Source: a bacterium
Lineage (GTDB): Bacteria > Patescibacteriota > Minisyncoccia > Phycocordibacterales > Phycocordibacteraceae
DNA length: 64,000 nt
NCBI GenBank assembly: GCA_037200965.1
Contig: JBBCGK010000001.1
Coordinates: 544,001-608,000, forward strand
Direction of reading: 5' to 3'
Shown here: positions 1 through 64,000 of the stretch, piece after piece
How positions within the stretch are numbered: the first letter of the stretch is position 1
Layout: the number at the start of each line of letters is the position of its first letter
The notes under the pieces: model-generated
What the model was told of the DNA's origin: nothing
The model's input: only the letters and a program-made list of their open reading frames with translations
Databases searched by the model: none
Translations under genes and position numbers: made by a program

Positions 1-1
1 A

Positions 2-1177
2 AGCGCACTCTGGTACGGATTCCCCGCGAGAAAACTCGTCGTTATCGGAGTCACCGGCACCAAGGGAAAATCCTCGGTCACGGAAATGCTCGCGGCCATC
101 CTCACCGAGGCCGGGTATAAGACGGCGCTCGCCGGGACCATCCGTTTCGCGTGGGGAGACGAGTCGCGGCCGAACCTTCATAAGATGACAATGCTCGGCC
201 GCGGCTTTCTCCAGAAGTTCCTTTCGAAGGCCGTTGAGAAAGGCTGTACGCATGCGGTGCTTGAGATGACGTCCGAAGGCACGATCTTGTACCGCCATCT
301 TTTCCTCGAACTCGACGCGCTCGTATTCACGAACCTCCAGAAGGAGCACATCGAGTCGCACGGCTCGTTCGCGAATTATTTCCGCGCGAAGCTCCGGATC
401 GCGGAAGCGCTTGCCGCCTCGAAAAAGCGGCCGCGCGCGATCGTGGCGAACGCCGACTCGACCGGAGCGGACGCGTTCCTTGCGACTCCGGTCGAGGACC
501 GGATTCCCTTTTCCCTCAAGGACGCGAAGGATATCGAACTTGGCGACGGGAGTGTCGCGTTCACCTATCGGAATATCCGGTTCTCGCTTCCGCATCCCGG
601 ACACTTCAGCGTACTGAACGCGCTTGCCGCTACGAAGGCCGCGGGGTTCCTTGGCGTACCGGTCGAAATTTCCGCAAAGGCGCTTGCCGCGCTCGCGCGC
701 ATACCGGGCCGGGCCGAGCGGATAGAAAAAGGGCAGGATTTTACGGTCGTCGTCGACTACGCGCATACGCCGGATTCGCTTAAGGCCCTCTATGCGGCAT
801 ACCCGGGACGCAAGATTTGCGTTCTCGGAAACACCGGCGGCGGGCGCGACGGCTGGAAGCGCCCCGAGATGGGCAGGATCGCGGACGAGTCGTGCGATGC
901 GGTATTCCTCACCGACGAGGACCCGTACGACGAGGACCCGGAGACAATCGTGCGCGCGATGGCGGAAGGCATGAAACGCGAGCCTTCGATCATCATGGAT
1001 CGCCGGAAAGCCATACGGGCAGCGCTTGCGGCCGCGCGCCCTGGAGACGCCGTTCTTATAACCGGAAAAGGCACCGATCCTTTCATCATGGGCCGAAACG
1101 GTATGAAGACTCCCTGGAGCGATTCGCGGGTCGCGGGCGAAGAGCTTGAGAAACTCCTTGCCGAAGCCGGAGCCTGA
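2..1177 (+). CDS. murE: Mur ligase, MurE-type UDP-N-acetylmuramoyl-tripeptide ligase (5' partial; start lies upstream of window)
   Basis: ORF 86..1177 stays open in-frame to nt 2; P-loop VVIGVTGTKGKSS encoded at nt 35-73; MurE-type DYAHTPDSL motif; Mur ligase C-terminal domain. Confidence 0.7.
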   Translation, partial: SALWYGFPARKLVVIGVTGTKGKSSVTEMLAAILTEAGYKTALAGTIRFAWGDESRPNLHKMTMLGRGFLQKFLSKAVEKGCTHAVLEMTSEGTILYRHLFLELDALVFTNLQKEHIESHGSFANYFRAKLRIAEALAASKKRPRAIVANADSTGADAFLATPVEDRIPFSLKDAKDIELGDGSVAFTYRNIRFSLPHPGHFSVLNALAATKAAGFLGVPVEISAKALAALARIPGRAERIEKGQDFTVVVDYAHTPDSLKALYAAYPGRKICVLGNTGGGRDGWKRPEMGRIADESCDAVFLTDEDPYDEDPETIVRAMAEGMKREPSIIMDRRKAIRAALAAARPGDAVLITGKGTDPFIMGRNGMKTPWSDSRVAGEELEKLLAEAGA

Positions 1178-1189
1178 TATCATAGGAGC

Positions 1190-2173
1190 ATGCAGCACGA
1201 TGCGCTCTTCTTCATCGGCATCTTCATATTCATTTTCCTCGTATGGGTGGCGACCGGCGGACCTTCACGCCCGATCTCGTTCGCGGGTCCTTTTCTTTCT
1301 TCGCCGACAACCGCCGGGAACGTCACGACCTATTATCTTCCCCAGGCTTCGTTCGGCATCGGGGACAGCAATGAACAACTGTCACTCTACGGCGGCGGCA
1401 CGACGAGAACGTCCCTTTCAAACATCCAAAGCGAAGCGGACCGGCTCGCCGAACAAGTGAAGGACGCGGCGGCGTTTGGCACTCCGTCGCCATACCGGGG
1501 ACTCGTGAGCATAAGCAAGAGCACGGCGGGACCCGCGAACGCCGATTACGAACAGGAATATGTCGAGATCGATATGTCGCGCCAGGCGAAAGAAGGCGTC
1601 GACATCACCGGATGGAAGCTTATAAGCACCGCGAGCGATCGCGTCGGAGTCATACGCGAGGGCGCTACCGTACCGCGGACGGGAAGCGTTAACCCGACCG
1701 AGCATATCGTGCTTCAGCCGGGCGATCGCGCCATCGTCTCGACCGAGCGCTCCCCTATCGGCGTCTCCTTCCGCGAGAACATGTGCACCGGATACCTGGG
1801 CCAGTATCAGAATTTCTCCCCGCACCTTTCCCTGAGCTGCCCCGATCCGCTCTCGGAATTCGACCGCTACTACGCAGGCAATCCTCTTAAGGACGACGCC
1901 TGCTATGATCTGATGCGCGACACGCGGCGGTGCGAGATTCCTTCGGATAAGAGCCGGAGGCTCTCGAGCTCCTGTTTCGACATGATCGACAACCGCCTCA
2001 ATTATAACGGCTGCGTCGAAACACACCGGAACGACCCGGATTTCGCGAGAAACACGACCTGGCGCATCTATCTCAACCGCGACGAGGATGACGGCGAAAT
2101 TTGGAAAGCCGACCGCGAAGGCATCAAGCTCGTCGATGCCGAGGGAAAGACCGTGGACCTATTCACGTATTAG
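1190..2173 (+). CDS. N-terminally membrane-anchored protein with lamin-tail-like (LTD) domain
   Basis: N-terminal hydrophobic helix FFIGIFIFIFLVWVA; central block EYVEIDMS...DITGWKLIS...IVLQPGDRAIV resembles the LTD fold signature. Confidence 0.45.
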   Translation: MQHDALFFIGIFIFIFLVWVATGGPSRPISFAGPFLSSPTTAGNVTTYYLPQASFGIGDSNEQLSLYGGGTTRTSLSNIQSEADRLAEQVKDAAAFGTPSPYRGLVSISKSTAGPANADYEQEYVEIDMSRQAKEGVDITGWKLISTASDRVGVIREGATVPRTGSVNPTEHIVLQPGDRAIVSTERSPIGVSFRENMCTGYLGQYQNFSPHLSLSCPDPLSEFDRYYAGNPLKDDACYDLMRDTRRCEIPSDKSRRLSSSCFDMIDNRLNYNGCVETHRNDPDFARNTTWRIYLNRDEDDGEIWKADREGIKLVDAEGKTVDLFTY

Positions 2174-2196
2174 CGGTATAAAAAGCTGGTTCGCAC

Positions 2197-2269
2197 GCGC
2201 CCGTAGCTCAGTCGGTAGAGCAGCTCCCTTTTAAGGAGACGGTCCCTGGTTCGAGCCCAGGCGGGCGCA
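2197..2269 (+). tRNA. tRNA-Lys (anticodon TTT)
   Basis: Cloverleaf folded by hand: acceptor GCGCCCG/CGGGCGC, D-stem GCTC/GAGC, anticodon loop CTTTTAA, T-arm CCTGG-TTCGAGC-CCAGG, discriminator A; 73 nt. Confidence 0.9.
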
Positions 2270-2270
2270 C

Positions 2271-2307
2271 AAAATGAAAAGCCTCCTTATTGGAGGCTTT
2301 TCATTTT
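2271..2307 (+). terminator. Intrinsic terminator hairpin after tRNA-Lys
   Basis: 16-bp perfect inverted repeat AAAATGAAAAGCCTCC / GGAGGCTTTTCATTTT with 5-nt loop; T-rich 3' side. Confidence 0.6.
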
Positions 2308-2353
2308 ATACGGGCAGTGTTACAAGTAGCGGGAAGTTCTAGAGGATAATGCC

Positions 2354-2698
2354 ATGATTTATATCTTTGGCCTGGTGCTCATGGCCAATTTGTACCTGAA
2401 GCAAAAAGCTCCGGTTTTATGGCCCGTAAGCGCAGGCGCGCCGGAGCCGGAATTCACCGAGTACTCGCGGGCATTTCACGCCATGATCGCCTTCGAGAAA
2501 CGGCTGTTTCCGTTGGCAAACAGGATCGCGCTTGTGGGACTTCTCGGAATCGCAACAGTTGCGCGGTTCGATTACGCTGCCGCAACAGATGTTCTGTTCG
2601 CCCTTGTCTGCTTGAGCTATATCGGGCTCAATTATCTCCCGCAGTACTGCCCTTACGCCCTGCGCGACTCGAAACTTCTCGAACGCATCGTGGGCTAG
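2354..2698 (+). CDS. hypothetical small membrane protein
   Basis: ORF with two hydrophobic segments; no recognisable motif. Confidence 0.3.
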   Translation: MIYIFGLVLMANLYLKQKAPVLWPVSAGAPEPEFTEYSRAFHAMIAFEKRLFPLANRIALVGLLGIATVARFDYAAATDVLFALVCLSYIGLNYLPQYCPYALRDSKLLERIVG

Positions 2699-2863
2699 TG
2701 CCGCCTCACCAGAGACCCCTCATCGGCTCTCGGTGAGGCGGTTTCTGTTTAGAATTCACAAATTGCAGTGCCAGTATTCTCTTTTTTCAAAGCCGTACGA
2801 TGGTACACGGCCGAAATAGATTCGAAATTTCTGCGAAACGCTAAATATGCTATACTGGCAGCA

Positions 2864-3094
2864 ATGAAACACATTATCCAGTACCGGATTTTCAAAGGCG
2901 ACACGCACTACGTCGCCGAGGGTTTGGACTTGCCGGTGGTGACCCAGGGCGAGACGCTCGACGAACTCGCAAAAAATATCCAAGAAGCCACGGAACTCTG
3001 CCTCGAAGGAGAAGACCCCGCGGACTTCGGCCTTTCTCCGGCTTCTCCCGTGCTGGTAAACTTCGAGCTTCCGCGCGCTCTGGCGCATGCCTAA
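2864..3094 (+). CDS. hicB: HicB-family antitoxin (UPF0150-like); alternative upstream start 2768
   Basis: Short acidic protein MKHIIQYRIFKGDTHYVAEGLDLPVVTQGETLDELAKNIQEA typical of the HicB N-terminal RNase H-like fold; TATACT -10-like hexamer 12 nt upstream of ATG 2864; overlaps hicA by 8 nt. Confidence 0.55.
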   Translation: MKHIIQYRIFKGDTHYVAEGLDLPVVTQGETLDELAKNIQEATELCLEGEDPADFGLSPASPVLVNFELPRALAHA

Positions 3095-3332
3095 GACAAA
3101 AACCTTAAGCGGGCAGGAAGTCGTGCGAATCTTCGGGGGCTTCGGGTTTTCCACAGCGGACCAGCGAGGAAGTCATATCAAGCTGCGTCGTATTGCCAAG
3201 GACGGCACCCGCGAGACCCTCACCGTTCCCAACCACAGGGAGCTTGATCGCGGCACGGTCGTATCGCTTTTCAAGCAAGGAACACGGTATATTTCGGAGT
3301 CCGAACTCAAGCCGCATTTCTATACGCCTTAA
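3087..3332 (+). CDS. hicA: HicA-family mRNA interferase toxin
   Basis: MPKTKTLSGQEVVRIFGGFGFSTADQRGSHIKLRR...TLTVPNH matches the HicA/YcfA signature (G-x-E-x(4)-L-x(2)-GF-x(4)-G-SH). Confidence 0.7.
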   Translation: MPKTKTLSGQEVVRIFGGFGFSTADQRGSHIKLRRIAKDGTRETLTVPNHRELDRGTVVSLFKQGTRYISESELKPHFYTP

Positions 3333-3365
3333 TATGCGGAGTTTGATTCTTGTCTCCTGCGCGCG

Positions 3366-3968
3366 TCAAGCGTGCTCGAGCGCCTTATACCCGTATCCGC
3401 TCCCGCTGTCGGTCTTGATGATCCTGTAAAACCAGTACTCCATCTCTCCGTCGGAGCGCTTCGCTCCAATGCCGAAGACATACGGTTTGTGGGACGCGAC
3501 ATCCCCCGACTCATACATGCGGATAACTGATTGCAAGTCGGTAAGGGACGGTTTTGGGATTCCGGACGCGGGATGCGTATGGACATCACCAATTAAATGG
3601 AAATCCCTGTACTCGGCGTGCCTTTCTTGTATTTCCTCGATGCGCCTCCTCATCAATCCGAGATCGACCGAAACCGTCTCGACGCCCTCTTTATACGAGC
3701 CGTATTTTGTCAGCTCTTCCTCCGTCTCCTGATAGACGCCTTTAATCTGGAGATTGACTTGGCCCGCACTGTCAATCGCATATGACCCGAGCAGAGCACC
3801 GTACCGCTCGGTTCCGGTCGCAGCATCCGCACCGGAAACTTTCGGCAAATGATCGACCACATCGGGCGCAAGTTCGAAAGAAACTTTTAGATTCTCATCT
3901 AGAAAATCGATACTGGGGATCTGTTCTTGATGAGGCTTTCTTTCAGGAATGTGAGGACCTTCACTCAT
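3366..3968 (-). CDS. JAB/MPN (JAMM) metalloprotease-domain protein, possibly RadC-like
   Basis: Complete JAMM motif HTHPASGIPKPSLTD (H-x-H-x7-S-x2-D) with upstream conserved Glu; lies 38 nt downstream of holA on the same strand. Confidence 0.6.
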   Translation of the reverse strand: MSEGPHIPERKPHQEQIPSIDFLDENLKVSFELAPDVVDHLPKVSGADAATGTERYGALLGSYAIDSAGQVNLQIKGVYQETEEELTKYGSYKEGVETVSVDLGLMRRRIEEIQERHAEYRDFHLIGDVHTHPASGIPKPSLTDLQSVIRMYESGDVASHKPYVFGIGAKRSDGEMEYWFYRIIKTDSGSGYGYKALEHA

Positions 3969-4006
3969 ACTTTAATCATATCATTCCTTAATAATTGCGA
4001 CGTAAA

Positions 4007-4705
4007 TCAAAGCGACAGCGCGAAACGCTCGAGCGCAAGCGTAAGATCGCTTCCGGTACGGCGGGAATCCTGGAGCAAGGAAATGAGTTTGAGCGAGAGT
4101 TCGCGCGCAGCACGCGGCGGATACGCCCTCCCGCCTCCTTTCGCGAGAATGTCGCGCGCCTTCCAGTGGAGGAGGCCGTGGAGCATCTCGGGAGCGTCGC
4201 CCTGGCGAAGCGCCCGCTCGATCTCAAGCCACAATTTCTCGCCGTCGCGGGCGGCAAGCGCGTTCGTAAGGTTGATGTTGAACCCGCGGGCGGGAGGGGC
4301 CTTCGGAAGGTCGAACGCATAATCTTTCGCGGCCCTGGCGATGATCTTCTTCGCCTTCGCCGCAAGAAGTTTCGGCGCCACTATCACGATCGCATTATCA
4401 GACGCGGCGAGCATGTCGAGCGCGGATGCGAACACATCCTTATCCTCCTCCTCTTCCTCGTCTTCCTCTTCGTCTTCCACCGCTTTCCTTTTTGTTTTCG
4501 CGAACGGATCGTCAAACAGCACGAGAAGTCGTTTTATAAAGAGCCCCCCGGACTGCGCGGCATCCTCAAGCACGCTTTCCGTGATGTCCTCCTTGGCGAT
4601 GCGCGCATACGCGAGCCCCGGTTCCTTCGCGCGCGCGGCCGCGACCCAGGCGAACGCCTTCTCGCGCACCTTGTCCGTATCTGAGCCGTGGAAAAGATAG
4701 ATCAT
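4007..4705 (-). CDS. holA: DNA polymerase III delta subunit-like protein
   Basis: N-terminus MIYLFHGSD... typical of delta subunit; acidic insert EDEEEDEEEEEDKD; start overlaps polA stop by 4 nt (operon). Confidence 0.5.
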   Translation of the reverse strand: MIYLFHGSDTDKVREKAFAWVAAARAKEPGLAYARIAKEDITESVLEDAAQSGGLFIKRLLVLFDDPFAKTKRKAVEDEEEDEEEEEDKDVFASALDMLAASDNAIVIVAPKLLAAKAKKIIARAAKDYAFDLPKAPPARGFNINLTNALAARDGEKLWLEIERALRQGDAPEMLHGLLHWKARDILAKGGGRAYPPRAARELSLKLISLLQDSRRTGSDLTLALERFALSL

Positions 4706-7122
4706 GATGGTTCCATCTCGCCCCAGTTTTTGCCGAACTTGGTGTCGACCGAAAGCGGCACGCCGTTCGTCTCCTTGCTCGTGAGGACGGACTCCATGAT
4801 GCGGCAGATCTTCGCGCCGACCTCCCTGGCGTGCTCCTCCCGTATCTCATACACGAGTTCGTCGTGTACCTGAAGCAGGAGATATGCCTGCTCCGCCATC
4901 CCTTCCGCCCGTATCATCTCGTCTGCTTCGACCATCGCCCGCTTGATGATGTCCGCGGACGTTCCCTGTATCGGCGCGTTTATGGCCATGCGTTCCGCCT
5001 GCGCGCGTACGTACGGAAGCGTCGACTTCATGCCCGAAAACTGCCGGCGGCGGCCGAAATACGTCTCGGTGTATCCGTGCTTTCTCGCAAACCCTCTTGT
5101 GCGCTCGAGATACTCGGCAAGGCCCGTGAACTGGGCGAAATAGTCGTCATAGAAGCGGTGCGCCTCGGCACTTGAAGTACCGAGCTGGGTCTTAAGCGCG
5201 TTCACGCCCATACCGTAGAGGATGCCGAAGTTGATGATCTTCGCGCGGCGGCGCATCTCGCGATCGACCGCGCCGGCTTCGACGCCGAAAACACGTGCGG
5301 CCACTTCCGTGTGCACGTCTCGCCCGTTCCTGAAGATCCCGCAGAGTTTCTCGTCGCCCGACAGAAACGCCGCGATGCGAAGCTCGATCTGCGAATAGTC
5401 GAGCGCGACGAGCGAGAAGCCTGGCGTCGCGAGAAAAGCTTTCCGCACGTTCCTGCCCCTTTCGGTGCGTATCGGAATGTTCTGCAGGTTCGGGTTCTGG
5501 GACGCCATGCGCCCGGTCGTCGTTCCGGTCTGGAGGAAGTCCGCATGGAGGCGGTCTTCCGTATCAAGCAAAGGCGGGAGCGCTTCGATGTACGTCGACA
5601 GAAGCTTCCCCACTTCCCGATACTCGAGGATATCCGCGATGATCGGGTGTTCCCCGGCGAGCTTCTCGAGCTCGCTCTCGCGCGTCGAGCGCTGACCGCC
5701 TGCCGTGAGTTTCTGGCGCTTGCCGCCGCCTTGGGTGAGCTTGAGCTCGTCGAAGAGCACGTCGCCGAGCTGCTTGGGCGAGCTGATATTGAATTCGTGT
5801 CCCGCATGCTGGTATATCTTCGCTTTAATGGCATCAAGTTCGCTTTGATAGCGGCTTCGGAGGTCCTCAAGCACTTCGCGCGAGATAAGGACGCCGCGCG
5901 TTTCCATATTCCGTATGACGGCGGTCAGCGGCCTTTCTATCTTCTCGTACACTTCCTTTAGTTTTTCTTCTTCCGCAAGGCGGCTCTCAAGCGCCGCGTA
6001 TGCCTCGTCGAACGTATCCTTCTTTGTATACGCATACATGTCCTCGAGCGTCGGGTTCGTCGAGTCGGAGGCGAGAAGCCAGAGCATGACCTGCGCGCGT
6101 TCGAAACTGGCCGGATCTACCTCTTCCGCGGGCTTCTCGCGTTCTTCCGGCGGAGCTTCGCCAGCTTCTTCCTTCGAAACCGCCTGCCCGGCAAACAGCG
6201 CCTTCACCCGCTCGCGAAGCGTCCGGAAGCCGAGCTCGTCGAAAAGCTTGGTGAGGTCTTCGATCTTCGCTTCCCCGGGCCAGGCACAGTCGGAGAGAGA
6301 AAATTCGCACGGCGCATCGAGCCGTATGGTCGCGAGCATCTTCGAAAAAATCGCGTCTTCCTCATGTTCCCTGAGAAGCTCGACCGTCCGCGCTTTCACG
6401 CCCTTCTCGAGAAACGGCGCTCCCCCGCTTTTCTTAAGCAGCTTGTACATGTTCTCGATCGTGCCGAAGTTGATGATGAGTTCGGTCGCGGTCTTCTCGC
6501 CCACCCCCGGGATGCCGATGATGTTGTCCGAGGGATCGCCCCGGAGCCCCTTGAAATCGGGAATGAGCGCGGGCGGAAAGCCGAAGCGCTCCCCGACCGC
6601 CTTCTCGTCATAGAGAATGGTGTCGTTTAATCCTTTCTTGAGCGTATAGACCTGGACCCGCTTCCCTTCGACAAGCTGCAGCGTATCCATGTCGCCCGAG
6701 GCGATAACAACGTCGACGTCGTTATTCTTTTTGAGGAGATGGCTGATGGTGCCGAGAAGGTCGTCGGCTTCGAATCCTTCTTTCTCATATATGGGAATAT
6801 CGAATGCCTTGAACAGGTCGCGCGAGCGCTGCAGCTGAAGTATCAGGTTCTGGTCTATCTCCGCGCGCTTTCCTTTGTACTGCTCATACGCCTCGTGGCG
6901 GTGGGTGGGCTTCGGGAGGTCGTAGCAGGCGGCGATATAGTCGGGCTTCAAGTCCGCGACGATCTTGAGGAGCATGGTGACGACGCCATAGAGCGCGCCG
7001 GTCGGCTCGCCCGAGGGGCCTGTGAACTCGGGAAGCGCATGGTACGCGCGGTGAATAATCGCATGCGCATCAAGGAGAACGAGGCGCTTCTTGCCGCTTC
7101 CCGGTTGTTTCGCGTTAGCCAT
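4702..7122 (-). CDS. polA: DNA polymerase I (5'-3' exonuclease + polymerase domains; short form)
   Basis: N-terminal FEN/5'-3' exo motifs (LLDAHAIIHRAYHAL, H3TH GIPGVGEKTA); C-terminal PolA motifs A/B/C (DYSQIELR, RRRAKIINFGILYG, QVHDELV); 806 aa. Confidence 0.9.
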   Translation of the reverse strand: MANAKQPGSGKKRLVLLDAHAIIHRAYHALPEFTGPSGEPTGALYGVVTMLLKIVADLKPDYIAACYDLPKPTHRHEAYEQYKGKRAEIDQNLILQLQRSRDLFKAFDIPIYEKEGFEADDLLGTISHLLKKNNDVDVVIASGDMDTLQLVEGKRVQVYTLKKGLNDTILYDEKAVGERFGFPPALIPDFKGLRGDPSDNIIGIPGVGEKTATELIINFGTIENMYKLLKKSGGAPFLEKGVKARTVELLREHEEDAIFSKMLATIRLDAPCEFSLSDCAWPGEAKIEDLTKLFDELGFRTLRERVKALFAGQAVSKEEAGEAPPEEREKPAEEVDPASFERAQVMLWLLASDSTNPTLEDMYAYTKKDTFDEAYAALESRLAEEEKLKEVYEKIERPLTAVIRNMETRGVLISREVLEDLRSRYQSELDAIKAKIYQHAGHEFNISSPKQLGDVLFDELKLTQGGGKRQKLTAGGQRSTRESELEKLAGEHPIIADILEYREVGKLLSTYIEALPPLLDTEDRLHADFLQTGTTTGRMASQNPNLQNIPIRTERGRNVRKAFLATPGFSLVALDYSQIELRIAAFLSGDEKLCGIFRNGRDVHTEVAARVFGVEAGAVDREMRRRAKIINFGILYGMGVNALKTQLGTSSAEAHRFYDDYFAQFTGLAEYLERTRGFARKHGYTETYFGRRRQFSGMKSTLPYVRAQAERMAINAPIQGTSADIIKRAMVEADEMIRAEGMAEQAYLLLQVHDELVYEIREEHAREVGAKICRIMESVLTSKETNGVPLSVDTKFGKNWGEMEPS

Positions 7123-7588
7123 ACGTCAGTTTGCGTGCGCCGCTCTGAAGCGCTTCGAGCCGTATCGAGACCGTCGCGGGAGGCAGCGCGTCCGCGACCT
7201 TTTCCGGCCACTCAAGCACGACAAGGTTACCGGAGTCCCGCATAACCGCGTCGAACCCGAGAGGACCGAGCTCTGCGCCGCCTTCAAGACGGTACGCATC
7301 GATATGCACCAGGCGCTTGAACACCTGGTTCCCGGGTTCGTATATTTTTTCAAGCACGAACGTGGGGCTCGTAACCGATTCCTCGACTCCGAGCGCTTTG
7401 GCGAGCGCTTTCGTGAAGGCGGTCTTCCCCGCCCCGAGCTCTCCCGAGAGCGTGACGAGGGTCGCCCTATCCGCAAGCGGCCGGAGTTTCGCCCCGAGTT
7501 CCCAGGCTTCCCGTTCAAGGTCTTCGAGGGTCGCGAGAAGCTTCTCCATGGACTGATTGTACCAAGAGCGGCCTAAACGCGTTATCAT
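7115..7588 (-). CDS. tsaE: tRNA threonylcarbamoyladenosine biosynthesis protein TsaE
   Basis: LSGELGAGKTAFTKALAKALGV P-loop plus VTSPTFVL and HIDAYRL motifs; stop overlaps polA start by 8 nt. Confidence 0.8.
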   Translation of the reverse strand: MITRLGRSWYNQSMEKLLATLEDLEREAWELGAKLRPLADRATLVTLSGELGAGKTAFTKALAKALGVEESVTSPTFVLEKIYEPGNQVFKRLVHIDAYRLEGGAELGPLGFDAVMRDSGNLVVLEWPEKVADALPPATVSIRLEALQSGARKLTYG

Positions 7589-7599
7589 GTGCCTACTCT

Positions 7600-9276
7600 A
7601 TGGCCGGACACTTCGATACCGGGGCGGAAGACGCGAAGCTCGCGGAGATACGCGAGCGCGAGGAGGAAGACCTTGCCCAGATACTCTCGGGGAAATACGG
7701 TCTCCGGTATGCCGACCTCTCGGCGCTCCCGATAGACAACGACGCGCTGCGGCTCATCCCGGAAGCCGACGCACGGGGCGCCGAAACGGCAGCCTTCCAG
7801 AAAGCCGGAAGGAAACTTTCGGTCGCGGTCAGGAACCCCCAGAATCCGGCGCTTGCGGGAGTGCTCGAGGAACTCGGAAAGCGCGGGTTTATCGTGGAAA
7901 GGTTTCTGGTCTCTACGAAAAGCCTCGAAAAGGCGCTTTCGCGCTATGCCGAACTCTCGCTTGCGGTCGCGAGCTCCGCAGGCATTTTTGATATCGGAGG
8001 CGACGCGCTCAAAACGCTTTCGGCCGAACTTACGACACTCGGGGCCCTGAAATTCTTCCTCGCGACCGCACTCCTTGAAAAGCGCTCGAGCAGGGTTTCG
8101 AAACTTCTTGAAGGAATGCTTGCCGGGGCATTCGCACTTAAGGCTTCGGATATCCACGTCGAGCCCGAAGACGGAAAGACCAGGCTCAGGCTCCGGCTCG
8201 ATGGCGTCCTCACCGATACGCTCGAATTCGATCCCGAGACGTACCGCTCGCTCGCGTCGCGCGTCAAGCTTCTTGCGGGTCTTAAGTTGAACGTCGACAA
8301 CCGCGCGCAGGACGGGCGCTTTAGCGTCACGATGCAGGGTTCCGAGATCGAGATCCGCGTTTCGCTCATTCCCGGCAACTACGGCGAGTCAATCGTGATG
8401 CGCATTCTCGATCCGGCCTCGATCCAGGCGTCGTCGTTCGACACGCTCGGCATCCATCCGAAGCTTCTCGCGCGCCTTGAGACGGAGATCACGCGCCCGA
8501 ACGGCATGCTCCTTACGACCGGACCGACAGGCTCCGGAAAGACGACGACGCTCTATTCGTGCCTCCGGAAGCTCCATACGCCGGACGTGAAGATCGTCAC
8601 GATCGAGGACCCGATCGAATACCATCTCGAGGGCATCGTGCAGACCCAGACCGAAGGAGATAAGTACACGTTCGCTTCGGGGCTCCGCTCCATTCTCCGC
8701 CAGGACCCGGACATCATCATGGTCGGCGAAATCCGCGACGCGGAAGTCGCGGAAGTCGCCATCCAGGCCGCGCTCACGGGCCACTTCGTCTTCTCCACGC
8801 TCCACACCAACAATGCCGCGGGCACGTTCCCGCGTCTCGTGGATCTTGGCATTGATCCGAAGACGTTCGCCTCGGCTATCACCGTCGCGATGGCGCAGCG
8901 CCTCGTGCGGAAACTCGACCCGCAGCAGAGAAAACAGGCGCCGATCGAAGGCGAACAAAAGAGACTCGTCGAGAAGATACTCTCGACCGTTGAGGACAAG
9001 TCGCTCCTTCCCGCTTCGACAGACACCGCGTGGGTGCCCGATCCCAAGGGACCGGACGAGACCGGCTATCACGGGCGCCTCGGCCTCTACGAAGCGATAT
9101 TCATGGACACGAAGATGGGCGAATTCGTGCGCACCAACCCGAGCGAAAGTGAAATCACCAGGGAGGCCGCGCACCAGGGATATCTCACCATGGCGCAGGA
9201 CGGGATATTGAAAGCCATCGCCGGAGAGACATCGCTTGAAGAGGTGTTCCGCGTCGTTGATCTGCCGAGGGATTAG
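7600..9276 (+). CDS. Type IV pilus / type II secretion assembly ATPase (PilB/GspE family)
   Basis: N-terminal T2SS-E N domain; Walker A TGPTGSGKTTTLYS; Asp box; His box; 558 aa. Confidence 0.85.
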   Translation: MAGHFDTGAEDAKLAEIREREEEDLAQILSGKYGLRYADLSALPIDNDALRLIPEADARGAETAAFQKAGRKLSVAVRNPQNPALAGVLEELGKRGFIVERFLVSTKSLEKALSRYAELSLAVASSAGIFDIGGDALKTLSAELTTLGALKFFLATALLEKRSSRVSKLLEGMLAGAFALKASDIHVEPEDGKTRLRLRLDGVLTDTLEFDPETYRSLASRVKLLAGLKLNVDNRAQDGRFSVTMQGSEIEIRVSLIPGNYGESIVMRILDPASIQASSFDTLGIHPKLLARLETEITRPNGMLLTTGPTGSGKTTTLYSCLRKLHTPDVKIVTIEDPIEYHLEGIVQTQTEGDKYTFASGLRSILRQDPDIIMVGEIRDAEVAEVAIQAALTGHFVFSTLHTNNAAGTFPRLVDLGIDPKTFASAITVAMAQRLVRKLDPQQRKQAPIEGEQKRLVEKILSTVEDKSLLPASTDTAWVPDPKGPDETGYHGRLGLYEAIFMDTKMGEFVRTNPSESEITREAAHQGYLTMAQDGILKAIAGETSLEEVFRVVDLPRD

Positions 9277-9866
9277 GTTAAGGAATCTTGCTTTGCCTGC
9301 GTAGGCGCGGCTCCATAAATTTTGTTGAAAAACTCGTACTTCTTCCGCATATACTCTCTCCGCTTCATTCCCTCAGCCCCGAGCTTCAGTTGCTCGTATT
9401 CTTTAGCGAGTGCCGGTGATTGGAGAAGAACTTCGTGCGTCTTTATTTGTTCGGCTAAAAGCGGGCTGAGGGTGCCGTTTAAATAAAGCTCGACGGGAAA
9501 GCCGTTCCGCTTGAATTTCCACTCTGCCCAGTTTCTCTGCGGTTTGAAGCTGGTTGGCTCGCCGTATAATCTTTTCAGTGATTCCAGTTCGTCGTCAAAC
9601 GATCCCGAGCTCACGATACTAATATCAATGTCGTTCTCTCCCGCGATACCAAGCCGACTTGAGCCTATATAATGAAGAGACGACCGGGATAATATTTTCC
9701 CGACTTCTTCGCAAATCTTGAAACCCTCCTCCCGTGCGCGCGGGTCAAAGAGCTTAATACGGACGATCTCCTCGTCGGATAAGGTCCCGAGATATTTTTC
9801 TTGGGCGGGAGTAATCATTCTGCTGAGTATAGAATACAAAAATCCCGCGCATAATCCTCCAGGCAC
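9273..9866 (-). CDS. GrpB-family (UPF0157) nucleotidyltransferase-fold protein; likely true start 9818
   Basis: HYIGSSRLGIAGENDIDISIV matches the GrpB H-x-GS-x(n)-DIDI core; locally lower GC than flanks. Confidence 0.5.
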   Translation of the reverse strand: MPGGLCAGFLYSILSRMITPAQEKYLGTLSDEEIVRIKLFDPRAREEGFKICEEVGKILSRSSLHYIGSSRLGIAGENDIDISIVSSGSFDDELESLKRLYGEPTSFKPQRNWAEWKFKRNGFPVELYLNGTLSPLLAEQIKTHEVLLQSPALAKEYEQLKLGAEGMKRREYMRKKYEFFNKIYGAAPTQAKQDSLT

Positions 9867-10054
9867 GCATTCTATAAATAGAATGTGGACGAGACACCTG
9901 AGGATGCAACCAGCGCACCGCGAGCAAGCGCGGTACCAGTCAGTCCTTGGGGAAACGCCCTAAGCCGTCAAGCCTTGCCTAGAGGATTATATGCGGGATT
10001 AAAAGAAACGGGCCCTCGGGCCTGTGTGATACAATGCTAGCATAGTGCAATTTT

Positions 10055-11047
10055 ATGTCAAGTACCCCCGATCTTAAGGCCGCTTCTCTTCCGCCGCTTG
10101 ATCAGGCGCTTGACGCGGCGCTCCGGCCTTCCGCCTGGGACGACTACGTGGGTCAGGGGCACGTAAAAGCGAACGTGAAAGTGGTTTTGGAAGCCGCGAA
10201 GAAGCGCGGCGACATGCCCGAGCACATTCTTTTCTACGGACCGCCGGGAGTCGGCAAGACGACGCTCGCGCACCTCGTCGCAAACACGCTCGGAGCGCCC
10301 CTGAAGTCGACGAGCGGCGTCGCGATCGAGCGCGCGGCCGATCTCGCAGCCATTCTCACGAATCTTGAGCCCGGCACGGTGCTCTTTATCGACGAGATAC
10401 ATCAGTTGGGAAACAAAATAGAAGAACTCCTCTATCCCGCGCTCGAATCCGGGACTCTCGATATCGTGCTCGGGAAAGGACCTTCGGCGCGCACGGTCGA
10501 GCTCGCGCTTCCCCGCTTTACGCTTGTGGGCGCGACGACGCGCGTCGCGCAGATCTCCTCGCCGCTGCGCTCCCGCTTTGGCGGCGGCGTATACCAGCTC
10601 GATTTTTATAACGACGACGACCTGCGCGCGATCATCAAGCGTTCCGCGAAGGTGCTCGGGCTCGACGCCCCCGCGGAAGTCGTCGAGCGGGTCGCGGCGA
10701 GAAGCCGCGCAACCCCGAGAATCGCGAACGCGCTTCTGAAACGCGTCCGGGACTTCTCCGAAGTCGAGGAAAAGAAACTCTCGGCCGAGCTCTGCGACGA
10801 AGCCTGCGAGCTGTTCGGCATCGATACCCTCGGACTTACCAAAGACGACCGCCGCTATCTTGAGACACTTGAAAAGGGCTTCAAAGGAGGGCCCGCGGGC
10901 ATTCGCGCCCTGGCTTCCGCGCTTCATGAGGATCCTGATACGGTCGAGAACGTGTATGAACCTTATCTTCTTCGCCTTGGTATGATCGAGCGGTCGCCGC
11001 GCGGGCGAATGCTTACACAAAAAGGCCGAACATATCTGAAAGGTTAG
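10055..11047 (+). CDS. ruvB: Holliday junction branch-migration helicase RuvB
   Basis: Walker A GPPGVGKTTLA, Walker B LFIDEIH, sensor motifs and C-terminal winged helix; 330 aa. Confidence 0.9.
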   Translation: MSSTPDLKAASLPPLDQALDAALRPSAWDDYVGQGHVKANVKVVLEAAKKRGDMPEHILFYGPPGVGKTTLAHLVANTLGAPLKSTSGVAIERAADLAAILTNLEPGTVLFIDEIHQLGNKIEELLYPALESGTLDIVLGKGPSARTVELALPRFTLVGATTRVAQISSPLRSRFGGGVYQLDFYNDDDLRAIIKRSAKVLGLDAPAEVVERVAARSRATPRIANALLKRVRDFSEVEEKKLSAELCDEACELFGIDTLGLTKDDRRYLETLEKGFKGGPAGIRALASALHEDPDTVENVYEPYLLRLGMIERSPRGRMLTQKGRTYLKG

Positions 11048-11142
11048 TACTGCGCGTGCTGAATTAGCCCCGGGCTCATTACCAAACGACAAGGACAGGG
11101 CCGGGGACATCGGTAGTTCGAAACAGTTCAGGCTTGGCCGAT

Positions 11143-12570
11143 TTACATAAGCAGGAAGTAGTCGAGTGGAAGCTTCACTACATTCTCTTCCCTTGAGAGC
11201 AACAGGCTTGTAGTGCAGACAACGACTCCGAAATCGGTCTTGAAGTTTACCATCGTCGCTTTCACTTGTTCGTAGTTCTTTCGTCCGAGACCGACCTCAA
11301 AGGCAAGCTGCTTCTTGTCGGCGATCTGTACCAGGAAGTCGGCGCTACTCTTGGACGGGTCGTGCGTTAATCCTCCCGTCCTGGTTGCCACGAACTCCCG
11401 ATAGAAGTGGAGGCCTGCTATGTCTTCAAGATACTTGCCTTTTCTCGCAAGATACGTGCCTTCAATGCCGCTGACACTGAGAAGCGCCGAGCGAATTGCC
11501 GGACTCATGAACAGATACTTGGCTGGCTTACGCGCTTGCGCCGTTTTAGAGCCTTGGGCGGGTACTTTGATTATAAGTTCGGCTCGTTCAAGCACGTCCA
11601 GTACGGCCATGACCGTGTTATAGCTTAGCTGGACAACATTTTTTACATTGTTGACGCTTACAATGTCGCTATCGGCCATGATAAAGAGGAGGCGCTTGAT
11701 CGCGCTGAGCGTCGGCGCATCAAACTGCCCGAGGTCCTTTATATCTTTATCAATGATTCGATCCAGGAGAATGTTGATGTTGTCGTAAGCATTCGGGGTT
11801 ATCGCGCGGAGAGTAAAGGGCAGGGTGCCGTTCAAAAGGTATTCGTCGATTTCGGCTCGGTCAAAACGGGCCCACTGCGCCGCGACGTTTTGTTCAAGTT
11901 TCTTAAGCCGGTCGAAAGCGTCTCCGGCATTAGAAGCCCCATATAGCGCATCCTTAATCTTCTCCTTGAGTCCCGCCTGAGGGAAGATATTATGCTTGAT
12001 CATCTGGTACTCACCGAAACTAAGGGGATAAAGCTTCTCGAACTGCGCCCGACGAGCGACGTCCGGGTTTGACTGGAGCGACACCGCTGATGAACCGGTG
12101 CAGAACAGGAATACATTTCTCGCTCGGTCATGGAGAGACTTCAGGACCGCTGCCCAGTTTTTATCCTGCTGCACTTCATCAATGAAGAGCAGCACCGGAG
12201 TATCGAGGCTCTCGAACGGTTTCCCGAGAATGGATTCATAAGCGTCTAAAGCATCGTTCAGGGTCATGCCCCGGGTGACGAGATCGTCGACCGACATATA
12301 AAGGAAGCTGGTCGGGGCTTTGGAGACACGCCTCGTAGAGAGAAAGACCTGAGCCATTGCAGTAGTCTTTCCAACACCGCGCAGCCCAGGGACAATTATC
12401 CAGCGTACCGTTCGGGCACCTTCAAGGAAATCATTCACATACTTTTTTATACGGATAACGATATGTCTTTCCGGAAAGGTGAACGTGGCCGTTTGAAACA
12501 CGTACGGGCGGAGGCGGTCCTCGCTACGGTTTAGCTGATTTTGAATATACTCAAGGGCTTCGGTATTCAT
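11143..12570 (-). CDS. AAA-family ATPase with C-terminal DUF4143-like domain
   Basis: Walker A GLRGVGKTT, Walker B LLFIDEVQ; 475 aa; gene and its 5' intergenic region are lower-GC than the neighbouring ruv genes. Confidence 0.65.
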   Translation of the reverse strand: MNTEALEYIQNQLNRSEDRLRPYVFQTATFTFPERHIVIRIKKYVNDFLEGARTVRWIIVPGLRGVGKTTAMAQVFLSTRRVSKAPTSFLYMSVDDLVTRGMTLNDALDAYESILGKPFESLDTPVLLFIDEVQQDKNWAAVLKSLHDRARNVFLFCTGSSAVSLQSNPDVARRAQFEKLYPLSFGEYQMIKHNIFPQAGLKEKIKDALYGASNAGDAFDRLKKLEQNVAAQWARFDRAEIDEYLLNGTLPFTLRAITPNAYDNINILLDRIIDKDIKDLGQFDAPTLSAIKRLLFIMADSDIVSVNNVKNVVQLSYNTVMAVLDVLERAELIIKVPAQGSKTAQARKPAKYLFMSPAIRSALLSVSGIEGTYLARKGKYLEDIAGLHFYREFVATRTGGLTHDPSKSSADFLVQIADKKQLAFEVGLGRKNYEQVKATMVNFKTDFGVVVCTTSLLLSREENVVKLPLDYFLLM

Positions 12571-12949
12571 AGGACTTATTCACTAGGATAATGAAGTGTT
12601 GTCGACTACTTATTCAGTCTATTGGATAAGTAACTTTTGTCAACAGGGAAATCATAGAATATGGGCTCTTTTGTCGAATTTACTTTTTATCCACATAATC
12701 CACGGATTGGGGATAAATATAACTGAGAAAAGGTTCTTTGCTAAGTTGTGCTTTTTGGAACAACTTTTTAAGGACATCTGTCGAGGGGTCTTCAACTCTT
12801 TCGACGAACGGCGATACGACAAAAGAAAGGGGGGCGTCCACTCCTGGGACACCCCTTTCGTCGATCATTATACATGCGGCGGATGAGGCTTCAAAGAAAC
12901 CTCATCAGTCACATGTATATATCTCTTTTTTTATACTAGTATTCATACC

Positions 12950-13507
12950 GTGGCCGGACACTCCAAATGGGCGCAGATAAAGCGGGCGAAGGCGGTGACG
13001 GACAGCGCGCGGGCGCGGGTCTTCGCACGATTCGCCAAGCAGATCACACTCGAATCGAAGCGTGCGGGAGGAAGCCTTTCGGACCCGGGACTCGTGGCGG
13101 TGATAACGCGCGCGAAGGCGGCGAATATGCCTAAGGACAATATCGAGCGTGCGGTCGCGAAAGGCCTCTCAAAGGATTCCGGAGCCCTGGAGCGCGTCGT
13201 ATACGAATTCTATGGGCCAAGCGGTGCCGCGATCATCGTCGACGCTCTCACGGACAGCCGGAACCGGACGACCCAGGAGATAAAGCACCTGCTCTCGAAG
13301 AACGGCTTCGAGCTCGGAGCCCCGGGCTCTGCGGCCTGGGCATTCACGAAATCCCGCGAAGGCGGATTTTCTCCGAATGAGCCTTTGACGGAACTTTCGG
13401 AAACCGACGGCGAATCGCTCTCCTCCCTCCTCACGCTCCTCGACGACTACGAAGACACCCAGGCGGTCTATACGAACGCCAGAGGCTATGAAAGCACGGA
13501 AGAATAA
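12950..13507 (+). CDS. yebC: YebC/PmpR-family probable transcriptional regulator
   Basis: N-terminus MAGHSKWAQIKRAKAVTDSARARVF is diagnostic of YebC family. Confidence 0.85.
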   Translation: MAGHSKWAQIKRAKAVTDSARARVFARFAKQITLESKRAGGSLSDPGLVAVITRAKAANMPKDNIERAVAKGLSKDSGALERVVYEFYGPSGAAIIVDALTDSRNRTTQEIKHLLSKNGFELGAPGSAAWAFTKSREGGFSPNEPLTELSETDGESLSSLLTLLDDYEDTQAVYTNARGYESTEE

Positions 13508-13988
13508 CGTGCGCCGCGTTCTTGCGATCGATCCCGGCTTCGACCGCATGGGGCTTGCGGTACTTGAAGGCGACCCGAGTCGCCCTACGCTCGTCTGGAG
13601 CGATTGCGTGCTTCCCGCGAAAGGACGCAAGGAGGAGCGGCTTGCGGAAGTCTTCAGGGCGGTCGTGGCGGCGATAAAAAAACACCGGCCGGACACCTTC
13701 GCGCTTGAGACCCTGTTCTTCAGCGTCAACAAGAAGACGGCGCTCGGGGTCGCGGAGGCCCGTGGCGCCGTGCTTGCCGCGGCAGGCGCTGCCCTGCTCC
13801 CCGTCCGGGAATACTCCCCGCAACAGGTGAAGCTCGCCGTTACGGGGCACGGAGGGGCAGATAAAAAGGCGGTGGCGCTCATGATTCCCCGGCTCCTTTC
13901 GCTCTCCAAAAAGCCACGGCTTGACGACGAGCTCGATGCGATAGCGGTCGGTATCGCGGCGCTTTCCGACCGCTATCCACAGGCCTGA
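13488..13988 (+). CDS. ruvC: Holliday junction resolvase RuvC
   Basis: VLAIDPGFDRMGLAVLE catalytic Asp block, second acidic block ALETLFF, C-terminal DDELDAIAVGIA; overlaps yebC 3' end. Confidence 0.8.
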   Translation: MKARKNNVRRVLAIDPGFDRMGLAVLEGDPSRPTLVWSDCVLPAKGRKEERLAEVFRAVVAAIKKHRPDTFALETLFFSVNKKTALGVAEARGAVLAAAGAALLPVREYSPQQVKLAVTGHGGADKKAVALMIPRLLSLSKKPRLDDELDAIAVGIAALSDRYPQA

Positions 13989-14090
13989 TCCGGACGGCTT
14001 GCAAAGGAAACGTCTTTACGGCACTCTGGTGGCGACGCGCGGGCACTTGCAAAAGGAAGCAAGCGCAAATTGATGAATTAACTGCTCTAC

Positions 14091-14225
14091 ATGTCGGACG
14101 AACAAGAGGACGTGCTCGGTGAGGAAACGGAAGCACCGAAAGAACTCGACGGCGACGAAGGCGAGGATCTCGGACTCGACGAAGTCGAGACGGTCGGCGA
14201 AGAGGACGAGGAGGAATCTTTCTAA
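14091..14225 (+). CDS. 44-aa extremely acidic micro-protein (hypothetical)
   Basis: ATG..TAA ORF MSDEQEDVLGEETEAPKELDGDEGEDLGLDEVETVGEEDEEESF (about 50% Asp/Glu), immediately followed by a perfect terminator hairpin; below the ORF-track size cutoff. Confidence 0.3.
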   Translation: MSDEQEDVLGEETEAPKELDGDEGEDLGLDEVETVGEEDEEESF

Positions 14226-14270
14226 AGAAAGCAAAGCGGGCGCGGACCCCTAAGTCCGCGCCCGCTTTGC
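14226..14270 (+). terminator. Intrinsic terminator / long perfect palindrome
   Basis: AGCAAAGCGGGCGCGGAC-CCCTAA-GTCCGCGCCCGCTTTGCT: 18-bp perfect stem followed by a TATACT element upstream of the PBP gene. Confidence 0.55.
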
Positions 14271-14284
14271 TATACTGACGGGCA

Positions 14285-16372
14285 ATGACCAAGCGAGCGC
14301 GCGTCCGCCCGAAGCGGCACCACTTCATCCTTACGCTCGCGCTTTTCGCGGCGGGCCTCGTGCTTATCCTCGTCGGCGTCGGCGCGGTATGGATAGCCCT
14401 CGCGCCCACCCCCGACATCGATTCCTTCGCAACCCGGGAGATAAGCCAGTCGACGAAGATATACGACCGTACCGGCACCATCCTCCTCTATGACCTCAAT
14501 ACCGATACCCGGCGCGATATCGTAAGCCTCGCGAGCACGTCGCCCTATGTCCAGAAGGCGACGGTCGCGATCGAGGACGCGGATTTCTATCAGCACTCGG
14601 GCATCCGCATCACCTCGATCTTCCGCGCCATCCTCGCCGACCTCACGCCGGGCGGCCTCACCCAGGGCGGCTCGACCATCACGCAGCAGGTGGTGAAGAA
14701 ATCCATCCTCACGGACGAGAAGAGCATCACCCGCAAGGTGCACGAATGGATACTCGCCATAAAGCTCGAACAGAAATACTCCAAGGATCAGATTCTCGAA
14801 ACGTATCTCAACGAAGTCCCGTACGGCGGCAGCCTCTACGGCATCGAATCGGCAAGCGAGGCGTATTTCGGCACGAATGCGGGAGGGCTCTCGCTCGCCG
14901 AGTCCGCGTATCTCGCCGCAATCCCCCAGGCTCCCACGTACTATTCCCCGTACGGAAGCCACCGCGCCTCGCTTGATGCCCGCCAGGCCCTGGTGCTCGA
15001 GCGCATGAAGGAACTCGGGTTCATAACCGACGAGGAATACGCGGCGGCGAAGGCGGAGGTGGTGACGTTCAACCCGCAGCAGCCTTCCTCGATCATCGCC
15101 CCGCACTTCGTCTTCTATATACGGGAATACCTCGAGAACAAGTACGGCCCGCAGGAACTCGCTTCAGGAGGGCTTAAAGTAGTGACGACGCTCGACGCGG
15201 ATCTTGAGCACGACGCGGAGTCTCTCGTAAACAAGTATGCGCTTGAGAACGTGAAGAAATTCAACGCGAGCAACGCTTCCCTCGTCGCGATCGACCCCAA
15301 GACCGGGCAGATACTCGCGATGGTGGGCTCGAGGGACTATTTCGACAAGGACATCCAGGGGAACTTCAACGCCGCGACCTCACACCGCCAGCCAGGCTCG
15401 ACCTTCAAGCCCTTCGTCTATGCGGCGGCGCTCAGGAAAGGCTTTACGCCCGACACCGCGATATTTGACGTGCCGACCCAGTTCTCCACTTCCTGCAGCC
15501 CCTCGGATATTTATAACGACACCCCTCCCTGCTACGCTCCGAGCGACTATGACGACAAGTTCCGCGGCCCCATGACCTTCACGACGGCGCTCGCGCAGTC
15601 GATCAACGTGCCGGCGGTGAAGACGCTCTATCTCGCGGGAATACAGAACGTGCTCGATGTCGCAAGCGCGATGGGCATCACCTCGCTTGGCGACCGCAAG
15701 CAATACGGACTCTCGCTTGCGCTTGGCGCGGGCGAAGTTTCGCTCCTTGAGCTCACGAGTGCGTACAGCGCCTTCGCCGCCGACGGGGTACGGAATCCTC
15801 CGGTCGGGATACTCTCGGTCACCGACAGCGCCGGAAACACGCTTGAGGAATACACGCCCGCCCCCGAGCAGGCGCTCGATCCGAACGTGGCCCGGGAGAT
15901 GTCCGCCATGCTCTCGAACAACCCGGCCCGGTTCCCCGAATACCCGCCCCAGAATCCGCTCAATATCCCCGGATATGATGTGGCGGTCAAAACGGGAACG
16001 ACGAACGACTATAAGGACGCATGGACGGTCGGCTATACGCCGTCGATCGCGATCGGCGTGTGGGCCGGGAACAACGACAACAGCCAGATGGTGAAGGAGA
16101 TCGCGGGCTATATCGTCGCCCCGATGTGGAACGCGGTGATGGTCAAGGCGCTCGCCAAGTATCCGAAGGAATACTTTGGAGAGCCGATACCACCGCCCGA
16201 GATTTCGCCGATACTTCAGGGCATCTGGAATCCCGAAGGGCAGGTACACAGCGAGCTCTACTGGCTTGATAAAGATAATCCGCAGGGAGGGGCGCCGGGG
16301 AATCCGGGGAACGATCCGCAGTATCGGTACTGGGAGTATGCGGTGCAGTCGTGGTTTGGGAGGTCTATTTGA
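14285..16372 (+). CDS. Class A penicillin-binding protein (bifunctional glycosyltransferase GT51 / transpeptidase)
   Basis: N-terminal TM anchor; GT51 motifs EDADFYQHSGI, GGSTITQQVVK, RKVHEWILAIKLE; transpeptidase STFKPF, SxN and KTGT motifs. Confidence 0.9.
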   Translation: MTKRARVRPKRHHFILTLALFAAGLVLILVGVGAVWIALAPTPDIDSFATREISQSTKIYDRTGTILLYDLNTDTRRDIVSLASTSPYVQKATVAIEDADFYQHSGIRITSIFRAILADLTPGGLTQGGSTITQQVVKKSILTDEKSITRKVHEWILAIKLEQKYSKDQILETYLNEVPYGGSLYGIESASEAYFGTNAGGLSLAESAYLAAIPQAPTYYSPYGSHRASLDARQALVLERMKELGFITDEEYAAAKAEVVTFNPQQPSSIIAPHFVFYIREYLENKYGPQELASGGLKVVTTLDADLEHDAESLVNKYALENVKKFNASNASLVAIDPKTGQILAMVGSRDYFDKDIQGNFNAATSHRQPGSTFKPFVYAAALRKGFTPDTAIFDVPTQFSTSCSPSDIYNDTPPCYAPSDYDDKFRGPMTFTTALAQSINVPAVKTLYLAGIQNVLDVASAMGITSLGDRKQYGLSLALGAGEVSLLELTSAYSAFAADGVRNPPVGILSVTDSAGNTLEEYTPAPEQALDPNVAREMSAMLSNNPARFPEYPPQNPLNIPGYDVAVKTGTTNDYKDAWTVGYTPSIAIGVWAGNNDNSQMVKEIAGYIVAPMWNAVMVKALAKYPKEYFGEPIPPPEISPILQGIWNPEGQVHSELYWLDKDNPQGGAPGNPGNDPQYRYWEYAVQSWFGRSI

Positions 16373-16388
16373 GAAGGAATAACCTTGC

Positions 16389-16457
16389 GCGAGTTGGTCG
16401 TCTAAGACGATTTTGGAACATGCCCTGGCACAGCGAGGTTCGAACCCCGACAACGGA
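16389..16457. repeat. GC-rich extragenic repeat family, copy A
   Basis: Contains CGAGTTGGTCGTCTAAGAC and CCCTGGCACAGCGAGGTTCGAACC blocks shared with copies at 16868, 18398 and 19601. Confidence 0.45.
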
Positions 16458-16554
16458 GCACGACATTGACAGTAGTAACATAGTTTAGTACAAGGATTAT
16501 AGGGTCTAGATTCTTCCGGCAGTTCCAATCTTCTGTCGCGCTCAGGAGGGCATC

Positions 16555-16806
16555 ATGTATTACTCTGAATCTTTGAGCCGCCTCGGCTTCAAGAAAGTTA
16601 CCGGGCCTGTGCCCTGTCTGCACCGGACGCATCGCGGCGTTTATACCACCGGAGAATATTTTGGCACGGTGTGGACCTGCGCCAGCGACGAAGACTATGC
16701 TCTGTGGATCAAGAAAGGAAATGGTGAGATTGGTCAGTATGGCTTTACGAAGGTCTCCAACCTTTCCGTGGATATAACAGGGCTTGAACCGGTTCCCTTG
16801 GAGTAA
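16555..16806 (+). CDS. hypothetical protein (83 aa), island cargo
   Basis: Good SD (AGGAGG 7 nt upstream of ATG); low-GC; no recognisable motif. Confidence 0.35.
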   Translation: MYYSESLSRLGFKKVTGPVPCLHRTHRGVYTTGEYFGTVWTCASDEDYALWIKKGNGEIGQYGFTKVSNLSVDITGLEPVPLE

Positions 16807-16867
16807 GGGAGCCGGTTTTTTGAACGTCTTCCACCAACCTGATTTGAATATTCTTCGTGAAAATGTC

Positions 16868-16975
16868 AGCTAGCCGTCCGGCACGAAGTTGGAGCCTTAG
16901 CTCAAGAAAAAACGTATATTTATTTTAACCCATAGCGACTCATGAAAGTTATGGGCCGACCGTCTCGAGCGCGCA
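16868..16975. repeat. GC-rich extragenic repeat family, copy D (two sub-blocks)
   Basis: CCGTCCGGCACGAAGTTGGAGCC and GGGCCGACCGTCTCGAGCGCGCAAGGG embedded in AT-rich spacer; shares motifs with copies A, B and C. Confidence 0.4.
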
Positions 16976-16987
16976 AGGGAAACTGTC

Positions 16988-18406
16988 TTACTCAACCCTT
17001 ATTAGCGGCGTTGCCCCGAAAGTAACCTTCTGTGGTATTCCGTCCTTTATATCGCTAAATGTAGCTATTTCCCCTCTCGAACTAAATCCGCTCCCTCCTT
17101 TTAATAGGAACTTACTTTCATCTATCGACTGAAGAATCGTTTTATTGCTACCAAATAGTGGAGAGCTTGTATTCATATCAAAAGAAACTAGCGTATCTTT
17201 TATCTTAACTACTACCTTGTCTTCTCCAGAATTCCGATAAATACCTTCGTATTTTATACCATCAACTTTATTTTCCGACGTGTAATCAGAATTATTTTCA
17301 GTAAGACTGTATATTGCTTGAAAAATGCTCTGGGCATATGCCCATACCGGAGCTTTTGAGGTATTTGCGAGCACAACAACACCAAGTTCATTCCCGTAAT
17401 CAATGGCAACCTTTGATACAAAACCTTTGAAGCCTCCGCCATGGCCATATACTTTTTTAGAACTAACGTCATACATTTCAATCCCTAAACAGTATTTATC
17501 CGTACTCCTGGTATAGAAATCAGGCTCTGTAACCATACTTTGTTTAGATTCATTCTTTAAAAGAATCTCTGGTGCCTTAAACGGGAAGGTGGCTATATAT
17601 CTTGCAAGATCAATAGCATTTGAAATAAAGCCAGTCGCTGGCGCATAGGCATTAGCAGAGTAATGCCCGTACTTTTCCCTTTCCTGACCTGGTATTTCTC
17701 GTCCAAGGCCATTAGCAAGACCTCCTATATCTTTTTTATAATCAGTGAAGGTTGAGACCATGTCTAGCCTATCTAAGATATTTGCTTGAATATATTCCTC
17801 ATAAGACAGGCCGCTTACAGCAGCAATAAGTTCGCCTAAAACCGCGAAGCCGTAATTGGAGTATTTGAACTGAGAAGATGGTTTAAAAACCAAAGCTTCG
17901 TCTAAAAGAAGCTGAAGCGTCGTGGGGAATTCACCTGTAAACCAATGGGGTGTAGTACCTTCGCTCCAAATACCAGACGTGTGAGACAGTAATTCGTTAA
18001 TTGTAATATCTTCTAATTTGCCGTTTTCATTCTCTCCTTTGAACCATGGGAGATACTTTGAGACTGAATCTGTGAGTTTGATCTTTTCTTCTTCTACGAG
18101 TTGAAAAACTGCAACCGATGTAAACATCTTTGAAACAGAACCAATGTGATATAGGGTGTTTTCACTAACTTCAATCTTTTTTTCTAGGTCAGCATATCCA
18201 AAACCCTTCTTATACAAAACTTCTCCTTTATAAATAATTGCAATTGAAACACCAAGCACTTTATCGTATTGCAGTCTTAAAGGAAGCCATACCTCCAATA
18301 GATGCGCGACTTCTTTGATTGCTGATTTAATGTCGATCTCCACAACTATAATTGTAGTACAAAAAATGAAGTACCACGAGCAGTACGATTGTTCTGCGCC
18401 TCTCAA
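16988..18406 (-). CDS. Beta-lactamase-family serine hydrolase (class C beta-lactamase / PBP4-like / esterase fold); probable true start near 18343 (GTG)
   Basis: S-x-x-K active-site motif SVSKMF after the YHIGS block; YxN-like and later motifs of the family; about 450 aa; markedly low GC; the listed 5' extension uses a TTG and overlaps repeat copy B. Confidence 0.7.
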   Translation of the reverse strand: MRGAEQSYCSWYFIFCTTIIVVEIDIKSAIKEVAHLLEVWLPLRLQYDKVLGVSIAIIYKGEVLYKKGFGYADLEKKIEVSENTLYHIGSVSKMFTSVAVFQLVEEEKIKLTDSVSKYLPWFKGENENGKLEDITINELLSHTSGIWSEGTTPHWFTGEFPTTLQLLLDEALVFKPSSQFKYSNYGFAVLGELIAAVSGLSYEEYIQANILDRLDMVSTFTDYKKDIGGLANGLGREIPGQEREKYGHYSANAYAPATGFISNAIDLARYIATFPFKAPEILLKNESKQSMVTEPDFYTRSTDKYCLGIEMYDVSSKKVYGHGGGFKGFVSKVAIDYGNELGVVVLANTSKAPVWAYAQSIFQAIYSLTENNSDYTSENKVDGIKYEGIYRNSGEDKVVVKIKDTLVSFDMNTSSPLFGSNKTILQSIDESKFLLKGGSGFSSRGEIATFSDIKDGIPQKVTFGATPLIRVE

Positions 18407-18460
18407 GCGCGAAACCCTGGCACGAGTTGGCTGGCCGCCTCGAGTTCGAACCGTATAGAG
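18398..18460. repeat. GC-rich extragenic repeat family, copy B
   Basis: CAAGCGCGAAACCCTGGCACGAGTTGGCTGGCCGCCTCGAGTTCGAACC; about 85% identical to copy C. Confidence 0.5.
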
Positions 18461-18528
18461 ACAAGTCCGGGTTAGTACGTTTGATGAGTTTCGAGAATAT
18501 AAAACGATGCGTCTCGTGCGGCGAGGAC

Positions 18529-18903
18529 TTAGTTACCAAATACTACTTCTACATTATTTCCATCTGGATCTAGTACAAATGCTCCGTAGTAGTTTTCGTG
18601 ATATTCAGACCTAATACCTGGTGTTCCGTTATCTCTTCCTCCCGCATCAAGAGCTAATTTATGGAACTCATCCACCTCCTGTCTTGATTGAGCTTTCCAA
18701 GCGATGTGTGCTGGACCACTTATGGGTGCTTCACCGGCAAAGAACGTATTTGTCTTACCATCCTTTCCGAAGCCAATAACACGAACATGATCTTCATATG
18801 TTTGATCAAAGTTCAGTGAATATCCAAGGGGAGAAAGCGCAGCAGAATAGAATCGAGCTGTAGCTGCAATGTCACTTACTTTAAAAGTTATATGGTCGAG
18901 CAT
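18529..18903 (-). CDS. VOC-family protein (glyoxalase / bleomycin-resistance / dioxygenase fold)
   Basis: MLDHITFKVSDIAATARFYSAALSPLGY N-terminal beta-alpha-beta-beta-beta module and second module ending YYGAFVLDPDGNNVEVV; low GC. Confidence 0.65.
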   Translation of the reverse strand: MLDHITFKVSDIAATARFYSAALSPLGYSLNFDQTYEDHVRVIGFGKDGKTNTFFAGEAPISGPAHIAWKAQSRQEVDEFHKLALDAGGRDNGTPGIRSEYHENYYGAFVLDPDGNNVEVVFGN

Positions 18904-18915
18904 ATATGAATTATA

Positions 18916-19566
18916 TCAGCGCGGTTCTTCTTCGGTTGCTGTAGGCTCATCTTGTACAGACGCCTGTTTAGCTGCAGGAAGTGCTCGGGCTCGACGGAAT
19001 TTATAAAATCCCTCCAGTGCTGAAATGACTGCATCGATTACTTCGTTTGCATCCTCTTTGGTTACTGGCGCCGCTAAATCATCTGGGTGCATAACGTCAT
19101 TACGGCCGAGTCGAGCAACTGTGCTATCTGCAAATTGATCTGCATCGATCGCATCTCCATTCTTTAGCAACTCCAATCTCTTTTTTAGGCTCTTTCCCGC
19201 ATCTGAAGGTGACTTTAAGAATGCATTTACAAGTGCATCAAGCATAATTCCCGCTAAGGCAACTGAACTTCTGTAATTGCCATTATTGAACTCGACATAC
19301 ATTTCACCGCAGATCTCGCGGTAATTCTCTGGGAGCCAAGATGGTACTTGATGAGTTGAAATTACTGGATAAACGAATTTTACTCTGTTTTTAAATCCTG
19401 GCTCATGTTCGACGACAAAAGCATGCCCTCCCGGACATTCAACTACGCAGACGGTTTGTCCTTCACGGAACTGGTGTTGCCAAACTTCTGCAAAATAGGA
19501 GTGCAGCCCACACCTAGGACAATTGCCACTCCATCTATTTCCGTCTGTCCATGTCATTTGAATCAT
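18916..19566 (-). CDS. Zn-ribbon protein with DUF4145-like C-terminal domain
   Basis: N-terminal CPRC...CVVECPGGH four-Cys/His cluster; C-terminal ALAGIMLDALVNAFLK...ARLGRNDVMHPDD resembles the DUF4145 helical core; ATG preceded by a TATAAT-like box (leaderless-like); low GC. Confidence 0.45.
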   Translation of the reverse strand: MIQMTWTDGNRWSGNCPRCGLHSYFAEVWQHQFREGQTVCVVECPGGHAFVVEHEPGFKNRVKFVYPVISTHQVPSWLPENYREICGEMYVEFNNGNYRSSVALAGIMLDALVNAFLKSPSDAGKSLKKRLELLKNGDAIDADQFADSTVARLGRNDVMHPDDLAAPVTKEDANEVIDAVISALEGFYKFRRARALPAAKQASVQDEPTATEEEPR

Positions 19567-19600
19567 ATTTTCATTATATCGCTTCTTGCGATTTTGCTAA

Positions 19601-19660
19601 GCGACGCCTCCCAAGCGCGAAACCCTAGCACGAGTTGGGTGGCCGTCTCAGACTCGAATA
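19601..19660. repeat. GC-rich extragenic repeat family, copy C
   Basis: CAAGCGCGAAACCCTAGCACGAGTTGGGTGGCCGTCTCAGACTCGAATAC; paralogous to copy B. Confidence 0.5.
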
Positions 19661-19669
19661 CTAAGCTTG

Positions 19670-19921
19670 TTATCGAATCCCCTTCACCGCCACCCCCGCC
19701 CCCCGGAGCGCATCCGTTATGGCCGCCTCTCGCAGATGCATTTCGGACTTAATCACAGGGGATACTTTAAGCGACACGGTCTCGTCCTCATAAGACACCT
19801 GGCTCGCCTTTATCGTAAGGCCAAGGACGCTGCTTATGGTCTCCGCGCACACCCTCCGCCTCTCGGACTGCCGGAGGCCCGGTACCGGGTGCTTGAGCAA
19901 TATGTCCGAGAGGGATTTCAT
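19670..19921 (-). CDS. small protein downstream of dnaN, tentatively DUF721/DciA-like
   Basis: 83-aa ORF separated from the dnaN stop by 10 nt on the same strand; position and N-terminal MKSLSDILLK... pattern reminiscent of DUF721 proteins encoded after dnaN; weak. Confidence 0.3.
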   Translation of the reverse strand: MKSLSDILLKHPVPGLRQSERRRVCAETISSVLGLTIKASQVSYEDETVSLKVSPVIKSEMHLREAAITDALRGAGVAVKGIR

Positions 19922-19931
19922 GGAGAGTCAG

Positions 19932-21032
19932 CTACTGATTCATCGGCATCACAAGATACAGGAACGACGCATCGCCGACACCCTTTATAACGAGCGGCCT
20001 TCCGACTCCCCCGGCAGAAAGCGTGACACTCTCCGCGCCTGAAAGCGCCACCGCAGCCTGAAGATAACGATGGTTGAAGGAAAGCTCGATATTCTCTCCT
20101 GTAAGACTCCCAGAAATGGTCTCGGAAGATTCTCCGACATCCGCATTCCTGGCCTGGAGCGAAATCTGCTTCTTCTCCTTATCAAACGCCATACGCACCT
20201 TCTGGAACGAGTCGGAGAAGATCGTGGTGCGCTTGAGCGCGGCATCAAGATCCCTCCGGAGCACGGTCGCTTCCGCCGAAAACGTCTTCGGGATGATCTG
20301 GCGATAGTCGGGATAGTTTCCGCTCACAAGCCTCGTGGTCACGAGACTCCCGCCCCACCCGATGGCGCACTGGTGCTCGTCGATCGAGAGCGTCACCGCC
20401 TCGTCCGGAAGCGTCTGTACGATATCCAGAGCATTCTTTGCGGGGATAAGGAGCGAGAATGAGGGGACGGAGCCTGGAAGCGAGGTGTGCTTCTCGGCAA
20501 GACGGAAGGAGTCCGTAGCGGCGGTAACGAGCGACCCTCCCTCGCTTGCGACAAGCACGCTCGCGAGCTCCGGGCGTATGGTCGAAGTGGAGGCGCAGGA
20601 AACGACCGAGTTGAGCGCTGTGCGAAGGAGGGTGCCCGGAATCTGGAACGTGCTCTTTGGGGACTCGGGAAACGGTATCGTCGGGAAATCCTCGTACGGC
20701 ACGGTCTTAAGGACGCCGCGGGACGTGCCGGAAGAAAGCACGACGGTATCCCCGGTCCGCTCGAGCGTCACGGACCCGTTCCCCTGAAGCGCACTCGCGA
20801 CTTGCTGGAGGAGGTTCGCGGGGAGCGCGACCACGCCCGGAGTCTTTATCTCCCCGTCCGCCTTGAGATCGACGCCGACTTCGAGATTTGTGGCACGGAA
20901 TTTGATGCCGTCATCCCCCGCAACAATCAGGATCGAAGAGAGCGCGGGAAGCGTCGCGGAGCCCCGCTGTGCGAATCGCGCCGCCGTATGCACTACTTCC
21001 GCGAGTCCTTTCTTTTCTAAAATAATAAGCAT
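19932..21032 (-). CDS. dnaN: DNA polymerase III beta sliding clamp
   Basis: 366 aa, three-domain beta-clamp pattern; N-terminus MLIILEKKGLAEVVHTAARFA...LSSILIVAGDDGIKFRATNLEVG; immediately downstream of dnaA. Confidence 0.9.
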   Translation of the reverse strand: MLIILEKKGLAEVVHTAARFAQRGSATLPALSSILIVAGDDGIKFRATNLEVGVDLKADGEIKTPGVVALPANLLQQVASALQGNGSVTLERTGDTVVLSSGTSRGVLKTVPYEDFPTIPFPESPKSTFQIPGTLLRTALNSVVSCASTSTIRPELASVLVASEGGSLVTAATDSFRLAEKHTSLPGSVPSFSLLIPAKNALDIVQTLPDEAVTLSIDEHQCAIGWGGSLVTTRLVSGNYPDYRQIIPKTFSAEATVLRRDLDAALKRTTIFSDSFQKVRMAFDKEKKQISLQARNADVGESSETISGSLTGENIELSFNHRYLQAAVALSGAESVTLSAGGVGRPLVIKGVGDASFLYLVMPMNQ

Positions 21033-21247
21033 AAATACTAATACTATTAGCTCTGTGGATATCGGGAAAACTCCCGCAAGCCCCGCATGTACGGGGCCGT
21101 TTCGGAAACCCCCGGCTGCATAACTCCGCTTTTATCTCCAGAAACCGGCGCGGAAGAAAACCGACCGGGAGCGGAGAACGGTTCCATCCGGAGTTTTCCC
21201 GCCGATGTCCCTGTTTTTGTACGGAGGTTATACATACGTAATCCCCA
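21033..21247. promoter_or_regulatory. dnaA-dnaN intergenic region with DnaA-box-like 9-mers (candidate oriC segment)
   Basis: TGTGGATAT (21050-21058), TTATCTCCA and TTATACATA near-matches to TTATCCACA; AT-rich stretch near 21215-21245. Confidence 0.3.
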
Positions 21248-22597
21248 TTATACCAACATGGTACGGATGTCCTGGATCTCCTTCGCGAGGTCGCTGTTGT
21301 CGATGATTTCACGCTTCACCTTCTCGCAGGAGTGGATGACGGTGGTATGGTCGCGCCCCCCGAGCTTCGAGCCGATGGTCGGATACGAGATGCTGAAGTC
21401 CTCGCGAAGGAGGTACATGATCACCTGCCGCGGCCGCACCACTTCCCTCCTGCGGGTCTTCTCATAGATGCTTTCCTCGCCGATGCCGTAGAATTCGGCG
21501 ACCTTCGAGACGATATGCTTCACCGAGACCGTCTTTGACGGTCTCGCGAAGGACCGGAGCGACTGCCGTATCTCGGCGATGTCCGGCGGCACCCCTTTCA
21601 CCTGCGTGTGGCAGACGACGCTGTTCACGACTCCTTCGAGCTCCCTGATAGACCCCGGGACCGAGAGCGCGATATACTCCGCGACCTCGTCCGCGAGCGT
21701 AACCCCGTGGGACGCGGCCTTGCGCCGGATGATCGCAACCCTCGACTCGGTGTCGGGTTCCCCGATATCGACCGCCATGCCGCTTGAGAAGCGGCTCCTG
21801 AGCCGCTCCGCGATGTCGGGGATAGCCGCGGGAGCGCGGTCCGAGGAGAAGATGATCTGCTTGTTGTTGTCGTGGAGGGTATTGAAGAGGTGGAAGAGTT
21901 CCTCCTGATATTTTTCCTTCTTCGCAAGGAACTGTACGTCGTCCATGATGAGGAGATCGTACTGGCGGTACTTGTCCTTGAAACGGTTCGGATTGCCCGC
22001 CTGGAGCGAGTCGCTGTATTCGACGCAGAACTTCTCCGAAGTGAGATAGAAGACCTTGCGGGTCGGATAGAGCTTCTTGAATTGGTTGCCGATCGACTGG
22101 ATGAGGTGGGTCTTCCCCCGCCCGGTGTCGCCATAGATGAAGAGCGGGTTGTACATGATCCCCGGGCGCTGTATCACCGCCTGCGCGGCGCTATAGGCAA
22201 GCTCGTTGAAGGAGCCGATGACGAACGAATCGAAGGTGTAGCGGGGGTTCAGGTTGTCGCTTTTGTTGATATAGAAGTCGTCAAGCGGCATCGAGACGGT
22301 CTGGCGGTCGGTTTTCTGCTCCCTGGCGGGCTTCCGGCGCTCGTCTTTCACGATCGCGTACTCGATATTGCGGAACTCGTAGGAGACGCCCCGGATGATC
22401 TTGAGGAGAAGGGCGTTGAAATGCTTCAGATACCAGTCGCGGAAGAAGGGGCTCGGGACGCCTACCTGCACGATCCCGTCCTCTATCTTCACGATATGGC
22501 TCGCGCCGAACCAGGTCTTGAAATTAGCCGGGGAAACGGAGAGCTCTACCTGCGTCAGCACGTGTTCCCAGAGCTCTCTCGGATCGGTACGGTTCAT
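21248..22597 (-). CDS. dnaA: Chromosomal replication initiator protein DnaA
   Basis: Walker A GDTGRGKTHL, Walker B LLIMDDVQF, sensor II, C-terminal DNA-binding HTH ...MYLLRE...SYPTIGSKLGGRDHTTVIHSCEKV. Confidence 0.95.
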   Translation of the reverse strand: MNRTDPRELWEHVLTQVELSVSPANFKTWFGASHIVKIEDGIVQVGVPSPFFRDWYLKHFNALLLKIIRGVSYEFRNIEYAIVKDERRKPAREQKTDRQTVSMPLDDFYINKSDNLNPRYTFDSFVIGSFNELAYSAAQAVIQRPGIMYNPLFIYGDTGRGKTHLIQSIGNQFKKLYPTRKVFYLTSEKFCVEYSDSLQAGNPNRFKDKYRQYDLLIMDDVQFLAKKEKYQEELFHLFNTLHDNNKQIIFSSDRAPAAIPDIAERLRSRFSSGMAVDIGEPDTESRVAIIRRKAASHGVTLADEVAEYIALSVPGSIRELEGVVNSVVCHTQVKGVPPDIAEIRQSLRSFARPSKTVSVKHIVSKVAEFYGIGEESIYEKTRRREVVRPRQVIMYLLREDFSISYPTIGSKLGGRDHTTVIHSCEKVKREIIDNSDLAKEIQDIRTMLV

Positions 22598-22706
22598 CGT
22601 CGCGTCATTATACGCGTCCGGTCCGGAATGGGTAGCGGGCGGTTTCGTTGCTTCTCCGGGGAGAAGCTGTTAATATCCTGTGTATAGTCGAATTCATACC
22701 TGACGC

Positions 22707-22865
22707 ATGTCCACCAAGCGAACCTATCAGCCGAAAAAGCGAAAGCGCGCCCGCGCGCACGGATACCGCGCCCGCGCGAAGACCCCGGGCGGCCGCCGCG
22801 TCCTCAAGCGCCGCATGCAGAAGGGCCGCAAGAAGCTCACGGTCTCGAAGCCGCGCCTCGTCTAG
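22707..22865 (+). CDS. rpmH: 50S ribosomal protein L34
   Basis: 52-aa [49 protein letters not shown], hand-translated; not in ORF track (below 60 aa); divergent from dnaA. Confidence 0.9.
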
Positions 22866-22874
22866 CCAAAAGCC

Positions 22875-23186
22875 ATGTTTCCGCGCGAAAAGCGCGTTTC
22901 CCGCGAGGATTTCCCGAAGCTTCTTGCTTCGCGCACGAGGCTTTTCTCCCCCCACTTCTCCGCTACCCTCTCCGAAACCTCCGCAGGGGTCGCGGCCGTG
23001 GTGTCGAAGAAGGTTGAGAAGACGTCGGTCGGAAGACACAGGCTAAAACGCCGGATTCTGGGCGTTTTAGCGTCGTATAACACGCTTCCGGCGCTCGGGA
23101 TCATCGTATTTGCGAAAGCCGGAGCCGCAGCCCTTAGCTCAAAAGAGCTTCGGGAAGAGCTCCGGGAGCTTTTCAGAAAAGTGTAG
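22875..23186 (+). CDS. rnpA: Ribonuclease P protein component
   Basis: Basic 103-aa protein with RnpA RNR-like motif GRHRLKRRI; immediately follows rpmH. Confidence 0.8.
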   Translation: MFPREKRVSREDFPKLLASRTRLFSPHFSATLSETSAGVAAVVSKKVEKTSVGRHRLKRRILGVLASYNTLPALGIIVFAKAGAAALSSKELREELRELFRKV

Positions 23187-23226
23187 CCCAAATAAAGCCG
23201 CAGACCTTATCTGCTACCATTACCCT

Positions 23227-23652
23227 ATGGCAACAATAAATCCCTGGATTAACTTCAACGGCAATGCCGAAGAAGCCTTTATGTTTTACAAATCAGTATT
23301 TGGCGGTGAGTTTACAAAGATTATCCGTTTGAAAGATCTTGCGAGTTCCGAGTTTCCCGTAGCGGACGCGGATGCGGAGAAAATCATGCTCATCGCCCTG
23401 CCGATTGGCAAGAACAGCGTATTGATGGCAAATGACGTACCCTCATTTATGGGTAGGGTGAGTGAAAATGAAAACCGAAGTAAAATCTCGGTCAGTACAG
23501 AGAGCAAGGAGGAAGCGGAGGCTATATTTGAAGGCCTCTCGGCAGGAGGGCAAGTCGAAGCGCCGCTCGGTGAGAGTGCGTGGGGAACCTATTTTGGCAT
23601 GTTCAGGGACAAATATGGCATCGAGTGGATAGTGGAGTTTCGATTTGAATAA
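23227..23652 (+). CDS. PhnB-like VOC-family protein; upstream extension to 23110 unlikely
   Basis: MATINPWINFNGNAEEAFMFYKSVFGG...KIMLIALPIGKNSVLMAND...EAPLGESAWGTYFGMFRDKYGIEWIVEF matches the PhnB/3-demethylubiquinone MTase-like VOC family; low GC. Confidence 0.6.
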   Translation: MATINPWINFNGNAEEAFMFYKSVFGGEFTKIIRLKDLASSEFPVADADAEKIMLIALPIGKNSVLMANDVPSFMGRVSENENRSKISVSTESKEEAEAIFEGLSAGGQVEAPLGESAWGTYFGMFRDKYGIEWIVEFRFE

Positions 23653-23697
23653 GTTTTTAATCAAAAGGCGCACAATCTTAACCCCGCTTAGACTCTC

Positions 23698-24630
23698 ATG
23701 CTTCCCAAGCTTACAGACGACCAAATTAAAAGTGTTTTTACTAACGTTGGCCTCGGCACTCCGAACACCATCAAAAAACTCAGTGTCGGCTTCTCAAACG
23801 ATGTGTATTCCGTAGACGATAAATACATTTTTAAGGCCATTAGGAACGAAGAAGACACGTCGTATCTAAAGAAGGAAATCCACCTTTGCAATTTGTTTAA
23901 GGAGAGGCTGCCCGCACCAGTAGTCGTGCATTCCGATACCGCTAAAGCCGCCCTTGATAGGGCGTATGTCATATACGAGAAGATTCAAGGAGATAACCTT
24001 TATATGCGGTGGCACGAATATTCCACCGAGGAGCGAAAGGCGATAGTCGAACAGATTTGCTCCTATCTTAAAGTCATTAACACTGAGCCTTTTAAAGATT
24101 TTACTGACGCTTTCAATATTGATACCAAAACTTCATGGCACGAACGGATAGCTACGAAAATACAAGAACATAAACTGAAAGCCCTTTCTGTTAATGCTAT
24201 TTCGTCTGAACAGGCGGAGCGAGTAGATGAGTATGTGAGGACTAGTTTAGTAGCACTCGATGAGTCCGTTATGGCACTGACTTACTTTGATGTTCACTTC
24301 GATAATTTTATCGTTCGAGACAAAAAGATAGTCGGAATGCTCGATTTTGAGAGGACGGATTTTTACTCGATAGATTTCGTATTGGATATCGTGCGACGCA
24401 TGGTCAACGAGCCGACTAAATACGCTTCCGAAGAAGCCGAACCGCTCATCAAGGCAGAGGATTATGCGAGTTTGATGGAACAGTACAAAGAGTATTATCC
24501 TCAACTCTTTGACTTTGAAAATCTTGAAGCGCGCCTCAAGCTATACTCAATAGACCACGACCTAGACCAACTCCATACGTGGCCTGAATCAGCGAGCCTT
24601 AAAGAGAGCTTGGCGAGGAATACTCAGTAG
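23698..24630 (+). CDS. Phosphotransferase (APH / choline-kinase) family protein
   Basis: Kinase-like fold markers: conserved Lys block IFKAI, Brenner motif YFDVHFDNFIV (H-x-D-x4-N), Asp-containing LDFE; 310 aa; low GC. Confidence 0.65.
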   Translation: MLPKLTDDQIKSVFTNVGLGTPNTIKKLSVGFSNDVYSVDDKYIFKAIRNEEDTSYLKKEIHLCNLFKERLPAPVVVHSDTAKAALDRAYVIYEKIQGDNLYMRWHEYSTEERKAIVEQICSYLKVINTEPFKDFTDAFNIDTKTSWHERIATKIQEHKLKALSVNAISSEQAERVDEYVRTSLVALDESVMALTYFDVHFDNFIVRDKKIVGMLDFERTDFYSIDFVLDIVRRMVNEPTKYASEEAEPLIKAEDYASLMEQYKEYYPQLFDFENLEARLKLYSIDHDLDQLHTWPESASLKESLARNTQ

Positions 24631-24773
24631 GCAAAATGTTCCGTTTCATCAGCCGCATCAAACACCCGTTGGCCCATCTGATTCATATACTCTCGGTTGA
24701 ATAGCAGGGGTGTATTTAGGTGACGCTCTGAGGGAGAACGGAATCGATAAATGAGGTATTATACGAAGCACGC

Positions 24774-25514
24774 ATGATCTCAAGCCTTTTCCACACGTTC
24801 TTCTACGACCCGATCTACAACCTCCTGGTATTTCTCGTATCCGTCGTCCCGCACGGGGACGTCGGTCTCGCGGTCATCGGCGTTACCATACTCGTCCGAC
24901 TCGTACTCCTTCCCTTCTCGCTTTCCGCCTCGAGAACCCAGCGCGCGATGAAGGTGCTTGAGCCGAAACTCAAGGAAATCAAGGAACAATACAAGGACGA
25001 CAAGCAGGAGCAGGCCGCGAAGACGATGGAACTTTATAAGACCGAGCGGGTAAACCCGTTCGCGAGCATCGTGACACTCCTTATACAAATGCCGGTCCTC
25101 TTCGCGCTCTATTTCGTTTTCCTCCACGAGCCGTTTCCGCAGCTAAATGCGCACCTTCTCTATACGGCGACTCCCGTTCCGGAAACGATCTCGCTTCTTT
25201 TTCTTGGGATCGTAAGCGTCCTGGGGCATAGCATCGTGCTCGCGGTTATCGCCGCCGCCGCCCAGTACTATCAGGTCATCCTTGCGGTGCCGAAGCCCAC
25301 TCCCAAGATAAAGGGTGAAGTTCTCAGTACCCAGGAGGAATTCACCCGGATGATGGGCCTCTATATGCGCGTCATCATTCCCGTGCTCATCGGCGTCGTG
25401 GCATACACGACCTCAGGCGCAGTCGCCCTCTATTTCATCACCGGCGCGGTCGTAAGTATTCTCCAGGAGCTGTATATAAAGCGCCAGTTCGACGCGAAGC
25501 CGGTCGCCCTATAA
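24774..25514 (+). CDS. yidC: Membrane protein insertase YidC (short Oxa1-type)
   Basis: 246 aa, 5 TM; conserved TM1 Arg block ILVRLVLLPFS, C1 loop KEIKEQYKDDKQEQ, TM2 PFASIVTLLIQMPV. Confidence 0.85.
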   Translation: MISSLFHTFFYDPIYNLLVFLVSVVPHGDVGLAVIGVTILVRLVLLPFSLSASRTQRAMKVLEPKLKEIKEQYKDDKQEQAAKTMELYKTERVNPFASIVTLLIQMPVLFALYFVFLHEPFPQLNAHLLYTATPVPETISLLFLGIVSVLGHSIVLAVIAAAAQYYQVILAVPKPTPKIKGEVLSTQEEFTRMMGLYMRVIIPVLIGVVAYTTSGAVALYFITGAVVSILQELYIKRQFDAKPVAL

Positions 25515-26774
25515 ATCGTACGCCCAGAGCGAGCCGTCGCGTTTGTTGAGGAACACGAGCACGTCCTTCCGGGGATCGACCGTAAGCGCGGTCGCGTCAA
25601 GCGGCCCGTCCGTCGCTCCCGAGAAATCGAGCGCCAGCTCGGCAAAGCGCCCGCCGACATCTATCTTCCAAATCCGGTCCGTGAACGAAACGGCCCCCTG
25701 ATACCAGTCGTCAGGATAGGTCGCGGTCGCAAGAGATCCCGGAACCGGCACGCCGCAATAGACGGCGCTTTCGTCAGACGTCCACGCGCATTTGTCCGCG
25801 ATCGTCGCGACCGGAAGCGCTATCAGCTCCCGGGTCCTGATGTTCAGAAGCGAAGTCTTCAGATTGCCCTGCTCGGTATAGCTTAAGAGCGCCCAGGTTC
25901 CCAAAGGACTCGGAAGCGCCACGAGTCCCGGCACGGGGCCGAACAGCCGGTTCATGGCGCCCGCGGTGTCGATGAGAAAGGCGTAGCCGCCCGAAAGTCC
26001 GGTCGCTTTCGTATACGCGACGAACTGGCCGCTTCCCGCAGGGCGTGCCGAAAGGCTTCCGAGGGGGGAAGAAAATGCGGTGCGCGAAGCGCTGCCGTCG
26101 GCCTTGGAGACGGTGCCGATGGAGCCGTTGCCGCCGCTTGAAAGCGAAAATACCGAAGATGAGCCGACGGTCGCGATACCCGCGATGTTTACGGGAAGGA
26201 AAAAGCCCTCCGTACCGTCAGCCGGGAGCGCGTAGGTGTCGATCTCCGGGTTTTCCGCGGTGCCGCCGGCGTAGCGAAGATATGCGAGCGACCCGTCGGG
26301 GAGCCACGTCGCTTCCTGAGTTCCCGGGATCGTTTTGTTGACCAGGCGCTTCGCCGCGCGCGCATGGAAGAGATAGGAGAAAAGATTTCCGCTCTCGCGA
26401 AGCGCGTAGCGGACTTCGGTATCGGGGACCGGGAGGCTCACGGTGCTTGTGCCGCTCGCTTCGCCCGCGGGAAGCGGCGCCGTACTGCTTGAAATAAACG
26501 CGACGGCGCCCGGCACCACCGGGCCTTTCGTTATCTCAATGAGCCGTTGCGTAACTACGGTTCCGGCGGCCGCGCCGCCCGTGTCCGGGTCTACGGTATC
26601 GCTTTCGCCTCCCGCAGCGTCCCCTGCGGGGTTTCCGAACGGGTTCGTGCCGGTATCGACGACGAGGGTCGGCGTTCCGGCGAAGATAAAGAAATATGCG
26701 GCGGCGCCGAGGCCTCCAAGGACGATGAGTATCGCGAGGATGATAAGTACGCGCCGCATAATCAGGAATCGCAC
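25509..26774 (-). CDS. N-terminally anchored extracytoplasmic protein, beta-propeller-like repeats (last gene of T4SS-like operon)
   Basis: TM anchor ILAILIVLGGLGAAAYFFIF then low-complexity linker and repeated G-S/T-x-hydrophobic blocks; 13-nt overlap with upstream gene. Confidence 0.4.
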   Translation of the reverse strand: MRFLIMRRVLIILAILIVLGGLGAAAYFFIFAGTPTLVVDTGTNPFGNPAGDAAGGESDTVDPDTGGAAAGTVVTQRLIEITKGPVVPGAVAFISSSTAPLPAGEASGTSTVSLPVPDTEVRYALRESGNLFSYLFHARAAKRLVNKTIPGTQEATWLPDGSLAYLRYAGGTAENPEIDTYALPADGTEGFFLPVNIAGIATVGSSSVFSLSSGGNGSIGTVSKADGSASRTAFSSPLGSLSARPAGSGQFVAYTKATGLSGGYAFLIDTAGAMNRLFGPVPGLVALPSPLGTWALLSYTEQGNLKTSLLNIRTRELIALPVATIADKCAWTSDESAVYCGVPVPGSLATATYPDDWYQGAVSFTDRIWKIDVGGRFAELALDFSGATDGPLDATALTVDPRKDVLVFLNKRDGSLWAYDL

Positions 26775-28039
26775 ACCTTGCCTGGTGCCGCGGACGCAGG
26801 GACGATCTCATCGACATCCGCGCTCGTGAAATCGCATTTGAGGTCGTACACGTTCGCCTTGTATCCAGGATAAGCGGAAACATTCTTAGCCGCGGACTGC
26901 TGCGCCTCCTGAAGACGTTTCGCGCAAAAGGATTTTGTGTCAACCGGGGTACGAGGAGATTCCTCGGTGGTGTCGGGTGTTTTTATCCAGTTGGCGCTCG
27001 CACCGAGGTGGGTTCCGCCGCCGTACACCCAGCAGCTCATTAAGGCCCTCGACTTATCGTTTGAAACGATTGCCTCATCGTCATACCAGTGCCACCAGGT
27101 GAAAACGTAGTATCCTGCCGCGCCGATTTTGACCGATACGGCGTTCGACGCCGACGAACTTACGCCGGAAGCATCTCGCGCTTTGACGGTAAAGGAATGG
27201 TCCGAACCGGCCGCGAGTTTGGAGACGGTGGCGGTCGTGCCTGCCACGGATTGCGCGAGGGTGCCATTGTCATACACGTCGTATGCAGCAGGAGCCGTGC
27301 CGCTCGGGGGGGCTTTCCAGGTAAGGGTCACGCTGGTAAGAGTCTGTGCCGTGACGGTGAGACTTTGCGGTGCCGTATCTCCCACCGTTCCGGTCCCGTC
27401 GCCGTCCCCTCCCGTATTGCCTCCTCCAACCTGGGTACCGTCCGGACTTCCCGTGCCTCCTCCTGTGTTTGAAGAATTGGTCGGCTGCAACTCATACGTA
27501 TTTATTTTAAGGCTCAGAATATCCGGATTTATAATGCTAAATACGAGAAACGGAGCAAGGACGAGCACGAGCCCGATGATCGCTCCGCCGATCTGATCCC
27601 GGCCTTCCGAGTGCGCCGTAATACTGTCGCCGCTCATCACCTTAAAACCGCCAAGCGTGATCATGAGGATGGCGAGAACCGCTGCGGCGCCGATGCAGAA
27701 CTTGTAGAGGCCGTTGAAGAATTCGGCAAGGTTATTCGGGTTTACGTCCGTAAGCCCCGGAACCGCCGCAAGCGGTACGAAAGAGCTTCCTTTTGCTGAA
27801 GATGGGGGTGTAGGTGTTGGGGAGGGAGCCGGAGTCTGTGTCGTTACCGGAACAGTACATTGATACGAATCAGCCGTTTTCCCGGGAAGACCCTTGATGA
27901 GAGCGCAGTTCTCCTCCTTGCCGCCGCATGCGCTGACGCAGGACTTGAGATCCGGATAGGTCGCATAGCTTTCCGCAGCGGCTACGTTCGGGGAAAAGAA
28001 TGCTATGACAATAAAAGCGAGGATAGGAAGATATTTCAT
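26762..28039 (-). CDS. Secreted protein with VirB2/TrbC-like double-TM hairpin fused to fibronectin-III-like domain
   Basis: Signal peptide; Cys-rich segment; hairpin FFNGLYKFCIGAAAVLAILMITLGGFKVMSG...IGGAIIGLVLVLAPFLVFSIINP (two hydrophobic helices with short polar loop); FN3-like SLTVTAQTLTSVTLTWKAP...YDVYDNG...HSFTVKARD. Confidence 0.4.
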   Translation of the reverse strand: MKYLPILAFIVIAFFSPNVAAAESYATYPDLKSCVSACGGKEENCALIKGLPGKTADSYQCTVPVTTQTPAPSPTPTPPSSAKGSSFVPLAAVPGLTDVNPNNLAEFFNGLYKFCIGAAAVLAILMITLGGFKVMSGDSITAHSEGRDQIGGAIIGLVLVLAPFLVFSIINPDILSLKINTYELQPTNSSNTGGGTGSPDGTQVGGGNTGGDGDGTGTVGDTAPQSLTVTAQTLTSVTLTWKAPPSGTAPAAYDVYDNGTLAQSVAGTTATVSKLAAGSDHSFTVKARDASGVSSSASNAVSVKIGAAGYYVFTWWHWYDDEAIVSNDKSRALMSCWVYGGGTHLGASANWIKTPDTTEESPRTPVDTKSFCAKRLQEAQQSAAKNVSAYPGYKANVYDLKCDFTSADVDEIVPASAAPGKVCDS

Positions 28040-29025
28040 AGTCCAAATATACCAGTACCCCCGCTCGTCTCCCCGAAGCTTATGCGCAGCGCACGCGTCG
28101 CCGTTTCAAACAATTGAGGGAGGGTCGCCGTGACGGAAACCGCCGCACTCCCCTTCCCGCCCGTGGAGCGCAGCGTGATAGCGGGGTTGCTGCCGCTTGC
28201 GCCGCTGTTGACGGTCCAGACGATCGCGGGCGTTCGTGCGAATCCATACGGCACCGCGACGAACGTCGCTTCGGCGCCCGGCATGGCGAACTCGTCGCCA
28301 AGCGCGCGGTCGTAGCGGATTCCAAGGAGCGGATCGCTCTCATACACCCGTACGGAAGGGTCTGATGGAGAGATTCGAAGAACGCTATCAGCCACCAATG
28401 ATTGGTCGGGACTCAAGACTGTTACCTCGATCGTTGCGTCGCGGTAGCGGACGGGTGCCGTCATAGAAACAACTGAGCGGCCGATGCCCGAAAGATCCGC
28501 GAGTTCCTGCCCGTTCAGTTTCCATTTATACACGAGCGTACCATCGGTGAATCTTTTCCCGCCGGTTGCTCGCAAGTCGGGAAGGGCGACGAGGCGTACT
28601 TGCCCTTGCGACGGAATACCGAAGCCTCCCGGGTAGAACGGATGGCTTGTTGCCGCAGGCTCTGCAATAAGCGCGACTTCGGCAGGACGCACGGTCTGGC
28701 TTGCGCTGTATGCTTGGCCGCCGATGGTTGCGATCGCTTTCACCACTGTCGCGCTTCCGGCCGCGCCAAGCGTGACCCGCGCCCGCCCGTTCGTCATTGG
28801 AATTTCTTTCCCGTCGGCAAGAATCGTTATGATTGCGGCCGCCAAGTCAATGGAGTTGCTCGACAGGCTTGCCGTTATCGTGTCATAGGGCCGTGGGTAG
28901 TCTGGTGAAATGGCGAGCGTAAGCGCCGGCCCCCCCGTTCCAAAGACGCCCTGCGCGAATACTGTCGCGGGCAACAGAATACCAAGGAGTGCATAAGCGA
29001 AGAAACGCATGTCTTCAGTATACAA
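28036..29025 (-). CDS. secreted hypothetical protein (T4SS-like operon)
   Basis: Signal peptide MRFFAYALLGILLPATVFAQG; no known motif; 4-nt overlaps on both sides. Confidence 0.4.
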   Translation of the reverse strand: MYTEDMRFFAYALLGILLPATVFAQGVFGTGGPALTLAISPDYPRPYDTITASLSSNSIDLAAAIITILADGKEIPMTNGRARVTLGAAGSATVVKAIATIGGQAYSASQTVRPAEVALIAEPAATSHPFYPGGFGIPSQGQVRLVALPDLRATGGKRFTDGTLVYKWKLNGQELADLSGIGRSVVSMTAPVRYRDATIEVTVLSPDQSLVADSVLRISPSDPSVRVYESDPLLGIRYDRALGDEFAMPGAEATFVAVPYGFARTPAIVWTVNSGASGSNPAITLRSTGGKGSAAVSVTATLPQLFETATRALRISFGETSGGTGIFGL

Positions 29026-29039
29026 GCTTTTCGGTATCT

Positions 29040-29531
29040 TCAGGCAGCCTCCTGTGCACTTTCCGTGGTCTCCTCGTTATCGTTTGCCGCCGCCGCTCGC
29101 ATCTCGGCAGCTCCTCGAGCGTATGCATCCGCGCGCCGCCGCTCGGCTTCCTTCGCCTTTATCTCCGCCGCATGGGCCGCATTATATGCGGCGTCCTCAG
29201 TTCGGCTGATGATGATAGTGCTTATAACCCCATAGGTAACGCCGGGCAAGGAATTAAGCAAAGGAGTCGCTTCAAGCACGGCGCTTCCGAGCAGGTTGAG
29301 CAGCTTCGCCGACTTGCCTTTCGTCATCTTTATGCCAAGCAGCGGAAACCACACCAGATAGAAAACGATACCGGCAAAGATCGCCACAAACCAGCTTCCG
29401 ATAAACGCGACGGCATTCCCCACGACCGGAATTGAGTTAAGAAAAAACAGAAAGAATTGAATCAGATCGAAAAGCGCCGCAAGCCCGCACATAAGCGCCG
29501 CCACGAACACTCCGACACGTTTTTGCTTCAT
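29040..29531 (-). CDS. small polytopic membrane protein (T4SS-like operon)
   Basis: 3-4 hydrophobic helices then charged Ala/Glu/Arg-rich tail; start overlaps VirB4 stop by 4 nt. Confidence 0.4.
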   Translation of the reverse strand: MKQKRVGVFVAALMCGLAALFDLIQFFLFFLNSIPVVGNAVAFIGSWFVAIFAGIVFYLVWFPLLGIKMTKGKSAKLLNLLGSAVLEATPLLNSLPGVTYGVISTIIISRTEDAAYNAAHAAEIKAKEAERRRADAYARGAAEMRAAAANDNEETTESAQEAA

Positions 29532-31348
29532 GACGCCCTCCCTCCCTCAAGCCGGTCCTTCTCGCGCTTGATCGAAAGGAGCTGCGAGGGGTCGGACGTG
29601 ATGATCTGATCTTCGGTATACGACGCGACGACCTTTATCGCGACGTGCTTGAGGCCCGCGAAGAAAAGCCCCTCCCCCACTCCCGACTCGAGAAGCAGGT
29701 ATTTCTCCTCGTCCGTGAGGTTGAAGGTTTCCTTGAGAACGTCGATCGAAGTCGGCGATTGCTTGAGGAGCAGCTGGATCGAGGAGTTGTTGAGGATAGG
29801 GCGGCCGTAGGGGGAACGGAGGAAGTCTTCCACGTCCTGCGTGATGGTCGCGACGCCGAGATAGTATTTGCGTCCGCGCTTGGCGAGGGAGTAGAGGAAG
29901 GAGGCCGTATCCTCGGACTTCATCATCCACCACGCCTCGTCGATCACGAGGAGGCGCTTCCGGAGTTCGTGCCGGATCGCGTTCCAGATGAAGTGCGTGA
30001 TGATATACATCGCGATCGGCTTGAGTTCGTCCTCCATGTCGCGGACCGAGAACACGATGAATTGCTTCTTGATGTCGACGTTCGTCGGCTGGTTGAGAAA
30101 CCCCGCCCACGTGCCGTGCGTGTACTTCGAAAGCCGCTGCACGAGGGATTCGCTGCCCTCAAGGCCCGACAGTACCTGCTCGAAGTCGGTGAGAAGCGGC
30201 GGCTCCTGGCCGGTGAAGTCGCTGTCGCCCGTGATGTCTTTGAGGGCGTACGTCTCCCCGATCGCCCGGTCGATAAGCGCGTCTTCCTCGGGCGTGAGGC
30301 CGCCGAGCATGATGCGGAAGAGACCGACGAGCGTAATCGTGTTCGAACGCAGGATATCCCGCGGGTTTTCGTCCTCCTTTACCGGCGGCAGGTCGAACGG
30401 ATTGATGTGATGCTCGCTCGAGAGCGAGATGTTGAACGACCTGCCGTCCGTCGCTTCCGCGAGCTGCTCGTATTCCCGCTCCGGGTCGATCACGATCACG
30501 TCGGTGTCGAACATGAGGGAACGAAGTATCTCGAGCTTGGTGGCATAGGATTTCCCCGAGCCCGACTTCGCGAAGACGACCGAGTTGTAATTCTCAAGCG
30601 AGAAACGGTCGAAAAGGATGAGCGAGGAATTGTGGCGGTTGATGCCGAAGAGTATGCCCCGGTCGCTCGTAAGGTCGAAGGAGACGAACGGGAAAAAACT
30701 CGAAAGCGGCGGCGTATCGAGCTTGGTATTGACGAGCAGCTCGTCGGTGCCAAGGGGAAGCGCGCTGCGGAACCCCTGCTCCTGCTGGAAGAGCGCGGGC
30801 TTGGTGTAGACCAATACCGAATTGAGCCGTCCGGTCACCTCGTTTTCGGTCTTATCAAGCTCGTCCTTCGAGTCGGCGTAGAGCGTCATGTAGAGGCCGA
30901 CTTCGAACAGCTTCTCCTCCGCCCGCTGCAGGCTGTCGCGGAGAGTCTCAAGGTTCTGGTATGACGTATCGAGGAGCGGATCGCGCACCAGTCCCTTGTC
31001 TTCGCGCTCCGATATCTGGCTTTGTATTTCCGCCACCTTTTTCTGGAACTGCCTGAGCGCCGCTTCGGTCTCGACCGGGTGTATGTAGAGCGCGATGTCG
31101 AAAGGTTTGTCGAGGTTCACGATCGGCGAAAGCCAGGAATCCGAAAGCGTGCTCGGATAGCTTATGGTATAGAACGATCGCGCGAATTTCTCGCCAAGCT
31201 CGAGTTCCCGCGCGCTGATCTTAAGCGCCGCGGGCGCGATGGTGTCGACGAGATCGAGCGCGCCCTTCCGGTAAATGTCTTTCGGCAGCACCGGGATCAC
31301 CTCCGGGGTCTGCTGCTGTTTTTTGTTTAAGAAGTCGAGAAGTGCCAT
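29528..31348 (-). CDS. VirB4/TrbE/CagE-family type IV secretion ATPase
   Basis: Walker A VVFAKSGSGKSYATK, Walker B LLVIDEAWWMM, ATITQDVEDF; N-terminal ISARELELGEKFARSFYTISYP block typical of Gram-positive-type VirB4; 606 aa. Confidence 0.8.
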   Translation of the reverse strand: MALLDFLNKKQQQTPEVIPVLPKDIYRKGALDLVDTIAPAALKISARELELGEKFARSFYTISYPSTLSDSWLSPIVNLDKPFDIALYIHPVETEAALRQFQKKVAEIQSQISEREDKGLVRDPLLDTSYQNLETLRDSLQRAEEKLFEVGLYMTLYADSKDELDKTENEVTGRLNSVLVYTKPALFQQEQGFRSALPLGTDELLVNTKLDTPPLSSFFPFVSFDLTSDRGILFGINRHNSSLILFDRFSLENYNSVVFAKSGSGKSYATKLEILRSLMFDTDVIVIDPEREYEQLAEATDGRSFNISLSSEHHINPFDLPPVKEDENPRDILRSNTITLVGLFRIMLGGLTPEEDALIDRAIGETYALKDITGDSDFTGQEPPLLTDFEQVLSGLEGSESLVQRLSKYTHGTWAGFLNQPTNVDIKKQFIVFSVRDMEDELKPIAMYIITHFIWNAIRHELRKRLLVIDEAWWMMKSEDTASFLYSLAKRGRKYYLGVATITQDVEDFLRSPYGRPILNNSSIQLLLKQSPTSIDVLKETFNLTDEEKYLLLESGVGEGLFFAGLKHVAIKVVASYTEDQIITSDPSQLLSIKREKDRLEGGRAS

Positions 31349-31366
31349 GCGTAGTCGTACTATAGC

Positions 31367-32025
31367 CTATGCTTCGAGCCTGATCGGGTTTTCGATCTCG
31401 CCGGGATTGAAGGAACGGTACAGGAGTTCGATCACCTCCTCGGTCCCGAGCGGTATCGCCCGGAGCCCGGTCGCCGAAAGTCCGCTTGAAACGAGCGCCA
31501 TGCGCTGCTCGAGCTGCGCGCGGTCTTCTTCGAACGCTCCCGGCGCCTTCGTTGCGGCGGACGAGGCTTTTGTTCCGCCGAAGATGCCGCCGATCGCGCT
31601 TGCGACCTGTACCCCGGCCCCGGAAGCGTACGGCACGACGATATAGAAGGTTTTCGTCATTATGTTCGCGCGCTCCGTGAAATCGCGTACGAACTCTACG
31701 TACTCGCGAAGCTGTAGCCGCATGAGGTCGGTTTTCTGGGAAGACTCTTTTGTCTCAAGAAGAGCGAGGTACGGGCGGATGTCCATCTTGCGCGAATGGA
31801 CGACGATCTCGACCGAGAAATCGAGCGTGTTGAGAAAATTCTGGAAACCCTCGAGAATGGCGCGCTGCTCGTCGTTTGACTTGAGCGCGAAGTTAAGTGA
31901 CGAGCACATAAGGACTCCCCGGTACCCTCCGTCTTTGAGGGTTATGATGCCGTTCCGGATTTCCTTGACCGGAACGAACTGCTGCGTCGCCTGGCTTTTC
32001 TGGGGAGCTGCCATATCAGGATTCA
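31367..32025 (-). CDS. hypothetical cytoplasmic protein, T4SS-associated (resembles VirB4 N-terminal region); start 32025 or 32013
   Basis: FVPVKEIRNGIITLKDGGYRGVLMCSSLNFALKSNDEQRAILEGFQNFL pattern resembles the first-encounter region of VirB4-family proteins; no TM; no Walker motifs. Confidence 0.35.
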
Positions 32026-32450
32026 TCCTTCCTGTCCTGGACGTCAAGCGACCAGGCAAGGTCCCGGAGCTTGCTTTGCGAGAGTTTCGGAAGCGCCGAC
32101 GGCCGTACTTCCTCGGCCTTGGCGCGGGCGGCCGCGGCGGCAGTCGTCGCGGCCGCCTCGCTCTGGGTCGGGTCGGAATGCCGCCACAGGAAGAGCTTTC
32201 CTCCTCCGTAGAAGCCGATCGCCGCCTCGATAAGCTCGACGAATGACTTGCCGTTCACTTTATAGAATGCGAGCGCTCCCGCGAGCGCAACTACGGGAAT
32301 GCAGAGGATGATGGCGAGGACGAGCGGCAGGGAGAGGATAATGATGGCGCAGAGGCCGCCGCCGCCCGCGATATAAATGAACTGCTTGAGCGTGAGCGGG
32401 CCCACGATCTTGTCCTCCACTTCGATGAATTGGGGTACCGGATACTCCAT
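32016..32450 (-). CDS. PrgI-family / VirB3-like small membrane protein
   Basis: MEYPVPQFIEVEDKIVGPLTLKQFIYIAGGGGLCAIIILSLPLV... N-terminal pattern and 2-TM topology of PrgI (PF12666-like) proteins encoded upstream of VirB4. Confidence 0.5.
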   Translation of the reverse strand: MEYPVPQFIEVEDKIVGPLTLKQFIYIAGGGGLCAIIILSLPLVLAIILCIPVVALAGALAFYKVNGKSFVELIEAAIGFYGGGKLFLWRHSDPTQSEAAATTAAAAARAKAEEVRPSALPKLSQSKLRDLAWSLDVQDRKDES

Positions 32451-32513
32451 TTGCTTCCAGTATATACCAAAAGAGCCGCGCGAAGCGGGCGCTATCCTCT
32501 TCTTCTCCTGTAT

Positions 32514-33092
32514 CTAGTGTTGATCGATCGGCTCGTGATACGGGTCCTCGGCATACTCCTTCACGATCGGGCGCGGCAGCGGCGGGGTCTCAAAGGGAGG
32601 GCGTGTTTCCGGAGTAGCTGGTGGTGTCTGATATTGCGAGACTTCCTTTTGCTGCCGTACGACAGCGTTTTCGGCCCCGGGCAGGTTCGAAGGGGGAGGT
32701 ATTTGTTTTGCGATATGCGTCGGAACTTGCGGCACCTGCCGCATTGATGTGTCCTGCGGCGCTGCTGCGGTTGCCGCGCGCATTTTTGCCTGAAGCGGCT
32801 GGAATACATCCTTATTGATATCCTCGAGGATTGCCTTCAGTATTTCCGGCGCGAGCCCAAGCTCCTCCTGCAGTGATTGTGCGAGTTCTGCCGGTGCTTC
32901 TGTCCCCGTTAATACCAGCATAAGCTCGCGCCGCACCACTGCTCCTTGGTCGACATGGAGCTTGTATTTGGAAGTAATGGCGCGCGCGGTATTTGCAAGG
33001 CCGTCTTGTGCCAGATATTCGCGTATGGGCGGCGGCAATATTTCCATCATCCGTCCTATACTTTCTTCCAGCGTCGGTTCGGTTTCGTTCAT
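32514..33092 (-). CDS. hypothetical protein with Pro-rich C-terminus (T4SS-like operon)
   Basis: 192-aa ORF, no TM, PxxP-rich tail. Confidence 0.3.
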   Translation of the reverse strand: MNETEPTLEESIGRMMEILPPPIREYLAQDGLANTARAITSKYKLHVDQGAVVRRELMLVLTGTEAPAELAQSLQEELGLAPEILKAILEDINKDVFQPLQAKMRAATAAAPQDTSMRQVPQVPTHIAKQIPPPSNLPGAENAVVRQQKEVSQYQTPPATPETRPPFETPPLPRPIVKEYAEDPYHEPIDQH

Positions 33093-33103
33093 ATGTTCTT
33101 TGA

Positions 33104-35107
33104 TTATTTCGCACCCCCCGCGTTTTCAGCCGCCTTTTTGAGAAGCCCCTCGATAGTATCGTATTCTTTTTCGGTTTTCTTCTTTTTTGCCTCGGTTCGG
33201 ATTTTTCGTGCGGCGGCGTTGTCGGCAGCGCGCCCAGGACCGCTGAGCCAGTATGGCTTTTCAAGCGGTATACCAAAGAGGCTAAAGTCTTCTTCAAGAG
33301 CCTGCGCGTACCCTTTCTTTCCTTTCCTGATGATATTTCCGTCCTTATCTTTGATTTCTTCAATACCGATTTGAGGAGCCTTGCTGTACGTGTCGATGAT
33401 TTCATTCTGAGTCTTCTCAACAATCTTATGAGCGGCCTTGGCACGCTCAAGTTCCGCTTTTGCGGCATCGATATCGGCCTGCACGCCGGTCGCTTTTGCC
33501 TTGTCAAGCTTCTCCTCAAGCTCGTCGACGTGTTTCTGCGAGGCGTTTCTTTTAGCGTCCGCCTCGTCAATGATTTTTTGTTCTTCCGGAGTGTTCTTCA
33601 TGCGCTTAGACCGTTCCAGACGTCCCTTTTCAGCGTCCGCTTCCATCTGCCGGTAATTACTCTTCGAGGCAGTACCCAAATCAAGGCCACCTGCCTTAGC
33701 AATTCCCCCAAGGGCTCCGCGCCCGTCGAAAGTCGCTTTCGCGCCTGCATCCGCAACGCGGAAGGCGATGCTATTAACCAGCGGACGCTTGCGCAGCCAC
33801 TCGCTCTTTTCGAACCGCTTGCCAAGGCGGTTGAATCCTCTGCCGATCGTGCGTCGGCCCACGGCTGCGCTGATGCCGAAGAACGCACCGCTGGTGGCTT
33901 TGCTTGCCGTACTCACCGCAAAACCAGCCCCCATCGCGCCGAGTTCCTTGGCCGACATGAGCGCGGCGATCATAAAGCCGATGATGATCGCGAAGGTGAT
34001 GAAAACGCTTACGGAACCGCCCCCCCCGGCCGCAAGCGCGGTCGCGAAACCACCGCCTCCCGCCGCCGCCGAGACCCCCTGGCCGATTTTGAGCCCGATA
34101 AGTGTGAGGAGGAGATAAACCGGAACGAAGAACGACTGGTGGAGTATCGTCGTCCACCATTGCTTCGCATACCCATGGAACATCGGCAGCGCCATGCCAG
34201 CAAAACCGATCGGGGAAAGGACCATCAAAAAAGCGAGCACGACGATACGGACTACGAGCATGATCGCGGCGGCGAACAGAACGACGGCCGCGATCAGCAC
34301 GAAGATGGTCGATAAAATTAAGACAATGACACCGTTGAAATTCCCGCTGAATTTGGTATAGGACTGAAGCCCGTCTTCTCCGAAAATAGTGCCGATGCCA
34401 AGCGTGCTGAGGACCGCTCCCGCAAGGCCGGAATCTGTAAAACAGCTTGCACTATTGCTGCTTTGTATGCTGCAGGTGCTCGAACTTTGGGAACTGATGT
34501 TCGAATAAATAGCGGTCGACAGAAGGTTTGAGCTGTCGATAATCACTTGCGAGATAAAGAGCGAGAAGTTGAGAAGAATCGCGAACAGGAGCAGCTGGGG
34601 CAGTGATTTTTTGAGGCCGTAGTTTTGAAGGCCGAGGATGATGGCGATGCCGATAAAGACAAAGCTGAATATGAGTACGATATTCCCGACGTCGCGCAGC
34701 ACCCCCCAGCCGATTCCGATGCCGGATGCGGTACCGCCGAGCGTCTGGCCGAAGTTGAGGACGCTGTAATAAATAGCCGTATTGAGCAGAATGCCCGAAA
34801 GCCACAGAAGGCCCGATGCGAGCGTAAGAAAAAGATAAGCAATGCTGCCCATCGCGCACGGTACCCACGTGCTTACGCTCCAGATGCTGCATTCGGTTGG
34901 TCCTTTGGTGCCGGACTCAGGGGGTCCCGGTGTCGTTTGCGCGGGCGCTGCCGGAGTATTTGTCGGCGGAGTGGTCGCTGGCGGAGTGGGTGTCCCGAAT
35001 CCGGGCGTCCCGTTTCCGAGTGCGAGCAACGAAAGATTTGTCGCAGACGCTACGCTGGGAAGTGCGAGAATCGCGAGCAACAGAAGCGAAAGAAGGAATT
35101 TTTTCAT
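33104..35107 (-). CDS. VirB6/TrbL-like polytopic membrane protein with Lys/Glu-rich coiled-coil tail
   Basis: Signal peptide, Pro/Thr-rich linker, at least 6 TM helices with conserved W/F-rich loops, about 200-aa charged C-terminal tail; 667 aa; position and topology as for VirB6 homologues. Confidence 0.5.
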   Translation of the reverse strand: MKKFLLSLLLLAILALPSVASATNLSLLALGNGTPGFGTPTPPATTPPTNTPAAPAQTTPGPPESGTKGPTECSIWSVSTWVPCAMGSIAYLFLTLASGLLWLSGILLNTAIYYSVLNFGQTLGGTASGIGIGWGVLRDVGNIVLIFSFVFIGIAIILGLQNYGLKKSLPQLLLFAILLNFSLFISQVIIDSSNLLSTAIYSNISSQSSSTCSIQSSNSASCFTDSGLAGAVLSTLGIGTIFGEDGLQSYTKFSGNFNGVIVLILSTIFVLIAAVVLFAAAIMLVVRIVVLAFLMVLSPIGFAGMALPMFHGYAKQWWTTILHQSFFVPVYLLLTLIGLKIGQGVSAAAGGGGFATALAAGGGGSVSVFITFAIIIGFMIAALMSAKELGAMGAGFAVSTASKATSGAFFGISAAVGRRTIGRGFNRLGKRFEKSEWLRKRPLVNSIAFRVADAGAKATFDGRGALGGIAKAGGLDLGTASKSNYRQMEADAEKGRLERSKRMKNTPEEQKIIDEADAKRNASQKHVDELEEKLDKAKATGVQADIDAAKAELERAKAAHKIVEKTQNEIIDTYSKAPQIGIEEIKDKDGNIIRKGKKGYAQALEEDFSLFGIPLEKPYWLSGPGRAADNAAARKIRTEAKKKKTEKEYDTIEGLLKKAAENAGGAK

Positions 35108-35110
35108 GGC

Positions 35111-36712
35111 TCAGTGGATGACTGGCGAGAGACAAGCATTCGCCTCCTTCACGATATTATTCATCGTGGTTATAAGCGTACCTCCCTCTCCCCCGGAATC
35201 GGTGCTTTGCGTTTCGGCGTCCGCTATTTCGCTCGCGGAAGGCGTGGTTGAAGCAGAAAGGAATTGCTGATAGTTGAGTCCCGCCCGCGCAAGCGCGCCC
35301 GCGGCGGGAACGGAACCGTCCGCAGGCGTTACTTGCTCGGAAAGAATGCCCAGTGTCTGAAGCGAAGCGACGGCCTTCGCATCTGCGGCGGAAGCCTGGT
35401 CTATCACAGGATTCACGACCGTTTCTATCACGGCGCCCGCGTTCGCTCCTTCTTCAAAAGTGCAGGCACCGAAGACAGTATGGCTGTTGGCAGCCTCCGT
35501 GGCCGCCGTCTTTGCCGCATCTGCGGCGGCACCGATCTTCTTCCAGTCGTTCTGATATTTCGTAATTTGCGTTTTTCCTTGCTGGAGCGCTTCCGAGAGA
35601 TTGGATACGACATTCGAGACGTTCCCCGCATCGGCTGCCGCGAGGTCCGGTCGGCTGAAATAATCACTGCCGCCGCCTTGCGGTTTGGAAAGACCCAGGA
35701 AGCCGCTGCCGCCGAGCACGTTCTTGATAAGTCCCTGGAGAACGGCACCGATAATTTCGTCTATCTCGTCGGCCGAGATGACGGAGTCGATCGGGGTGCC
35801 GATCGCCTTGCTCGCGGCGTCCGCGATGACCGAGCCCGGGGTCTCGATATCGTATTCAAGACAGTTTGCACCATTGTCCTTCACGACCGGGTCGGAGAAC
35901 TGGAAGTCCATCGTGCCGTCCGGGTTTGTCGTTACGACCGGGTCGGCCACTTCAACGGTCTGCGGCGCTTGACCTTGCAGTTTGCAGTCGCCGCGCCAGG
36001 AGAGGAAGCCCTTATTCTGAGTTATTTCATCTTTGCTTTGTGTGACTGCCGCAGTCGCCCGGGCGATGAGCTCGTCACGCGCCCGCATCGCGAAGCCCAC
36101 GGGGTTATTCTGGGAATCCATCGTGAACCTGAACCATCCCGAGAGCCCGCCTTTATTGAAATCGAATCCGGAAGATGAAACCGCAACGGTCGCGCTTCCG
36201 AGCGTGCACTGGTTGAGAAGGAAGAATGAGTTGCTCGACGTCGACTTGTAGTAGTCCGCCTGGAGAAGCGCCGCCGTATTTACTTTGAAAGGCAGGTCGA
36301 GTGAGAAGTTACCGATCTGCGAGAAGAATTTCGACGCAACCTGATCGACGATGTTTCCGAGATGCACGTTCAGGTTCACCACGAACGACGGTGATCCGTT
36401 GAAACCGTTGCTCGCCCAACTGACGATGCTTTGCACCATGGCGGCCTTCACTTGCTGCACGACCGCATAAGCGAGCGGATCGAGCACATATTCTTTTATT
36501 TGGAGTGCAAGGGCGTTTTCGGACGTTACGGCATCGGCAGCAGCAGAGATCGTTTGCTTTGCGATTTCGATGAAGGTGGTGGGTGCTGAGTCGCTTGCTA
36601 TGTGCACAGTCTGTGCCTGCACGCGCGAAGAAGCGAAGAGTGTCGGGGCCGCGAGCGAAAGCCCGATGATAAAAACTGCGGCCCGGACGCGACTTGAGGG
36701 GGGTTGCGGCAT
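35111..36712 (-). CDS. secreted hypothetical protein (533 aa; T4SS-like operon)
   Basis: Signal peptide AAVFIIGLSLAAPTLFASS; Ala/Ser/Thr-rich; no known motif. Confidence 0.4.
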   Translation of the reverse strand: MPQPPSSRVRAAVFIIGLSLAAPTLFASSRVQAQTVHIASDSAPTTFIEIAKQTISAAADAVTSENALALQIKEYVLDPLAYAVVQQVKAAMVQSIVSWASNGFNGSPSFVVNLNVHLGNIVDQVASKFFSQIGNFSLDLPFKVNTAALLQADYYKSTSSNSFFLLNQCTLGSATVAVSSSGFDFNKGGLSGWFRFTMDSQNNPVGFAMRARDELIARATAAVTQSKDEITQNKGFLSWRGDCKLQGQAPQTVEVADPVVTTNPDGTMDFQFSDPVVKDNGANCLEYDIETPGSVIADAASKAIGTPIDSVISADEIDEIIGAVLQGLIKNVLGGSGFLGLSKPQGGGSDYFSRPDLAAADAGNVSNVVSNLSEALQQGKTQITKYQNDWKKIGAAADAAKTAATEAANSHTVFGACTFEEGANAGAVIETVVNPVIDQASAADAKAVASLQTLGILSEQVTPADGSVPAAGALARAGLNYQQFLSASTTPSASEIADAETQSTDSGGEGGTLITTMNNIVKEANACLSPVIH

Positions 36713-36714
36713 AG

Positions 36715-37737
36715 TTAATAGCCGTTAACGGGCGAAATGCTGAGAAACTGTGATCCGGGCTCTCCTGCGGGGACGACCACTCCCGCATCCTTGAATGTCT
36801 GTGCCATCGCGACGAACGCGTTGCGCATCGCGATGACGTCGTCAGGATACTTGGCAAGCCCGAGCGAAGTCAGGAGCGGATCGCGATCAAGCGCAGCGAG
36901 CTGTTGTGTCACTGTGCCCATGTTCGCGAGCGCGTTCGCGAGCGCGAGATGTTTCGTCGCGAGTTCCTCGGGTACCGGCACGCTGCTGAGGGCATGTGCT
37001 CCCCCGGTATAGGTCTCGGCGATCTTCCCTATCATGTCGAGCGCCTTTGTGTCGCTTCCACTTATCGCGTCTCCGAGATAGAGGAGCTCGCTCTTTTTTG
37101 AAGGGGCTGTATATCCGGCAAGCGTATTTTCAGCAGCGGCCGCGTAAGTCCGCATTGCTTCCGGGCCGCTTCCCGATACGTTCATTTGCCCGAGCGTAAA
37201 TGCATCCTGTTGCGGCACCGCGCGCTCCAATTCCGAAAGCGCGCTCGCGACGAACGTTGCCATATCGTCCGCGGAAAGAGGCGCTCCCTGATGCGCCGCG
37301 ACGTATTGCGCGAAGAATGCCTGGGCGAACTGCTCGGTGAGGGAGCCGGGAGCTGGCGCTTTCCCCGGAATGTTTTTTGCTATGGTCGAGGAAGCAACCG
37401 AGGATGCCGGTATCGGCGCCTTCGGCACGATAAGTCCCTGCGCGACTGCTTGCGCGTCCGTCATGCCCCGCCCGCCGGTGTCGGTCTTATCCGGATCCGT
37501 ACCGTAGAGCGACTCTTCCCAGTCCGGGAGGCCGTCGCCGTCGGAGTCTTTTACGGCTATGGCCTTGAGGAGATCGTCGGTCGTCCCGGCCTCCGCGTTC
37601 GACGCTTTGAAAAGATGCGGCCACTGCGGGATGAGGTACGCCGCAAACACCATTACCAGGGCAATGGCGAGCGCAACTGGCGTGCTCCATTGTTTCGTTT
37701 TGTTAGTCACACGCGTACCGTAAAGGATAGCACGCAA
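36715..37737 (-). CDS. membrane-anchored protein with thrombospondin-type-3-like Ca-binding motif
   Basis: TM anchor then DSDGDGLPDWEESLYGTDPDKTDTGGRGMTD (DxDxDGxxD TSP3-like repeat); 340 aa. Confidence 0.4.
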   Translation of the reverse strand: MRAILYGTRVTNKTKQWSTPVALAIALVMVFAAYLIPQWPHLFKASNAEAGTTDDLLKAIAVKDSDGDGLPDWEESLYGTDPDKTDTGGRGMTDAQAVAQGLIVPKAPIPASSVASSTIAKNIPGKAPAPGSLTEQFAQAFFAQYVAAHQGAPLSADDMATFVASALSELERAVPQQDAFTLGQMNVSGSGPEAMRTYAAAAENTLAGYTAPSKKSELLYLGDAISGSDTKALDMIGKIAETYTGGAHALSSVPVPEELATKHLALANALANMGTVTQQLAALDRDPLLTSLGLAKYPDDVIAMRNAFVAMAQTFKDAGVVVPAGEPGSQFLSISPVNGY

Positions 37738-37760
37738 GCCCGTTTTACCTCACTATACCT

Positions 37761-38543
37761 TCATGGTGTGTGCATAGCGCTGGCGAGGAGAAGCCATGTG
37801 GAAAGACCCAAATCTTCCGCGCGCGCCTTCTCCGGAACTTCCGCCGCAAGAAACGCATGTTGGATCGCTTCCGGTGCGGCGATTGCCTCCAAATTTCGCG
37901 CCAAAAGCTTCCTTTTATGGGCGAATCCGGCACGGATAGCCGAGAAAAAGGACTCTTCCTGGGCCGTATTCTTGAAATTAGCACGGCCGATGTTTTCTAT
38001 GGTGAGCACGGCCGAGTCTACGGCCGGAGCGGGCACGAACGCGCCTTTGGGGACCGTAAAGCGGTATTTCGGCTCGCCGTACGCCTTCACCGAAAGCGAA
38101 AGCAGGCTCTCCTTCTTGCTTCTGGCGATACGAACGGCCACCTCCTTCTGCACCAGAAGCGTCATCGAGGCGGGCTGGTGCGCGTCGGTAAGGAACCGGC
38201 GCAGGATCTCGCCGCTTATGTAGTACGGAATATTCGCCACGAGGAGATAGCGCTTCGGGAACGCTGCCGTGTCGAACGCGCGGATGTCCTCATGGATAAG
38301 CTCGAGCTTTCCTAAGCCAATCTCCGCGGCGAAGGTTTCCCGGAGTATGGGAATAAGCTCCTTATCGGTCTCGACGGCGACCACATGCCCGGCGCGCGAG
38401 AGGAGTTCCCGCGTGAGAAGCCCGGTTCCGGGACCGATTTCAAGTACGGTGTCTTTGGGGCCGATGCCCGCGGCATCCGCGATGCGTGCGGCAATCGAGG
38501 CGTGCATGAGAAAGTGCTGGCCGAGCGATTTCTTCGCGCGCAT
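37761..38543 (-). CDS. rsmA: 16S rRNA (adenine1518-N6/adenine1519-N6)-dimethyltransferase
   Basis: KSLGQHFL, SAM motif VLEIGPGTGLLT, NIPY motif; 260 aa. Confidence 0.85.
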   Translation of the reverse strand: MRAKKSLGQHFLMHASIAARIADAAGIGPKDTVLEIGPGTGLLTRELLSRAGHVVAVETDKELIPILRETFAAEIGLGKLELIHEDIRAFDTAAFPKRYLLVANIPYYISGEILRRFLTDAHQPASMTLLVQKEVAVRIARSKKESLLSLSVKAYGEPKYRFTVPKGAFVPAPAVDSAVLTIENIGRANFKNTAQEESFFSAIRAGFAHKRKLLARNLEAIAAPEAIQHAFLAAEVPEKARAEDLGLSTWLLLASAMHTP

Positions 38544-38546
38544 AGA

Positions 38547-38840
38547 TTAGAAACTCCGGCGCTTTAACGCGCGAAGCAGGTCCGGCCCGTATCCCTGGCT
38601 TCGATGCCGCAGAACCAGGACGATCAGTTCGTCTTTTTTGCACCGGCGGATGGCCCGCCAGTCTCCGACCCGGAGGGAGCGATAGTCCGAAAGCGGGTAC
38701 CCGAGAGGCTTCCCGGGAAGCGCCATGCGCGCATACTGCTGTTCGATAGACGTATGTACGCACTTCCATACCGAAGCGTCGAGACTCCGCGCGTCTTTGG
38801 CAATAACCTCGCTATGATAGCTAACGCGCCACGCGCTCAT
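38547..38840 (-). CDS. RelE/ParE-family type II toxin (ATG at 38840; ORF-track extension to 38927 unlikely)
   Basis: C-terminal PLSDYRSLRVGDWRAIRRCKKDELIVLVLRHRSQGY matches the RelE/ParE core; start overlaps antitoxin stop by 20 nt. Confidence 0.7.
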   Translation of the reverse strand: MSAWRVSYHSEVIAKDARSLDASVWKCVHTSIEQQYARMALPGKPLGYPLSDYRSLRVGDWRAIRRCKKDELIVLVLRHRSQGYGPDLLRALKRRSF

Positions 38841-39102
38841 CGTGCAATTTGCGCCAGAGCGCGTCTGCCTCGCCCGCGCTGAGGTATTTCGTGCCCGGGG
38901 CGGTACGTTCCTTGAGCATCTTCGCAAGCGCCCGCTGCTCTTTCGGCGTTATATATTCGAATTCTTCTTCCGCAATAGCCGCGTCAAGCATTCTGGCGGC
39001 GATGGTGGCGCGCGGAGTCCGTTCCCGCTTGGCGCGAAGGGAGAGCGCCCGCGCGGTCGACGGCGCGAGTGTCACCAGCATGCGCTCCTTGGTTGTCGCC
39101 AT
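38821..39102 (-). CDS. Ribbon-helix-helix (CopG/ParD-like) antitoxin
   Basis: 93-aa protein, N-terminal MLVTLAPSTARALSLRAKRERTPRATIAARML beta-strand plus helix RHH pattern; immediately upstream of toxin. Confidence 0.55.
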   Translation of the reverse strand: MATTKERMLVTLAPSTARALSLRAKRERTPRATIAARMLDAAIAEEEFEYITPKEQRALAKMLKERTAPGTKYLSAGEADALWRKLHDERVAR

Positions 39103-39145
39103 ATATCAAAAGTGTATCACCTGCTCCGCGCGTGCGCAACCGGAA

Positions 39146-42139
39146 TCACGCCTCGATGATACGTTCCTGTCCGGAATGTCTCATGAGCGCGGGATCGATG
39201 TCGTGCAAGAAGTTCGACGGCTCGGTGATAAAGTCGGCGCCGTAGATGCGGCGGATGCGTGCGAGCGTAAGCACGAGGCGTTTTTTCGCGCGCGTCATCG
39301 CGACATAGAAGAGGCGCCGCTCCTCTTCGTCGTCGTCTTCCTCGTTGCGCTCGTGCGGGAACAACCCTTCTTCAAGTCCGCTTACGAACACCAGATCGAA
39401 CTCGAGTCCTTTCGCCGCGTGCACCGTCATGAGCGTAACGCCCGTCTTCCCTTCAACGCGGTCGAGCTCGTCCTGGTCTCCCGCAAGAGCCGCGTCCGCA
39501 AGGAACGCCGCGATGCCTCCCCGCCCCGGAGTATCGTCGTAGCGCGTCGCCAGAGTAGCGAGCTCCTGGATGTTCTCGAAGCGTTCCTTCTCTTCTTCGT
39601 TTCCGTGCTCGAGTTCGGCCTTAAGCCCGCTCTTCTCGACGACGAGCCGCACGAACTCCGAAGGTGCCGCGCTTTCGGCGCTTCGCGAAAGTTCCCCGAC
39701 TATCGCTTCGAACGCCGCGACTTTCGCCTTCTCGCCCGCCCGGAGCTCGTCGCGCTTTCCTGCCGAAAGTTTCCCGAGCGTCGTCTTGCCGATGCCGCGC
39801 GTTGGCGCCTGCACCGCGCGCATCCGGTCCGCTTCGCGCGAGGGTTCAAGCGAAAGACGCACCCACGCGAGTACGTCTTTCACCTCCTTGCGGTCGTAGA
39901 ACCTCGTACCTAAGAGCTTGTACGAAATCCCTTCGGCAAGGAACGCCTCCTCGAGCGCGCGGGACTGGAAGTTAGTGCGAAACAGAACCGCGATTTCTTC
40001 CGGTGCCGTGCCGTTTCGTATCACGCGTCCCGTCTCGTGCGCGATCCAACGCGCTTCGTCTTCCGCGTTGTCCGCGACGTGGAGCGTGATCGGATCGCCA
40101 GGTGCGTTTTCCGTAACCGAGCGCTTTTCTTTCCGGCGCCGGTTTTTTTCGATCACGGCGTTCGCCGCGGAAACGATCGTCGCCGTCGATCGGTAGTTAT
40201 GCTCGAGCATGATGGTTTTCGCGCTCGGGTAGGTTTCGTCAAACGCGAGCAGGTTGTCTATCGTCGCGCCGCGCCAGCTATAGATGCAATTGTGCGTCGC
40301 GATGCCATTCGCGACGAAATTGTGTGTGCCTTCAATGTCGATGTCGTATACCCGCACTTTCCTTGCGGGGACGCGTTCAACCTTATCTACAAGGTCGTAT
40401 CCTCCCTCGGAATCAAAGACCGCCATGCCCGGCCGTACGCTTGCGGCGGGAAGGAGCGGAAGCGAATTCCCGTCCCTGAGCCTCGCCTTTTTCCCGCCAA
40501 GCCGTGCCGCACGCACGATGCTCGCGCTTGGAAACGCGACGCGAAGGCGTTCGACGCTTTCAAGCAGTGCCCCGTAACTCTTATGGGCGGATTCGAATCG
40601 CCAGCTGGCAGATCCTTTCTTTGCCGGACGCACGGAGAATCCGGCCTTTCGTAAAAGGATGCTGCCTTCCTCGTCGCTACCCACCACCGATATCCTGTGC
40701 ATTGTTGTTTCCCCGCGCCGGTCGCCGCACAACGTTATGTTGATGTTTCGCCGGTCGCTCCGGGTCGCCTGCGCGCGGTGGTGCGGATGCGCAGGAGAAA
40801 GGAAGAGGTCGTCCATAAGTTTCTTCGCACCGGACTCAGTATCGAAAGAAGCGAAGACGGAATCGATCGTTCCTTGATCATGAACGTATCCTCCGGTGCC
40901 GCTCCCCTTGCGCGCGACAAACGGGAGCGTCGGGATACCATATGAAAGGGACAGCTTGTATTCCATCACCCGTGCTGCCCGGGAAGTATCGTGTGTCCCG
41001 AGAACCCACACCGCGTCTCCGTGCTCCTGGTTGCAGCGCTGCTGGAATCCGGCCATAGCCAGGCGCTGTCCGTTCGTATAGGCGCGCGAAACGCCGAGCC
41101 GCCAGCCGACACCGTTTTTTGCCATGAGATACGTAAAATAAAGTTGCGGCATGAGTCCGAGCCGATATCCGGCGAAATGCACGTGTTCTGGCGTGCTCGT
41201 GAGGATCCGTCCCGCGGCCGTGGTTATGCGCACCAATGTGCCAGAGTGCGTCCGCTGCTTAGCGCGAATAACGCGCGCGGCGCGCGTATCGCCGCTTCCG
41301 TAGTTCGACCGAACCTCGTCGCCTATTCGTATCTTCTCGATGTTCCTTTCGGAACCGTCGGCCATTGCCACTTTCGTCCCGGCGACAAGGCATTGATCGA
41401 TATCTCCGACCACAAATACGTTCCCGTGCCGCCTGGAAAGCATGCCGACGAGCGTTCCTTGAAGCGCGTTCGTATCCTGAAACTCGTCAATGTGGAGATA
41501 GTCCCAGCGCTCCTGCGCGAGCGCACGTACGTCCTCATGCTCGCGCAGGAGCCGTACCGGAAGCGAGATGAGATCGTCGAAGTCGAGCGCTTTCTCTTCC
41601 CTCAGCGTTTTCTCATAGCGCAGCCACGCTTCGGCGACGATACGCCCCCCGAAGCTTTTGCGGCCATGCTCGGCATAGAAGCTCTCCGCGGTTTCTCCCG
41701 CTCCCTTGGCCTTCGATATGCGCGACAACACCGCTCTTGGCGAAAGTTCCTTCGTGTCGACATCAAGTTCCTTGAGAGCCTTGCCGATCGCTTTCTGGGA
41801 GTCGTCCCGGTCGAAGATGGTGAAGTGCCTCGGCACGCCGATCTTTGCGCCGTACGACTCGAGAAGCTCGCGGCCGAGCCCGTGGAATGTGGCGATGAAA
41901 GGCGGCCGGCCGCCGTGAAGAAGCCTTGAAAGCCGCTCGCGCATCTCGCGCGCGGCTTTGTTGGTAAAGGTGACGGCGAGGATCTTCTCGGCGGGCACCC
42001 CCTCCTTTATAAGGTGGTAAATCCGGGTGGTAAGCACCTTCGTTTTCCCCGATCCTGCCCCGGCAAGCACCGATACCGGGCCGGCGGTCGCGAGAACCGC
42101 CGCTTTTTGGGCGTCATTAAGGTCTTCGAGGTGGTTCAC
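39146..42139 (-). CDS. uvrD: UvrD/PcrA-family ATP-dependent DNA helicase, interrupted by an in-frame intein (GTG start)
   Basis: Motif I AGAGSGKT, motif II IDEFQD, motif III split as VVGDIDQ / CIYSWRGA around the intein, C-terminal motifs VHAAKGLEFD and YVAMTRAK; 997 aa including 368-aa insertion. Confidence 0.9.
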   Translation of the reverse strand: MNHLEDLNDAQKAAVLATAGPVSVLAGAGSGKTKVLTTRIYHLIKEGVPAEKILAVTFTNKAAREMRERLSRLLHGGRPPFIATFHGLGRELLESYGAKIGVPRHFTIFDRDDSQKAIGKALKELDVDTKELSPRAVLSRISKAKGAGETAESFYAEHGRKSFGGRIVAEAWLRYEKTLREEKALDFDDLISLPVRLLREHEDVRALAQERWDYLHIDEFQDTNALQGTLVGMLSRRHGNVFVVGDIDQCLVAGTKVAMADGSERNIEKIRIGDEVRSNYGSGDTRAARVIRAKQRTHSGTLVRITTAAGRILTSTPEHVHFAGYRLGLMPQLYFTYLMAKNGVGWRLGVSRAYTNGQRLAMAGFQQRCNQEHGDAVWVLGTHDTSRAARVMEYKLSLSYGIPTLPFVARKGSGTGGYVHDQGTIDSVFASFDTESGAKKLMDDLFLSPAHPHHRAQATRSDRRNINITLCGDRRGETTMHRISVVGSDEEGSILLRKAGFSVRPAKKGSASWRFESAHKSYGALLESVERLRVAFPSASIVRAARLGGKKARLRDGNSLPLLPAASVRPGMAVFDSEGGYDLVDKVERVPARKVRVYDIDIEGTHNFVANGIATHNCIYSWRGATIDNLLAFDETYPSAKTIMLEHNYRSTATIVSAANAVIEKNRRRKEKRSVTENAPGDPITLHVADNAEDEARWIAHETGRVIRNGTAPEEIAVLFRTNFQSRALEEAFLAEGISYKLLGTRFYDRKEVKDVLAWVRLSLEPSREADRMRAVQAPTRGIGKTTLGKLSAGKRDELRAGEKAKVAAFEAIVGELSRSAESAAPSEFVRLVVEKSGLKAELEHGNEEEKERFENIQELATLATRYDDTPGRGGIAAFLADAALAGDQDELDRVEGKTGVTLMTVHAAKGLEFDLVFVSGLEEGLFPHERNEEDDDEEERRLFYVAMTRAKKRLVLTLARIRRIYGADFITEPSNFLHDIDPALMRHSGQERIIEA
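40289..41392 (-). other. Intein (Hint domain, 368 aa) inserted in helicase motif III of UvrD
   Basis: Starts with Cys in block A CLVAGTKVAMADG, ends block G VYDIDIEGTHNFVANGIATHN followed by +1 Cys; extein junction reconstitutes GDIDQ-CIYSWRGA; central 200 aa may be a degenerate endonuclease domain. Confidence 0.75.
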
Positions 42140-42500
42140 CGGTCAAATATACCCCACATTCCCCTATCCCCAGCTTCACCAAGCCTTCATTGACAGGGGT
42201 TTTTGCCCGGGTAAGATAGCTGAATCGACTGACCCGGAAGAACTCAAGAAATGGCCCATATAAGCCGTTTTTGTACTTGGGAGCACGCCTGAACAACCTT
42301 TAAACCGTATCTTCTCGAACAAGAATCTTCCTGATTCCAAAGGGCGCAAAGGTGCACCTCAGGACGCATATCGGCTGATCCACCCCGCAACCGCGGCGTG
42401 CCTCGCCCTCTGTCTTCTTTTTCTCCTGGCCCCGGGCCTTGCGAAGGCTTTTTCGCTTTCCGGGCTCTTCGGAAGCCCTGCCCAGGGTGCTTCGGGGGTA

Positions 42501-43439
42501 ATGACCGTCGTTCCCGACCCGGGCCTCGCCCTTCTTGCTTCCCCGACCAATTCCGACCCGAATGCCGGAAGCGCTCCGGACGCCCCCGACACCACCGGGG
42601 GCGCTGCGCTTGTCGCCCATACCGGGCCTGCGGGCACCATCGCCGATATCGTCGAAATGCCCGCAAACGACCAAATTTCTACATATGTCGTTCGTTCGGG
42701 CGACTCGATTTCCGATATTGCCCAGATGTTCGATGTTTCCGTAAATACCATCATTTGGGCCAATAACCTGAAGAGCGCCAAGGATATTCATGTGGGACAG
42801 ACGCTCGTCATTCTTCCGGTCTCGGGCCTCAAGTACACGGTCGTTAAGGGCGATACGCTTGCGGGGGTCGCGAAGAAATACGGAGCGGACGCGGAAGAAA
42901 TAGCGCAGTTCAGCGGTCTTGAGGGTGCCGCGCCGCTTGTTGCCGGGCAAGTACTCATTATTCCGGGAGGCGAGCTTGCGGCTGCGGCTCCTGCGAAGAA
43001 AACCAGTACGTCGAAAACTCCTGCGAACCCGCTTCGCGGCGCGAGCGGTCCTTCCATCCCCGGCTACTACGGAAACCCTCTTCCGGGCGCCATTCTTACG
43101 CAGGGCCTTCACGGCAACAACGGCGTCGACCTCGGAAAGCCTTCGGGAGCACCTATCCTTGCGGCGGCGGCGGGTACCGTCATCGTCTCGAAAGCCGACG
43201 GCGCGTGGAACGGCGGATATGGAAGCTACGTGGTTATAAGCCACGGCAACGGCACCCAGACGCTTTACGCGCACATGAGCCGCGACATCGCGACGGTCGG
43301 CGAGACGGTCGCGAAGGGCGACGTCATCGGCTACGTCGGCCGCACGGGCGAAGCCACCGGCCCGCACCTCCACTTCGAAGTCCGCGGCGCGAAGAATCCC
43401 ATTCCCGCTTCCTGCGCCGTCGGGAGGGCGTGCTGGTAA
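42501..43439 (+). CDS. LysM-domain M23-family peptidoglycan endopeptidase
   Basis: Two LysM repeats (YVVRSGDSISDIAQMF..., YTVVKGDTLAGVAKKYG...), M23 motifs HGNNGVD and GYVGRTGEATGPHLHFEV. Confidence 0.8.
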   Translation: MTVVPDPGLALLASPTNSDPNAGSAPDAPDTTGGAALVAHTGPAGTIADIVEMPANDQISTYVVRSGDSISDIAQMFDVSVNTIIWANNLKSAKDIHVGQTLVILPVSGLKYTVVKGDTLAGVAKKYGADAEEIAQFSGLEGAAPLVAGQVLIIPGGELAAAAPAKKTSTSKTPANPLRGASGPSIPGYYGNPLPGAILTQGLHGNNGVDLGKPSGAPILAAAAGTVIVSKADGAWNGGYGSYVVISHGNGTQTLYAHMSRDIATVGETVAKGDVIGYVGRTGEATGPHLHFEVRGAKNPIPASCAVGRACW

Positions 43440-43495
43440 CAATATTTCAATAACAAAAGCAATTACTGGTACAAACATAAGCTGCATCAGCTTAA

Positions 43496-44446
43496 TATCG
43501 CACTAACATATCGAACACTCTTGCAGTCGAGCATACGGCGTCTTGAGCTCGATGCCAAGGTGCGGCCGTTCGTGGTTGTATTCGCGCAGAAAGGCCTGAT
43601 ACTGGGCATTGAGGTCCTCCATTGAAGCGGGCTTTTTCATGAAGCGCCAGAAGAACTCCTCCTCGTCGGTGCGGAATGACCGCTCGATGACCGCGTTCTC
43701 ATTCGGGTTCGCCTTGTGGATGAAATGATGCTTCCAGCCGAGTTCCCCAGTCACGAAGGCGCGGAAGCGGCTCTGGAACTCAAGGCCGTTGTCGGTCTGC
43801 ACGAAATCCGGTACGAACGGCAGCGAAACCGTCCGCAGGGCCTCGATGGAGAAGTCCTGCACGAGCTCGGGGAAGATGACGCCAGCTTTGTATCGGCTCC
43901 AAATATCAATGACGGCATACAGATACAGGGTATGCGGGAGCCCCGACAGCTCGGGCGTCACGTACTTCACATCCATCTGAAGCTTCCCGGGCGCGGTCAC
44001 GTTCTTGAGATACATATGCGTGGTCTCCTGATATCTCGGCCGTCGGTATGACGCGCCTTCCAGTATATGACCTTTCGCTTTGAGGAAGCGATGGATGGTC
44101 GCCGGGTGCTCGGAGAGGCCGAGCAGCACTTTGAGCTTGCGCGCCCCGTATCCTTTCTCTTCGCGCAGGCGCAAGAGCGCCTCAGCCCGCTCTCCCGAGA
44201 GCGTCCTGCGGCGAAGACGCTTCGGTCTTGTCGACTTGCGGACAAGCTGCCGCGTCGAGAGCGCAAACCGGCTCCGGATGCTCCGGGCTCGCTTCTTCCA
44301 GAACACCACCGTGCCCGGAGATATGCCGAGTGTCCGTGCGGTTTCGCGCACCTTTCCTCCCGACTTCTTCAATTTCCTGATGATTTCCCTGGGTTCTTTG
44401 CGCATATCCTCCTTAGTATTAGGGAGTGTTCGATATGCAGTGCGAC
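43496..44446 (-). mobile_element. IS481-family-like insertion sequence (about 951 bp) with terminal inverted repeats and 5-bp target duplication
   Basis: IRs TCGCACTAACATATCGAACACTC (43498-43520) and reverse complement of 44423-44445 (21/23 identical); direct repeat CTTAA at 43491-43495 and 44447-44451; single DDE transposase inside. Confidence 0.7.
43503..44405 (-). CDS. DDE transposase (HTH + rve integrase core), IS481-like
   Basis: N-terminal HTH ETARTLGISPGTVVFWKK; DDE core DVKYV...LYLYAVIDIWSRY...VQTDNGLEFQS...ANPNENAVIERSF. Confidence 0.8.
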   Translation of the reverse strand: MRKEPREIIRKLKKSGGKVRETARTLGISPGTVVFWKKRARSIRSRFALSTRQLVRKSTRPKRLRRRTLSGERAEALLRLREEKGYGARKLKVLLGLSEHPATIHRFLKAKGHILEGASYRRPRYQETTHMYLKNVTAPGKLQMDVKYVTPELSGLPHTLYLYAVIDIWSRYKAGVIFPELVQDFSIEALRTVSLPFVPDFVQTDNGLEFQSRFRAFVTGELGWKHHFIHKANPNENAVIERSFRTDEEEFFWRFMKKPASMEDLNAQYQAFLREYNHERPHLGIELKTPYARLQECSIC

Positions 44447-44541
44447 CTTAAGCATCAGTTGCGTTCGCGACGGTTTTTGATAGCATTCGCGGAATCGCCG
44501 TAGGTTTTGGATGCGGCGCAACGAGTAAGAGGGAGAATAAG

Positions 44542-44898
44542 ATGGGCGACAAATCGCCAGAGTACCTTCCGTACGAAGAATTCCACGCGTGTCTCAAAAG
44601 ACGCCTGCCCAGGCTAAATCCCGGGAACAGGGACGACATGCAATTTCTGAGTGCCGCCGCCGTCTTGCGCAACTGCATCGCAGAAGAACATCGGCTTGCC
44701 GTGCTTGAGGACATCAGCGCGGGTCTTGCTGTGCTTCACGGCAACGAACATCCGGACGCCGAGCGAATGCGGAAGCTCCTGGAAACGCTGCGCCGGGGCG
44801 TCTACTTCACCGGGTATCCGTCGGAGGAATCTGCAAGCAAGACTCCTCCGCTTCCGCGGGGCGGAGTTATCAATGGCGACTGCACGCAATCCATGTGA
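44542..44898 (+). CDS. hypothetical protein
   Basis: 118-aa ORF with SD GAGGGAGAATAAG upstream; no motif. Confidence 0.3.
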   Translation: MGDKSPEYLPYEEFHACLKRRLPRLNPGNRDDMQFLSAAAVLRNCIAEEHRLAVLEDISAGLAVLHGNEHPDAERMRKLLETLRRGVYFTGYPSEESASKTPPLPRGGVINGDCTQSM

Positions 44899-44984
44899 CG
44901 GATTCGGCACACTTGCAGGCGGCGGGGGATCGTTTCCTCCCCCGCCTGTTTTCTTTTGTACAGATTGGTTAAACTGAAAGTTGT

Positions 44985-45788
44985 ATGCGGAAGCCAGCGA
45001 CTCCTCTCACCGAACGCATCATCGATGCGCTATCAAACGGTCCGCGCGGGAAAGTGGAACTGCGCAACCGGGTCGTCGGCAAGGATTTTACCTACCAAGG
45101 CTTCTATAAAGCACTCGCCTCGCTCCGCGCCGCGGAAATAGTTACCCTCCATCGTGACACGGTAAGCCTTTCCGTCGTCTGGCTCGAGCGGGAGCGGGAG
45201 CGTATCGCGAAGAGTGCGGACGCATATCATCTCTCCGGATATCAGAGTTATTTCGGCGGGTTGAAGAATGGCAAGAAACTCTCTTTTAAATTCAAGACGC
45301 TCCGTGAACTCGACCTCTTCTGGACGCAGGCGGTGCTTATCGCGATGCAGGGCGCCGGTCGCGGCGTTCCCATCATTTCCTTCATCCCCCACGACTGGTT
45401 TTACCTTCTTCGGCCCTCGACCGCCGACGTATGGTTCAAACTGCTTGGCAAGGAGAATCCGCATGTGAACATCCTCACGCACGCGACTCGGGAAGAAAAG
45501 AAACTGAGCGAGCATCCTCGCGTTGCCCGCATCGAAAATATGTTCGGCGAGAACCCGCTCCGGCAGAAGGAATCCGCGTATATGAATGTTATCGGCGATC
45601 TGGTGATCGAAGCTGCCCTTGATGAGGCAGTCGTACCCGGGATTCGACGGGCGGTCCGCGGTGAGGCGGTCGACATCGACAAACTCACGGCTCAAAAAGG
45701 TGTTTTCAAGCTTTCTATCCGGCGCGATTCTGCCAAGGCTTCTGTCTTTACGAAGAAAGCCCAAAAGTACTTCAGCATATCTCTGTAA
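44985..45788 (+). CDS. winged-HTH protein, 267-aa paralogue family (paralogue at 58571..59374)
   Basis: N-terminal wHTH; shared central block L-x-x-L-D-x-FW-x-x-VVL ... F-x-PHD-W/F with the 58571 gene; identical length. Confidence 0.4.
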   Translation: MRKPATPLTERIIDALSNGPRGKVELRNRVVGKDFTYQGFYKALASLRAAEIVTLHRDTVSLSVVWLERERERIAKSADAYHLSGYQSYFGGLKNGKKLSFKFKTLRELDLFWTQAVLIAMQGAGRGVPIISFIPHDWFYLLRPSTADVWFKLLGKENPHVNILTHATREEKKLSEHPRVARIENMFGENPLRQKESAYMNVIGDLVIEAALDEAVVPGIRRAVRGEAVDIDKLTAQKGVFKLSIRRDSAKASVFTKKAQKYFSISL

Positions 45789-45799
45789 ACAACCGGAAG

Positions 45800-46141
45800 T
45801 TGAAAGTATCGACAAATCCGGGAAGTTATTTGCCGATCCTGTTCCGAGGGCTATCTTTCGTGAAGTTACGTGCGATAGAGGAGATGCGCATGATGTGTTC
45901 TGTATGGCCCTACATAATTACTGTCGCGTTCCTTGGAGCAGGGGCTTTTTTGTTCTTGAGTCCGGAATTGAATAGGTACACGGCTCACCGAAGGACGGAA
46001 CTTGGTCTTCCTCCCCTGCCCGCTACTTTCGGTCAAGTCTTCGTACATGGTCTGTGGGCCGCCTTCATGATGTCCCTTATGAGCGGTTTCGTGGCGTATT
46101 TGGTCTATATCACCGTTCACGCTTCCGCGGCCTGCCGCTAG
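45800..46141 (+). CDS. small 2-TM membrane protein (likely start 45884)
   Basis: Two hydrophobic helices; no motif. Confidence 0.3.
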   Translation: MKVSTNPGSYLPILFRGLSFVKLRAIEEMRMMCSVWPYIITVAFLGAGAFLFLSPELNRYTAHRRTELGLPPLPATFGQVFVHGLWAAFMMSLMSGFVAYLVYITVHASAACR

Positions 46142-46276
46142 GCCAGCCAACCCGCCCGGTTTCCGACGAGGAAACCGGGCGAACTATTATCAGCACATGC
46201 AACTTTTAGTTGTTTATATCCATACATACCTTCATTTCCTTCGCTTTTATACTTTATTAATCCTAGGCTAGCGGGC

Positions 46277-47092
46277 ATGCGCAAAAGCGATCCGAATCCC
46301 TCTTTCGACTGGTGGGATGAACGCGTCACGAACGAAATATATCTTTCCACGAACCGTCCGGATTGGTGGCGGTTCTGCAAGGCTGTCGCTGGGCTGCTTG
46401 CTGACGGAGAGAATGTGCTTGATGTCGGAACGGGCGACGGCCATACCTTCTGGCAAATCATCTCGGTCGCCTCCGCGCTTCCTTCGTACCGGATAAATAG
46501 CCTGTTCCTGCTCGAACCGAACGAAAGCGGCCTTCGAAGGGCCATGCGCCGCTGCTCGCAATTGCCCGTGGAGCGCATAGTGCCGTACCGGAGTTCGTTT
46601 GCCGATTTCGCGGCCGCATGGGAGCGGAATCCTGAGAGGCTTGATGCGCCGAAGCAGTTCGATAAATTGTTCGCGGGACATGTCAATTACTACCTCGCGG
46701 GCACCCCGAATAACGAAAGTTCGTACCGCGCCGCGCTCGACGCCATGGCCGCTATGGCGGAGACGCTCGTCATCGTTACCGCCCCGCGGGACGGCGACTA
46801 CTACAAAATGGTCCCGAACCCGTTTGGAGAGTATGTGTACAGCGATGTCGTAGCCGAGCACTACCGATCCAGGGGTCTGCGGGTCGAGGTAACGGAGATG
46901 CCCATGCGTTTTTATATTGATCATGTAAATCAGAGCAGGCATGAAGCCGCCGTGCTGTGGCAGTTCTTCAGCAATACCGAGCGGAAGCCGAGTGAAGCTG
47001 AACTTGAAGAGTTTGTAGCGAATGCAAATAAGACCAAGGATAGGAACGGGGATATAAATTTTAAGGACCAAATTCTAGTTATAAATACGTAA
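46277..47092 (+). CDS. Class I SAM-dependent methyltransferase
   Basis: Motif I VLDVGTGDGHTF; Rossmann-like beta-alpha pattern; substrate unknown. Confidence 0.55.
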   Translation: MRKSDPNPSFDWWDERVTNEIYLSTNRPDWWRFCKAVAGLLADGENVLDVGTGDGHTFWQIISVASALPSYRINSLFLLEPNESGLRRAMRRCSQLPVERIVPYRSSFADFAAAWERNPERLDAPKQFDKLFAGHVNYYLAGTPNNESSYRAALDAMAAMAETLVIVTAPRDGDYYKMVPNPFGEYVYSDVVAEHYRSRGLRVEVTEMPMRFYIDHVNQSRHEAAVLWQFFSNTERKPSEAELEEFVANANKTKDRNGDINFKDQILVINT

Positions 47093-47128
47093 GCAGGAGA
47101 CGAGAAGTTTGGTGAACAAATCGCAAAG

Positions 47129-47875
47129 TTAAAGACCGTCCCACAAAACGTCAAAAGCGTCTTTCAGATACTTCACGATCGCCTGATTCTCGATCATCAC
47201 TCCCACGTTGTCCTTGTACGAGAAGAAATACGCGCGGTTGCCCACAAAATAGATTCCCGCTTCCTGCTCGTCGATGTCGAGCCGTTTAACGTTTCGCCCG
47301 AGCGCGGTCTGCTCATCCCTGATGCCGAAGTTGTCCGGCGCGTCCGCGATGAGGAGGTTGGTCGTGACTCCGTACGAGTGCCGACGCTCGATAAATCCGC
47401 GGATGTATTCTTCGAGTCCGCCATCGAAGCGATTGATGCCGAACCCGCGGAAGCTTTTGGCTTTGGTGCCTTTGTGCTGCGTAAGAATATTCTCGAACAG
47501 TCTCTTCAGTCCCTCTTGCCCTTCGTAGTACTGCACGACCGGGAATGCGCCTCCGCGCTTGTTCTCCGCAAGAAGCTTCGGCAGCTCCCGCTCGAGCGTC
47601 TTTTTCTGCTTTTCAAGTTCGTCTTTCCTTTCGGCGACCAGCCGCAAGAGCTCGTTCGGGTCGGCATAGAATTGCCGGACGCCCCGCTTGTCGCTCTGGT
47701 CGATAAATCGCTTCTTGACCAGATCGGCGAGGAGCGAATAGACCGTCTGCCGCGGCAGTCCTGTTTCTTTCGCAACTTTAGCGGCGCCCGCAAGCCCGAT
47801 TCGTAGTAGAGCGAGGTACACACACGTTTCTTTTTCGGACAGGCCGAGTTTTTGTAGGATTTGTTCCACACCCAT
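47129..47875 (-). CDS. TrmB-family transcriptional regulator (248-aa paralogue family; paralogue at 53982..54728)
   Basis: N-terminal LGLSEKETCVYLALLRIGLAGAAKVAKETGLPRQTVYSLLADLVKKRFI wHTH of TrmB type. Confidence 0.6.
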   Translation of the reverse strand: MGVEQILQKLGLSEKETCVYLALLRIGLAGAAKVAKETGLPRQTVYSLLADLVKKRFIDQSDKRGVRQFYADPNELLRLVAERKDELEKQKKTLERELPKLLAENKRGGAFPVVQYYEGQEGLKRLFENILTQHKGTKAKSFRGFGINRFDGGLEEYIRGFIERRHSYGVTTNLLIADAPDNFGIRDEQTALGRNVKRLDIDEQEAGIYFVGNRAYFFSYKDNVGVMIENQAIVKYLKDAFDVLWDGL

Positions 47876-48037
47876 ACCTATAGCTTATTGCTGACGAGAA
47901 CTTTCGTCAATTCTTTTAAAAGAAGGCGGACAGTAAGCAATTCTGTACACGACTTGTCATACAAGTCTTGATTATTACTAAAACATCAGCAAAGTAGGGC
48001 GCAGGAACCTGTACGGTGTAAGAAGGAGCAACTGAAG

Positions 48038-48439
48038 ATGAACTACGATGTTTATGGAGACCTGAAAGACAGATTGCGGTTTAGGAGTGGAGTTCGCTTC
48101 GCCCTTAGGATGGTCGGCGGCAGAATTCCTTCAAATTTCACTCTTACCAAACACGGCGCTTCCTGGGAATACATCACGCAGCCCTTAGAGGTCATCGTGC
48201 TTTACGAGGACAAGCCGGAGCCGCGCGTGACTGTCGATTATTCCAGAAACAATCCATTCTTTTCCGCCGTTTTCTGTTGGCCGGAAGAAGGGCGAGAATC
48301 GGACAATGACAGGATGCCATCCAGCGCCCGTCGCCTATGCCGGGTTTTGCTCCGCCGGGCGCGGAGAATGTACTCCCGGCGTATGTTCTGGGCGAAAGTC
48401 CGCCGGGCTCTTTGGCTCGGCAAACCCTTGACGGATTGA
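48038..48439 (+). CDS. hypothetical protein (3' end possibly over-extended)
   Basis: Strong SD AAGGAG 8 nt before ATG; C-terminal Arg-rich tail looks like read-through. Confidence 0.3.
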   Translation: MNYDVYGDLKDRLRFRSGVRFALRMVGGRIPSNFTLTKHGASWEYITQPLEVIVLYEDKPEPRVTVDYSRNNPFFSAVFCWPEEGRESDNDRMPSSARRLCRVLLRRARRMYSRRMFWAKVRRALWLGKPLTD

Positions 48440-48499
48440 GAAGACAGGAAAAGCAGCGCGGTGTTTACACCGCGCTGTTCCTTTTCCGTCCCCCGGTTC

Positions 48500-48874
48500 T
48501 TATCCGTTCAAATGTGCCTTACAGGTCGCCGCAGCAGGGTCGGCGTTAAGGCGGTCTTCTTCAATCGGTTCGCCGGAAACGGTGCAGATGCCGTAGGTTC
48601 TCTTCTCAATGCGGTCGAGCGCGGCAAGCACTTCGTTATAGCGTATTTCAAGGTCGCTCAGAATCCCCGCGTTTTCCTCATATGCCTCCTTCTGGTCCGC
48701 AGCGTCTACGGGATCCGGTTCGGAGCCGGTCTCGGGAGGAACGGTTTCCCAGTCGCCCGAATTCCCGGGATTCCTGCGCCCAAGGCTTGCAAGCTCGCTT
48801 TCAAGCTTTGCCTTCTCTTCCGCAAGCCTCGCTTTGTATGTATTGGTGTCGGTCATATCGGCCGATTCTAGCAC
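48500..48874 (-). CDS. DksA/TraR-family C4 zinc-finger protein (alternative start 48856)
   Basis: Coiled-coil N-terminus then C-x2-C-x17-C-x2-H-like finger CTVSGEPIEEDRLNADPAAATCKAH. Confidence 0.6.
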   Translation of the reverse strand: MLESADMTDTNTYKARLAEEKAKLESELASLGRRNPGNSGDWETVPPETGSEPDPVDAADQKEAYEENAGILSDLEIRYNEVLAALDRIEKRTYGICTVSGEPIEEDRLNADPAAATCKAHLNG

Positions 48875-48877
48875 GGC

Positions 48878-50197
48878 TTATTGCTTGCGAGTAGTCGCAA
48901 GGCGGTTCATGAGTTCGGTGAAGGCTGCCGCGTCGCGGGCGATGACGAGCGTCGACTGGTTCCAATAGCCGTACATGATAAGGCTTCGTCCGCTTGCGTC
49001 CCGAAGCGTCCGCACGTCATGGTTTGCCACCACTTCGTCCTTAAATGAAGGCGCGGGAAGAAATTGCGCGGAAGACACCGAAGAAGAGGGTGTCGTGGTT
49101 GATGCGATCGGCTCGGAAACGACGGCGGCGGGATATGCCGGGTACAGAAGCGCCAAATCTCCGGGAAGGGTCGGCTCCCACGCGAGCATGCCGCCGAAGC
49201 TGCGTTCGAACGAGTCGACTTTGAGTATGAAAAACGGGCGCGTCTCTTCCCCGTTTCGTACGACGCCGAGCATGCTTTCGGGCAAGATGCTGCGGAGCAG
49301 GATGTCCGGCGCGGGGAGCTGCATGGCCGCCACAAGGGAGCCGCCGGAAACGGGGGAACTTGAGGTTATTCCGTCCGCGGTCGTCGTGCTCACCGTCGCA
49401 TACACGAGGCGGACGGCCCCCGCGGCAAGCGGCTTCTGGGCGGCTTCTGCAAAGGCGGCAAGAAGATCGCGCCCAGTGCCCGTGATCTCTTGCTGCTCGT
49501 CGACGAAAATAAGGGAAGGGGCGCTCACTACGGTCGGGATGATATTGGCCGCCTGCATGAAGTAGTACGCGGCGTAGAGTGCGCCTCCTCCAAGAAGCAC
49601 GATCGCGATTCCCGACAACATGAGCGCAACGCCTCCCTTTTTCACGGGCGCGGCGGTAACTTTTCGTGCGGGCGCGTCCGATTCGGTTGCGAGAACGCTT
49701 ATAGCCGAAGCCCCTTTGTCTTCGATGTGTTCCGCGAAATCATTCTTATACGTATGCAGTCCGGCAGAAATATCAGGCGCTTTGACCGGAGCGGCCGGAG
49801 CCGGAACTGGTGCGGGCGGCGGAACAAACGCTTCCGGTACCTCAAGCGGGCTCGCTTCTATGAGGCGCTCCGAGGCGGTGGGAGCATATCTGTCCCGTAC
49901 GCTCGCGGAAGCGTTCCGGTCCGCGTCGAACGCCGATTCCGGAGGCGCTTGCGCGGTCTCAGGCTGCCGCACGGCGCCCGCTTTCGCGCGGAGGCGCGCG
50001 AGTATGGCGTCACGGTCTTCTTGCGCGGCCGCTTGCGGCGCGGGAACCGGCGGGGGCACTGCCGCGCCCTGCGCGGTCACGCCTGTAATCGAGGCGACAT
50101 CGCCCGCATAGGTGCGTATCACGCGCTCCGGCACGTCGCGGCCTCCGGCGAGTGCCGGGGCCTCTTCGGTCGCATCGATGTAATTGTCGTCCTGCAT
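48878..50197 (-). CDS. hypothetical bitopic membrane protein (439 aa)
   Basis: Pro/Ala-rich N-terminal half, central TM GVALMLSGIAIVLLGGGALYAAYYF, extracytoplasmic C-terminal domain. Confidence 0.4.
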   Translation of the reverse strand: MQDDNYIDATEEAPALAGGRDVPERVIRTYAGDVASITGVTAQGAAVPPPVPAPQAAAQEDRDAILARLRAKAGAVRQPETAQAPPESAFDADRNASASVRDRYAPTASERLIEASPLEVPEAFVPPPAPVPAPAAPVKAPDISAGLHTYKNDFAEHIEDKGASAISVLATESDAPARKVTAAPVKKGGVALMLSGIAIVLLGGGALYAAYYFMQAANIIPTVVSAPSLIFVDEQQEITGTGRDLLAAFAEAAQKPLAAGAVRLVYATVSTTTADGITSSSPVSGGSLVAAMQLPAPDILLRSILPESMLGVVRNGEETRPFFILKVDSFERSFGGMLAWEPTLPGDLALLYPAYPAAVVSEPIASTTTPSSSVSSAQFLPAPSFKDEVVANHDVRTLRDASGRSLIMYGYWNQSTLVIARDAAAFTELMNRLATTRKQ

Positions 50198-50308
50198 CGC
50201 TTAGGAAAGTATAACCGAAAAGATATGCGCGAAATCCCGGCGGGTGCCTTACTTTTTTGAGGGGGGTGAATATTTTTGGGATGTATGCGATAGTGCCGGA
50301 CAGCGGAA

Positions 50309-50839
50309 TTGTTCCAAGGAGTACCTGAAATGCGAATACTAAGGCTCGAAGGGGACGGGCGGATCCTGGAACAGATCGGTGAACTGAAAATCCATGACCC
50401 TCCCCCGTTCTCAGTTTCGGTGCACGGACTTCACCTGCGGGGTTGTGAAGTCACGCGTACAAGGAATTTCAATCGGCGCTTCAACGCAATCCGCAGACCA
50501 GCGCTCGGCGACGCAGCCATCTGCATATGGAAACTCAGTCTCTCCGGCGTTTCGGACAAAGCAACGGCCGAGGACATATTCGGACCGTTTCCGGTACCCG
50601 TAGAGATAGGCCATGCCAGAATAGTCCTCGCCCGGCATCTGAAAAAGGGCGGCCTCCTAAGCGAAGGAACGGAGGCCAACATCTTTCCCGCCCTCGCCTC
50701 GGGAGACGAAATACACACTGTTCGCTTGGCGCGTGTTGCGCGCGGGAAGTGGATATACGGAAGTCCTATAGCGCCGAGACCGCTTCAGGACGAATATCGA
50801 AGCGGCACATACGTGCTTTCCTATCCGCCGGGAGCGTAA
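50309..50839 (+). CDS. hypothetical protein
   Basis: 176-aa ORF, moderate GC, no motif. Confidence 0.3.
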   Translation: MFQGVPEMRILRLEGDGRILEQIGELKIHDPPPFSVSVHGLHLRGCEVTRTRNFNRRFNAIRRPALGDAAICIWKLSLSGVSDKATAEDIFGPFPVPVEIGHARIVLARHLKKGGLLSEGTEANIFPALASGDEIHTVRLARVARGKWIYGSPIAPRPLQDEYRSGTYVLSYPPGA

Positions 50840-50894
50840 ACACACAGGCCCCGGGACACATGCGTGTCCCGGGGCCAAATTTCAGTCTATATGC

Positions 50895-51410
50895 CTATCC
50901 CCGGTGCCCGATAATGAATTTCTTCGGGTCGTCGCACATGTCGGTGAAGGCATGTACCGCTTCCTTGAGCTTCGCCGAGGAAGACTTGCCGAACGAGATC
51001 GCTTCCACCTGACATCCCTCGTTCATGTCGAGGTATTCGACGAGCGGAACGTAATCGCCATCGCCGGACGCGATGATAACCGTGTCGAGCTTCGGCGCCA
51101 TTTTGACCGCGTCGATCGCGAGCCCTACGTCCCAGTCGGCCTTTTTCGCGCCGTCGGAGAAGACCTGGAGGCCTTTTACCTTGGTCTCGATGCCGATTTT
51201 CGTAAGGGCGTCGAAGAACGCGCTCTCTTCCCCGCTTTCGGTCGAGATGACGTAGGCGATGGCGCGCACGAGCACGCGACCGCCGACCGCTTCCTTGAGA
51301 ACGTTCGCGAAGTTCACGCGCGCCTTATAAAGATGCTTCGCGCTGTGATAGAGATTCTGCGTATCGATAAATACGCCGACCCGCTGCGCGGGATGTTTGA
51401 TGACTGCCAT
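50895..51410 (-). CDS. NYN-domain (LabA-like) protein
   Basis: VGVFIDTQNLYHSA N-terminal Asp block and IIASGDGDYVPLV second acidic block of NYN/PIN-like nucleases. Confidence 0.7.
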   Translation of the reverse strand: MAVIKHPAQRVGVFIDTQNLYHSAKHLYKARVNFANVLKEAVGGRVLVRAIAYVISTESGEESAFFDALTKIGIETKVKGLQVFSDGAKKADWDVGLAIDAVKMAPKLDTVIIASGDGDYVPLVEYLDMNEGCQVEAISFGKSSSAKLKEAVHAFTDMCDDPKKFIIGHRG

Positions 51411-51497
51411 AGAAAGTAATGCTTATGAGAAACGTTTATTAAAACAGGACGGAAGTCCTGAGCTACATACTACCATCCCGCAAGCGGCGGGAAGAAG

Positions 51498-51764
51498 CTA
51501 CTTCTTAAGCCCGAGCTTCTTGACGACCGCGTTGTAGCGGCGCTTGTCGTTGTTCTCGAGATAGTGGAGGTGGCTCCGGCGGTCGGCGACCATCTGGAGA
51601 AGTCCGCGGCGGGAATGGAAATCCTTCGCGTTCTTCTTGAGGTGCTTGGCAAGGTCGTCGATCTTCTTGCTAAGAAGCGCGATCTGCACGTTGGCAGAGC
51701 CGGTGTCGGTCGGGTGGATACCCGAGTCCTTCATGATTGCCGCCTTTTTCTTCGTAGTTAGCAT
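51498..51764 (-). CDS. rpsO: 30S ribosomal protein S15 (ORF-track 5' extension to 51929 rejected)
   Basis: 88 aa from MLTTKKK...; conserved HLKKNAKDFHSRRGLLQMVADRR and YLENNDKRRYNAVVKKLGLKK. Confidence 0.9.
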   Translation of the reverse strand: MLTTKKKAAIMKDSGIHPTDTGSANVQIALLSKKIDDLAKHLKKNAKDFHSRRGLLQMVADRRSHLHYLENNDKRRYNAVVKKLGLKK

Positions 51765-52247
51765 GTGCCGATACCCTACCACATCTTGATTATTTATGCA
51801 AGGGTTGTATTGTAAGTGCTGGTTCGGCAGCACTGTTTTAACGGAGGAACTCATGCATAAGATAGTCGCTTCTTTTTGCGCCGACGGGCGGGAAATCCTG
51901 ACCCCCGAGGTCAGAAAGGAAGCTCGCACAATCGGGCGGGCGCTGAAGAAGAGAGCGCCCCTTACGGGCTACATGGTTGTGGCAACCGGGAAAGGGATTC
52001 GGACATTTTCAGTTCTCCATGTTCCGAACATTAACCGGCTCAGTCTCGAAGGGGGCGGGCGCGTGTCGGTTTGGTGGCGCTCCAGTCGCAACGATGCGGA
52101 TACCATGTTCAAGCAATTGCTCGGTCTGCCCGAGGTCAGCTGCTGGGTGCTGACACTCTGAGTGTTCGAACGCCAGACAATGACGACCCGCGGCTGGTGC
52201 CGCGGGTCGCTAATTATTGTGCGCACATCGGTGCTACACTTCCCCAT

Positions 52248-53168
52248 ATGAATGCCGAGCAGCTCAAGCGGCAATTTCTCGAATACATCGAAATCGAGCG
52301 AGGCCGGAGCGTGAAAACGGTCGAGAACTACGACCGCTACCTTTCGCGCTTTATCAAACAGGCGGATATAAAAGACCCTTCCGATATTACCGAACCGAAA
52401 ATCCGCGAATTCCGCATGTGGCTCAACCGCCAGTCGGGCACCGGACGGGACTCGATGAAGCGCCGCACCCAGAACTATTACCTCATCGCGCTCCGCGCAT
52501 TCCTCAAATACCTCCGGAGGCTCGAGATCCAGACCATAGCCCCCGAGCGCATCGAACTCGCGAAGGTGCCGGAGCGGCAGATCGACCTTATAACCTCGGC
52601 GGAGCTCAGTCGCCTTATAGACTCCCCTGCCGAGGCGCTCAAAACGGAAAAAGACCCGCACGTGCGCCGTACCCTCCTTCGCGACCGCGCAATCATGGAA
52701 CTTCTCTTCTCCACGGGCCTGCGTATCGCCGAGTTGTGTTCCCTCAATAACGATCTCGATCTTGGAAGGGACGAATTTTCCATACGAGGCAAAGGCGACA
52801 AAGTCCGCGTGGTATTCCTCTCCCCTGCCGCCAAGGAGGCGGTACGCGAATACCTCAAGGCTCGCGCTGATATGGAGGAGGCGCTCTTCGTCGACGGCCG
52901 CCCGAAGAAGCTCCACCGCATCACTCCCCGCGACGTGCAGCGGCACCTCAAGGCGTATGCCGCCCGGGCCGGTATCACGAGCAAAGTGTCTCCCCATACC
53001 CTTCGGCACGTCTTCGCGACTGATCTTCTAAGCAACGGCGCGGATATCAGAAGCGTCCAGCAGCTCCTCGGCCACGCCTCCATCATCACGACGCAGATCT
53101 ACACGCACGTTACCGACTCGCACTTGCGGGATGTGCATAAGAAGTTTCATAGCAAAAACCGCGAGTAG
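52248..53168 (+). CDS. XerC/XerD-type tyrosine site-specific recombinase (ATG 52248; upstream extension rejected)
   Basis: N-terminal SAM-like domain; catalytic R...K...HTLRH...R...IITTQIYTHV (box II with Tyr). Confidence 0.8.
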   Translation: MNAEQLKRQFLEYIEIERGRSVKTVENYDRYLSRFIKQADIKDPSDITEPKIREFRMWLNRQSGTGRDSMKRRTQNYYLIALRAFLKYLRRLEIQTIAPERIELAKVPERQIDLITSAELSRLIDSPAEALKTEKDPHVRRTLLRDRAIMELLFSTGLRIAELCSLNNDLDLGRDEFSIRGKGDKVRVVFLSPAAKEAVREYLKARADMEEALFVDGRPKKLHRITPRDVQRHLKAYAARAGITSKVSPHTLRHVFATDLLSNGADIRSVQQLLGHASIITTQIYTHVTDSHLRDVHKKFHSKNRE

Positions 53169-53172
53169 TTGT

Positions 53173-53865
53173 TTAGGAAGAAGGAAGGCCTCTCGGGACT
53201 GCATCGAAGTGTTCTATGCCCTCATATTCTTTTATATACCTGGCAAGCCGCTTCGTAAGCGGGAGAACAACCATTTCACAGAGTATCACCGCCATCCAGC
53301 TGACAGTCGCTGCGGAAGCCATAAGCGCAAGCGGCAGGATACCCGCGAATGCGATCCCATAGAAGAAGAGCACGTTCACTATCTGTGCTACCGCTACCGA
53401 CGTAAGAGCCCTACCGTAGAAGTACCGAGCCGTGAAATGTACCTTCAAGCGCGACATGACGTATGAGTTGGTGAGTTCTGTGACAAAGTACGCAATAATT
53501 CCCGCAGTGGTTATGCGCGGAACTTGGGAGAAGAGAGTGACGAACGCCGAGTTATTCGCGTAACCTGCCGCAGGCGGGAGGAATACGGCGAGTTCTATGA
53601 AAATGGTATAGACGATAAGACCTCCGAGCCCGACCCACAGAAGTCGTCTCACTCGCCGATAGCCGTATACCTCGGCAAGAATGTCAGCAACGATAAGCGA
53701 CAAGACATAGCTGATTTGCGAACCGACTATCGAGATCCCGAAAAAGTTGACGAACTTGAGATTAAGAACTTCGGTAACAAGCATGAGCGCCATCATAGGC
53801 ATGGCGAGGTACACCAGCGCTTTTGGCTGCCAGGTGTCGCCGACCGCAACCTTTAATTCCTTCAT
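53173..53865 (-). CDS. YhhQ/Vut-family membrane protein (putative queuosine-precursor transporter)
   Basis: 6-TM protein with family-like IVADILAEVYGYRR block. Confidence 0.5.
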   Translation of the reverse strand: MKELKVAVGDTWQPKALVYLAMPMMALMLVTEVLNLKFVNFFGISIVGSQISYVLSLIVADILAEVYGYRRVRRLLWVGLGGLIVYTIFIELAVFLPPAAGYANNSAFVTLFSQVPRITTAGIIAYFVTELTNSYVMSRLKVHFTARYFYGRALTSVAVAQIVNVLFFYGIAFAGILPLALMASAATVSWMAVILCEMVVLPLTKRLARYIKEYEGIEHFDAVPRGLPSS

Positions 53866-53981
53866 AACTTCACCTTATTTTCGACAGGGAAAGGCGTCAA
53901 AAAAGTCGACAAAGTGTCTAGAATCAAGAAAATACCCATGGTTTACATATGGTATTGTTTGTCTGACTAGCCGTCAGAATC

Positions 53982-54728
53982 ATGCAAAACCGGGAATCGC
54001 TCAGAAAAATGCTCATACGCTCGGGCCTTAACGATCACGAAGCCGTAGTGTATCTTTCGATGCTTGAACTCGGCCCCTCGACCGTGCTCAAAATCTCCCG
54101 ACAGTCGGGGGTAAAACGAACAACCATTTACGCCGTTATAGAGTCCCTGCGCGCCAAAGGACTGGTAGGGATTGAGGAGCCGGGTCTCAAGCGCATATAC
54201 GTAGCGGAGAATCCGACGCGTCTTGAACGCATACTCGATGAACAGAAGCATGCCCTTCAGTCGTTTTTTCCCGAACTTCAGGCACTCTATTCGCTGCGCG
54301 GCAATAACTCAATAATCCGTTATTACGTCGGTACCGAGGCGATGAGGAGCGTCTACGACGAACTTCTCGCGGAACTCAAAAGCGGTGACGACTATTATGT
54401 CTTTGGGGACCCCGAGCGGTGGGATGCGTTCGATAAAGACTATTTCAAGTCTTTCATTGCTCGCAGGCTGCGGATCAATCTCAAGGCGAAGATCGCGCTC
54501 ATACCCTCAGAAGTTGCGAAAAGTTATAAGCTAAATGAGAAGAATTTTCGGGAAGAGGTTCGCTTGCTTCCGAAAGGCACGCGGCTTGATGCAAATATGC
54601 TGATAACGCCTCGGAAAATCGTAATTCACCCGCTCACCTATCCCATTACGACCATTGTTATTGAAACAGACGCCTTGGTTCGTATGCAGCAGGAGCTGTT
54701 TATGGTGACGTGGGAAGGACTCATATAA
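53982..54728 (+). CDS. TrmB-family transcriptional regulator (paralogue of 47129..47875)
   Basis: N-terminal LNDHEAVVYLSMLELGPSTVLKISRQSGVKRTTIYAVIESLRAKGLV; same 248-aa length as paralogue. Confidence 0.6.
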   Translation: MQNRESLRKMLIRSGLNDHEAVVYLSMLELGPSTVLKISRQSGVKRTTIYAVIESLRAKGLVGIEEPGLKRIYVAENPTRLERILDEQKHALQSFFPELQALYSLRGNNSIIRYYVGTEAMRSVYDELLAELKSGDDYYVFGDPERWDAFDKDYFKSFIARRLRINLKAKIALIPSEVAKSYKLNEKNFREEVRLLPKGTRLDANMLITPRKIVIHPLTYPITTIVIETDALVRMQQELFMVTWEGLI

Positions 54729-55268
54729 AAATCTGGAAGACCAGCACCTTAAGAAACCTGTATATTTGATTGATCAAGTTATAAAACAGAGAACCACCTT
54801 GCAGAAGCCGGCCTTAAACAAGGCGATTCTCTGCATGGTGGTCGATTATGCGGCATCGTCACCTCCTGTTGTCGTTGCCGGGACAGTCGTTGTCGTGCGA
54901 GCAATTTTGCACAGCCAGTCGAGCATGGCCCGGCGAGCCTTACCATTTGTCTGGGTCCGAAAATACACATACACGTGGCCTGCGTGAGAGGTACCGTGGA
55001 TACCGAAATAGTCGTCCGCGATGCCTAACCGCTTCGCCATTTCTTTTGCAGACCTCTGGGAAAAGGACTCAAACTCTTCCTCGGATGTGCGGGGGCGAAG
55101 AAGAAAACGGGCAACTGTTACCGCGGACCCAAGGCTTATTCTTGCCGTGAATGTCCAGGTCACTCCTGATGCTCTACGCATTGTTGGCACCCTCCTTAAC
55201 GATGCCGCTGATAAATGTATACCTGAAATACGTAAAAGCAACCGGCCGGGAACGTGTAAGATAAAGAA

Positions 55269-56060
55269 ATGAAGATCGTCTCGTGGAACGTGAACGGTAT
55301 ACGTGCGGTGCACCGGAAAGGCGTCTTTCTCCCTTTCATTGAGGAAATAAAACCCGACATCCTCTGCCTCCAGGAAACGAAAGCTCAGGAACACCAGTCG
55401 GAGATAGATCTGCCGGGCTATACGGAATACTGGAACTCCGCGAAGAAGGCCGGGTACAGCGGTACGGCCATCTTCTCGAAAGAAGAAGCGCTCGACATAC
55501 GGCTTGGTCTTCCCGAGGATCTCGTGGCGAAATACGGTCTTGCGGACGACTCCTACGGTGACCCTAATACCGAAGGAAGGGTTATTACGGCCGAATACCA
55601 AAAATTCTTCGTAATCTCCGCGTATACGCCGAACTCAAAGCCCGACTTAAGCAGGCTCGGCCTCAGGCATACGCAATGGGACCCAGCGTTTCTTGAGTAC
55701 TGCAAGTGGCTTGAGGAGGAGAAGCCGGTTATATTCTGCGGCGATCTCAATGTGGCCCATACGCCGGACGACCTCGCCCATCCCACGGAGCATGAAGGCG
55801 GGCACGGCTACACTAAGGAGGAACGCGAAGGGATCGACCAGATCATAGCGGCTGGCTTTATTGACACTTTCCGTTTATTTACCAAGGGCAACGGACACTA
55901 CTCCTGGTGGAACCATTGGAACTTCGCCCGGGAGCGCAACATAGGTTGGCGAATCGATTATATATTCGTATCAAAATCTCTTGCGCCGCTTATTAAAGAG
56001 GCGGCGATACATCCGGAAATCCTGGGCTCCGACCACTGCCCTGTTTCAATAACGATCTAA
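55269..56060 (+). CDS. xth: Exodeoxyribonuclease III
   Basis: MKIVSWNVNGIRA, LQETK, catalytic DHCPV C-terminus; 263 aa. Confidence 0.9.
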   Translation: MKIVSWNVNGIRAVHRKGVFLPFIEEIKPDILCLQETKAQEHQSEIDLPGYTEYWNSAKKAGYSGTAIFSKEEALDIRLGLPEDLVAKYGLADDSYGDPNTEGRVITAEYQKFFVISAYTPNSKPDLSRLGLRHTQWDPAFLEYCKWLEEEKPVIFCGDLNVAHTPDDLAHPTEHEGGHGYTKEEREGIDQIIAAGFIDTFRLFTKGNGHYSWWNHWNFARERNIGWRIDYIFVSKSLAPLIKEAAIHPEILGSDHCPVSITI

Positions 56061-56424
56061 AGGACATAAAGGACACTTATCCCCTGCTTGCCTCTTTACT
56101 TCGTCCTTTACAAGAGTATCCTTACCTTCGGGCAGTTGTACCGTTGATCGCTCTTTAGCTCTTTGTGCGAGCAAACATCAATCAGTGAGCGCCAAAGCAC
56201 GAGACAGCCAGCCTCCGCCAGGGACGAATCCCTTACGTACTCAGGGCTTGGCCAGTTGCACGTGAAAAGACGCCCAGTTCAAGGCAATCTCTCGAAAGCC
56301 GCCAGAAACCCAGTCTCTTATAGTGAAGGACCATCAGTTCTCCCCCGTTCCCCCATTTGTGGTCCCCACTCCTTCGGGTTACAGGCGGCTTTCTCTTTTC
56401 CGTACTGTTTCCCGTGTAACTGAT

Positions 56425-57894
56425 TTAACAAACGTGGTGTCTCTCGAGGATCTTCTGTAGTTCCGCCTCTTCCTCCGCTTCCCTCCTCTTCATGCCTGCG
56501 TCTCCGAGCTCTTTAAGTGCTTTGTCGCTAAGAGTGCTGAACTCTGCTATCTTCCCGTCCAAATACTCCAAGGAGTTCTTTTTTGGGTCCTCAAGCACCT
56601 CTTCAAGAAGTGCGTGAAGCATCCAACCTATCCTTGGCCCCGGTTGCACGTGTAACACTTCCATGATCCTCCTGCCGTCAGTTTTTAGCATAGCTACGGA
56701 TATAGGGTCCCTGAGGGCTTCGTCCACCATCGCTTTGTATTTACGGAAACGGAACGGCTGCTCCTTGGGCCTTCCGGTGCCTATACGGTCGCATATGCGC
56801 AGATTGAGCAAGTCCATGATGTTTTCCTGCCCCACGTTCCGAATCATTCTCCGTACGGCCGAGAGGGTTATCTGATCAGGGTCGGAGAAGAACATGTGCC
56901 AACGGACCAGTTTGGTGACCTTTTCGATGGTTTCACGTGGAAACTTAAGATCTTCAAGGGCCTTTTGTGTTACACGTGAACCAACCACCTCGTGTCCATG
57001 GAAGGTCCAGTCCTGCTTTTCCTCTGACCATCGACGGGTTTCCGGCTTAGATACGTCGTGGAACAGGGCAGCAAGGCGTATATCGAATTCCCAGCCCTTG
57101 TCTGCAGCGTGCTGCATGCTCCTCATCAGGTGGCCAAACACGTCATAGCTGTGTGCCTGGTTCTGGTCGATCCCTATACCGCGGGTTAAGTCGTGGGCGA
57201 TATAACTAAGTATTCCAAGCTGCTGTGCCAGCACAAGGGCCATCATGGGCTGGTCGGACTCAAGAATGCGGGTGAGCTCATCGCGTATGCGCTCCTTTGA
57301 AATATGCTGCAGGTTTGGGGCCTTTGCCTGGATAGCTGCAGCGGCATCGCCATCAAGTGCGAAACCTAGCTCCGCCACGAGCCGCACCGCACGCATAAGG
57401 CGCAAGGCGTCCTCTTCGAAGCGTAGAGCCGCCTCCCCCACCGTTCTGAGCACTTTGTCCTTTATGTCCTTTTGACCGCCGTACGGGTCAATTAGATGTC
57501 CTTTAGACTCATCAAGGGCTATGGCGTTGATCGTGAAATCGCGGCGCGCGAGGTCTTCGGTAAGGCTTTGGCCGAATTCGACCTTATCCGGCCGTCGTTT
57601 GTCGGTATAGGAGGATTCGGTGCGGTAGGGTGTAACCTCGATCACTTTAAGGCTCTCCTCGTCCGTTTCACGTAGAACACCAACGGTTCCAAAGTCGTTG
57701 GTGTAGTAGGAATCGGGGAATATACGCTGTATATCCTCAGGTTTTGCGTTGGTAGTGACATCCCAATCTTTCGGCTTACGGCCTATAAGAAGATCGCGTA
57801 CGCATCCGCCGACAAGATATGCTTCGAACCCTTCCTTGCGGAGTATTTCGGAAACCGAGGAAACTTCTTTTGAAATAGAGAAGTGCATAATCAA
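56425..57894 (-). CDS. cca: CCA-adding tRNA nucleotidyltransferase with HD domain
   Basis: Pol-beta NT motif GGCVRDLLIGRKPKDWDVTT; HD domain H...HD...D. Confidence 0.85.
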   Translation of the reverse strand: MIMHFSISKEVSSVSEILRKEGFEAYLVGGCVRDLLIGRKPKDWDVTTNAKPEDIQRIFPDSYYTNDFGTVGVLRETDEESLKVIEVTPYRTESSYTDKRRPDKVEFGQSLTEDLARRDFTINAIALDESKGHLIDPYGGQKDIKDKVLRTVGEAALRFEEDALRLMRAVRLVAELGFALDGDAAAAIQAKAPNLQHISKERIRDELTRILESDQPMMALVLAQQLGILSYIAHDLTRGIGIDQNQAHSYDVFGHLMRSMQHAADKGWEFDIRLAALFHDVSKPETRRWSEEKQDWTFHGHEVVGSRVTQKALEDLKFPRETIEKVTKLVRWHMFFSDPDQITLSAVRRMIRNVGQENIMDLLNLRICDRIGTGRPKEQPFRFRKYKAMVDEALRDPISVAMLKTDGRRIMEVLHVQPGPRIGWMLHALLEEVLEDPKKNSLEYLDGKIAEFSTLSDKALKELGDAGMKRREAEEEAELQKILERHHVC

Positions 57895-57955
57895 TAAAAT
57901 AGTAGCCCGCGATTAGGCTTTCTCCTAGCCGTGTCTTAGTATCAAAGAGTTCAAT

Positions 57956-58027
57956 GCCCCTGTGGTGAAATGGATATCATTACAGACTTCGAATCTGTCG
58001 TTCCAAGTTCGAATCTTGGCGGGGGCA
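57956..58027 (+). tRNA. tRNA-Arg (anticodon TCG)
   Basis: Hand-folded: acceptor GCCCCTG/CGGGGGC, anticodon stem ACAGA/TCTGT loop CTTCGAA, T-arm CCAAG-TTCGAAT-CTTGG, discriminator A; 72 nt. Confidence 0.85.
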
Positions 58028-58036
58028 CAAAAAGAA

Positions 58037-58059
58037 GCAGGCGGCTCTGGGCCGCCTGC
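58037..58059. terminator. Bidirectional hairpin terminator between tRNA-Arg and convergent gene
   Basis: GCAGGCGGC-TCTGG-GCCGCCTGC. Confidence 0.5.
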
Positions 58060-58078
58060 GGGGAAGTTGGTGTAGGGC

Positions 58079-58438
58079 TTATTGTGGTCTCCGGACCAGC
58101 TCGCCCTTCTTGTTGATGTGAAGCTCCGCGATCAGAACTTCGGCGCGGTCGAGAGCCGCATTGATTGCCGACCGGGGATTCGGATGCTTCCCGCTTGCGA
58201 GCTCCTCGTCGGCGTAGCTGTACACGCCTTTGGCGAATTCGAGCGTACCCCGAACCACGCCGTCCGGGGTTTCCGGAGCCGCGGTAACGAGCTTCAGGGC
58301 CGCGAGCTCACCGCGGATTCCGGCGGGAAGGTCCGGCCACTTTCCGTCGATGACCTCTTGATCGAGATCCTCGATGCATCCTTCAAAGAGCTCGTGGGCG
58401 CCGTTCCTGGCGCGCTGGGCAAAACCTGATGGGGGCAT
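58079..58438 (-). CDS. hypothetical protein (119 aa)
   Basis: ORF; no motif. Confidence 0.3.
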   Translation of the reverse strand: MPPSGFAQRARNGAHELFEGCIEDLDQEVIDGKWPDLPAGIRGELAALKLVTAAPETPDGVVRGTLEFAKGVYSYADEELASGKHPNPRSAINAALDRAEVLIAELHINKKGELVRRPQ

Positions 58439-58570
58439 GGTCTTCTCCTGTTTCCGTTAGACCTTCTCGGTCCGAGGTTGAGATTACTAAGTATGATTTT
58501 ATAATGCGATTATACTGGCGCTTTTTATATACTTTTGTACTTTTAGTTCAAATAGAGTATCCTCTCGATA

Positions 58571-59374
58571 GTGATATTCAGCCGCACGGAAGACCTCGAA
58601 GACCGTATCATCGAACTCCTCCTTGAGGGTCGTTTGAGTATCAAATCGATGCACGCCCGGCTGGTCTTTCCTGAGAAATCGCTCTCGCTTCGCGCTATTT
58701 ATAAAGCGACGGACAAACTCATCGCGGCGGGCGTGCTCATTAAAACCGGGAAGCGGCTGATGGTGGACGAAGAATGGGCGCGAAGGGTAGGGGAGCGACT
58801 TCGTCCTGTCCCGGTCGCGGCGCCCTCAGTCGGGGAGAAATTTTCCCATACCTTTACATCGATCGAACACCTCGATGCCTTCTGGAAGACAGTGGTCCTC
58901 CCTATTGAGGAATCGGTTCCGAACCCCGAAGTCTTCTTCTACAACCCGCACGATTTCTGGGCATATATGCCCGAGCGCAAGGAAAGCGAGGAGGCGTATT
59001 ATCGGCATTTCGCTAAGGTGGGGCGCCACGGCTTTTTTATCGTAGGAGGGGAGTCTGAGGCGGACAAGGAATTTAAGCGGGAATACCAAGGCGAATACCT
59101 TCAAATAGATACAAGAAATATCCTATCCCTTCGCCGAAGTGACCATGTGACCGTTATAGGCTCTCTTATCGTCACGGTACGGCTCCCTAAGGTATCAGCG
59201 ACGCGGATCGATAAGCTCTATGAATCGAACAGGCCGATAAAGGACACACTTCCCGAGCTTCTCCCCATCTGTCGGGCGTTGGGGAAGATTCGCTTCACCC
59301 TTGAAAACGACCCCTTGAAGGCAAAGAAGCTCAGAAAGCTTCTTGCGAGGAACTTCTATTTTCCGAAAACGTAG
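58571..59374 (+). CDS. winged-HTH protein, paralogue of 44985..45788
   Basis: Same 267-aa length and shared FW...VVL...PHDFW central block. Confidence 0.4.
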   Translation: MIFSRTEDLEDRIIELLLEGRLSIKSMHARLVFPEKSLSLRAIYKATDKLIAAGVLIKTGKRLMVDEEWARRVGERLRPVPVAAPSVGEKFSHTFTSIEHLDAFWKTVVLPIEESVPNPEVFFYNPHDFWAYMPERKESEEAYYRHFAKVGRHGFFIVGGESEADKEFKREYQGEYLQIDTRNILSLRRSDHVTVIGSLIVTVRLPKVSATRIDKLYESNRPIKDTLPELLPICRALGKIRFTLENDPLKAKKLRKLLARNFYFPKT

Positions 59375-59426
59375 CGGCTGTTAACAATCTTGCGTCATAA
59401 CCGTACTCTCGTCGTAGAGTATATAT

Positions 59427-60128
59427 ATGCGAAAGGATAAAGACAAAGCTTTTGAATTACGCAGGAATGGAAAGAGCTACAGAGAAATCAGGGGCGCCCT
59501 TAAGGTACCAATAAGCACCCTTTCTGGCTGGTTCAGTGAAATTGGATGGTCTAAGAAGATGGCCAGAGATTTAGCAGCAAAGGCCCAGATACAGCACACG
59601 GCCAGGATAATCGAACTCGACAGGATTCGGGGCGTTCATCTGGCTCGGATATACGAGGAAGCGAAGGAAGAAGCCCGGACAGACCTTGAGATTCTCAAAT
59701 ACAACCCCCTCTTTATAGCCGGGCTCATGCTCTATTGGGGCGAAGGAGACAAGACGACGAAAAGTCAGGTGCGGCTCGCGAATACCGACCCGGAATTAAT
59801 CAGACTCTTTGTCGTCTTCTTGAAGAACGTATGCAATATACCCGAGGAGAAAGTGTGGGTCTCCATCCTCACTTATCCGGATATAGACGATGAGGCGAAT
59901 CGGCGTTATTGGTCCCAAGCATCCGGGGTCCCGCTCGATAAGTTCCTCAAAAGCATCCTTATACAGGGCCGCCATAAGACGAAGCGTCTCGGACACGGCG
60001 TCTGCAGCATCTTCGTCTCAAGTACGTACCTGAAGGTGAAGATGATCGAGTGGCTGCGGTTGTTACCGCAGGAATTGATGAACTTGCAATATTATGAGAA
60101 TATAAAGCCCGAGGCGGACATGGTTTAG
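59427..60128 (+). CDS. HTH + LAGLIDADG-like homing-endonuclease-family protein
   Basis: N-terminal HTH KSYREIRGALKVPISTLSGWF; single LAGLIDADG-like motif LFIAGLMLYWGEGDK followed by beta-rich core; last 15 nt overlap tRNA-Gly(GCC). Confidence 0.4.
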   Translation: MRKDKDKAFELRRNGKSYREIRGALKVPISTLSGWFSEIGWSKKMARDLAAKAQIQHTARIIELDRIRGVHLARIYEEAKEEARTDLEILKYNPLFIAGLMLYWGEGDKTTKSQVRLANTDPELIRLFVVFLKNVCNIPEEKVWVSILTYPDIDDEANRRYWSQASGVPLDKFLKSILIQGRHKTKRLGHGVCSIFVSSTYLKVKMIEWLRLLPQELMNLQYYENIKPEADMV

Positions 60129-60184
60129 TGGTAAAACAGGATCTTGCCAAGATTCAGTCGGGGGTTCGATTCCCCCTGTCCGCA
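60114..60184 (+). tRNA. tRNA-Gly (anticodon GCC), CCA encoded (to 60187)
   Basis: Acceptor GCGGACA/TGTCCGC, anticodon stem GGATC/GATTC loop TTGCCAA, T-arm GGGGG-TTCGATT-CCCCC. Confidence 0.9.
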
Positions 60185-60197
60185 CCAGCTTCTTGAA

Positions 60198-60231
60198 GCG
60201 CAAAAACGGCCTTGAATGGCCGTTTTTGCGC
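60198..60231 (+). terminator. Intrinsic terminator after tRNA-Gly(GCC)
   Basis: GCGCAAAAACGGCC-TTGAAT-GGCCGTTTTTGCGC, 14-bp perfect stem plus T-tract. Confidence 0.6.
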
Positions 60232-60396
60232 TTCGGACAAAAGTGGATAAAGGTGTTAATACTGGGGATAAAGGACAATATTTGACGCTCTGTCCACCGC
60301 GATGGTCTGTAGAATTGCAAGCAAATAGGCCCTCATTCTTAAAGCCGTGAGGTCCTCTCGGAAAATGAAGAAAGGACATAAAGGTTTTAGGCGACC

Positions 60397-60434
60397 AAAA
60401 TGTAAAACACCCCTGACGGGGTGTTTTACATTTT
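60397..60434 (-). terminator. Intrinsic terminator downstream of tRNA-Pro (minus strand)
   Basis: AAAATGTAAAACACCCC-TGAC-GGGGTGTTTTACATTTT, 17-bp stem. Confidence 0.6.
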
Positions 60435-60436
60435 GG

Positions 60437-60507
60437 TCGGGGCGCCGGGAATCGAACCCGGTCATCTTGCTCCCAAAGCAAGCGTACTACCGGTATACGA
60501 CGCCCCG
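60437..60507 (-). tRNA. tRNA-Pro (anticodon TGG), CCA encoded
   Basis: C1:G72 acceptor pair typical of bacterial tRNA-Pro; anticodon stem CTTGC/GCAAG loop TTTGGGA (G37); T-arm CCGGG-TTCGATT-CCCGG. Confidence 0.85.
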
Positions 60508-60603
60508 AGTGCAAGCAGAGTAACACGGGCCCTTAACCCTTGCGACTTTTACATTCTCCGATCAGTGCGGAAAAGCCCCGTAAGTGGTATTCTCGGGAAC
60601 GAA

Positions 60604-60674
60604 GCGGGATTAGTTTAATGGTAGAACATCAGTTTTCCAAACTGATGGCGGGAGTTCGATTCTCCCATCCCGCA
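60604..60674 (+). tRNA. tRNA-Gly (anticodon TCC)
   Basis: Acceptor GCGGGAT/ATCCCGC, anticodon stem TCAGT/ACTGA loop TTTCCAA, T-arm GGGAG-TTCGATT-CTCCC. Confidence 0.9.
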
Positions 60675-60810
60675 CAGCGGTCAGAGACCCGTTTTTCGTC
60701 TGCGAGGCCTCGAAAATAGTTCGCAACCGCGAGGCCTGCCCGGTCGAGCTTTAGTGTTCCGCATCCGTTCCGTCTAAATTAAACCGACCCGGCAAGCTAT
60801 ACTTACCTCT

Positions 60811-61347
60811 ATGTCCCACGAGGTCCCGAAACTCAATCAGAGCGAATCTAAGGAAAAGCCGCCTGTTCTGTACCATGGAACAGCGAACGGTGATATCAAG
60901 GAGTTTGAACCACGTTCCGCGGCAGAAAGACCCGATGAAGAACCGGCGGTGTATGCATCTCCTGATCGTGAGATCGCCATTCAATCAATGGCGAATAAAT
61001 TCGTGACAAACGGCGGTATCGTAAATGGGCGTAAATTCGTATGTATTCCCATGACCCGTGAAGAATTTATAGAACAGGATCACGGTGGCACGGTGTATAG
61101 CTTCCCCAGCGATTCCTTCGAAATAAATAAAGGAATCGGACTTGGCGATAAGGAATGGGTTTCTAGAACTACTGTTAAACCCCGTGGGTTAGAGCGGTTC
61201 CCTTCGCTATTAGCAGCAATGCTCAAACAAGGAACCGAGGTTTATTTTATTAAACCCGAAATGGTCTCGGTAATTAGTAAAGCTCAAGATAGTGACCCTG
61301 AAGAATTAGAGAGGCTTCTTGGGGGTCTTGAACGGGCAGAGTCTTGA
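60811..61347 (+). CDS. hypothetical protein (178 aa), low GC
   Basis: ORF adjacent to tRNA cluster and recombinase; no motif. Confidence 0.3.
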   Translation: MSHEVPKLNQSESKEKPPVLYHGTANGDIKEFEPRSAAERPDEEPAVYASPDREIAIQSMANKFVTNGGIVNGRKFVCIPMTREEFIEQDHGGTVYSFPSDSFEINKGIGLGDKEWVSRTTVKPRGLERFPSLLAAMLKQGTEVYFIKPEMVSVISKAQDSDPEELERLLGGLERAES

Positions 61348-61478
61348 ATCGCGTCCGACCCCATCATTTTGACCTTTCCCAAATTCGCCGTGGAGCCTCG
61401 CGGTGCCACACATGCTGTGGTTTTCATCCGTCCACGCCCGTTCACGCACAAAAGCCCGACATTCGTCGGGCTTTTGTG

Positions 61479-62804
61479 CTAGTCGGCCAGCGTGATGATT
61501 CGGTCGTTGAGAATAAGCCGATCTCTGAGGTGCTCCAGCAGCTCCCGCTTTTCCTCTCTCGTGCCGTTCTTCAGCAGATACTTGGCATACTTGCGTATGT
61601 CCATCTCCTTGGCCTCGATGGTTTCTTTGGTGCCCTCCACCTCCGCCCGCAGCTTGTTGTATCGGGACACCTCCCGCTCAATGAGGTGTCGCGCCCCGAT
61701 CTCGTCAAGGGAGATGCGGTCTATCATGGTGGCGAGCTGGTCGAGTACTTTCTCCTCCCGCAGATACGGGTTCTTGCACTGGGTATCCTTGGCCCGGGAG
61801 CAGGAATAATACACATAGGAGACGGGCTCGCCGGTACTCAATATCTTCTGCTTCTCCTGTGCCGTTATGCCGCTCCCGCAGTACCCGCACAGCAGGAGCT
61901 TGGTGAAGTTCCATTCTTTGAAGCGGTGCTTGGGGCGGTTCTCCTCGGCGATCTTTTCCTGCACGGCTTGGAAGAGTTCCTGGGTGATAAGCGGCGTATG
62001 TTTGCCGGTATACCAGTTTCCCGAGCCTCTCGGATACTCGAACACGCCGCAATAGAAGGGGTTCTTGAGCATTTTGTATAGCGTCGAGAGATTCATGCTC
62101 TTGCCGATGCGCGAGGCGAACTGCACATCCCTCTTCAGCCACCCGTGTACCTTGCGGCCGCTCCAGCGCTCGATCCCGACTTTCTCGAAGACCTGTTTAA
62201 TGATTGGCGCTCTAATAGGGTCCACCAATATCTCGCAGCGGTGATCCTTCCGAGAATCGTTGAGGTATCCCGTGGGCGCGATGCCGGGCCACAGGCCCAT
62301 CTCGGCCCTTGCACGTAGCCCGCGCTTCACATTGATGCGCTTGTTATCGTTCTCAAGCTTCGCTTGGCTCCCAAGAATCATCAGCAAGAACTTCTCGTTC
62401 GGGTTGTTGCCGAACCGCTGCCCATATGTGCGTATGTCCACCAAGTGCCTGCTATCCATTAAGTCCACGATGCGGCCGAGGTCGCCTGCGTTGCGACTGA
62501 TGCGGTCCGGTGCCCAGGTTAAGATGCCGTTGAACTTTCCAGCCCTCAATTCGTCTACGATTTCATTGAATACCGGTCGCGCTCCGGCCTCCTTGGCCGA
62601 GTGCGACTCTCGCTTCACCTCGACAATCTCCAATTTCTCTTTCTCTGCGAGCGCCAACATCTCCTTGACCTGGCTCTCGATGCTCAAAACTTGCTGCTCC
62701 TCGCTCTCTGTACTTTTCCTCGCATACAAGCAGTACCGCACCGCCTGTACCTCCACCAAGGGAGGAGCCGCCCCAAATCCGCCCTGAATCATTGCTGTTT
62801 CCAT
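61479..62804 (-). CDS. Large serine recombinase (resolvase catalytic domain + recombinase domain + Zn ribbon)
   Basis: Catalytic Ser block [31 protein letters not shown], recombinase domain, CGYCGSG...[12 protein letters not shown] zinc ribbon, C-terminal coiled coil. Confidence 0.8.
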
Positions 62805-62902
62805 ACATTTGCCGTTATTGCTAACGGGTCAATGGATGACGCAACCCCTCGTGGGTGTCCAGCGAGGGGTTGTTGGTATCTAATGCGGAATTTAGTACCT
62901 TG

Positions 62903-63934
62903 TTATTTTCTCTTCCCTGGTTTTCTCACAGGCTCGGCGTGAGGGAACTTCTCAAAGTGATCGATGACGGCTTCCTCTTTTGCAACTTGTTCTGACGCAG
63001 TACGTTTGCGCTCTTCATCCTCCTTCTCGCGGCGAGTCACCGCTTCGCGCTCCTCATCTTCCCGAATACGTTCACGCTCCTTCGCCTCGATTTCCCCAAG
63101 AACCTCGGTTGCGATTTTAAGCTCGTGTTCGTCGCCAAATTTTCGTATGTGCTCAAGCGCATCCTGGGCATACTGCTCATCCAGTAAACTTAGATATAGA
63201 CGGAATTTCGCGGGATATTCTCGCAGGGAGGACTCAACTTCTTCGGCAGAGTAGAATTGGTCACCCAAGCGGTATTCACTCGGATGTTCGCGAATAAACG
63301 CCGCGACCTCTTCGATTCTTGCCTTCGGAATAAGAACACCCGAAGCGACCAGCCCGATTTCGTGGTATGTGCTGCCGTCCTGGAAATTCGCAGTCGGGAG
63401 ATCTAATGCTTTTGCGAGCGCCTCCTCTCGATCTTGGCGAATAGGGCCGTCCCTGCGAGGCAGAGCGGGGCGACGGCTCCATCCATCGCCGATGCTCTTA
63501 TCAAGAAAATCAAAAACAAGAAGCGCGTTTTCACCCAAGATCCCGCCGTCCTCATGTTCGGATGGAAAGAATCTATCGCGATTTTGCATGAGCCTTCCGT
63601 CAGGCAGGTCCTCACTGGATATGATCGTGAATTCTGGGAGGCCAAGCTCTTCGAGACTTCCTTCCTGCCGTAACAGGTCTATGAGAACATCGTGGTCACT
63701 TTTGCCTAAGTCCTTGCCGAGCGCATTTAACTCAAGATGTGTATTGTGCCGCTCAGAGTCTATGAGTTCCGCTTCCGTTTTCACTTCTGGGTCGGTGAGA
63801 GCGTGCGCGTTCTGCTTGCGAAATCGCTTAAGCTCCTTGAACTTGTCTTGATACGAACGAACAAGACGGCCATACTTTTTCTGAGCGGTTTCCTGTGATT
63901 CGGGCCGTGGGCCAGCACCTTCAAATCCGGACAT
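62903..63934 (-). CDS. hypothetical protein (343 aa), charged coiled-coil C-terminus
   Basis: ORF downstream of the serine recombinase on the same strand; no motif. Confidence 0.3.
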   Translation of the reverse strand: MSGFEGAGPRPESQETAQKKYGRLVRSYQDKFKELKRFRKQNAHALTDPEVKTEAELIDSERHNTHLELNALGKDLGKSDHDVLIDLLRQEGSLEELGLPEFTIISSEDLPDGRLMQNRDRFFPSEHEDGGILGENALLVFDFLDKSIGDGWSRRPALPRRDGPIRQDREEALAKALDLPTANFQDGSTYHEIGLVASGVLIPKARIEEVAAFIREHPSEYRLGDQFYSAEEVESSLREYPAKFRLYLSLLDEQYAQDALEHIRKFGDEHELKIATEVLGEIEAKERERIREDEEREAVTRREKEDEERKRTASEQVAKEEAVIDHFEKFPHAEPVRKPGKRK

Positions 63935-64000
63935 ATAGACATCATACTATGACAAATGAAAAGCCGTCCTCAAACGACTTTTCGTTAGAGAACGGCTTTG

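Follow-up and report, generated by a model that had tools for sequence, protein, structure and literature searches.

A type IV secretion system (T4SS) of the ultrasmall Patescibacteria (CPR) has been described as the "Patescibacteria T4SS" from 2,417 genomes (Quinonero-Coronel et al. 2025). The component set VirB4, TrsD, PrgI, VirB6 and VirB2-like is found in 2,417 of 3,035 Patescibacteria genomes; relaxases are absent from the system, and in Paceibacteria it lies near dnaA, dnaN, ksgA, rnpA and rpmH, KsgA being a frequent virB4 neighbour (PMC12102498). The Saccharibacteria counterpart is essential to epibiotic growth (Wang et al. 2023), and in Southlakia epibionticum epibiotic growth depends essentially on the pilins and the T4SS genes while comEC is dispensable (PMC10633639). 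Tubular structures at the parasite-host interface, possibly T4SS pili, have been reported together with host RNA uptake (bioRxiv 10.64898/2026.06.21.733656).

We analyzed a locus within a window of 64 kb, the whole stretch of DNA examined, and are highly confident that it is a chromosomal, vertically inherited "Patescibacteria-clade" T4SS of a Paceibacteria (Kaiserbacteria-like) genome; this confidence concerns the identity of the system and excludes its substrate. The locus comprises 12 co-directional genes, listed below in 5' to 3' order.

37761 to 38543, minus strand: rsmA/ksgA, 16S rRNA dimethyladenosine transferase, 260 aa (Pfam RrnaAD, 3.7e-48)
36715 to 37737, minus strand: bitopic membrane protein, 340 aa (TM residues ~17-40; TSP3-type Ca-binding motif, residues 64-82)
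35111 to 36712, minus strand: secreted, mostly alpha-helical protein, 533 aa (signal peptide)
33104 to 35107, minus strand: putative extended VirB6/TrbL-like polytopic protein, 667 aa (TrbL matches of orthologues)
32514 to 33092, minus strand: cytoplasmic protein, 192 aa (no TM)
32016 to 32450, minus strand: PrgI/VirB3-like 2-TM membrane protein, 144 aa (Pfam PrgI PF12666)
31367 to 32026, minus strand: TrsD-like protein, 219 aa, ATG at 32026, ORF reaching 32059 (NCBIfam VirB4_plasma, CD1110 VirB4, TrsD NF041427)
29528 to 31348, minus strand: VirB4 ATPase of CD1110 / MPF_FATA type, 606 aa (NF045971, Pfam P-loop_TraG, PDB 4AG5)
29040 to 29531, minus strand: small polytopic membrane protein with a charged tail, 163 aa (hydrophobic segments, residues 5-70)
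28036 to 29010, minus strand: secreted protein with three predicted tandem Ig-like/FN3-like beta-sandwich domains, 324 aa, ORF 329 aa (predicted model)
26762 to 28039, minus strand: putative VirB2-like T4SS pilin core with extra domains, 425 aa (T4SS_pilin matches of orthologues; fn3)
25509 to 26759, minus strand: bitopic protein with a TolB/PD40-type beta-propeller-like ectodomain, 416 aa, 421-aa ORF, last gene (orthologue-profile PDB search)

An earlier note, made from the sequence, had counted 14 genes over 13.6 kb; both our own ORF prediction and the public annotation of the source record give 12, and the span from 38543 down to 25509 measures 13,035 nt (13.0 kb). As it had claimed, all ORFs of this span lie on the minus strand, joined by 4-nt ATGA overlaps (VirB4/163-aa at 29528-29531; 329-aa/425-aa at 28036-28039) or by gaps below 65 nt, the remaining ones being 1-63 nt and the biggest 32451-32513. 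All reading frames are intact. Promoter and terminator scans of the locus gave no support for one single transcript. The 11 T4SS genes all lie downstream of rsmA, which ends 23 nt 5' of the first of them and is probably co-transcribed with them. It was taken previously for an operon member of the machine; we regard it as a housekeeping neighbour and no machine part.

To describe conservation, we used 80 related Paceibacteria loci, with presence counts drawn from those having enough flank (59 or 60). The gene set is syntenic in these 80 loci, as the proposed synteny comparison had asked, and collinear in 65 of 79, a pilin/propeller swap being the sole rearrangement. The locus is adjoined by yidC in 59/60, dnaA is present in 55-57 of the 80, and rsmA is adjacent in 41/59, sometimes with additional genes between. 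Two modules make up the locus. Module A, beside yidC-rnpA-rpmH-dnaA, contains PrgI/VirB3, TrsD, VirB4, the 163-aa protein, the three-Ig protein, the VirB2-like pilin and the TM-anchored propeller. Module B brings together the TSP3 protein (340 aa), the secreted helical protein (533 aa), the extended VirB6 (667 aa) and the cytoplasmic protein of 192 aa. They are contiguous in the window and in about 78% of relatives.

The core of module A is a split VirB4. The 606-aa ATPase carries both the Walker A (AKSGSGKS) and Walker B (LLVIDEAWW) motifs noted before, and VirB4 models score best on it: it matches the CD1110 family NF045971 at 4.7e-115 (385.5 bits, cut-off 325; model positions 179-733 of 752) and P-loop_TraG at 3.5e-26. 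Its closest solved relative is the C-terminal domain of T. pseudethanolicus VirB4 (4AG5, E=2.9e-43), followed at a distance by TrwK (3.3e-5). HerA/FtsK was considered as a family for this ATPase and rejected, HerA/DUF87 reaching only 32 bits and FtsK giving no match. There are more than 8000 VirB4 homologues; the best 120 are 81-100% identical, about 605-615 aa long and all of the split ~606-aa form, and most of these 120 carry no taxon name, the named ones (about a third) being all patescibacterial or unclassified "bacterium".

The ATPase does not cover the first ~180 positions of the CD1110-family model. The adjacent 230-aa ORF product, previously left unassigned, is TrsD-like and homologous in NCBIfam profiles to the N-terminal part of monoderm VirB4, which indicates that VirB4 is split and its N-terminal part encoded separately. 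It matches VirB4_plasma (positions 99-233, E=1.5e-11), CD1110 VirB4 (positions 1-120, 2.4e-7) and, under the family cut-off, TrsD NF041427 (5.2e-4), has a precomputed Pfam assignment to PF26593 TraC-like, and is present in 59/59 loci (median identity 55%). Directly 5' of its gene, also in 59/59 loci, lies that of the PrgI/VirB3-like protein, presumed to be the membrane anchor of VirB4. The 2-TM assignment made earlier was confirmed: PF12666 scores 6.9e-11 (43 bits, gathering score 27), with a TM hairpin at residues 23-66.

Downstream of virB4, the small polytopic membrane protein already noted gave no family or PDB match in Pfam, NCBIfam and PDB searches. Its family was found by jackhmmer in 34/60 loci, each time immediately 3' of virB4, combining fast sequence divergence with a conserved position, and its ATGA overlap with virB4 suggests translational coupling. 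The next protein is modeled as three Ig-like domains (pLDDT 91) followed by a tail with conserved G-I-F-G-L, and its gene occurs in 60/60 loci. The 425-aa protein consists of a signal peptide, an N-terminal Cys-rich insert, a 2-TM hairpin (residues 107-177), a C-terminal FN3 (fn3 2.2e-8) and a Cys-containing tail. The window copy scores 22.8 bits against T4SS_pilin, under the gathering score of 26.6; 42 of 49 orthologues match this model (best 3e-11) and 15 match TrbC/VirB2, so the earlier reading of a VirB2-like hairpin fused to FN3 probably holds through the orthologues rather than the window copy itself. Its gene is found in 57/60 loci, with one copy per locus in 64 of 65. Conservation is limited to the hairpin region (24% coverage). 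What is attached to the core of the pilin varies from genome to genome: FN3 is restricted to the window copy, and YkuD or VanY occurs instead in single orthologues. With ~250 extra residues, this pilin may polymerize unlike canonical VirB2. In the last protein, a low-complexity linker lies between the N-terminal TM and an ectodomain in which two Cys (C324/C335) are invariant. A profile of 61 orthologues retrieved TolB beta-propellers from the PDB (E=4.4e-4; several TolB entries below 0.02), two orthologues match PD40 and one DPPIV_N, all pointing to a TM-anchored TolB-like propeller. This gene occurs in 60/60 loci, its 3' end overlapping the convergent yidC (24774-25514) by 6 nt.

In module B, the 340-aa gene is present in 43/59 loci. 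TSP3_bac reaches 22.4 bits in the window copy, under the gathering score, and matches 20 of 43 orthologues (best 2.8e-10); the remaining extracytoplasmic domain (~250 aa) has no assignment, and the PDB holds no relative besides the Ca-motif. The 533-aa gene (45/59 loci), immediately 5' of the VirB6-like gene, encodes a protein with no Pfam, NCBIfam or PDB match. Its AF2 model is poor (pLDDT 53.9), the confident part being a C-terminal helical bundle (residues ~370-530), and a fold search with it returned no significant match. In the 192-aa protein (46/59 loci), a conserved domain spans ~100 aa at the N terminus, a Pro-rich linker follows, and the motif DPYxE is invariant at the C terminus (DPYHE in the window, DPYRE in most orthologues; D183, P184, Y185 and E187 invariant among 44 aligned orthologues). 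This protein likewise matches no Pfam, NCBIfam or PDB entry. In total, 6 of the 11 T4SS-locus proteins have no family-level assignment, and those of 533, 340, 192 and 163 aa also no reliable fold.

The 667-aa protein is polytopic with a charged tail, as described before. It carries a signal peptide and two conserved paired Cys, spans residues 84-392 with ~6-7 TM segments, and has a tail of ~270 aa that is charged and coiled-coil. M1 and A22 are conserved in at least 90% of orthologues, supporting the long start (the public annotation is 582 aa). The window copy itself fails the TrbL/VirB6 models, with a faint ICE_Mbov_0396_TM match (E=0.054); the VirB6/TrbL-like reading stands transitively, as 9 of 48 orthologues match Pfam TrbL (best 1.9e-7) and one TrbL_4, making a VirB6-like protein likely. 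Alternatively, the T4SS might be module A only and the 340-, 533-, 667- and 192-aa genes an unrelated envelope set in an origin-proximal syntenic block. The entire uvrD...dnaA neighbourhood is syntenic, which makes co-location alone weak evidence, and 13/59 loci have glycolysis, RecJ and ComEC genes upstream in place of module B, so that the case for one common machine comes from co-location in the other loci (the 667-aa gene is in 46/59). We nevertheless consider this improbable: besides the orthologue matches, module B junctions are 2-11 nt with 63 nt to module A on the same strand, and we know of no T4SS without a VirB6-type channel. In addition, 304 of 480 detected VirB6 homologues are encoded near virB4 (PMC12102498).

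VirB4, PrgI and TrsD have homologues among the conjugation proteins of Gram-positive bacteria, in the CD1110, pGO1 Trs and Mycoplasma ICE families, and elsewhere in the window lie an IS3-type transposase (43.5 kb) and two recombinases, one of the tyrosine (52 kb) and one of the serine type (61.5 kb). The locus could then belong to an integrated conjugative element as its mating-pair-formation module, or be the decaying remnant of such an element, instead of a native chromosomal machine. However, no relaxase, T4CP, integrase or repeat boundary was found at the locus, and no frame is broken. GC is native, as the earlier note had stated (0.565-0.598 over 26-38 kb and 0.528 in the bin with the 3' end; window ~0.56). 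The position from uvrD/rsmA to yidC/dnaA is constant across genera, and VirB4 conservation exceeds that of DnaA in the same loci (median identity 74% for VirB4, 55% for DnaA, 50% for RsmA and 44% for YidC). VirB4 also tracks taxonomy, with inter-class transfer rare (PMC12102498). The conjugative-element reading is very improbable, close to refuted; native GC, the high VirB4 identity, the patescibacterial names among the best homologues and the absence of relaxase, T4CP, VirB11 and lytic transglycosylase from the window point to vertical inheritance and strong constraint.

Pfam scans of the 47 window ORFs found no T4CP (VirD4), relaxase, VirB11, VirB9/10 or lytic transglycosylase, in agreement with the absences claimed earlier, and no VirB8-like or VirB1-like component was identified. 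VirB4 is the sole ATPase seen at the locus. The H. pylori ComB and archaeal Ced systems work without a T4CP, are VirB4-driven and use a pilin, which raises the question of mainly a DNA-uptake/competence apparatus. CedB (2e-9) and CedD, which import DNA in archaea, are matched in part and agree with this, yet these matches are confined to the shared P-loop region and far under cut-offs; comEC lies just 5' of prgI in 13 related loci, but this adjacency is limited to one subclade. Import of DNA or other macromolecules has been proposed (PMC12102498). In Southlakia, however, comEC is needed for transformation yet non-essential, while the T4SS is essential (PMC10633639, PMC12857230), so the essential role differs from ComEC-dependent DNA uptake, and we consider a mainly DNA-uptake machine unlikely. 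The genome may have a gene for a coupling protein or relaxase beyond the 64-kb window; VirD4 homologues are found elsewhere in most genomes (PMC12102498).

Judged from homologous T4SSs that have been studied, the two parts of VirB4, TrsD and the 606-aa ATPase, would dock at the membrane via PrgI/VirB3 and form a membrane translocon with the VirB6-like polytopic protein. VirB4 would pull the VirB2-like pilin from the membrane into a pilus or conduit, whose outward pilin termini would bear lineage-variable domains, FN3 in the window genome. Four extracytoplasmic proteins (Ig-repeat, propeller, TSP3 and helical) may be wall-spanning or host-contact parts, and may stand in for VirB8, VirB1 and adhesin components, none of which was detected. 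Our committed guess is that the machine would be non-conjugative and act at the epibiont-host interface. We tentatively favor a pilus-based conduit through which macromolecules of the host, for example nucleic acids, would be acquired; effector export into the host is possible though doubtful, and adhesion only would be decidedly unlikely. The description given in the earlier note agrees with the present literature (PMC12102498, PMC10633639), although it undersold how well the system is documented.

Taken together, the earlier reading of a streamlined CPR-type T4SS-like apparatus is supported; neither the ATPase family, the membrane proteins nor synteny, the three grounds it had named for refutation, spoke against it. 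The locus originates from monoderm MPF_FATA conjugation machinery and corresponds to the T4SS that Quinonero-Coronel et al. 2025 described for Patescibacteria. It is of a known kind, the relaxase-less chromosomal T4SS cluster already described across Patescibacteria, and no new system type; what we add is the predicted three Ig-like domains of the 329-aa protein, the likely TM-anchored TolB-like propeller of the 421-aa protein, the two-module locus and the variable pilin-appended domains.

On the minus strand, positions 25509-38543 form an uninterrupted run of 12 open reading frames by our own ORF calling, and public gene calls list the same 12. An earlier note on this sequence had counted 14 genes over 13.6 kb; the measured span is 13,035 nt. 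The close minus-strand junctions that it described were recovered: ATGA overlaps occur at the VirB4/163-aa and 329-aa/425-aa junctions, and all other gaps are at most 63 nt (63 nt between the 192-aa gene and prgI, 1-23 nt for the rest). GC is 0.565-0.598 across 26-38 kb and 0.528 in the bin with the 3' end, compared with about 0.56 for the window, in line with the native, non-island composition noted before. One end of the locus is bordered by uvrD and rsmA, the opposite end by convergent yidC, which is followed by rnpA, rpmH, dnaA and dnaN; the locus is therefore origin-proximal. Apart from gene count, length and one missed assignment (the 230-aa protein, below), the observation of a real cluster was upheld. 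The genes, with proteins named by length, are as follows.

Genes of the locus and its yidC flank, with presence in related loci. Presence was counted by iterative profile searches, using only loci with enough flank.
minus strand, rsmA, upstream end of the run
minus strand, 340-aa TSP3-motif protein; present in 43/59 loci
minus strand, 533-aa secreted protein, predicted helical; present in 45/59 loci
33104-35107, minus strand, 667-aa VirB6-like protein; present in 46/59 loci
32514-33092, minus strand, 192-aa cytoplasmic protein; present in 46/59 loci
minus strand, 144-aa PrgI/VirB3 protein; present in 59/59 loci
minus strand, 230-aa TrsD-like protein; present in 59/59 loci
29528-31348, minus strand, 606-aa VirB4 ATPase
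minus strand, 163-aa polytopic membrane protein; present in 34/60 loci
28036-29010, minus strand, 329-aa secreted protein with three Ig repeats (3xIg); present in 60/60 loci
26762-28039, minus strand, 425-aa VirB2-type pilin, by homology; present in 57/60 loci
25509-26759, minus strand, 421-aa propeller-like protein; present in 60/60 loci
convergent flanking gene yidC; present in 59/60 loci

Scans of the locus for promoter-like sites (5, with 5.4 expected) and terminator-like sites (29 vs 22) stayed at shuffle level. A hairpin in the 63-nt gap was no better than shuffles (z=0.42), and there were no tRNA or Rfam matches within or adjoining the locus.

The neighbouring UvrD/PcrA helicase (39146-42139, minus strand, 997 aa) bears an intein, with Hint and Intein_splicing matches (residues ~250-617) separating its N- and C-terminal helicase domains. 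The ~600 nt between uvrD and rsmA (38547-39145) contain a 126-aa ORF with a TTG start and a weak ParE-toxin match (E=1e-3), and the public annotation has a 93-aa gene in this interval. No homologue of the ORF was found in the 80 related loci, and where both genes are present most gaps measure tens of nt and a few reach several hundred. Adjoining dnaN, positions 16000-20000 have a low GC of 0.45-0.46 vs ~0.57, hold a beta-lactamase-family gene (16988-18406) and a DUF4145 gene (18916-19566), and are possibly a horizontally acquired insert; a biosynthetic PBP1 is encoded at 14285-16372. An IS3-type transposase (43503-44405), a tyrosine recombinase (52071-53168) and a large serine recombinase (61479-62804, beside a three-tRNA cluster at 60114-60675) all lie outside the T4SS locus and are possible mobile elements well away from it. 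At 7600-9276 on the plus strand we found a PilB-like type II/IV secretion (type IV pilus) ATPase (T2SSE, 2.1e-107); therefore, machinery for type IV pili is encoded in this genome as well, no more than 20 kb away from the T4SS.

As the earlier note had proposed, the 606-aa ATPase was identified as VirB4 rather than FtsK/HerA. It scored 385.5 bits (cut-off 325) against NCBIfam NF045971, 'VirB4-like conjugal transfer ATPase, CD1110 family', compared with only 32 bits against DUF87/HerA and no FtsK match in the Pfam scan. The Mycoplasma ICE VirB4, TraC and VirB4_CagE models also matched, as did Pfam P-loop_TraG (3.5e-26). Its closest solved structure is 4AG5, the C-terminal domain of a Gram-positive VirB4 (E=2.9e-43); R388 TrwK gave 3.3e-5 in the PDB search. 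The Walker A (AKSGSGKS) and Walker B (LLVIDEAWW) motifs given in the earlier note were both read in the translation. The nearest relatives are Kaiserbacteria/Paceibacterota proteins, and among the best 120 of more than 8000 VirB4 homologues, which were 81-100% identical, each taxon-named one was patescibacterial, an indirect pointer to a place within the Patescibacteria VirB4 clade.

The 606-aa protein spans positions 179-733 of NF045971, and positions 1-120 match the separate 230-aa ORF (E=2.4e-7); the N-terminal and ATPase domains lie on two polypeptides. The 230-aa protein, previously left unassigned, thus resembles the N-termini of monoderm VirB4 proteins: it also matched positions 99-233 of the Mycoplasma ICE VirB4 model (E=1.5e-11), has a precomputed match to the TraC-like Pfam family PF26593, and was weakly similar to the TrsD model NF041427 (19.9 bits vs a cut-off of 200). 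Because the 606-aa protein starts at CD1110 position 179 and the 230-aa protein matches the N-terminal part, we consider VirB4 to be split, as in TrsD/TrsE of pGO1. A sequencing artefact is not the cause, since the best 120 homologues are all ~605-615 aa long and a TrsD-like gene stands before virB4 in 59/59 loci. A frameshifted VirB4 pseudogene was also ruled out, as the split is kept in all relatives.

The earlier note had assigned further membrane proteins to T4SS families, which held for PrgI and, for VirB6, only transitively through some orthologues. The 144-aa protein passes Pfam PrgI PF12666 (43 bits vs a gathering score of 27), forms a two-TM hairpin (residues 23-66) and is adjacent in 59/59 loci. 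The 667-aa protein, whose gene is co-directional with prgI and ~650 nt upstream of it, has a signal peptide, ~6-7 hydrophobic segments over residues 84-392 and a charged coiled-coil tail, and is thus a polytopic protein of at least five TM segments in a T4SS locus. The window copy had no match to the TrbL/VirB6 models at E<=0.1, and its family profile found no VirB6 chain in the PDB; among its orthologues, 9/48 matched TrbL PF04610 (best 1.9e-7) and one matched TrbL_4. On the basis of transitive homology, topology and context, we call it VirB6-like, short of a demonstrated family member. Its public annotation begins 85 codons later, giving 582 aa. The 667-aa ORF opens 3 nt past the upstream stop, and the annotated start is probably too short because M1 and A22 of the signal peptide are kept in at least 90% of orthologues.

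The 425-aa pilin combines a signal peptide with a hydrophobic two-helix hairpin (TMs 107-137 and 148-177) and an FN3 domain (2.2e-8). The window copy scored 22.8 bits against T4SS_pilin, under the gathering score of 26.6, and 42/49 orthologues matched this model (PF18895, best 3e-11) and 15 matched TrbC/VirB2. Profile matches through orthologues, together with the signal peptide and hairpin, indicate membership of the VirB2/T4SS pilin family. Orthologues range from 140 to 439 aa. Comparison of the window copy with orthologues in L001-L079 (related Paceibacteria loci) showed that only the hairpin is conserved and the appended domains vary: FN3 occurs in the window copy only, and single orthologues bear a YkuD L,D-transpeptidase or a VanY carboxypeptidase domain. 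By homology, then, the encoded parts comprise an ATPase (VirB4 with TrsD), the VirB3 anchor, a polytopic protein of VirB6 type and a pilin of VirB2 type.

As for the accessory proteins, the 421-aa protein has one N-terminal TM, and its ectodomain profile matched PDB entries of TolB beta-propellers (E=4.4e-4 at best, many TolB entries <0.02). C324 and C335 are invariant in the family, and the protein resembles a TolB-type propeller rather than an NTF2 fold. The 3xIg protein ends in a short conserved C-terminal G-I-F-G-L. The 340-aa protein is bitopic with a TSP3 Ca-binding motif, which 20/43 orthologues match (best 2.8e-10). The cytoplasmic 192-aa protein consists of a conserved N-domain, a Pro-rich linker and a C-terminal DPYxE (D, P, Y and E invariant), and the gene for the 163-aa protein overlaps the virB4 stop codon. 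The secreted 533-aa protein is predicted to be mostly helical and had no significant sequence match; its AF2 model was poor (pLDDT 53.9, from an alignment of only 18 homologues), and Foldseek against the PDB returned non-significant helical-bundle matches only (E>=0.2). R388 stalk chains were among these (probability 0.12-0.25) and were not taken as evidence. A reading as a VirB5 analogue, suggested by its being secreted, helical and upstream of virB6, was rejected because neither sequence nor fold supported it, and an NlpC/P60-type VirB1 was rejected because no His is invariant. Searching PDB sequences with the 667-, 533-, 340-, 192- and 163-aa family profiles returned nothing meaningful.

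To compare synteny in related genomes, as the earlier note had suggested, we used 80 loci from Kaiser-, Nomura-, Taylor-, Yonath- and Campbell-bacteria and other Paceibacterota. Gene order and strand were the same, with full collinearity in 65/79 loci and a pilin/propeller gene swap as the sole rearrangement. In 13 loci of one subclade (L001 (1-9000), L002, L003, L006, L011-L013, L015, L017, L020, L030, L031 and L034), TIM, PGK, RecJ, RNase H, ComEC and an M50 peptidase replace the 340/533/667/192 set upstream of prgI, so the system is modular. Median identity to the window proteins was 74% for VirB4, 55% for DnaA, 50% for RsmA and UvrD, 44% for YidC and ~28-33% for the extracytoplasmic proteins. 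Judged from these sequences, VirB4 is unusually strongly constrained and the surface parts are fast-evolving. The slower evolution of VirB4, compared with that of DnaA, speaks for a role at the housekeeping level.

A Pfam scan of the 47 window ORFs found no coupling protein (VirD4), relaxase, VirB11, VirB9/10 or lytic transglycosylase, in agreement with the absences already noted; the relaxase and T4CP of a conjugative T4SS are thus missing at the locus. Profile scans likewise showed VirB7, VirB9 and VirB10 outer-membrane core proteins to be absent from the locus, and no VirB1-type hydrolase or VirB8-like (NTF2-fold) protein was matched there at the sequence level. Such a gene complement has been described. 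VirB4 was found in 2,417 of 3,035 Patescibacteria genomes, as a monophyletic clade nested in MPF_FATA, with TrsD as the commonest associated component and PrgI/VirB3, VirB6 and VirB2-like pilins near virB4 (Quinonero-Coronel et al. 2025, PMC12102498). In that study relaxases were almost absent, T4CPs were seldom nearby, and the Paceibacteria locus lay near dnaA, dnaN, ksgA, rnpA and rpmH. The window locus fits this description point by point: virB4 with adjacent trsD, prgI and a VirB2-like pilin, on the chromosome near dnaA/ksgA, with no relaxase in the window. Component homology, synteny and this match support the earlier interpretation of a CPR-type T4SS-like apparatus.

We rejected conjugation because neither a T4CP nor a relaxase is present at the locus, which lies on the chromosome, is inherited vertically and is under high constraint. 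In Southlakia epibionticum, where missing coupling and relaxase proteins were also remarked, T4SS genes and pilins were essential for epibiotic growth by Tn-seq (Wang et al. 2023, PMC10633639). Few machines have, like the Patescibacteria T4SS, a demonstrated essential role in the CPR epibiotic lifestyle. At the parasite-host interface, a 2026 preprint describes tubular structures that are possibly T4SS pili, and it also reports uptake of host RNA (10.64898/2026.06.21.733656). We favour a host-interface role. Our analysis tentatively puts acquisition of host macromolecules first among its possible functions; effector export comes next and is doubtful, and adhesion only, behind both, seems improbable.

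The VirB4/TrsD, VirB3, VirB6-type and VirB2-type parts may form a membrane translocon that builds a pilus or conduit. Wall-spanning and host-contact roles, filled in Gram-positive conjugation systems by VirB8, VirB1 and adhesins, would fall to the Ig-repeat, propeller, TSP3 and helical proteins, and the pilin would expose its variable appended domains at its outward-facing ends. In its fullest form, which we regard as speculative and rather unlikely, the co-located 3xIg (GIFGL tail), propeller (Cys pair), TSP3 and 533-aa proteins would constitute an undescribed envelope-spanning/host-contact assembly of a pilus-bearing monoderm T4SS, replacing VirB8/VirB1/adhesins, and the pilin would be a scaffold for swappable domains (FN3 here; YkuD and VanY elsewhere) on a conduit extracting host nucleic acids. 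Since 3xIg and the TolB-like propeller lie beside VirB4 wherever flank sufficed (60/60), they offer a co-conserved pair for studies of the machine.

Among systems without a T4CP, H. pylori ComB, archaeal Ced and Bordetella Ptl share with the locus VirB4 as the sole ATPase, a VirB2-like pilin, VirB3/VirB6-like parts and a chromosomal, non-conjugative nature. Unlike it, ComB and Ptl belong to diderms and contain a VirB7-10 core, and Ced uses CedA/CedB and type IV pili; sequence similarity of the locus to CedB/CedD is confined to the P-loop region. The monoderm MPF_FATA systems (pGO1 Trs, pIP501 Tra, pCF10 Prg/Pcf, C. difficile CTn CD1110-type and Mycoplasma ICE) likewise have a CD1110-family VirB4 and a PrgI-type VirB3 and lack VirB7/VirB9/VirB10, and pGO1 also encodes TrsD separately. 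In contrast to them, the window locus yielded no match to a relaxase, a T4CP (PcfC/TrsK), a VirB1-type hydrolase (PrgK/TrsG) or a PrgB-type adhesin and no protein recognisable as VirB8-like (PrgL/TraM); it has a VirB2-like pilin, missing in Gram-positive systems, and sits outside any mobile element.

The closest likeness is to the Patescibacteria-clade T4SS (PMC12102498; Southlakia epibionticum SEML1_0006-0019, PMC10633639), recognised in a 2025 review as a new branch of the T4SS superfamily (PMC12857230). Both have VirB4, adjacent TrsD, PrgI/VirB3, a VirB6-like protein and a VirB2-like pilin, and are chromosomal, without a relaxase or nearby T4CP; the place near dnaA/dnaN/ksgA/rnpA/rpmH is the one reported for Paceibacteria. 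They differ in that the window locus has no peptidase or lysozyme downstream of virB4, and in that Saccharimonadia/Microgenomatia carry arrays of 2-11 short pilins, whereas here a single pilin gene carries FN3 and Cys-rich domains. The lineage-specific 3xIg, TolB-like propeller, TSP3, 533-aa helical and DPYxE proteins are not characterised in PMC12102498 or PMC10633639. Novelty is modest, lying in the accessory parts list, the 3xIg and propeller proteins beside VirB4 in 60/60 loci, the two-module organisation and the variable domains on the pilin core. Taken together, systems of this kind are known and have been catalogued in close relatives, and the window locus, rather than a new kind of system, is a Paceibacteria example, clean and complete, on a contig of 960 kb and with a defined list of 11 genes.

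Follow-up and report, generated by a model that had tools for sequence, protein, structure and literature searches.

Novikova et al. 2016 (PMC4760082) place UvrD/PcrA helicases in the top 15 of bacterial proteins with inteins, and phi92-like coliphages contain an annotated UvrD intein, e.g. phage PaulScherrer bas60_0082 (MZ501100). In canonical bifunctional inteins of the LAGLIDADG (PI-SceI, PI-PfuI, PI-MtuI) and HNH types, the Hint splicing domain is split by an insert between blocks B and F, and the element is presumed to splice, cut the empty allele and home. In-frame intein endonucleases described in the literature searched were LAGLIDADG or, rarely, HNH enzymes and no other type, and no description of the type of the UvrD intein middle domain was found there. 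GIY-YIG enzymes were reported to be absent from inteins in 2006 (PMC1564403), and they are not among the intein endonuclease types of a 2025 survey (bioRxiv 10.1101/2025.01.02.630785).

The window, i.e., the whole 64,000-nucleotide stretch of DNA analysed here, comes from a Patescibacteria (CPR) bacterium and contains a uvrD/pcrA gene interrupted by an element with the same split-Hint plan and, presumably, the same cycle. We propose that this element is a class-1 intein with a GIY-YIG-type homing endonuclease, a statement to which, taken as a whole, we assign a probability of roughly 0.55. The gene and its parts are as follows:

39146..42139, minus strand: uvrD/pcrA precursor gene, intein-interrupted, 997 aa plus stop (Pfam and TIGR01073)
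41393..42139, minus strand: N-extein, aa 1-249, ending VVGDIDQ, the first half of SF1 helicase motif III (end-to-end alignment with intein-less orthologues)
40289..41392, minus strand: predicted intein, 368 aa, with the class-1 signature Cys1, T67-x-x-H70, D350 and H357, H367-N368
41162..41392, minus strand: N-terminal half of the Hint splicing domain, intein aa 1-77
40289..40495, minus strand: C-terminal half of the Hint domain, aa 300-368, ending THN (PF14890, TIGR01443, phmmer)
39146..40288, minus strand: C-extein, aa 618-997, its first residue Cys+1 (TGC codon, 40286-40288) opening CIYSWRGA, the remaining half of motif III

The extein flanks match the Pfam families UvrD-helicase (PF00580, E 1.2e-71) and UvrD_C (PF13361, E 7e-69), and TIGR01073 (pcrA) matches the precursor with an E-value of 9.5e-185 as two stretches with the insertion between them. 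The host thus has the N- and C-terminal helicase domains and the motif III (GDxxQ-[ST]IYxxRGA) of the SF1 UvrD/PcrA/Rep helicases. The upstream flank of the intein reads ...NVFVVGDIDQ and the downstream flank CIYSWRGATIDN, with the insertion point between Gln249 and the +1 residue of motif III. With the intein removed, the sequence aligns over 100% of its length with 629-aa proteins annotated as PcrA, at 86% identity. Judged by its sequence, this is a normal uvrD/pcrA gene, and its product would require splicing. The pipeline annotation of the gene is just 'UvrD-helicase domain-containing protein'.

On the minus strand, 40289-41392 comprises 368 stop-free codons, the first residues being CLVAGTKVAMADGSERNIEKIRIGDEV and the last VYDIDIEGTHNFVANGIATHN; translated on the plus strand, the same interval has many stops. 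The original prediction had placed a 368-aa intein inside motif III of a UvrD/PcrA helicase at precisely these coordinates, leaving the strand unstated, and each string it quoted (VVGDIDQ, the block A Cys1, the block G HN, Cys+1 and CIYSWRGA) recurs exactly in the translation. The Hint domain it had called for was recovered above curated cut-offs by TIGR01443 (intein_Cterm, 33.3 bits versus 15.6), TIGR01445 (intein_Nterm, 26.0 versus 24.5) and PF14890 (Intein_splicing, 40.8 versus 35.8), and in phmmer searches the C-terminal Hint half matched PDB inteins, those of RecA and DnaX among them. The AF2 model reached a pLDDT of 93.6 and a pTM of 0.90, and the element has the Hint fold of class-1 inteins. 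Block B reads T67-P-E-H70, with T67 conserved in 97% and H70 in 100% of the family; D350 and H357 represent block F, and the terminal H367-N368 is followed by Cys+1. The element is thus almost certainly an intein, of the class-1 type and in itself of an ordinary kind with known biology. The alternative of an ordinary insertion domain, specific to this lineage and kept in the mature helicase, appears extremely improbable beside the Hint matches and these residues, and no evidence in its favour was found.

We infer protein splicing because the catalytic residues are intact and the helicase needs an uninterrupted motif III. The 997-aa precursor would be translated, after which the Hint domain would excise itself in the standard four steps, namely an N-S acyl shift at Cys1, trans-thioesterification to Cys+1, cyclisation of Asn368 and an S-N shift, yielding a 629-aa helicase with motif III rejoined as GDIDQ-CIYSWRGA. 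Base composition differs slightly between intein and extein (GC 0.593 versus 0.609; GC3 0.663 versus 0.741), a gap too slight to suggest that the intein was acquired recently from a foreign source.

The intein belongs to a family of 667 cluster representatives (50% identity clusters) spread over many bacterial phyla as well as phi92-like coliphages, and every family host checked is a UvrD-type helicase. All full-length inteins (86 of 86) occupy the same codon, GDxxQ/[SC][IVL][YF]xxRGA (slashes mark junctions). Cys1 and the terminal HN with its +1 nucleophile, the latter a feature on which the original prediction had relied, are likewise present in 86 of 86, the +1 residue being Ser in 72 and Cys in 14. 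The phi92-like UvrD intein shares with the present copy the host family, the class-1 chemistry and the motif III codon (GD..Q/C...HN/C or S), as well as a homologous middle domain (28.7% identity over 87% of that domain). Compared with other UvrD/PcrA inteins, the present copy is distinguished by its location in a CPR genome, with Cys+1 at the position of Thr in the empty CPR alleles.

Close relatives lack the insertion at exactly the same codon, a check that the original prediction had proposed. Three orthologues (P0262, P0263 and P0265; 81-86% identical) read VVGDIDQ/TIYTWRGA with nothing inserted, in a syntenic locus (LysM-M23, uvrD, ksgA), and the junction was confirmed at the DNA level; the empty uvrD site of locus L001 reads GTGGTCGGCGACATCGATCAA directly followed by ACTATTTACACCTGGCGTGGTGCG. 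The insertion was absent in all five CPR orthologues examined at the junction, and among the 120 closest CPR orthologues in the matches listed, all but a few are of intein-less length. The same intein was present in 13 further CPR genomes in a single-protein scan that reached close relatives only.

The central ~235 aa of the intein form a three-part insert between the Hint halves:

40916..41155, minus strand: sub-domain 1, aa 80-159, GIY-YIG-like, putative nuclease module
40760..40915, minus strand: sub-domain 2, aa 160-211, with a conserved PTLPF loop, two helices and an invariant P203-H204 ('HPHH')
40496..40759, minus strand: sub-domain 3, aa 212-299, a basic beta-beta-alpha-beta-alpha-beta module

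Sub-domain 1 has the motif Y88-L-M ... G96-[WFY]-R98-x-G100 ... R119-x3-E123-x2-D126-x2-W129 ... E144, and sub-domain 3 the pattern LCGDRRG...MHRI...SVRPAK.GS.SWR.E. Within the family, Y88, R98, G100 and P203 are 100% conserved, and R119, E123, D126, W129, E144, H204, H232 and R265 at least 96% conserved. Mean pairwise identity is 0.402 for sub-domain 1 versus 0.399 for Hint. In sub-domain 1, pN/pS ranges from 0.12 to 0.26 and does not exceed that of Hint in 7 of 8 pairs, with synonymous sites close to saturated; pN/pS reaches its lowest values in the central region. These ratios stand in for dN/dS, as every available pair is saturated at synonymous sites (dS > 1.1). The values indicate a functional middle domain that is conserved to the same degree as the splicing domain and is subject to purifying selection. 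The original prediction had considered it a degenerate or novel homing-endonuclease domain: degeneracy is ruled out by the Hint-level conservation and pN/pS values, whereas a novel endonuclease, probably derived from GIY-YIG enzymes, is the better reading.

Its statement that the middle lacks a LAGLIDADG or HNH signature was borne out. LAGLIDADG models gave no match to the intein or the insert alone at E<=10, PF05203 matching Hint residues 1-35 only, and the insert contains no HNH or His-Me finger motif, nor an HNH match at that same E-value limit; a LAGLIDADG or HNH insert was thus rejected in searches of Pfam, NCBIfam and PHROGs. A weak Pfam match to TY-Chap3 (E 0.004-0.012, below cut-off) was dismissed, having no other support. 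An endonuclease encoded antisense or in another frame was also rejected, as Pfam matched none of the plus-strand ORFs across the intein (312, 205 and 82 aa); long plus-strand ORFs are unremarkable because they are expected by chance at 60% GC.

Sub-domain 1 is predicted to follow the order beta-beta-alpha-beta-alpha, which may correspond to the core of the GIY-YIG superfamily (UvrC N-domain 1yd6, SLX1, I-TevI, T4 Seg), a three-stranded sheet flanked by helices. Enzymes of this superfamily typically produce 2-nt 3' overhangs. The best PDB profile match of the module is the UvrC GIY-YIG domain (E 0.62), and PF01541 leads the Pfam families by members matched (3 of 61, best E 0.023), tied with one other family; the query intein itself does not match PF01541, and the family-profile match stays short of significance. 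Alignment to the UvrC N-domain profile with hhalign scored 30.2 (P 1.3e-4, probability 54%) over 70 collinear columns, compared with 9.8 for the reversed profile, at most 18.9 for 30 shuffles and 12.0 for sub-domain 3 versus UvrC. Against a nine-sequence Seg/I-Tev alignment the score was 17.3, barely higher than the best of 30 shuffles (17.1), but as the true pair UvrC and T4 Seg scored only 16.9, this comparison has too little power to count as a negative. Foldseek returned weak matches to T4-type GIY-YIG homing endonucleases, and in a low-power HMM search of T4 ORFs the GIY-YIG genes ranked 4, 18 and 25 of 561. No individual GIY-YIG test passes a conventional significance threshold.

Two canonical GIY-YIG residues have counterparts in the hhalign alignment. 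The GIY tyrosine is represented by Y88 in strand 1 (100%), which aligns with Y19 of UvrC, and the metal-binding glutamate by E144 (97%), which aligns with the Glu of UvrC 'EALILE' and also with the corresponding Glu-bearing helix in the T4 Seg/I-TevI profile. The glycine of the YIG motif is kept (G100, 100%, after strand 2, corresponding to G32 of UvrC), but the Tyr position is occupied by the invariant R98, preceded by W, F or Y. The superfamily's helix-1 Arg/Tyr and Asn lack conserved counterparts in the alignment: the catalytic helix-1 Arg (R40 of Bca UvrC) aligns to a variable loop, and no counterpart of the conserved Asn was identified in the module. The invariant R98 and R119 could be spatial substitutes for the catalytic Arg. 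The module further differs from the superfamily in having an extra conserved R119-E123-D126 helix, in sitting in-frame within an intein and in remaining below the Pfam threshold. Taken together, these weak but converging lines suggest that sub-domain 1 is probably a divergent GIY-YIG-type nuclease fold with an atypical catalytic residue set.

A homing endonuclease of another fold is an unlikely alternative, though one to be taken seriously, in which the likeness would reflect a generic small alpha/beta sandwich and a chance motif, with catalysis perhaps elsewhere, e.g. around the invariant P203-H204/H232/C222-D224 cluster. It is disfavoured by six independent weak tests, which point to GIY-YIG and none to another nuclease class, and by the module-UvrC hhalign score, which exceeds that of the genuine intra-superfamily pair run likewise. 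Sub-domain 3 argues in the same direction, as its profile yielded nothing above noise in PDB sequences, and neither did scanning 47 members with Pfam. Under the GIY-YIG reading, sub-domain 3 would serve in DNA binding or anchoring, which recalls the modular plan of I-TevI with its separate putative DNA-binding domain.

The module, with matching Y, [WF]RVG, R..E, W and E residues, recurs in another intein, that of an adenine methyltransferase from a Streptococcus suis prophage, as well as in phi92-like UvrD inteins. In the adenine methyltransferase of Streptococcus phage Javan558, a homologous sub-domain 1-2 module (27% identity, E 7e-4) lies within a C...THN/C intein. This intein differs in host gene and site and is shorter (285 aa), and its sequence past the YPLIH motif has no visible likeness to sub-domain 3.

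The recurrence of one module in an unrelated phage methyltransferase intein and in phage UvrD inteins also weighs against a second, still less probable alternative, in which the central domain is no nuclease but a DNA- or protein-binding or regulatory module that selection on the host maintains (e.g. for conditional helicase maturation), or a structural scaffold for the Hint halves, and the intein is immobile, vertically inherited and occasionally lost precisely. This alternative draws on the incomplete set of canonical catalytic residues and on purifying selection that is strong even where synonymous distances are saturated, which is unusual if the endonuclease is purely selfish. Intein and extein divergence moreover correlate (Spearman 0.89) and are about equal within CPR, which also fits long vertical residence; between phyla, in contrast, similarity is higher for the intein (50-58%) than for the host gene (40-45% in the exteins), and close relatives carry the intein only sporadically. 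Shortened relatives at this insertion site can be read in both directions. They have lost aa ~78-200 (sub-domains 1 and 2) and kept the HPHH motif, and such independent deletions of the module alone resemble the decay phase of a homing cycle; yet sub-domain 3 remains conserved in relatives without sub-domain 1, which is unexpected if it solely serves the nuclease.

Homing by a GIY-YIG-type enzyme is suggested by the intein anatomy and distribution. Sub-domain 1, keeping Y88 and E144 and with R98 in place of the YIG Tyr, would act as the divergent nuclease, while binding to the intein-less uvrD motif III DNA would fall to sub-domain 3, probably with a contribution from the Hint surface. The nuclease would cut the empty uvrD allele, and repair off the intein-bearing allele would copy the intein in. 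More tentatively, the module may represent an unrecognised class of intein-borne homing endonuclease, derived from GIY-YIG enzymes with a re-wired active site (Tyr...Arg-x-Gly...Arg/Glu/Asp...Glu) and serving at least two unrelated intein/target pairs across many bacterial phyla, CPR and coliphages.

What is new here is likely the homing-endonuclease type, a modest novelty, and nothing in the middle domain alters the ordinary nature of the intein itself. If a GIY-YIG-derived class is correct, the reported absence of GIY-YIG enzymes from inteins would be overturned and a compact new sequence-specific nuclease scaffold gained. A widespread family (667 clusters) with a different, strongly conserved and probably GIY-YIG-derived module would widen the known intein endonuclease repertoire, and it would offer a testable case of one nuclease module common to inteins with different targets. 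Because some members reside in E. coli phages that can be cultured (phi92 as well as PaulScherrer and JohannJBalmer of the BASEL collection), homing and cleavage are directly testable.

The uvrD/pcrA gene of the window is encoded as one ORF, the ends of which match UvrD-helicase (E 1.2e-71) and UvrD_C (E 7e-69), and which NCBIfam PcrA, UvrD and Rep match in two stretches, interrupted at residues ~250 and ~617. Since the named close relatives retrieved with the spliced extein belong to Paceibacterota, Parcubacteria and Patescibacteria, the host is a CPR bacterium. The relevant features are listed here, the three-part split of the central domain being based on predicted secondary structure:

39146..42139, minus strand: uvrD/pcrA precursor, a single long ORF of 997 aa
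40289-41392, minus strand: intein, 368 stop-free codons, from CLVAGTKVAMADGSERNIEKIRIGDEV to VYDIDIEGTHNFVANGIATHN
Intein aa 80-159: sub-domain 1, beta-beta-alpha-beta-alpha
Intein aa 160-211: sub-domain 2, conserved PTLPF loop, two helices and HPHH motif
Intein aa 212-299: sub-domain 3, beta-beta-alpha-beta-alpha-beta

Minus-strand translation of 40289-41392 reproduces every string and coordinate of the original prediction, which named no strand; the plus-strand translation is riddled with stops. The intein is preceded by VVGDIDQ and followed by CIYSWRGA, and passes the curated cut-offs of TIGR01443 (33.3 bits, cut-off 15.6), TIGR01445 (26.0 bits, cut-off 24.5) and PF14890 (40.8 bits, cut-off 35.8). 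Its C-terminal block is also matched in the RecA, DnaX, RadA, CDC21 and gp41-1 inteins (phmmer, PDB sequences). Residue conservation was scored in 86 family members spanning the entire intein: all have Cys1 and the terminal His-Asn, 72 have Ser and 14 have Cys at +1, block B retains T67 (97%) and H70 (100%), and the junction reads GDxxQ/[SC][IVL][YF]xxRGA without exception. On this sequence evidence the helicase insertion is an intein, as had been proposed. The intein has a lower GC3 than the exteins (0.663 vs 0.741) at a similar overall GC (0.593 vs 0.609).

The spliced extein retrieved 629-aa proteins with full-length identities of 81-86% that read VVGDIDQ/TIYTWRGA and lack the insertion at this codon. 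One of these intein-less orthologues lies on a syntenic 64-kb contig (L001) and shares its neighbours with the window, a LysM/M23 peptidase upstream and ksgA and a TSP3-repeat protein downstream. Comparison of the DNA gives GATCAA/ACTATTTAC as the junction of this empty allele and GATCAA/[intein]/TGCATCTAT as that of the window. At +1, the window (40286-40288, minus strand) and 12 of the 13 other CPR alleles with the intein have TGC (Cys), and the empty CPR allele read as DNA (L001 6748-6750) has ACT (Thr); other checked empty alleles also encode Thr+1, and occupied alleles outside CPR mostly Ser+1. TGC and ACT mismatch at each of the three positions, so this codon may have been brought in with the intein or selected later.

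A word-indexed search identified 245 relatives of the intein, and an exhaustive phmmer search of 1.84 billion cluster representatives returned 667 matching the middle domain at E<=0.001. Ten hosts with unusual coordinates were all tested; seven, including every long one, are UvrD-type SF1 helicases, and the remaining three, all short, are fragments. Many database relatives on long contigs (P0007, P0011, P0019, P0034 and others) run into Arg/Pro-rich nonsense soon after the intein or start within it, and look like frameshifted or mis-called genes from high-GC metagenome assemblies, not true split genes. The longest match in the search that gave these proteins was <= 644 aa, yet relatives of ~1,000 aa exist in another library.

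Residues ~78-310 had no match in Pfam, NCBIfam or PHROG, and are well ordered in the predicted structure. Y88, R98, G100 and P203 are invariant across the 86 sequences (identity to the query down to 32%), and conservation reaches at least 96% at M90, G96, R119, E123, D126, W129, E144, H204, H232 and R265; the window copy carries the majority residue at all positions conserved to at least 90%. Sub-domain 1 and the Hint domain are equal in mean pairwise identity (0.402 and 0.399). In DNA from 18 genomes, its pN/pS lies at 0.12-0.26, with synonymous sites close to saturation, and does not exceed the Hint value in seven of eight pairs. The central region is not degenerate, which had been one of the two options first proposed for it.

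Six tests, individually weak and sub-threshold, agree on a GIY-YIG likeness of sub-domain 1. Its predicted strands and helices follow the order of the GIY-YIG core. The best match of its profile (aa 78-200, 61 members) among all PDB sequences is the UvrC GIY-YIG domain 1yd6 (E 0.62), and PF01541 GIY-YIG is, tied with one other, the top Pfam family by members matched (3/61, best E 0.023). Foldseek against viral models yielded weak matches to T4-type GIY-YIG homing endonucleases (E 0.05-0.3). In hhalign, sub-domain 1 aligned with a UvrC N-domain profile of 44 sequences over 70 collinear columns (score 30.2, P 1.3e-4, probability 54%); control scores were 9.8 for the reversed UvrC profile, <= 18.9 for 30 column-shuffled UvrC profiles, 16.9 for UvrC against T4 Seg/I-Tev, a genuine GIY-YIG pair, and 12.0 for sub-domain 3 against UvrC. 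Sub-domain 3 gave noise only in the same profile and Pfam tests, and thus doubles as a negative control.

In the hhalign alignment with Bacillus caldotenax UvrC, intein Y88 aligns with Y19, the GIY tyrosine, G100 with G32, and E144 with the Glu of 'EALILE', reportedly a metal ligand in UvrC. In contrast, R98 sits opposite Y30, the YIG tyrosine, the catalytic arginine R40 falls opposite a variable loop of the intein, and no counterpart of the conserved UvrC Asn was identified in this alignment. Given this residue mapping, sub-domain 1 is better described as GIY-YIG-like, with an atypical active site, than as an established strict member of the superfamily.

At the same UvrD site, some relatives (P0060, P0064, P0072, P0076, P0101) carry shorter inteins of 236-278 aa, from which aa ~78-200, with the GIY-YIG-like module and helices, have been lost. 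These inteins keep the LCGDRRG...MHRI...SWR.E sub-domain 3 with its conserved residues, and at least one keeps HPHH. Because it is retained in inteins without aa ~78-200, sub-domain 3 may do more than serve the nuclease.

The middle domain also matches 54 of 50,697 phage records (tblastn), most of them phi92-like or Justusliebigvirus coliphages with the match inside a UvrD helicase; the phage PaulScherrer record annotates this stretch as a 347-aa intein. Four 146-kb 'Campylobacter phage' records (MG065639, MG065645, MG065656, MG065689) have the same match and identity as equal-sized phi92-like coliphages, and their host labels look doubtful. In fifteen Streptococcus phage records, the match is confined to sub-domains 1-2. 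For the four listed, each from an S. suis phage, it lies inside an adenine methyltransferase, the translation of which reveals a separate intein (WQHEP/CQPAG...GIVTHN/CLYGW) retaining the core residues TYLM, RWRVG, R...E, W and E, then YPLIH. In the adenine methyltransferase gene of Streptococcus phage Javan558 (L003 1367-3478), this intein (CQPAG...GIVTHN/C) measures 285 aa and carries a sub-domain 1-2 homologue; the record does not mark it as an intein. Structural matches in BFVD include a Myoviridae methyltransferase (E 8e-8) and a phage helicase (E 3e-8).

Between phyla, intein identity (50-58%) exceeds extein identity (40-45%), and within CPR they are similar (64-69% vs 65-74%). Of the 120 closest CPR orthologues listed, nearly all have the length of an intein-less protein, and thirteen more distant CPR genomes contain the intein. 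Taken together, these observations on phage copies, shortened forms, divergence and distribution are consistent with a homing cycle in which the intein is gained, becomes fixed, decays and is lost, though they do not prove that it is active today.

Alongside the observed anatomy, family, selection and empty site, we infer splicing, binding and cleavage as follows. The 997-aa precursor would be translated and undergo class-1 splicing through Cys1, T67/H70, D350/H357, H367-N368 and Cys+1, releasing a 629-aa helicase with motif III restored and a free 368-aa intein. The latter would bind intein-less motif-III DNA via sub-domain 3 and the Hint surface, sub-domain 1 would cut it using Y88, E144 with a metal ion, and R98/R119, and recombinational repair would copy the intein into the cut allele.

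UvrD inteins are known from five phyla (16 counted; Novikova et al. 2016, PMC4760082), and phage UvrD copies already carry intein annotation. According to a 2006 survey (PMC1564403), no GIY-YIG enzyme had by then turned up in an intein, and a 2025 survey of actinobacteriophage inteins reported LAGLIDADG, HNH, VSR-like and endonuclease-VII-like endonucleases only (bioRxiv 10.1101/2025.01.02.630785). A full-text search of open-access literature found no description of the inserted domain type. The intein is thus an ordinary one, its host site is known, and it carries a conserved, probably GIY-YIG-derived module so far missed by annotation.

The stretch from uvrD to ksgA contains two small ORFs (38547-39102, minus strand), encoding a 93-aa putative ribbon-helix-helix antitoxin and a 126-aa protein with a weak ParE_toxin match under the cut-off (E 0.001). 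In L001, uvrD overlaps ksgA with no gene in between, and the two ORFs look like an inserted toxin-antitoxin pair. Furthermore, a 300-aa ORF (43503-44405, minus strand) adjoining the LysM/M23 peptidase gene reads as an IS-element integrase/transposase with an HTH N-terminus and a DDE-like core; in the syntenic stretch of L001, no gene occupies this position.

Follow-up and report, generated by a model that had tools for sequence, protein, structure and literature searches.

tRNA genes have long been regarded as landing sites almost only of tyrosine integrases. The locus studied here lies at the end of a 64,000-nucleotide stretch of DNA (the window) from a member of the Patescibacteria (Paceibacteria/Kaiserbacteria-like), and it has the gene of a large serine recombinase (LSR) close to such a site. 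The initial annotation of the window proposed an integrated element at tRNA-Gly(TCC) that runs past nt 64000, and took integration at tRNA 3' ends by serine or tyrosine integrases to be well established. For tyrosine integrases this is so, whereas integration at tRNA genes by serine recombinases is described as rare or unknown (PMC4383910, PMC3218068). In the following, we argue that the locus very probably holds a small site-specific integrative element, which its own LSR has placed at the tRNA-Gly(TCC) 3' end.

Results and Discussion

The features of the locus are collected in Table 1. The sizes of the three main ORFs (178, 441 and 343 aa) are exactly those given in the initial annotation.

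Table 1. Features of the element and its surroundings. Positions are those of the window or, where marked ext., of the extended sequence; tRNA genes are from ARAGORN.
Feature	Position	Strand	Remarks
CCA-adding enzyme gene	56425-57894		nearby
tRNA-Gly(GCC)	60114-60187	+	unoccupied; 3' end GCACCA; strong trailer hairpin
tRNA-Pro(TGG)	60434-60507	-	3' end CGACCA, without GCAC
tRNA-Gly(TCC)	60604-60675	+	integration target; gene intact through discriminator A (60674)
attL GCAC core	60672-60675	+	crossover inside or adjoining
Element portion inside the window	60676-64000	.	remainder (64001-65637) read from contigs L001/L084/L085
P' arm and conserved spacer (AGCGGTCAGAGACC...)	60676-60738	+
Palindrome CGAGGCCTCGA	60703-60713		inside P' arm/spacer
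T-arm-like motif GTTCGCAACCGCGAGGCC	60719-60736		inside P' arm/spacer; overlaps 19-nt repeat copy 60720-60738
Low-GC insertion in spacer, ~0.7 kb	60739-61440	+	boundaries approximate
178-aa ORF	60811-61347	+	within low-GC insertion; weak DUF6886 match
Terminator-like hairpin of 178-aa ORF	61398-61420
Strong hairpin terminator	61447-61478	-	directly past recombinase stop codon; -27 kcal/mol, z -5.1
LSR, 441 aa	61479-62804	-	transcribed toward the tRNA
343-aa orphan cargo ORF	62903-63934	-	in recombinase operon
Terminator-like hairpin	63958-63983	-	between upstream 94-aa ORF (past window) and 343-aa ORF
94-aa ORF	64020-64304 (ext.)	-
Hydrophobic 154-aa ORF	64459-64923 (ext.)	-
Conserved non-coding block, ~700 nt	after 154-aa ORF		repeat-rich; ends in P arm ...GTTCAGTACAGTGAGGGGGCAC
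attR GCAC core (second copy)	65634-65637 (ext.)		second junction

The sequence was extended by means of public contigs that match the window, with a gain of at least 4.2 kb. One of them (L001) overlaps the window over 3,385 bp with no mismatches, and the other extending contigs are 99.99-100% identical over 8.7-18.8 kb of the extended sequence. The element is thereby found to comprise 4,962 bp (60676-65637 in extended coordinates) and does run off the window, its far junction being located 1,637 nt (1.64 kb) past nt 64000. The far-end sequence is common to four, and then eight, related elements up to ...GRGGGGCAC, beyond which they diverge completely, and GCAC is present at both junctions in all seven elements that could be delimited. 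A direct repeat of the 3' part of tRNA-Gly(TCC), which the initial annotation expected at the far end, is not present there: the common core is only GCAC, and no second copy of the 20-nt tRNA 3' segment was found in the window or the extension with up to three mismatches allowed. Such a short core is to be expected, since the integrase is of the serine type.

The related genome L003, which is of a different species and has CA after GCAC where the window strain has AC, carries tRNA-Gly(TCC) without an element; the site agrees with both flanks of the insertion, and the tRNA is joined directly to the trailer. The tRNA is identical at 66 of 72 positions and is followed by CA and then by 29 nucleotides that all agree with extended coordinates 65640-65668 (29/29); further on, synteny picks up at an MgsA-like gene (76%).

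The three tRNA genes lie close together as originally reported, occupying 562 bp in total (60114-60675), and the location of tRNA-Pro(TGG) on the minus strand can be added to that description. A strong terminator had been assigned to each of them. Judged by hairpin energies against shuffled sequences, this is correct for Gly-GCC (-34 kcal/mol, z -8.0) and Pro-TGG (-23.9 kcal/mol, z -7.0) but not for Gly-TCC, the trailer of which is no better than shuffled sequence (z -0.87) because insertion of the element has separated the native trailer from the tRNA. The 3' end of the tRNA itself is native, since the two strands of its acceptor stem match each other. Low GC, another proposed sign of the element, applies to the 178-aa ORF (0.467, as compared to 0.560 for the window) but does not mark the element as a whole (0.537); the neighbourhood from ~53000 onward is already at 0.516.

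Mobile elements sometimes bring tRNA genes with them, and both a Phage_integrase-domain gene (a tyrosine recombinase, 52071-53168) and a Y1 transposase (IS200-type, past the window) are found nearby. One option considered was thus that the tRNA is borne by the element, or that another recombinase made the insertion. This is highly improbable. Synteny of the cluster Arg-TCG/Gly-GCC/Pro-TGG/Gly-TCC extends to L007, and in part to L003 and L008, regardless of occupancy, the empty site in L003 retains its tRNA, and the two acceptor strands co-vary between genomes. The homology between elements starts right after GCAC, and not within or before the tRNA. Furthermore, a long direct repeat of the tyrosine-integrase type is lacking, and hairpin ends of its own set the IS200 copy apart as another unit.

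We now consider the recombinase. Its assignment as an LSR in the initial annotation is confirmed by the Resolvase (PF00239, 77 bits, residues 26-171), Recombinase (PF07508, 49 bits, residues 197-287) and Zn_ribbon_recom (PF13408, 37 bits, residues 300-360) domains. The catalytic Ser31, in YARKS, aligns with YLRRS of SprA (the YxRxS block), the zinc ribbon has the form CxxC...CX7C, and the last 80 residues appear helical and charged on reading the sequence by eye. The protein can be aligned to SPbeta SprA and to the A118 integrase, both of which have solved structures, with homology to the C-terminal domain of the latter (4kis), and its best PHROG match is integrase (229 bits). Sequenced LSRs of phages or plasmids share only 21-27% identity with it. 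The best NCBIfam match is CcrB, which is partial and scores 104 bits versus a cut-off of 900. Compared to the relative L002, the recombinase is 83% identical at the nucleotide and 95% at the amino acid level, far above the ~68% nucleotide identity of the backbone, a pattern indicative of purifying selection. An IS607-type serine transposon was rejected on the basis of the full LSR architecture and of targets that are limited to tRNA 3' ends.

The cargo varies among the elements, and here it consists of orphan genes and the low-GC insert. The 343-aa ORF has no family match and a single distant relative among 5.8 billion proteins, and the spacer, which holds the insertion here, measures ~105 nt in relatives. 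Phage structural or conjugation genes, suggested as something to look for downstream, are absent among the ORFs of the element. In PHROG and Pfam, no match to capsid, tail, portal or terminase was obtained, the integrase being the sole phage-type match, and in Pfam and NCBIfam there was none to a relaxase, coupling protein or type IV secretion. Nor was a recombination directionality factor, replication gene or transfer gene recognised (Pfam, PHROG, PADLOC, NCBIfam).

These results bear on the scenario of a degraded prophage or phage satellite, with a phage integrase as the recombinase and a small size due to decay or to reliance on packaging by a helper phage. Apart from the PHROG match, relatives of the recombinase with ~60% identity occur in IMG/VR contigs, and the conserved repeat-rich block could in principle serve packaging or replication. 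One of the IMG/VR relatives, L088, has a ParB-methyltransferase and a gene resembling the terminase large subunit (E 8.6e-31) next to its recombinase, and likewise terminates at a tRNA-Ser in convergent orientation. However, the other ORFs of our element match no PHROG, Pfam phage family, PADLOC or NCBIfam entry, the recombinase shares no more than 27% identity with sequenced phage integrases, and the seven delimited relatives are only 3.9-9.9 kb in size, with non-phage cargo (antitoxin, membrane protein, transposase, dioxygenase, aminoacyl-tRNA synthetase). We consider this scenario quite unlikely.

The association with tRNA genes extends over the whole family. When the 5 kb downstream of the recombinase are considered, 46 of 58 loci have a convergent tRNA as the nearest one, and none (0/58) has a co-directional tRNA in this place; upstream, by comparison, any tRNA is present in 5 of 67. 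In 14 loci the downstream tRNA is 104-132 nt from the stop codon. Among close relatives, a GCAC|AGCRGTCAG-like junction is found in 15/15 occupied tRNAs (Gly-TCC/CCC/GCC, Arg-TCT/GCG, Leu-GAG and Val-TAC), whereas a GCAC end is found in only 16 of the 33 tRNAs that are unoccupied in these loci (hypergeometric P = 2.7e-4). tRNA-Pro(TGG) is not occupied by this LSR subfamily in any locus. Between elements at different tRNAs, homology begins exactly after GCAC.

The absence of an att-like repeat and of further mobile-element genes, with a recombinase conserved at this position in relatives, had been named as what would speak against an integrated element. The picture obtained is in substance a different one. 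The recombinase is located at the same tRNA in L006 and L007, while in the syntenic clusters of L003 and L008 it is tRNA-Gly(GCC) that is occupied, with Gly-TCC empty in L003. Two elements on one contig (L002 and L003) have recombinases that are 97.7% identical and far ends that are 99% identical, and yet they reside at Arg-TCT and Gly-GCC, respectively. In L009 and L010, tandem arrays contain tRNA-free, attP-like junctions (P arm-GCAC-P' arm).

A further alternative is that the element is a fixed, immobile relic, with the recombinase kept for some other role (e.g. inversion or resolution) and the tRNA adjacency being an old scar. All retrievable, independent assemblies of the window strain are occupied and 99.99-100% identical. 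No excised circle, attP or empty-attB junction was detected in viral or metagenome contigs, where the one match was due to chance, and as stated above no directionality factor was recognised. On the other hand, the ORF of the recombinase is uninterrupted and evolves under purifying selection, and the att arms show base-for-base conservation. Moreover, near-identical elements occupy different tRNAs in one genome, and syntenic genomes differ in occupancy. A relic is thus unlikely. Since no circle was found and every strain assembly is occupied, the current activity of the integrative element is something that we infer.

For the integration reaction, we propose that the recombinase would pair attP (...GTTCAGTACAGTGAGGGGGCAC|AGCGGTCAGAGACC...) with an attB consisting of the tRNA T-arm/acceptor end and the trailer, and that strand exchange would take place at a 2-bp staggered cut within GCAC. 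The centre of a conserved outer inverted pair suggests that CA is the crossover dinucleotide. Taken as a whole, the reconstructed attP has no more dyad symmetry than shuffled controls. Its left arm, i.e. the far arm of the element, resembles a tRNA 3' end, and this mimicry, combined with the near-universal attB GTTCGAxTC...GCAC, would open several tRNA genes to close relatives and account for the tandem stacking. On the host side, the B' arms are not conserved, an unusual feature in an attB used by an LSR. At a tRNA gene that encodes CCA, as at the empty L003 site, integration would replace C75-A76, and the tRNA would then rely on 3' processing and the CCA-adding enzyme.

A more speculative proposal, which we put forward only tentatively, is that of a "tRNA-generalist" integrase. 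One attB half-site would be the T-arm and acceptor (GTTCGAxTC...GCAC), mimicked by the attP left arm, and there would be hardly any constraint on the second half-site of the host. Repeated T-arm-like and GYGAGGCC motifs are present, as are X-ATTT-X-ATTTT modules in the non-coding block, and all of these may be additional sites for the recombinase or for a directionality factor.

It is instructive to compare the element with known systems. SPbeta SprA/YokA, Listeria A118 Int and TP901-1 Int are similar in domain architecture, in the aligned catalytic serine block and in the very short attL/attR core; phiC31 and Bxb1 are further phage-type large serine integrases. Phage-type LSRs target a protein-coding or intergenic site, whereas the target here is the extreme 3' end of a tRNA, close enzymes use several tRNAs, the B' arm is unconserved, and the carrier is a 5-kb island and not a phage. 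SCC elements are islands driven by Ccr LSRs, with highly variable cargo, insertion at the 3' end of a conserved housekeeping gene and tandem composites, and may serve as a working analogy for LSR-driven variable-cargo islands. In the present case, however, the LSR is not a Ccr orthologue (its score is far under the cut-off), the target is a tRNA and not rlmH, there is a single recombinase gene, and the phylum is different.

Two serine systems at tRNA genes can also be compared. In Mycobacterium AICEs, a Recombinase-domain serine integrase is found at a tRNA-Leu gene, and such cases were called rare (Ghinet et al. 2011, PMC3218068). By description, these are conjugative/replicative actinomycete elements with tra and rep genes and a single tRNA-Leu target (PMC3218068), whereas our element has no transfer or replication genes, its family uses many tRNA identities, and the hosts are Patescibacteria. 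For the Ralstonia filamentous phage phiRSM, integration by a serine recombinase at a tRNA-Ser 3' end was shown experimentally, with a 13-bp core as compared to 4 bp here; this Int is of the small resolvase/invertase type, without Recombinase and zinc-ribbon domains, and belongs to an inovirus that uses one tRNA (PMC4471427).

The tyrosine islands of Islander/TIGER share the tRNA 3' end, the integrase at the tRNA-proximal edge, variable cargo, tandem arrays and a preserved tRNA (PMC4383910, PMC12424338). Their enzyme is unrelated, and a tRNA 3' fragment replaces the original, leaving a ~10-50 bp direct repeat (PMC4383910, PMC12424338). Here, in contrast, the tRNA is unsplit, the repeat is 4 bp, and the far junction carries a diverged tRNA mimic from attP. 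With a serine-family integrase and no tRNA 3'-fragment repeat, an Islander-type tyrosine island was rejected.

Conclusions

We found no description of this LSR clade in the literature, and the element family is widespread in the ultra-small Patescibacteria and apparently undescribed. The locus and roughly 80 relatives indicate a whole LSR clade that is systematically linked to tRNA genes. The junction at the discriminator is precise to the base, the core measures 4 bp, one attP arm mimics a tRNA, and close relatives use seven tRNA species or more. How an LSR copes with a non-conserved B' half-site is a mechanistic question raised by these elements, and they will be overlooked by island-finding software that demands a tyrosine integrase or a repeated tRNA fragment.

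Because serine integrases work without host factors and belong to the standard tools of genome engineering, an enzyme reading a tRNA-gene feature of every bacterium would be of practical use. If the tRNA-generalist proposal is true, one element type could enter many tRNA genes and stack on its own ends while leaving the tRNA unsplit, by a target-recognition logic so far not described for large serine recombinases. The enzyme would then be a candidate landing-pad-free integrase for the genetically intractable Patescibacteria, whose genomes are tiny and whose mobile elements are poorly described, and for other bacteria.

Overview of the element

The DNA that follows tRNA-Gly(TCC) is, with high probability, an integrative element that carries its own large serine recombinase (LSR) and is inserted at the 3' end of this tRNA gene. 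The features discussed are collected in the table. Positions past 64000 are extended coordinates, read from overlapping public contigs, and L numbers denote public contigs and loci.

Features of the tRNA cluster, the element, its surroundings and some related loci
Feature	Position	Strand	Remarks
tRNA-Lys(TTT)	2197-2270		GCAC end, then A-rich trailer and hairpin
Low-GC stretch (4 kb)	16001-20000		GC 0.45-0.46, about 0.57 around; ORFs 16988-18406, 18916-19566
IS3-like transposase	43503-44405	-	rve/HTH_Tnp_1
Tyrosine recombinase	52071-53168	+	Phage_integrase domain
CCA-adding enzyme gene	56425-57894		
tRNA-Arg(TCG)	57956-58028		GCAC end, then A-rich trailer and hairpin
233-aa ORF	59427-60128	+	only weak N-terminal HTH match
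tRNA-Gly(GCC)	60114-60187	+	ARAGORN
tRNA-Pro(TGG)	60434-60507	-	ARAGORN
tRNA-Gly(TCC)	60604-60675	+	ARAGORN
GCAC, near copy	60672-60675		
Element	60676-65637		4,962 bp
178-aa ORF	60811-61347	+	weak DUF6886 match, GC 0.467
441-aa LSR	61479-62804	-	Resolvase + Recombinase + Zn_ribbon_recom domains
343-aa ORF	62903-63934	-	no family assignment
Non-coding block	about 65000-65637		L001 2594-3230
GCAC, far copy	65634-65637		
253-aa ORF + TrmB block	65707-67535		L001 696-2460
Y1 transposase gene (143 aa)	about 67608-68158		L001 73-623; IS200/IS605-type
tRNA-Ser(ACT)	L027 11409-11498; L029 9394-9482; L046 12769-12858; L059 11599-11687		ARAGORN; adjoining family recombinases
tRNA-Ser trailer motif	L002 16782-; L009 17002-; L025/L027/L047/L054		

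The recombinase and the tRNA cluster

The ORFs of 178, 441 and 343 aa listed in the initial annotation were recovered among the window ORFs at exactly these lengths. The 441-aa protein has the complete LSR domain set, its best PHROG match is 'integrase' (229 bits), and its alignment with the solved integrases SPbeta SprA and A118 takes in the YxRxS catalytic block. Since all features by which an LSR is defined in sequence are present, we assign the enzyme to this class. Its identity to sequenced phage or plasmid LSRs is just 21-27%, and its score is far under the cut-off for Ccr or XisF orthology; relatives come from genomes named Kaiserbacteria, Paceibacteria, Minisyncoccia and similar, which places the host within the Patescibacteria. 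The recombinase is 95% identical in protein to that of the related locus L002 and only 83% in DNA, with backbone genes at about 68% in DNA, a pattern that, on the sequences compared, indicates horizontal spread combined with purifying selection.

Each of the three tRNAs had also been credited with a strong terminator. This holds for tRNA-Gly(GCC) and tRNA-Pro(TGG), the trailers of which form strong hairpins (-34 kcal/mol, z -8, and -24 kcal/mol, z -7, respectively), and fails for the trailer of tRNA-Gly(TCC) (z -0.9). The proposed GC plot turned out to be uninformative: GC drops already from about 53000 onward, and composition is therefore no marker of the element.

Some other features of the window can be mentioned here. 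The 233-aa ORF overlaps the 5' end of tRNA-Gly(GCC) by 15 nt, and its homologues adjoin tRNA genes in L007 (46% identical, Gly-GCC), L002 (31%, Val-TAC) and L019. The 4-kb low-GC stretch may be another island. Neither the IS3-like transposase nor the tyrosine recombinase has an adjoining tRNA, and the latter is possibly the host Xer. TrmB paralogues are present throughout the window.

Boundaries of the element

Contigs overlapping the end of the window were found by exact-protein look-ups. The Logan contig L001 matches window 60616-64000 with 0 mismatches and adds 4,230 nt beyond it, and three further contigs of the same strain, L082 and L084 (NCBI GCA_015655515.1) and L085 (a second Logan sample), agree with the extended sequence at 99.99-100% identity over 8.7-18.8 kb and continue beyond it. 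Past the 343-aa ORF, moving away from the tRNA, there is first a 94-aa ORF, then a hydrophobic 154-aa ORF and about 700 nt free of ORFs. These are followed by a 253-aa ORF, the gene of a TrmB-family regulator, that of an IS200-type Y1 transposase, a 128-aa ORF, and the genes of an MgsA-like AAA ATPase and a Fic protein.

The far junction, attR, lies 1,637 nt past the window end, on the side of nt 64000 where it had been expected. The direct repeat of the 3' part of tRNA-Gly(TCC) by which it was to be recognized is not there: a 20-mer search with up to 3 mismatches through window and extension returned the tRNA itself only. No inverted or direct copy of the P' arm, the element end after the tRNA, was found elsewhere in the extension.

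The closest relatives have a spacer of about 105 nt separating tRNA and recombinase, with a fixed layout: the tRNA ending in GCAC, AGCRGTCAG..., GCGAGGCCTCGA, the T-arm-like GTTCGCAACCGCGAGG and the recombinase terminator hairpin. The AGCRGTCAG-like motif directly abuts the tRNA in 15 cases, and because Gly, Arg, Leu and Val tRNAs all have this motif following GCAC, it is element DNA. In the window, the parts corresponding to this spacer are split into 60676-60737 and 61441-61478; the roughly 0.7 kb between them, with the low-GC 178-aa ORF, is by this comparison an insertion. Other relatives have 0.3-4.6 kb of unrelated DNA at the same position.

At the other end, the non-coding stretch 65257-65638 is 85-92% identical to stretches in the related loci L002, L003 and L007, and when the far ends of these four elements are aligned they are common up to ...GTTCAGTACAGTGAGGGGGCAC, after which all similarity is lost. 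A profile of the far-end block gave further ends in two more related loci, L009 (two) and L015, and far ends finish in GRGGGGCAC in 8/8 cases. The seven elements that could be delimited at both ends measure 3.9-9.9 kb, and in every one of the seven attL, the near junction, reads tRNA...GCAC/AGCRGTCAG and attR reads ...GCAC/unrelated DNA.

L003 also contains an unoccupied tRNA-Gly(TCC), 66/72 identical to that of the window. Where the two genes differ in one acceptor strand, the other acceptor strand differs in compensation, which means that the window tRNA has its native 3' end. Next to the L003 tRNA come CA and TCTAGTGCTAGTTCAAGTGACCGAGGTGC, the latter identical at 29/29 positions to 65640-65668, immediately outside the far junction of the window element; synteny picks up again at the MgsA-like gene (76%). 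As the empty site thus matches both flanks, the element is an insertion of the size and position given in the table. Synteny, junction positions and the empty site contradict both a tRNA carried by the element and an insertion made by a different recombinase. The empty site encodes CCA (GCACCA) and the occupied gene reads GCACAG, from which we infer that tRNA-Gly(TCC) must need 3' processing and the CCA-adding enzyme, which is encoded in the window.

The predicted circle (attP) junction, CAGTGAGGGGGCACAGCGGTCAGAGACC, has 0 matches in viral contigs. Its single match in metagenome contigs, L087, is a chance one: the contig is unrelated and high in GC, the match falls within one of its ORFs, and recombinase, tRNA and far-end block are all absent from it. 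For the empty site of the same strain the predicted sequence is TCTCCCATCCCGCAC(AC or CA)TCTAGTGCTAGTTC, and exact-protein look-ups with the flanking genes gave no such variant, every contig found being occupied. That neither circle junction nor same-strain empty site turned up in the viral, metagenome and same-strain contigs would fit a fixed relic, which is a possible reading; intact selection and varied occupancy, however, argue against it. In the Logan contigs of sample SRR28211700, breaks fall within tRNA-Gly(TCC) (60616, L001) and within tRNA-Pro (60490, L083). Strain variation at the junction was discarded as their cause, since tRNA sequence shared among the sample organisms explains the breaks equally; they probably come from such common sequence, and are hence uninformative on excision.

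Just outside the element, the block of the 253-aa ORF and TrmB shares 86% (nt) and 91-96% (aa) identity with L003 15473-17201; there it has the exonuclease III gene on one side and the CCA-enzyme gene on the other. With backbone genes only about 60% identical in aa, the block looks horizontally moved. It is followed in this genome by a degenerate second far-end copy (...GCAGTTCACGACTGGGGTGGGGCAC, nhmmer E 1e-6 to 2e-5), which may be what is left of an older element, in a tandem array that has since decayed. The Y1 transposase gene, about 70 nt past this remnant, lies between two 27-nt hairpin-forming repeats, ACCCCGGGGCAGAGCCCCGGGGTATTG and ACCCCGCGGCAGAGCCGCGGGGAATTG.

The family and its target sites

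A scan with one genome per species gave 80 loci with recombinases 49-95% identical to that of the window, and ARAGORN was run on all of them. In 58 loci the sequence reaches 5 kb downstream of the recombinase gene, and the closest tRNA in this range is convergent at 46 of them and co-directional at 0; any tRNA within 5 kb upstream is found at only 5 of 67 loci. The tRNA 3' end is 104-132 nt from the recombinase stop codon in 14 loci. This association is not a selection artefact, because the search patterns were built from the recombinase protein alone.

The tRNA identities include Gly-TCC/CCC/GCC, Arg-TCT/GCG/CCT, Leu-GAG, Val-TAC, several Ser, Gln and Met. The window and L007 have in common the cluster Arg-TCG/Gly-GCC/Pro-TGG/Gly-TCC with the element at Gly-TCC, and L003 and L008 have the element at Gly-GCC, which is unoccupied in the window. 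L002 and L003 are on one contig, with recombinases 97.7% and far ends 99% identical, and their sites are tRNA-Arg(TCT) and tRNA-Gly(GCC), respectively. In the window's subfamily, the occupied tRNAs end in GCAC in 15/15 cases compared with 16/33 for the unoccupied ones (P = 2.7e-4), and tRNAs ending in CGAC, CCAC or CCGC are never occupied; tRNA-Pro of the window is one that ends in CGAC. The related loci L009 and L010 have tRNA-free junctions reading P arm-GCAC-P' arm (the P arm being the far end), which are attP-like joints within tandem arrays.

In the window, tRNA-Lys(TTT) and tRNA-Arg(TCG) look like unoccupied candidate attB sites for the family. The tRNA-Ser genes with the unusual anticodon ACT stand in tandem with tRNA-Ser(GCT) in L029 and L046. 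Another conserved motif, GACAAYTTnGTATCGG..., is found directly 3' of many tRNA-Ser genes, some with no recombinase in view, and probably represents the P' arm of a sister subfamily that is specific for Ser and has its junction after an encoded CCA.

Target recognition

The P arm resembles a tRNA 3' end (GTTCAGTAC...GGGGGCAC versus GTTCGATTC...CCCGCAC). In L015 it matches its own tRNA at 15/25 positions by manual count, and tRNA-Arg(TCG) of the window ends in GGGGGCAC, exactly as the P arm of the element does. We propose a model in which recombinase subunits would bind the T-arm/acceptor DNA of the tRNA in attB and its mimic in attP, with strand exchange within GCAC. At 27-33 bp from the GCAC centre, on both sides, are the halves of a conserved inverted pair, GCCTCRC/GYGAGGC, which show covariation in L015 and at the tandem junction of L009; this pair would place the central dinucleotide at CA. 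The global dyad symmetry of attP is not above that of shuffled controls and the host-side arms have no conservation, so that the mechanism is tentative, and we give this specific model somewhat less than an even chance. RNA-guided target choice was rejected, since the non-coding blocks of L002 and L003 are nearly identical and their target tRNAs differ.

Cargo and the non-coding block

Recombinase, spacer and non-coding block are conserved across the family. As to cargo, the ORFs of the window element have no relatives in the other 80 loci and no Pfam, PHROGs, PADLOC or NCBIfam matches, apart from the weak DUF6886 hit; for the 343-aa protein, an orphan, 5.8 billion sequences contain a single distant relative. 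Genes for a SocA/Panacea antitoxin, a T4SS-pilin-like protein, an IS256-type transposase, a TauD dioxygenase and a class I aminoacyl-tRNA synthetase are found in related elements. The 9.9-kb interval of L007 from attL to the far end has, at 4496-7456, a 986-aa class I aminoacyl-tRNA synthetase, a TauD dioxygenase, a SAM hydroxide adenosyltransferase-like gene and an IS256-type transposase, which are either unusually rich cargo or host genes trapped between element ends.

The non-coding block is built of modules of the form rc(X) - 20-40 nt - X ATTT X ATTTT, in which X differs per module (GTAAC, GTTCG, GTCTC), with additional AGGCA and GTCTAAT doublets and several copies of T-arm-like and GYGAGGCC motifs. 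In L009b, one module shows concerted change of its two arms. A structured RNA is unsupported, the block having no Rfam match at E<=1 and an RNAalifold covariation term of about 0. The block could serve as operators, as binding sites of the recombinase or an RDF, as an origin or as a packaging signal.

Relation to known systems

A prophage is excluded for the window element by its gene content. A helper-dependent satellite is possible but has a low probability; in its favour, relatives at about 60% identity occur in IMG/VR contigs, one of them with a terminase-like gene. In the IMG/VR contig L088 (6906-11305), a recombinase 60% identical to that of the window comes directly after a ParB-methyltransferase fusion and a terminase-large-subunit-like gene and has a convergent tRNA-Ser(TGA) after it, so that part of the clade may serve phage-like elements.

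According to the Islander paper, tRNA-gene targeting was not known for serine recombinases (PMC4383910). Eight serine recombinases of Mycobacterium AICEs are reported at a tRNA-Leu gene by Ghinet et al., who describe integration of this sort as rare and name phiRSM as the sole other tRNA-integrating case (PMC3218068; phiRSM: PMC4471427). Searches of the literature on Patescibacteria/CPR with serine recombinases, tRNA or genomic islands, outside subscription journals, gave no account of the clade. The element is thus of a known kind, the serine-integrase island, and what is distinctive is the tRNA-end target, the 4-bp core, the tRNA-mimic arm and the usage of multiple tRNAs, in a recombinase clade that is widespread in Patescibacteria, a poorly studied phylum.
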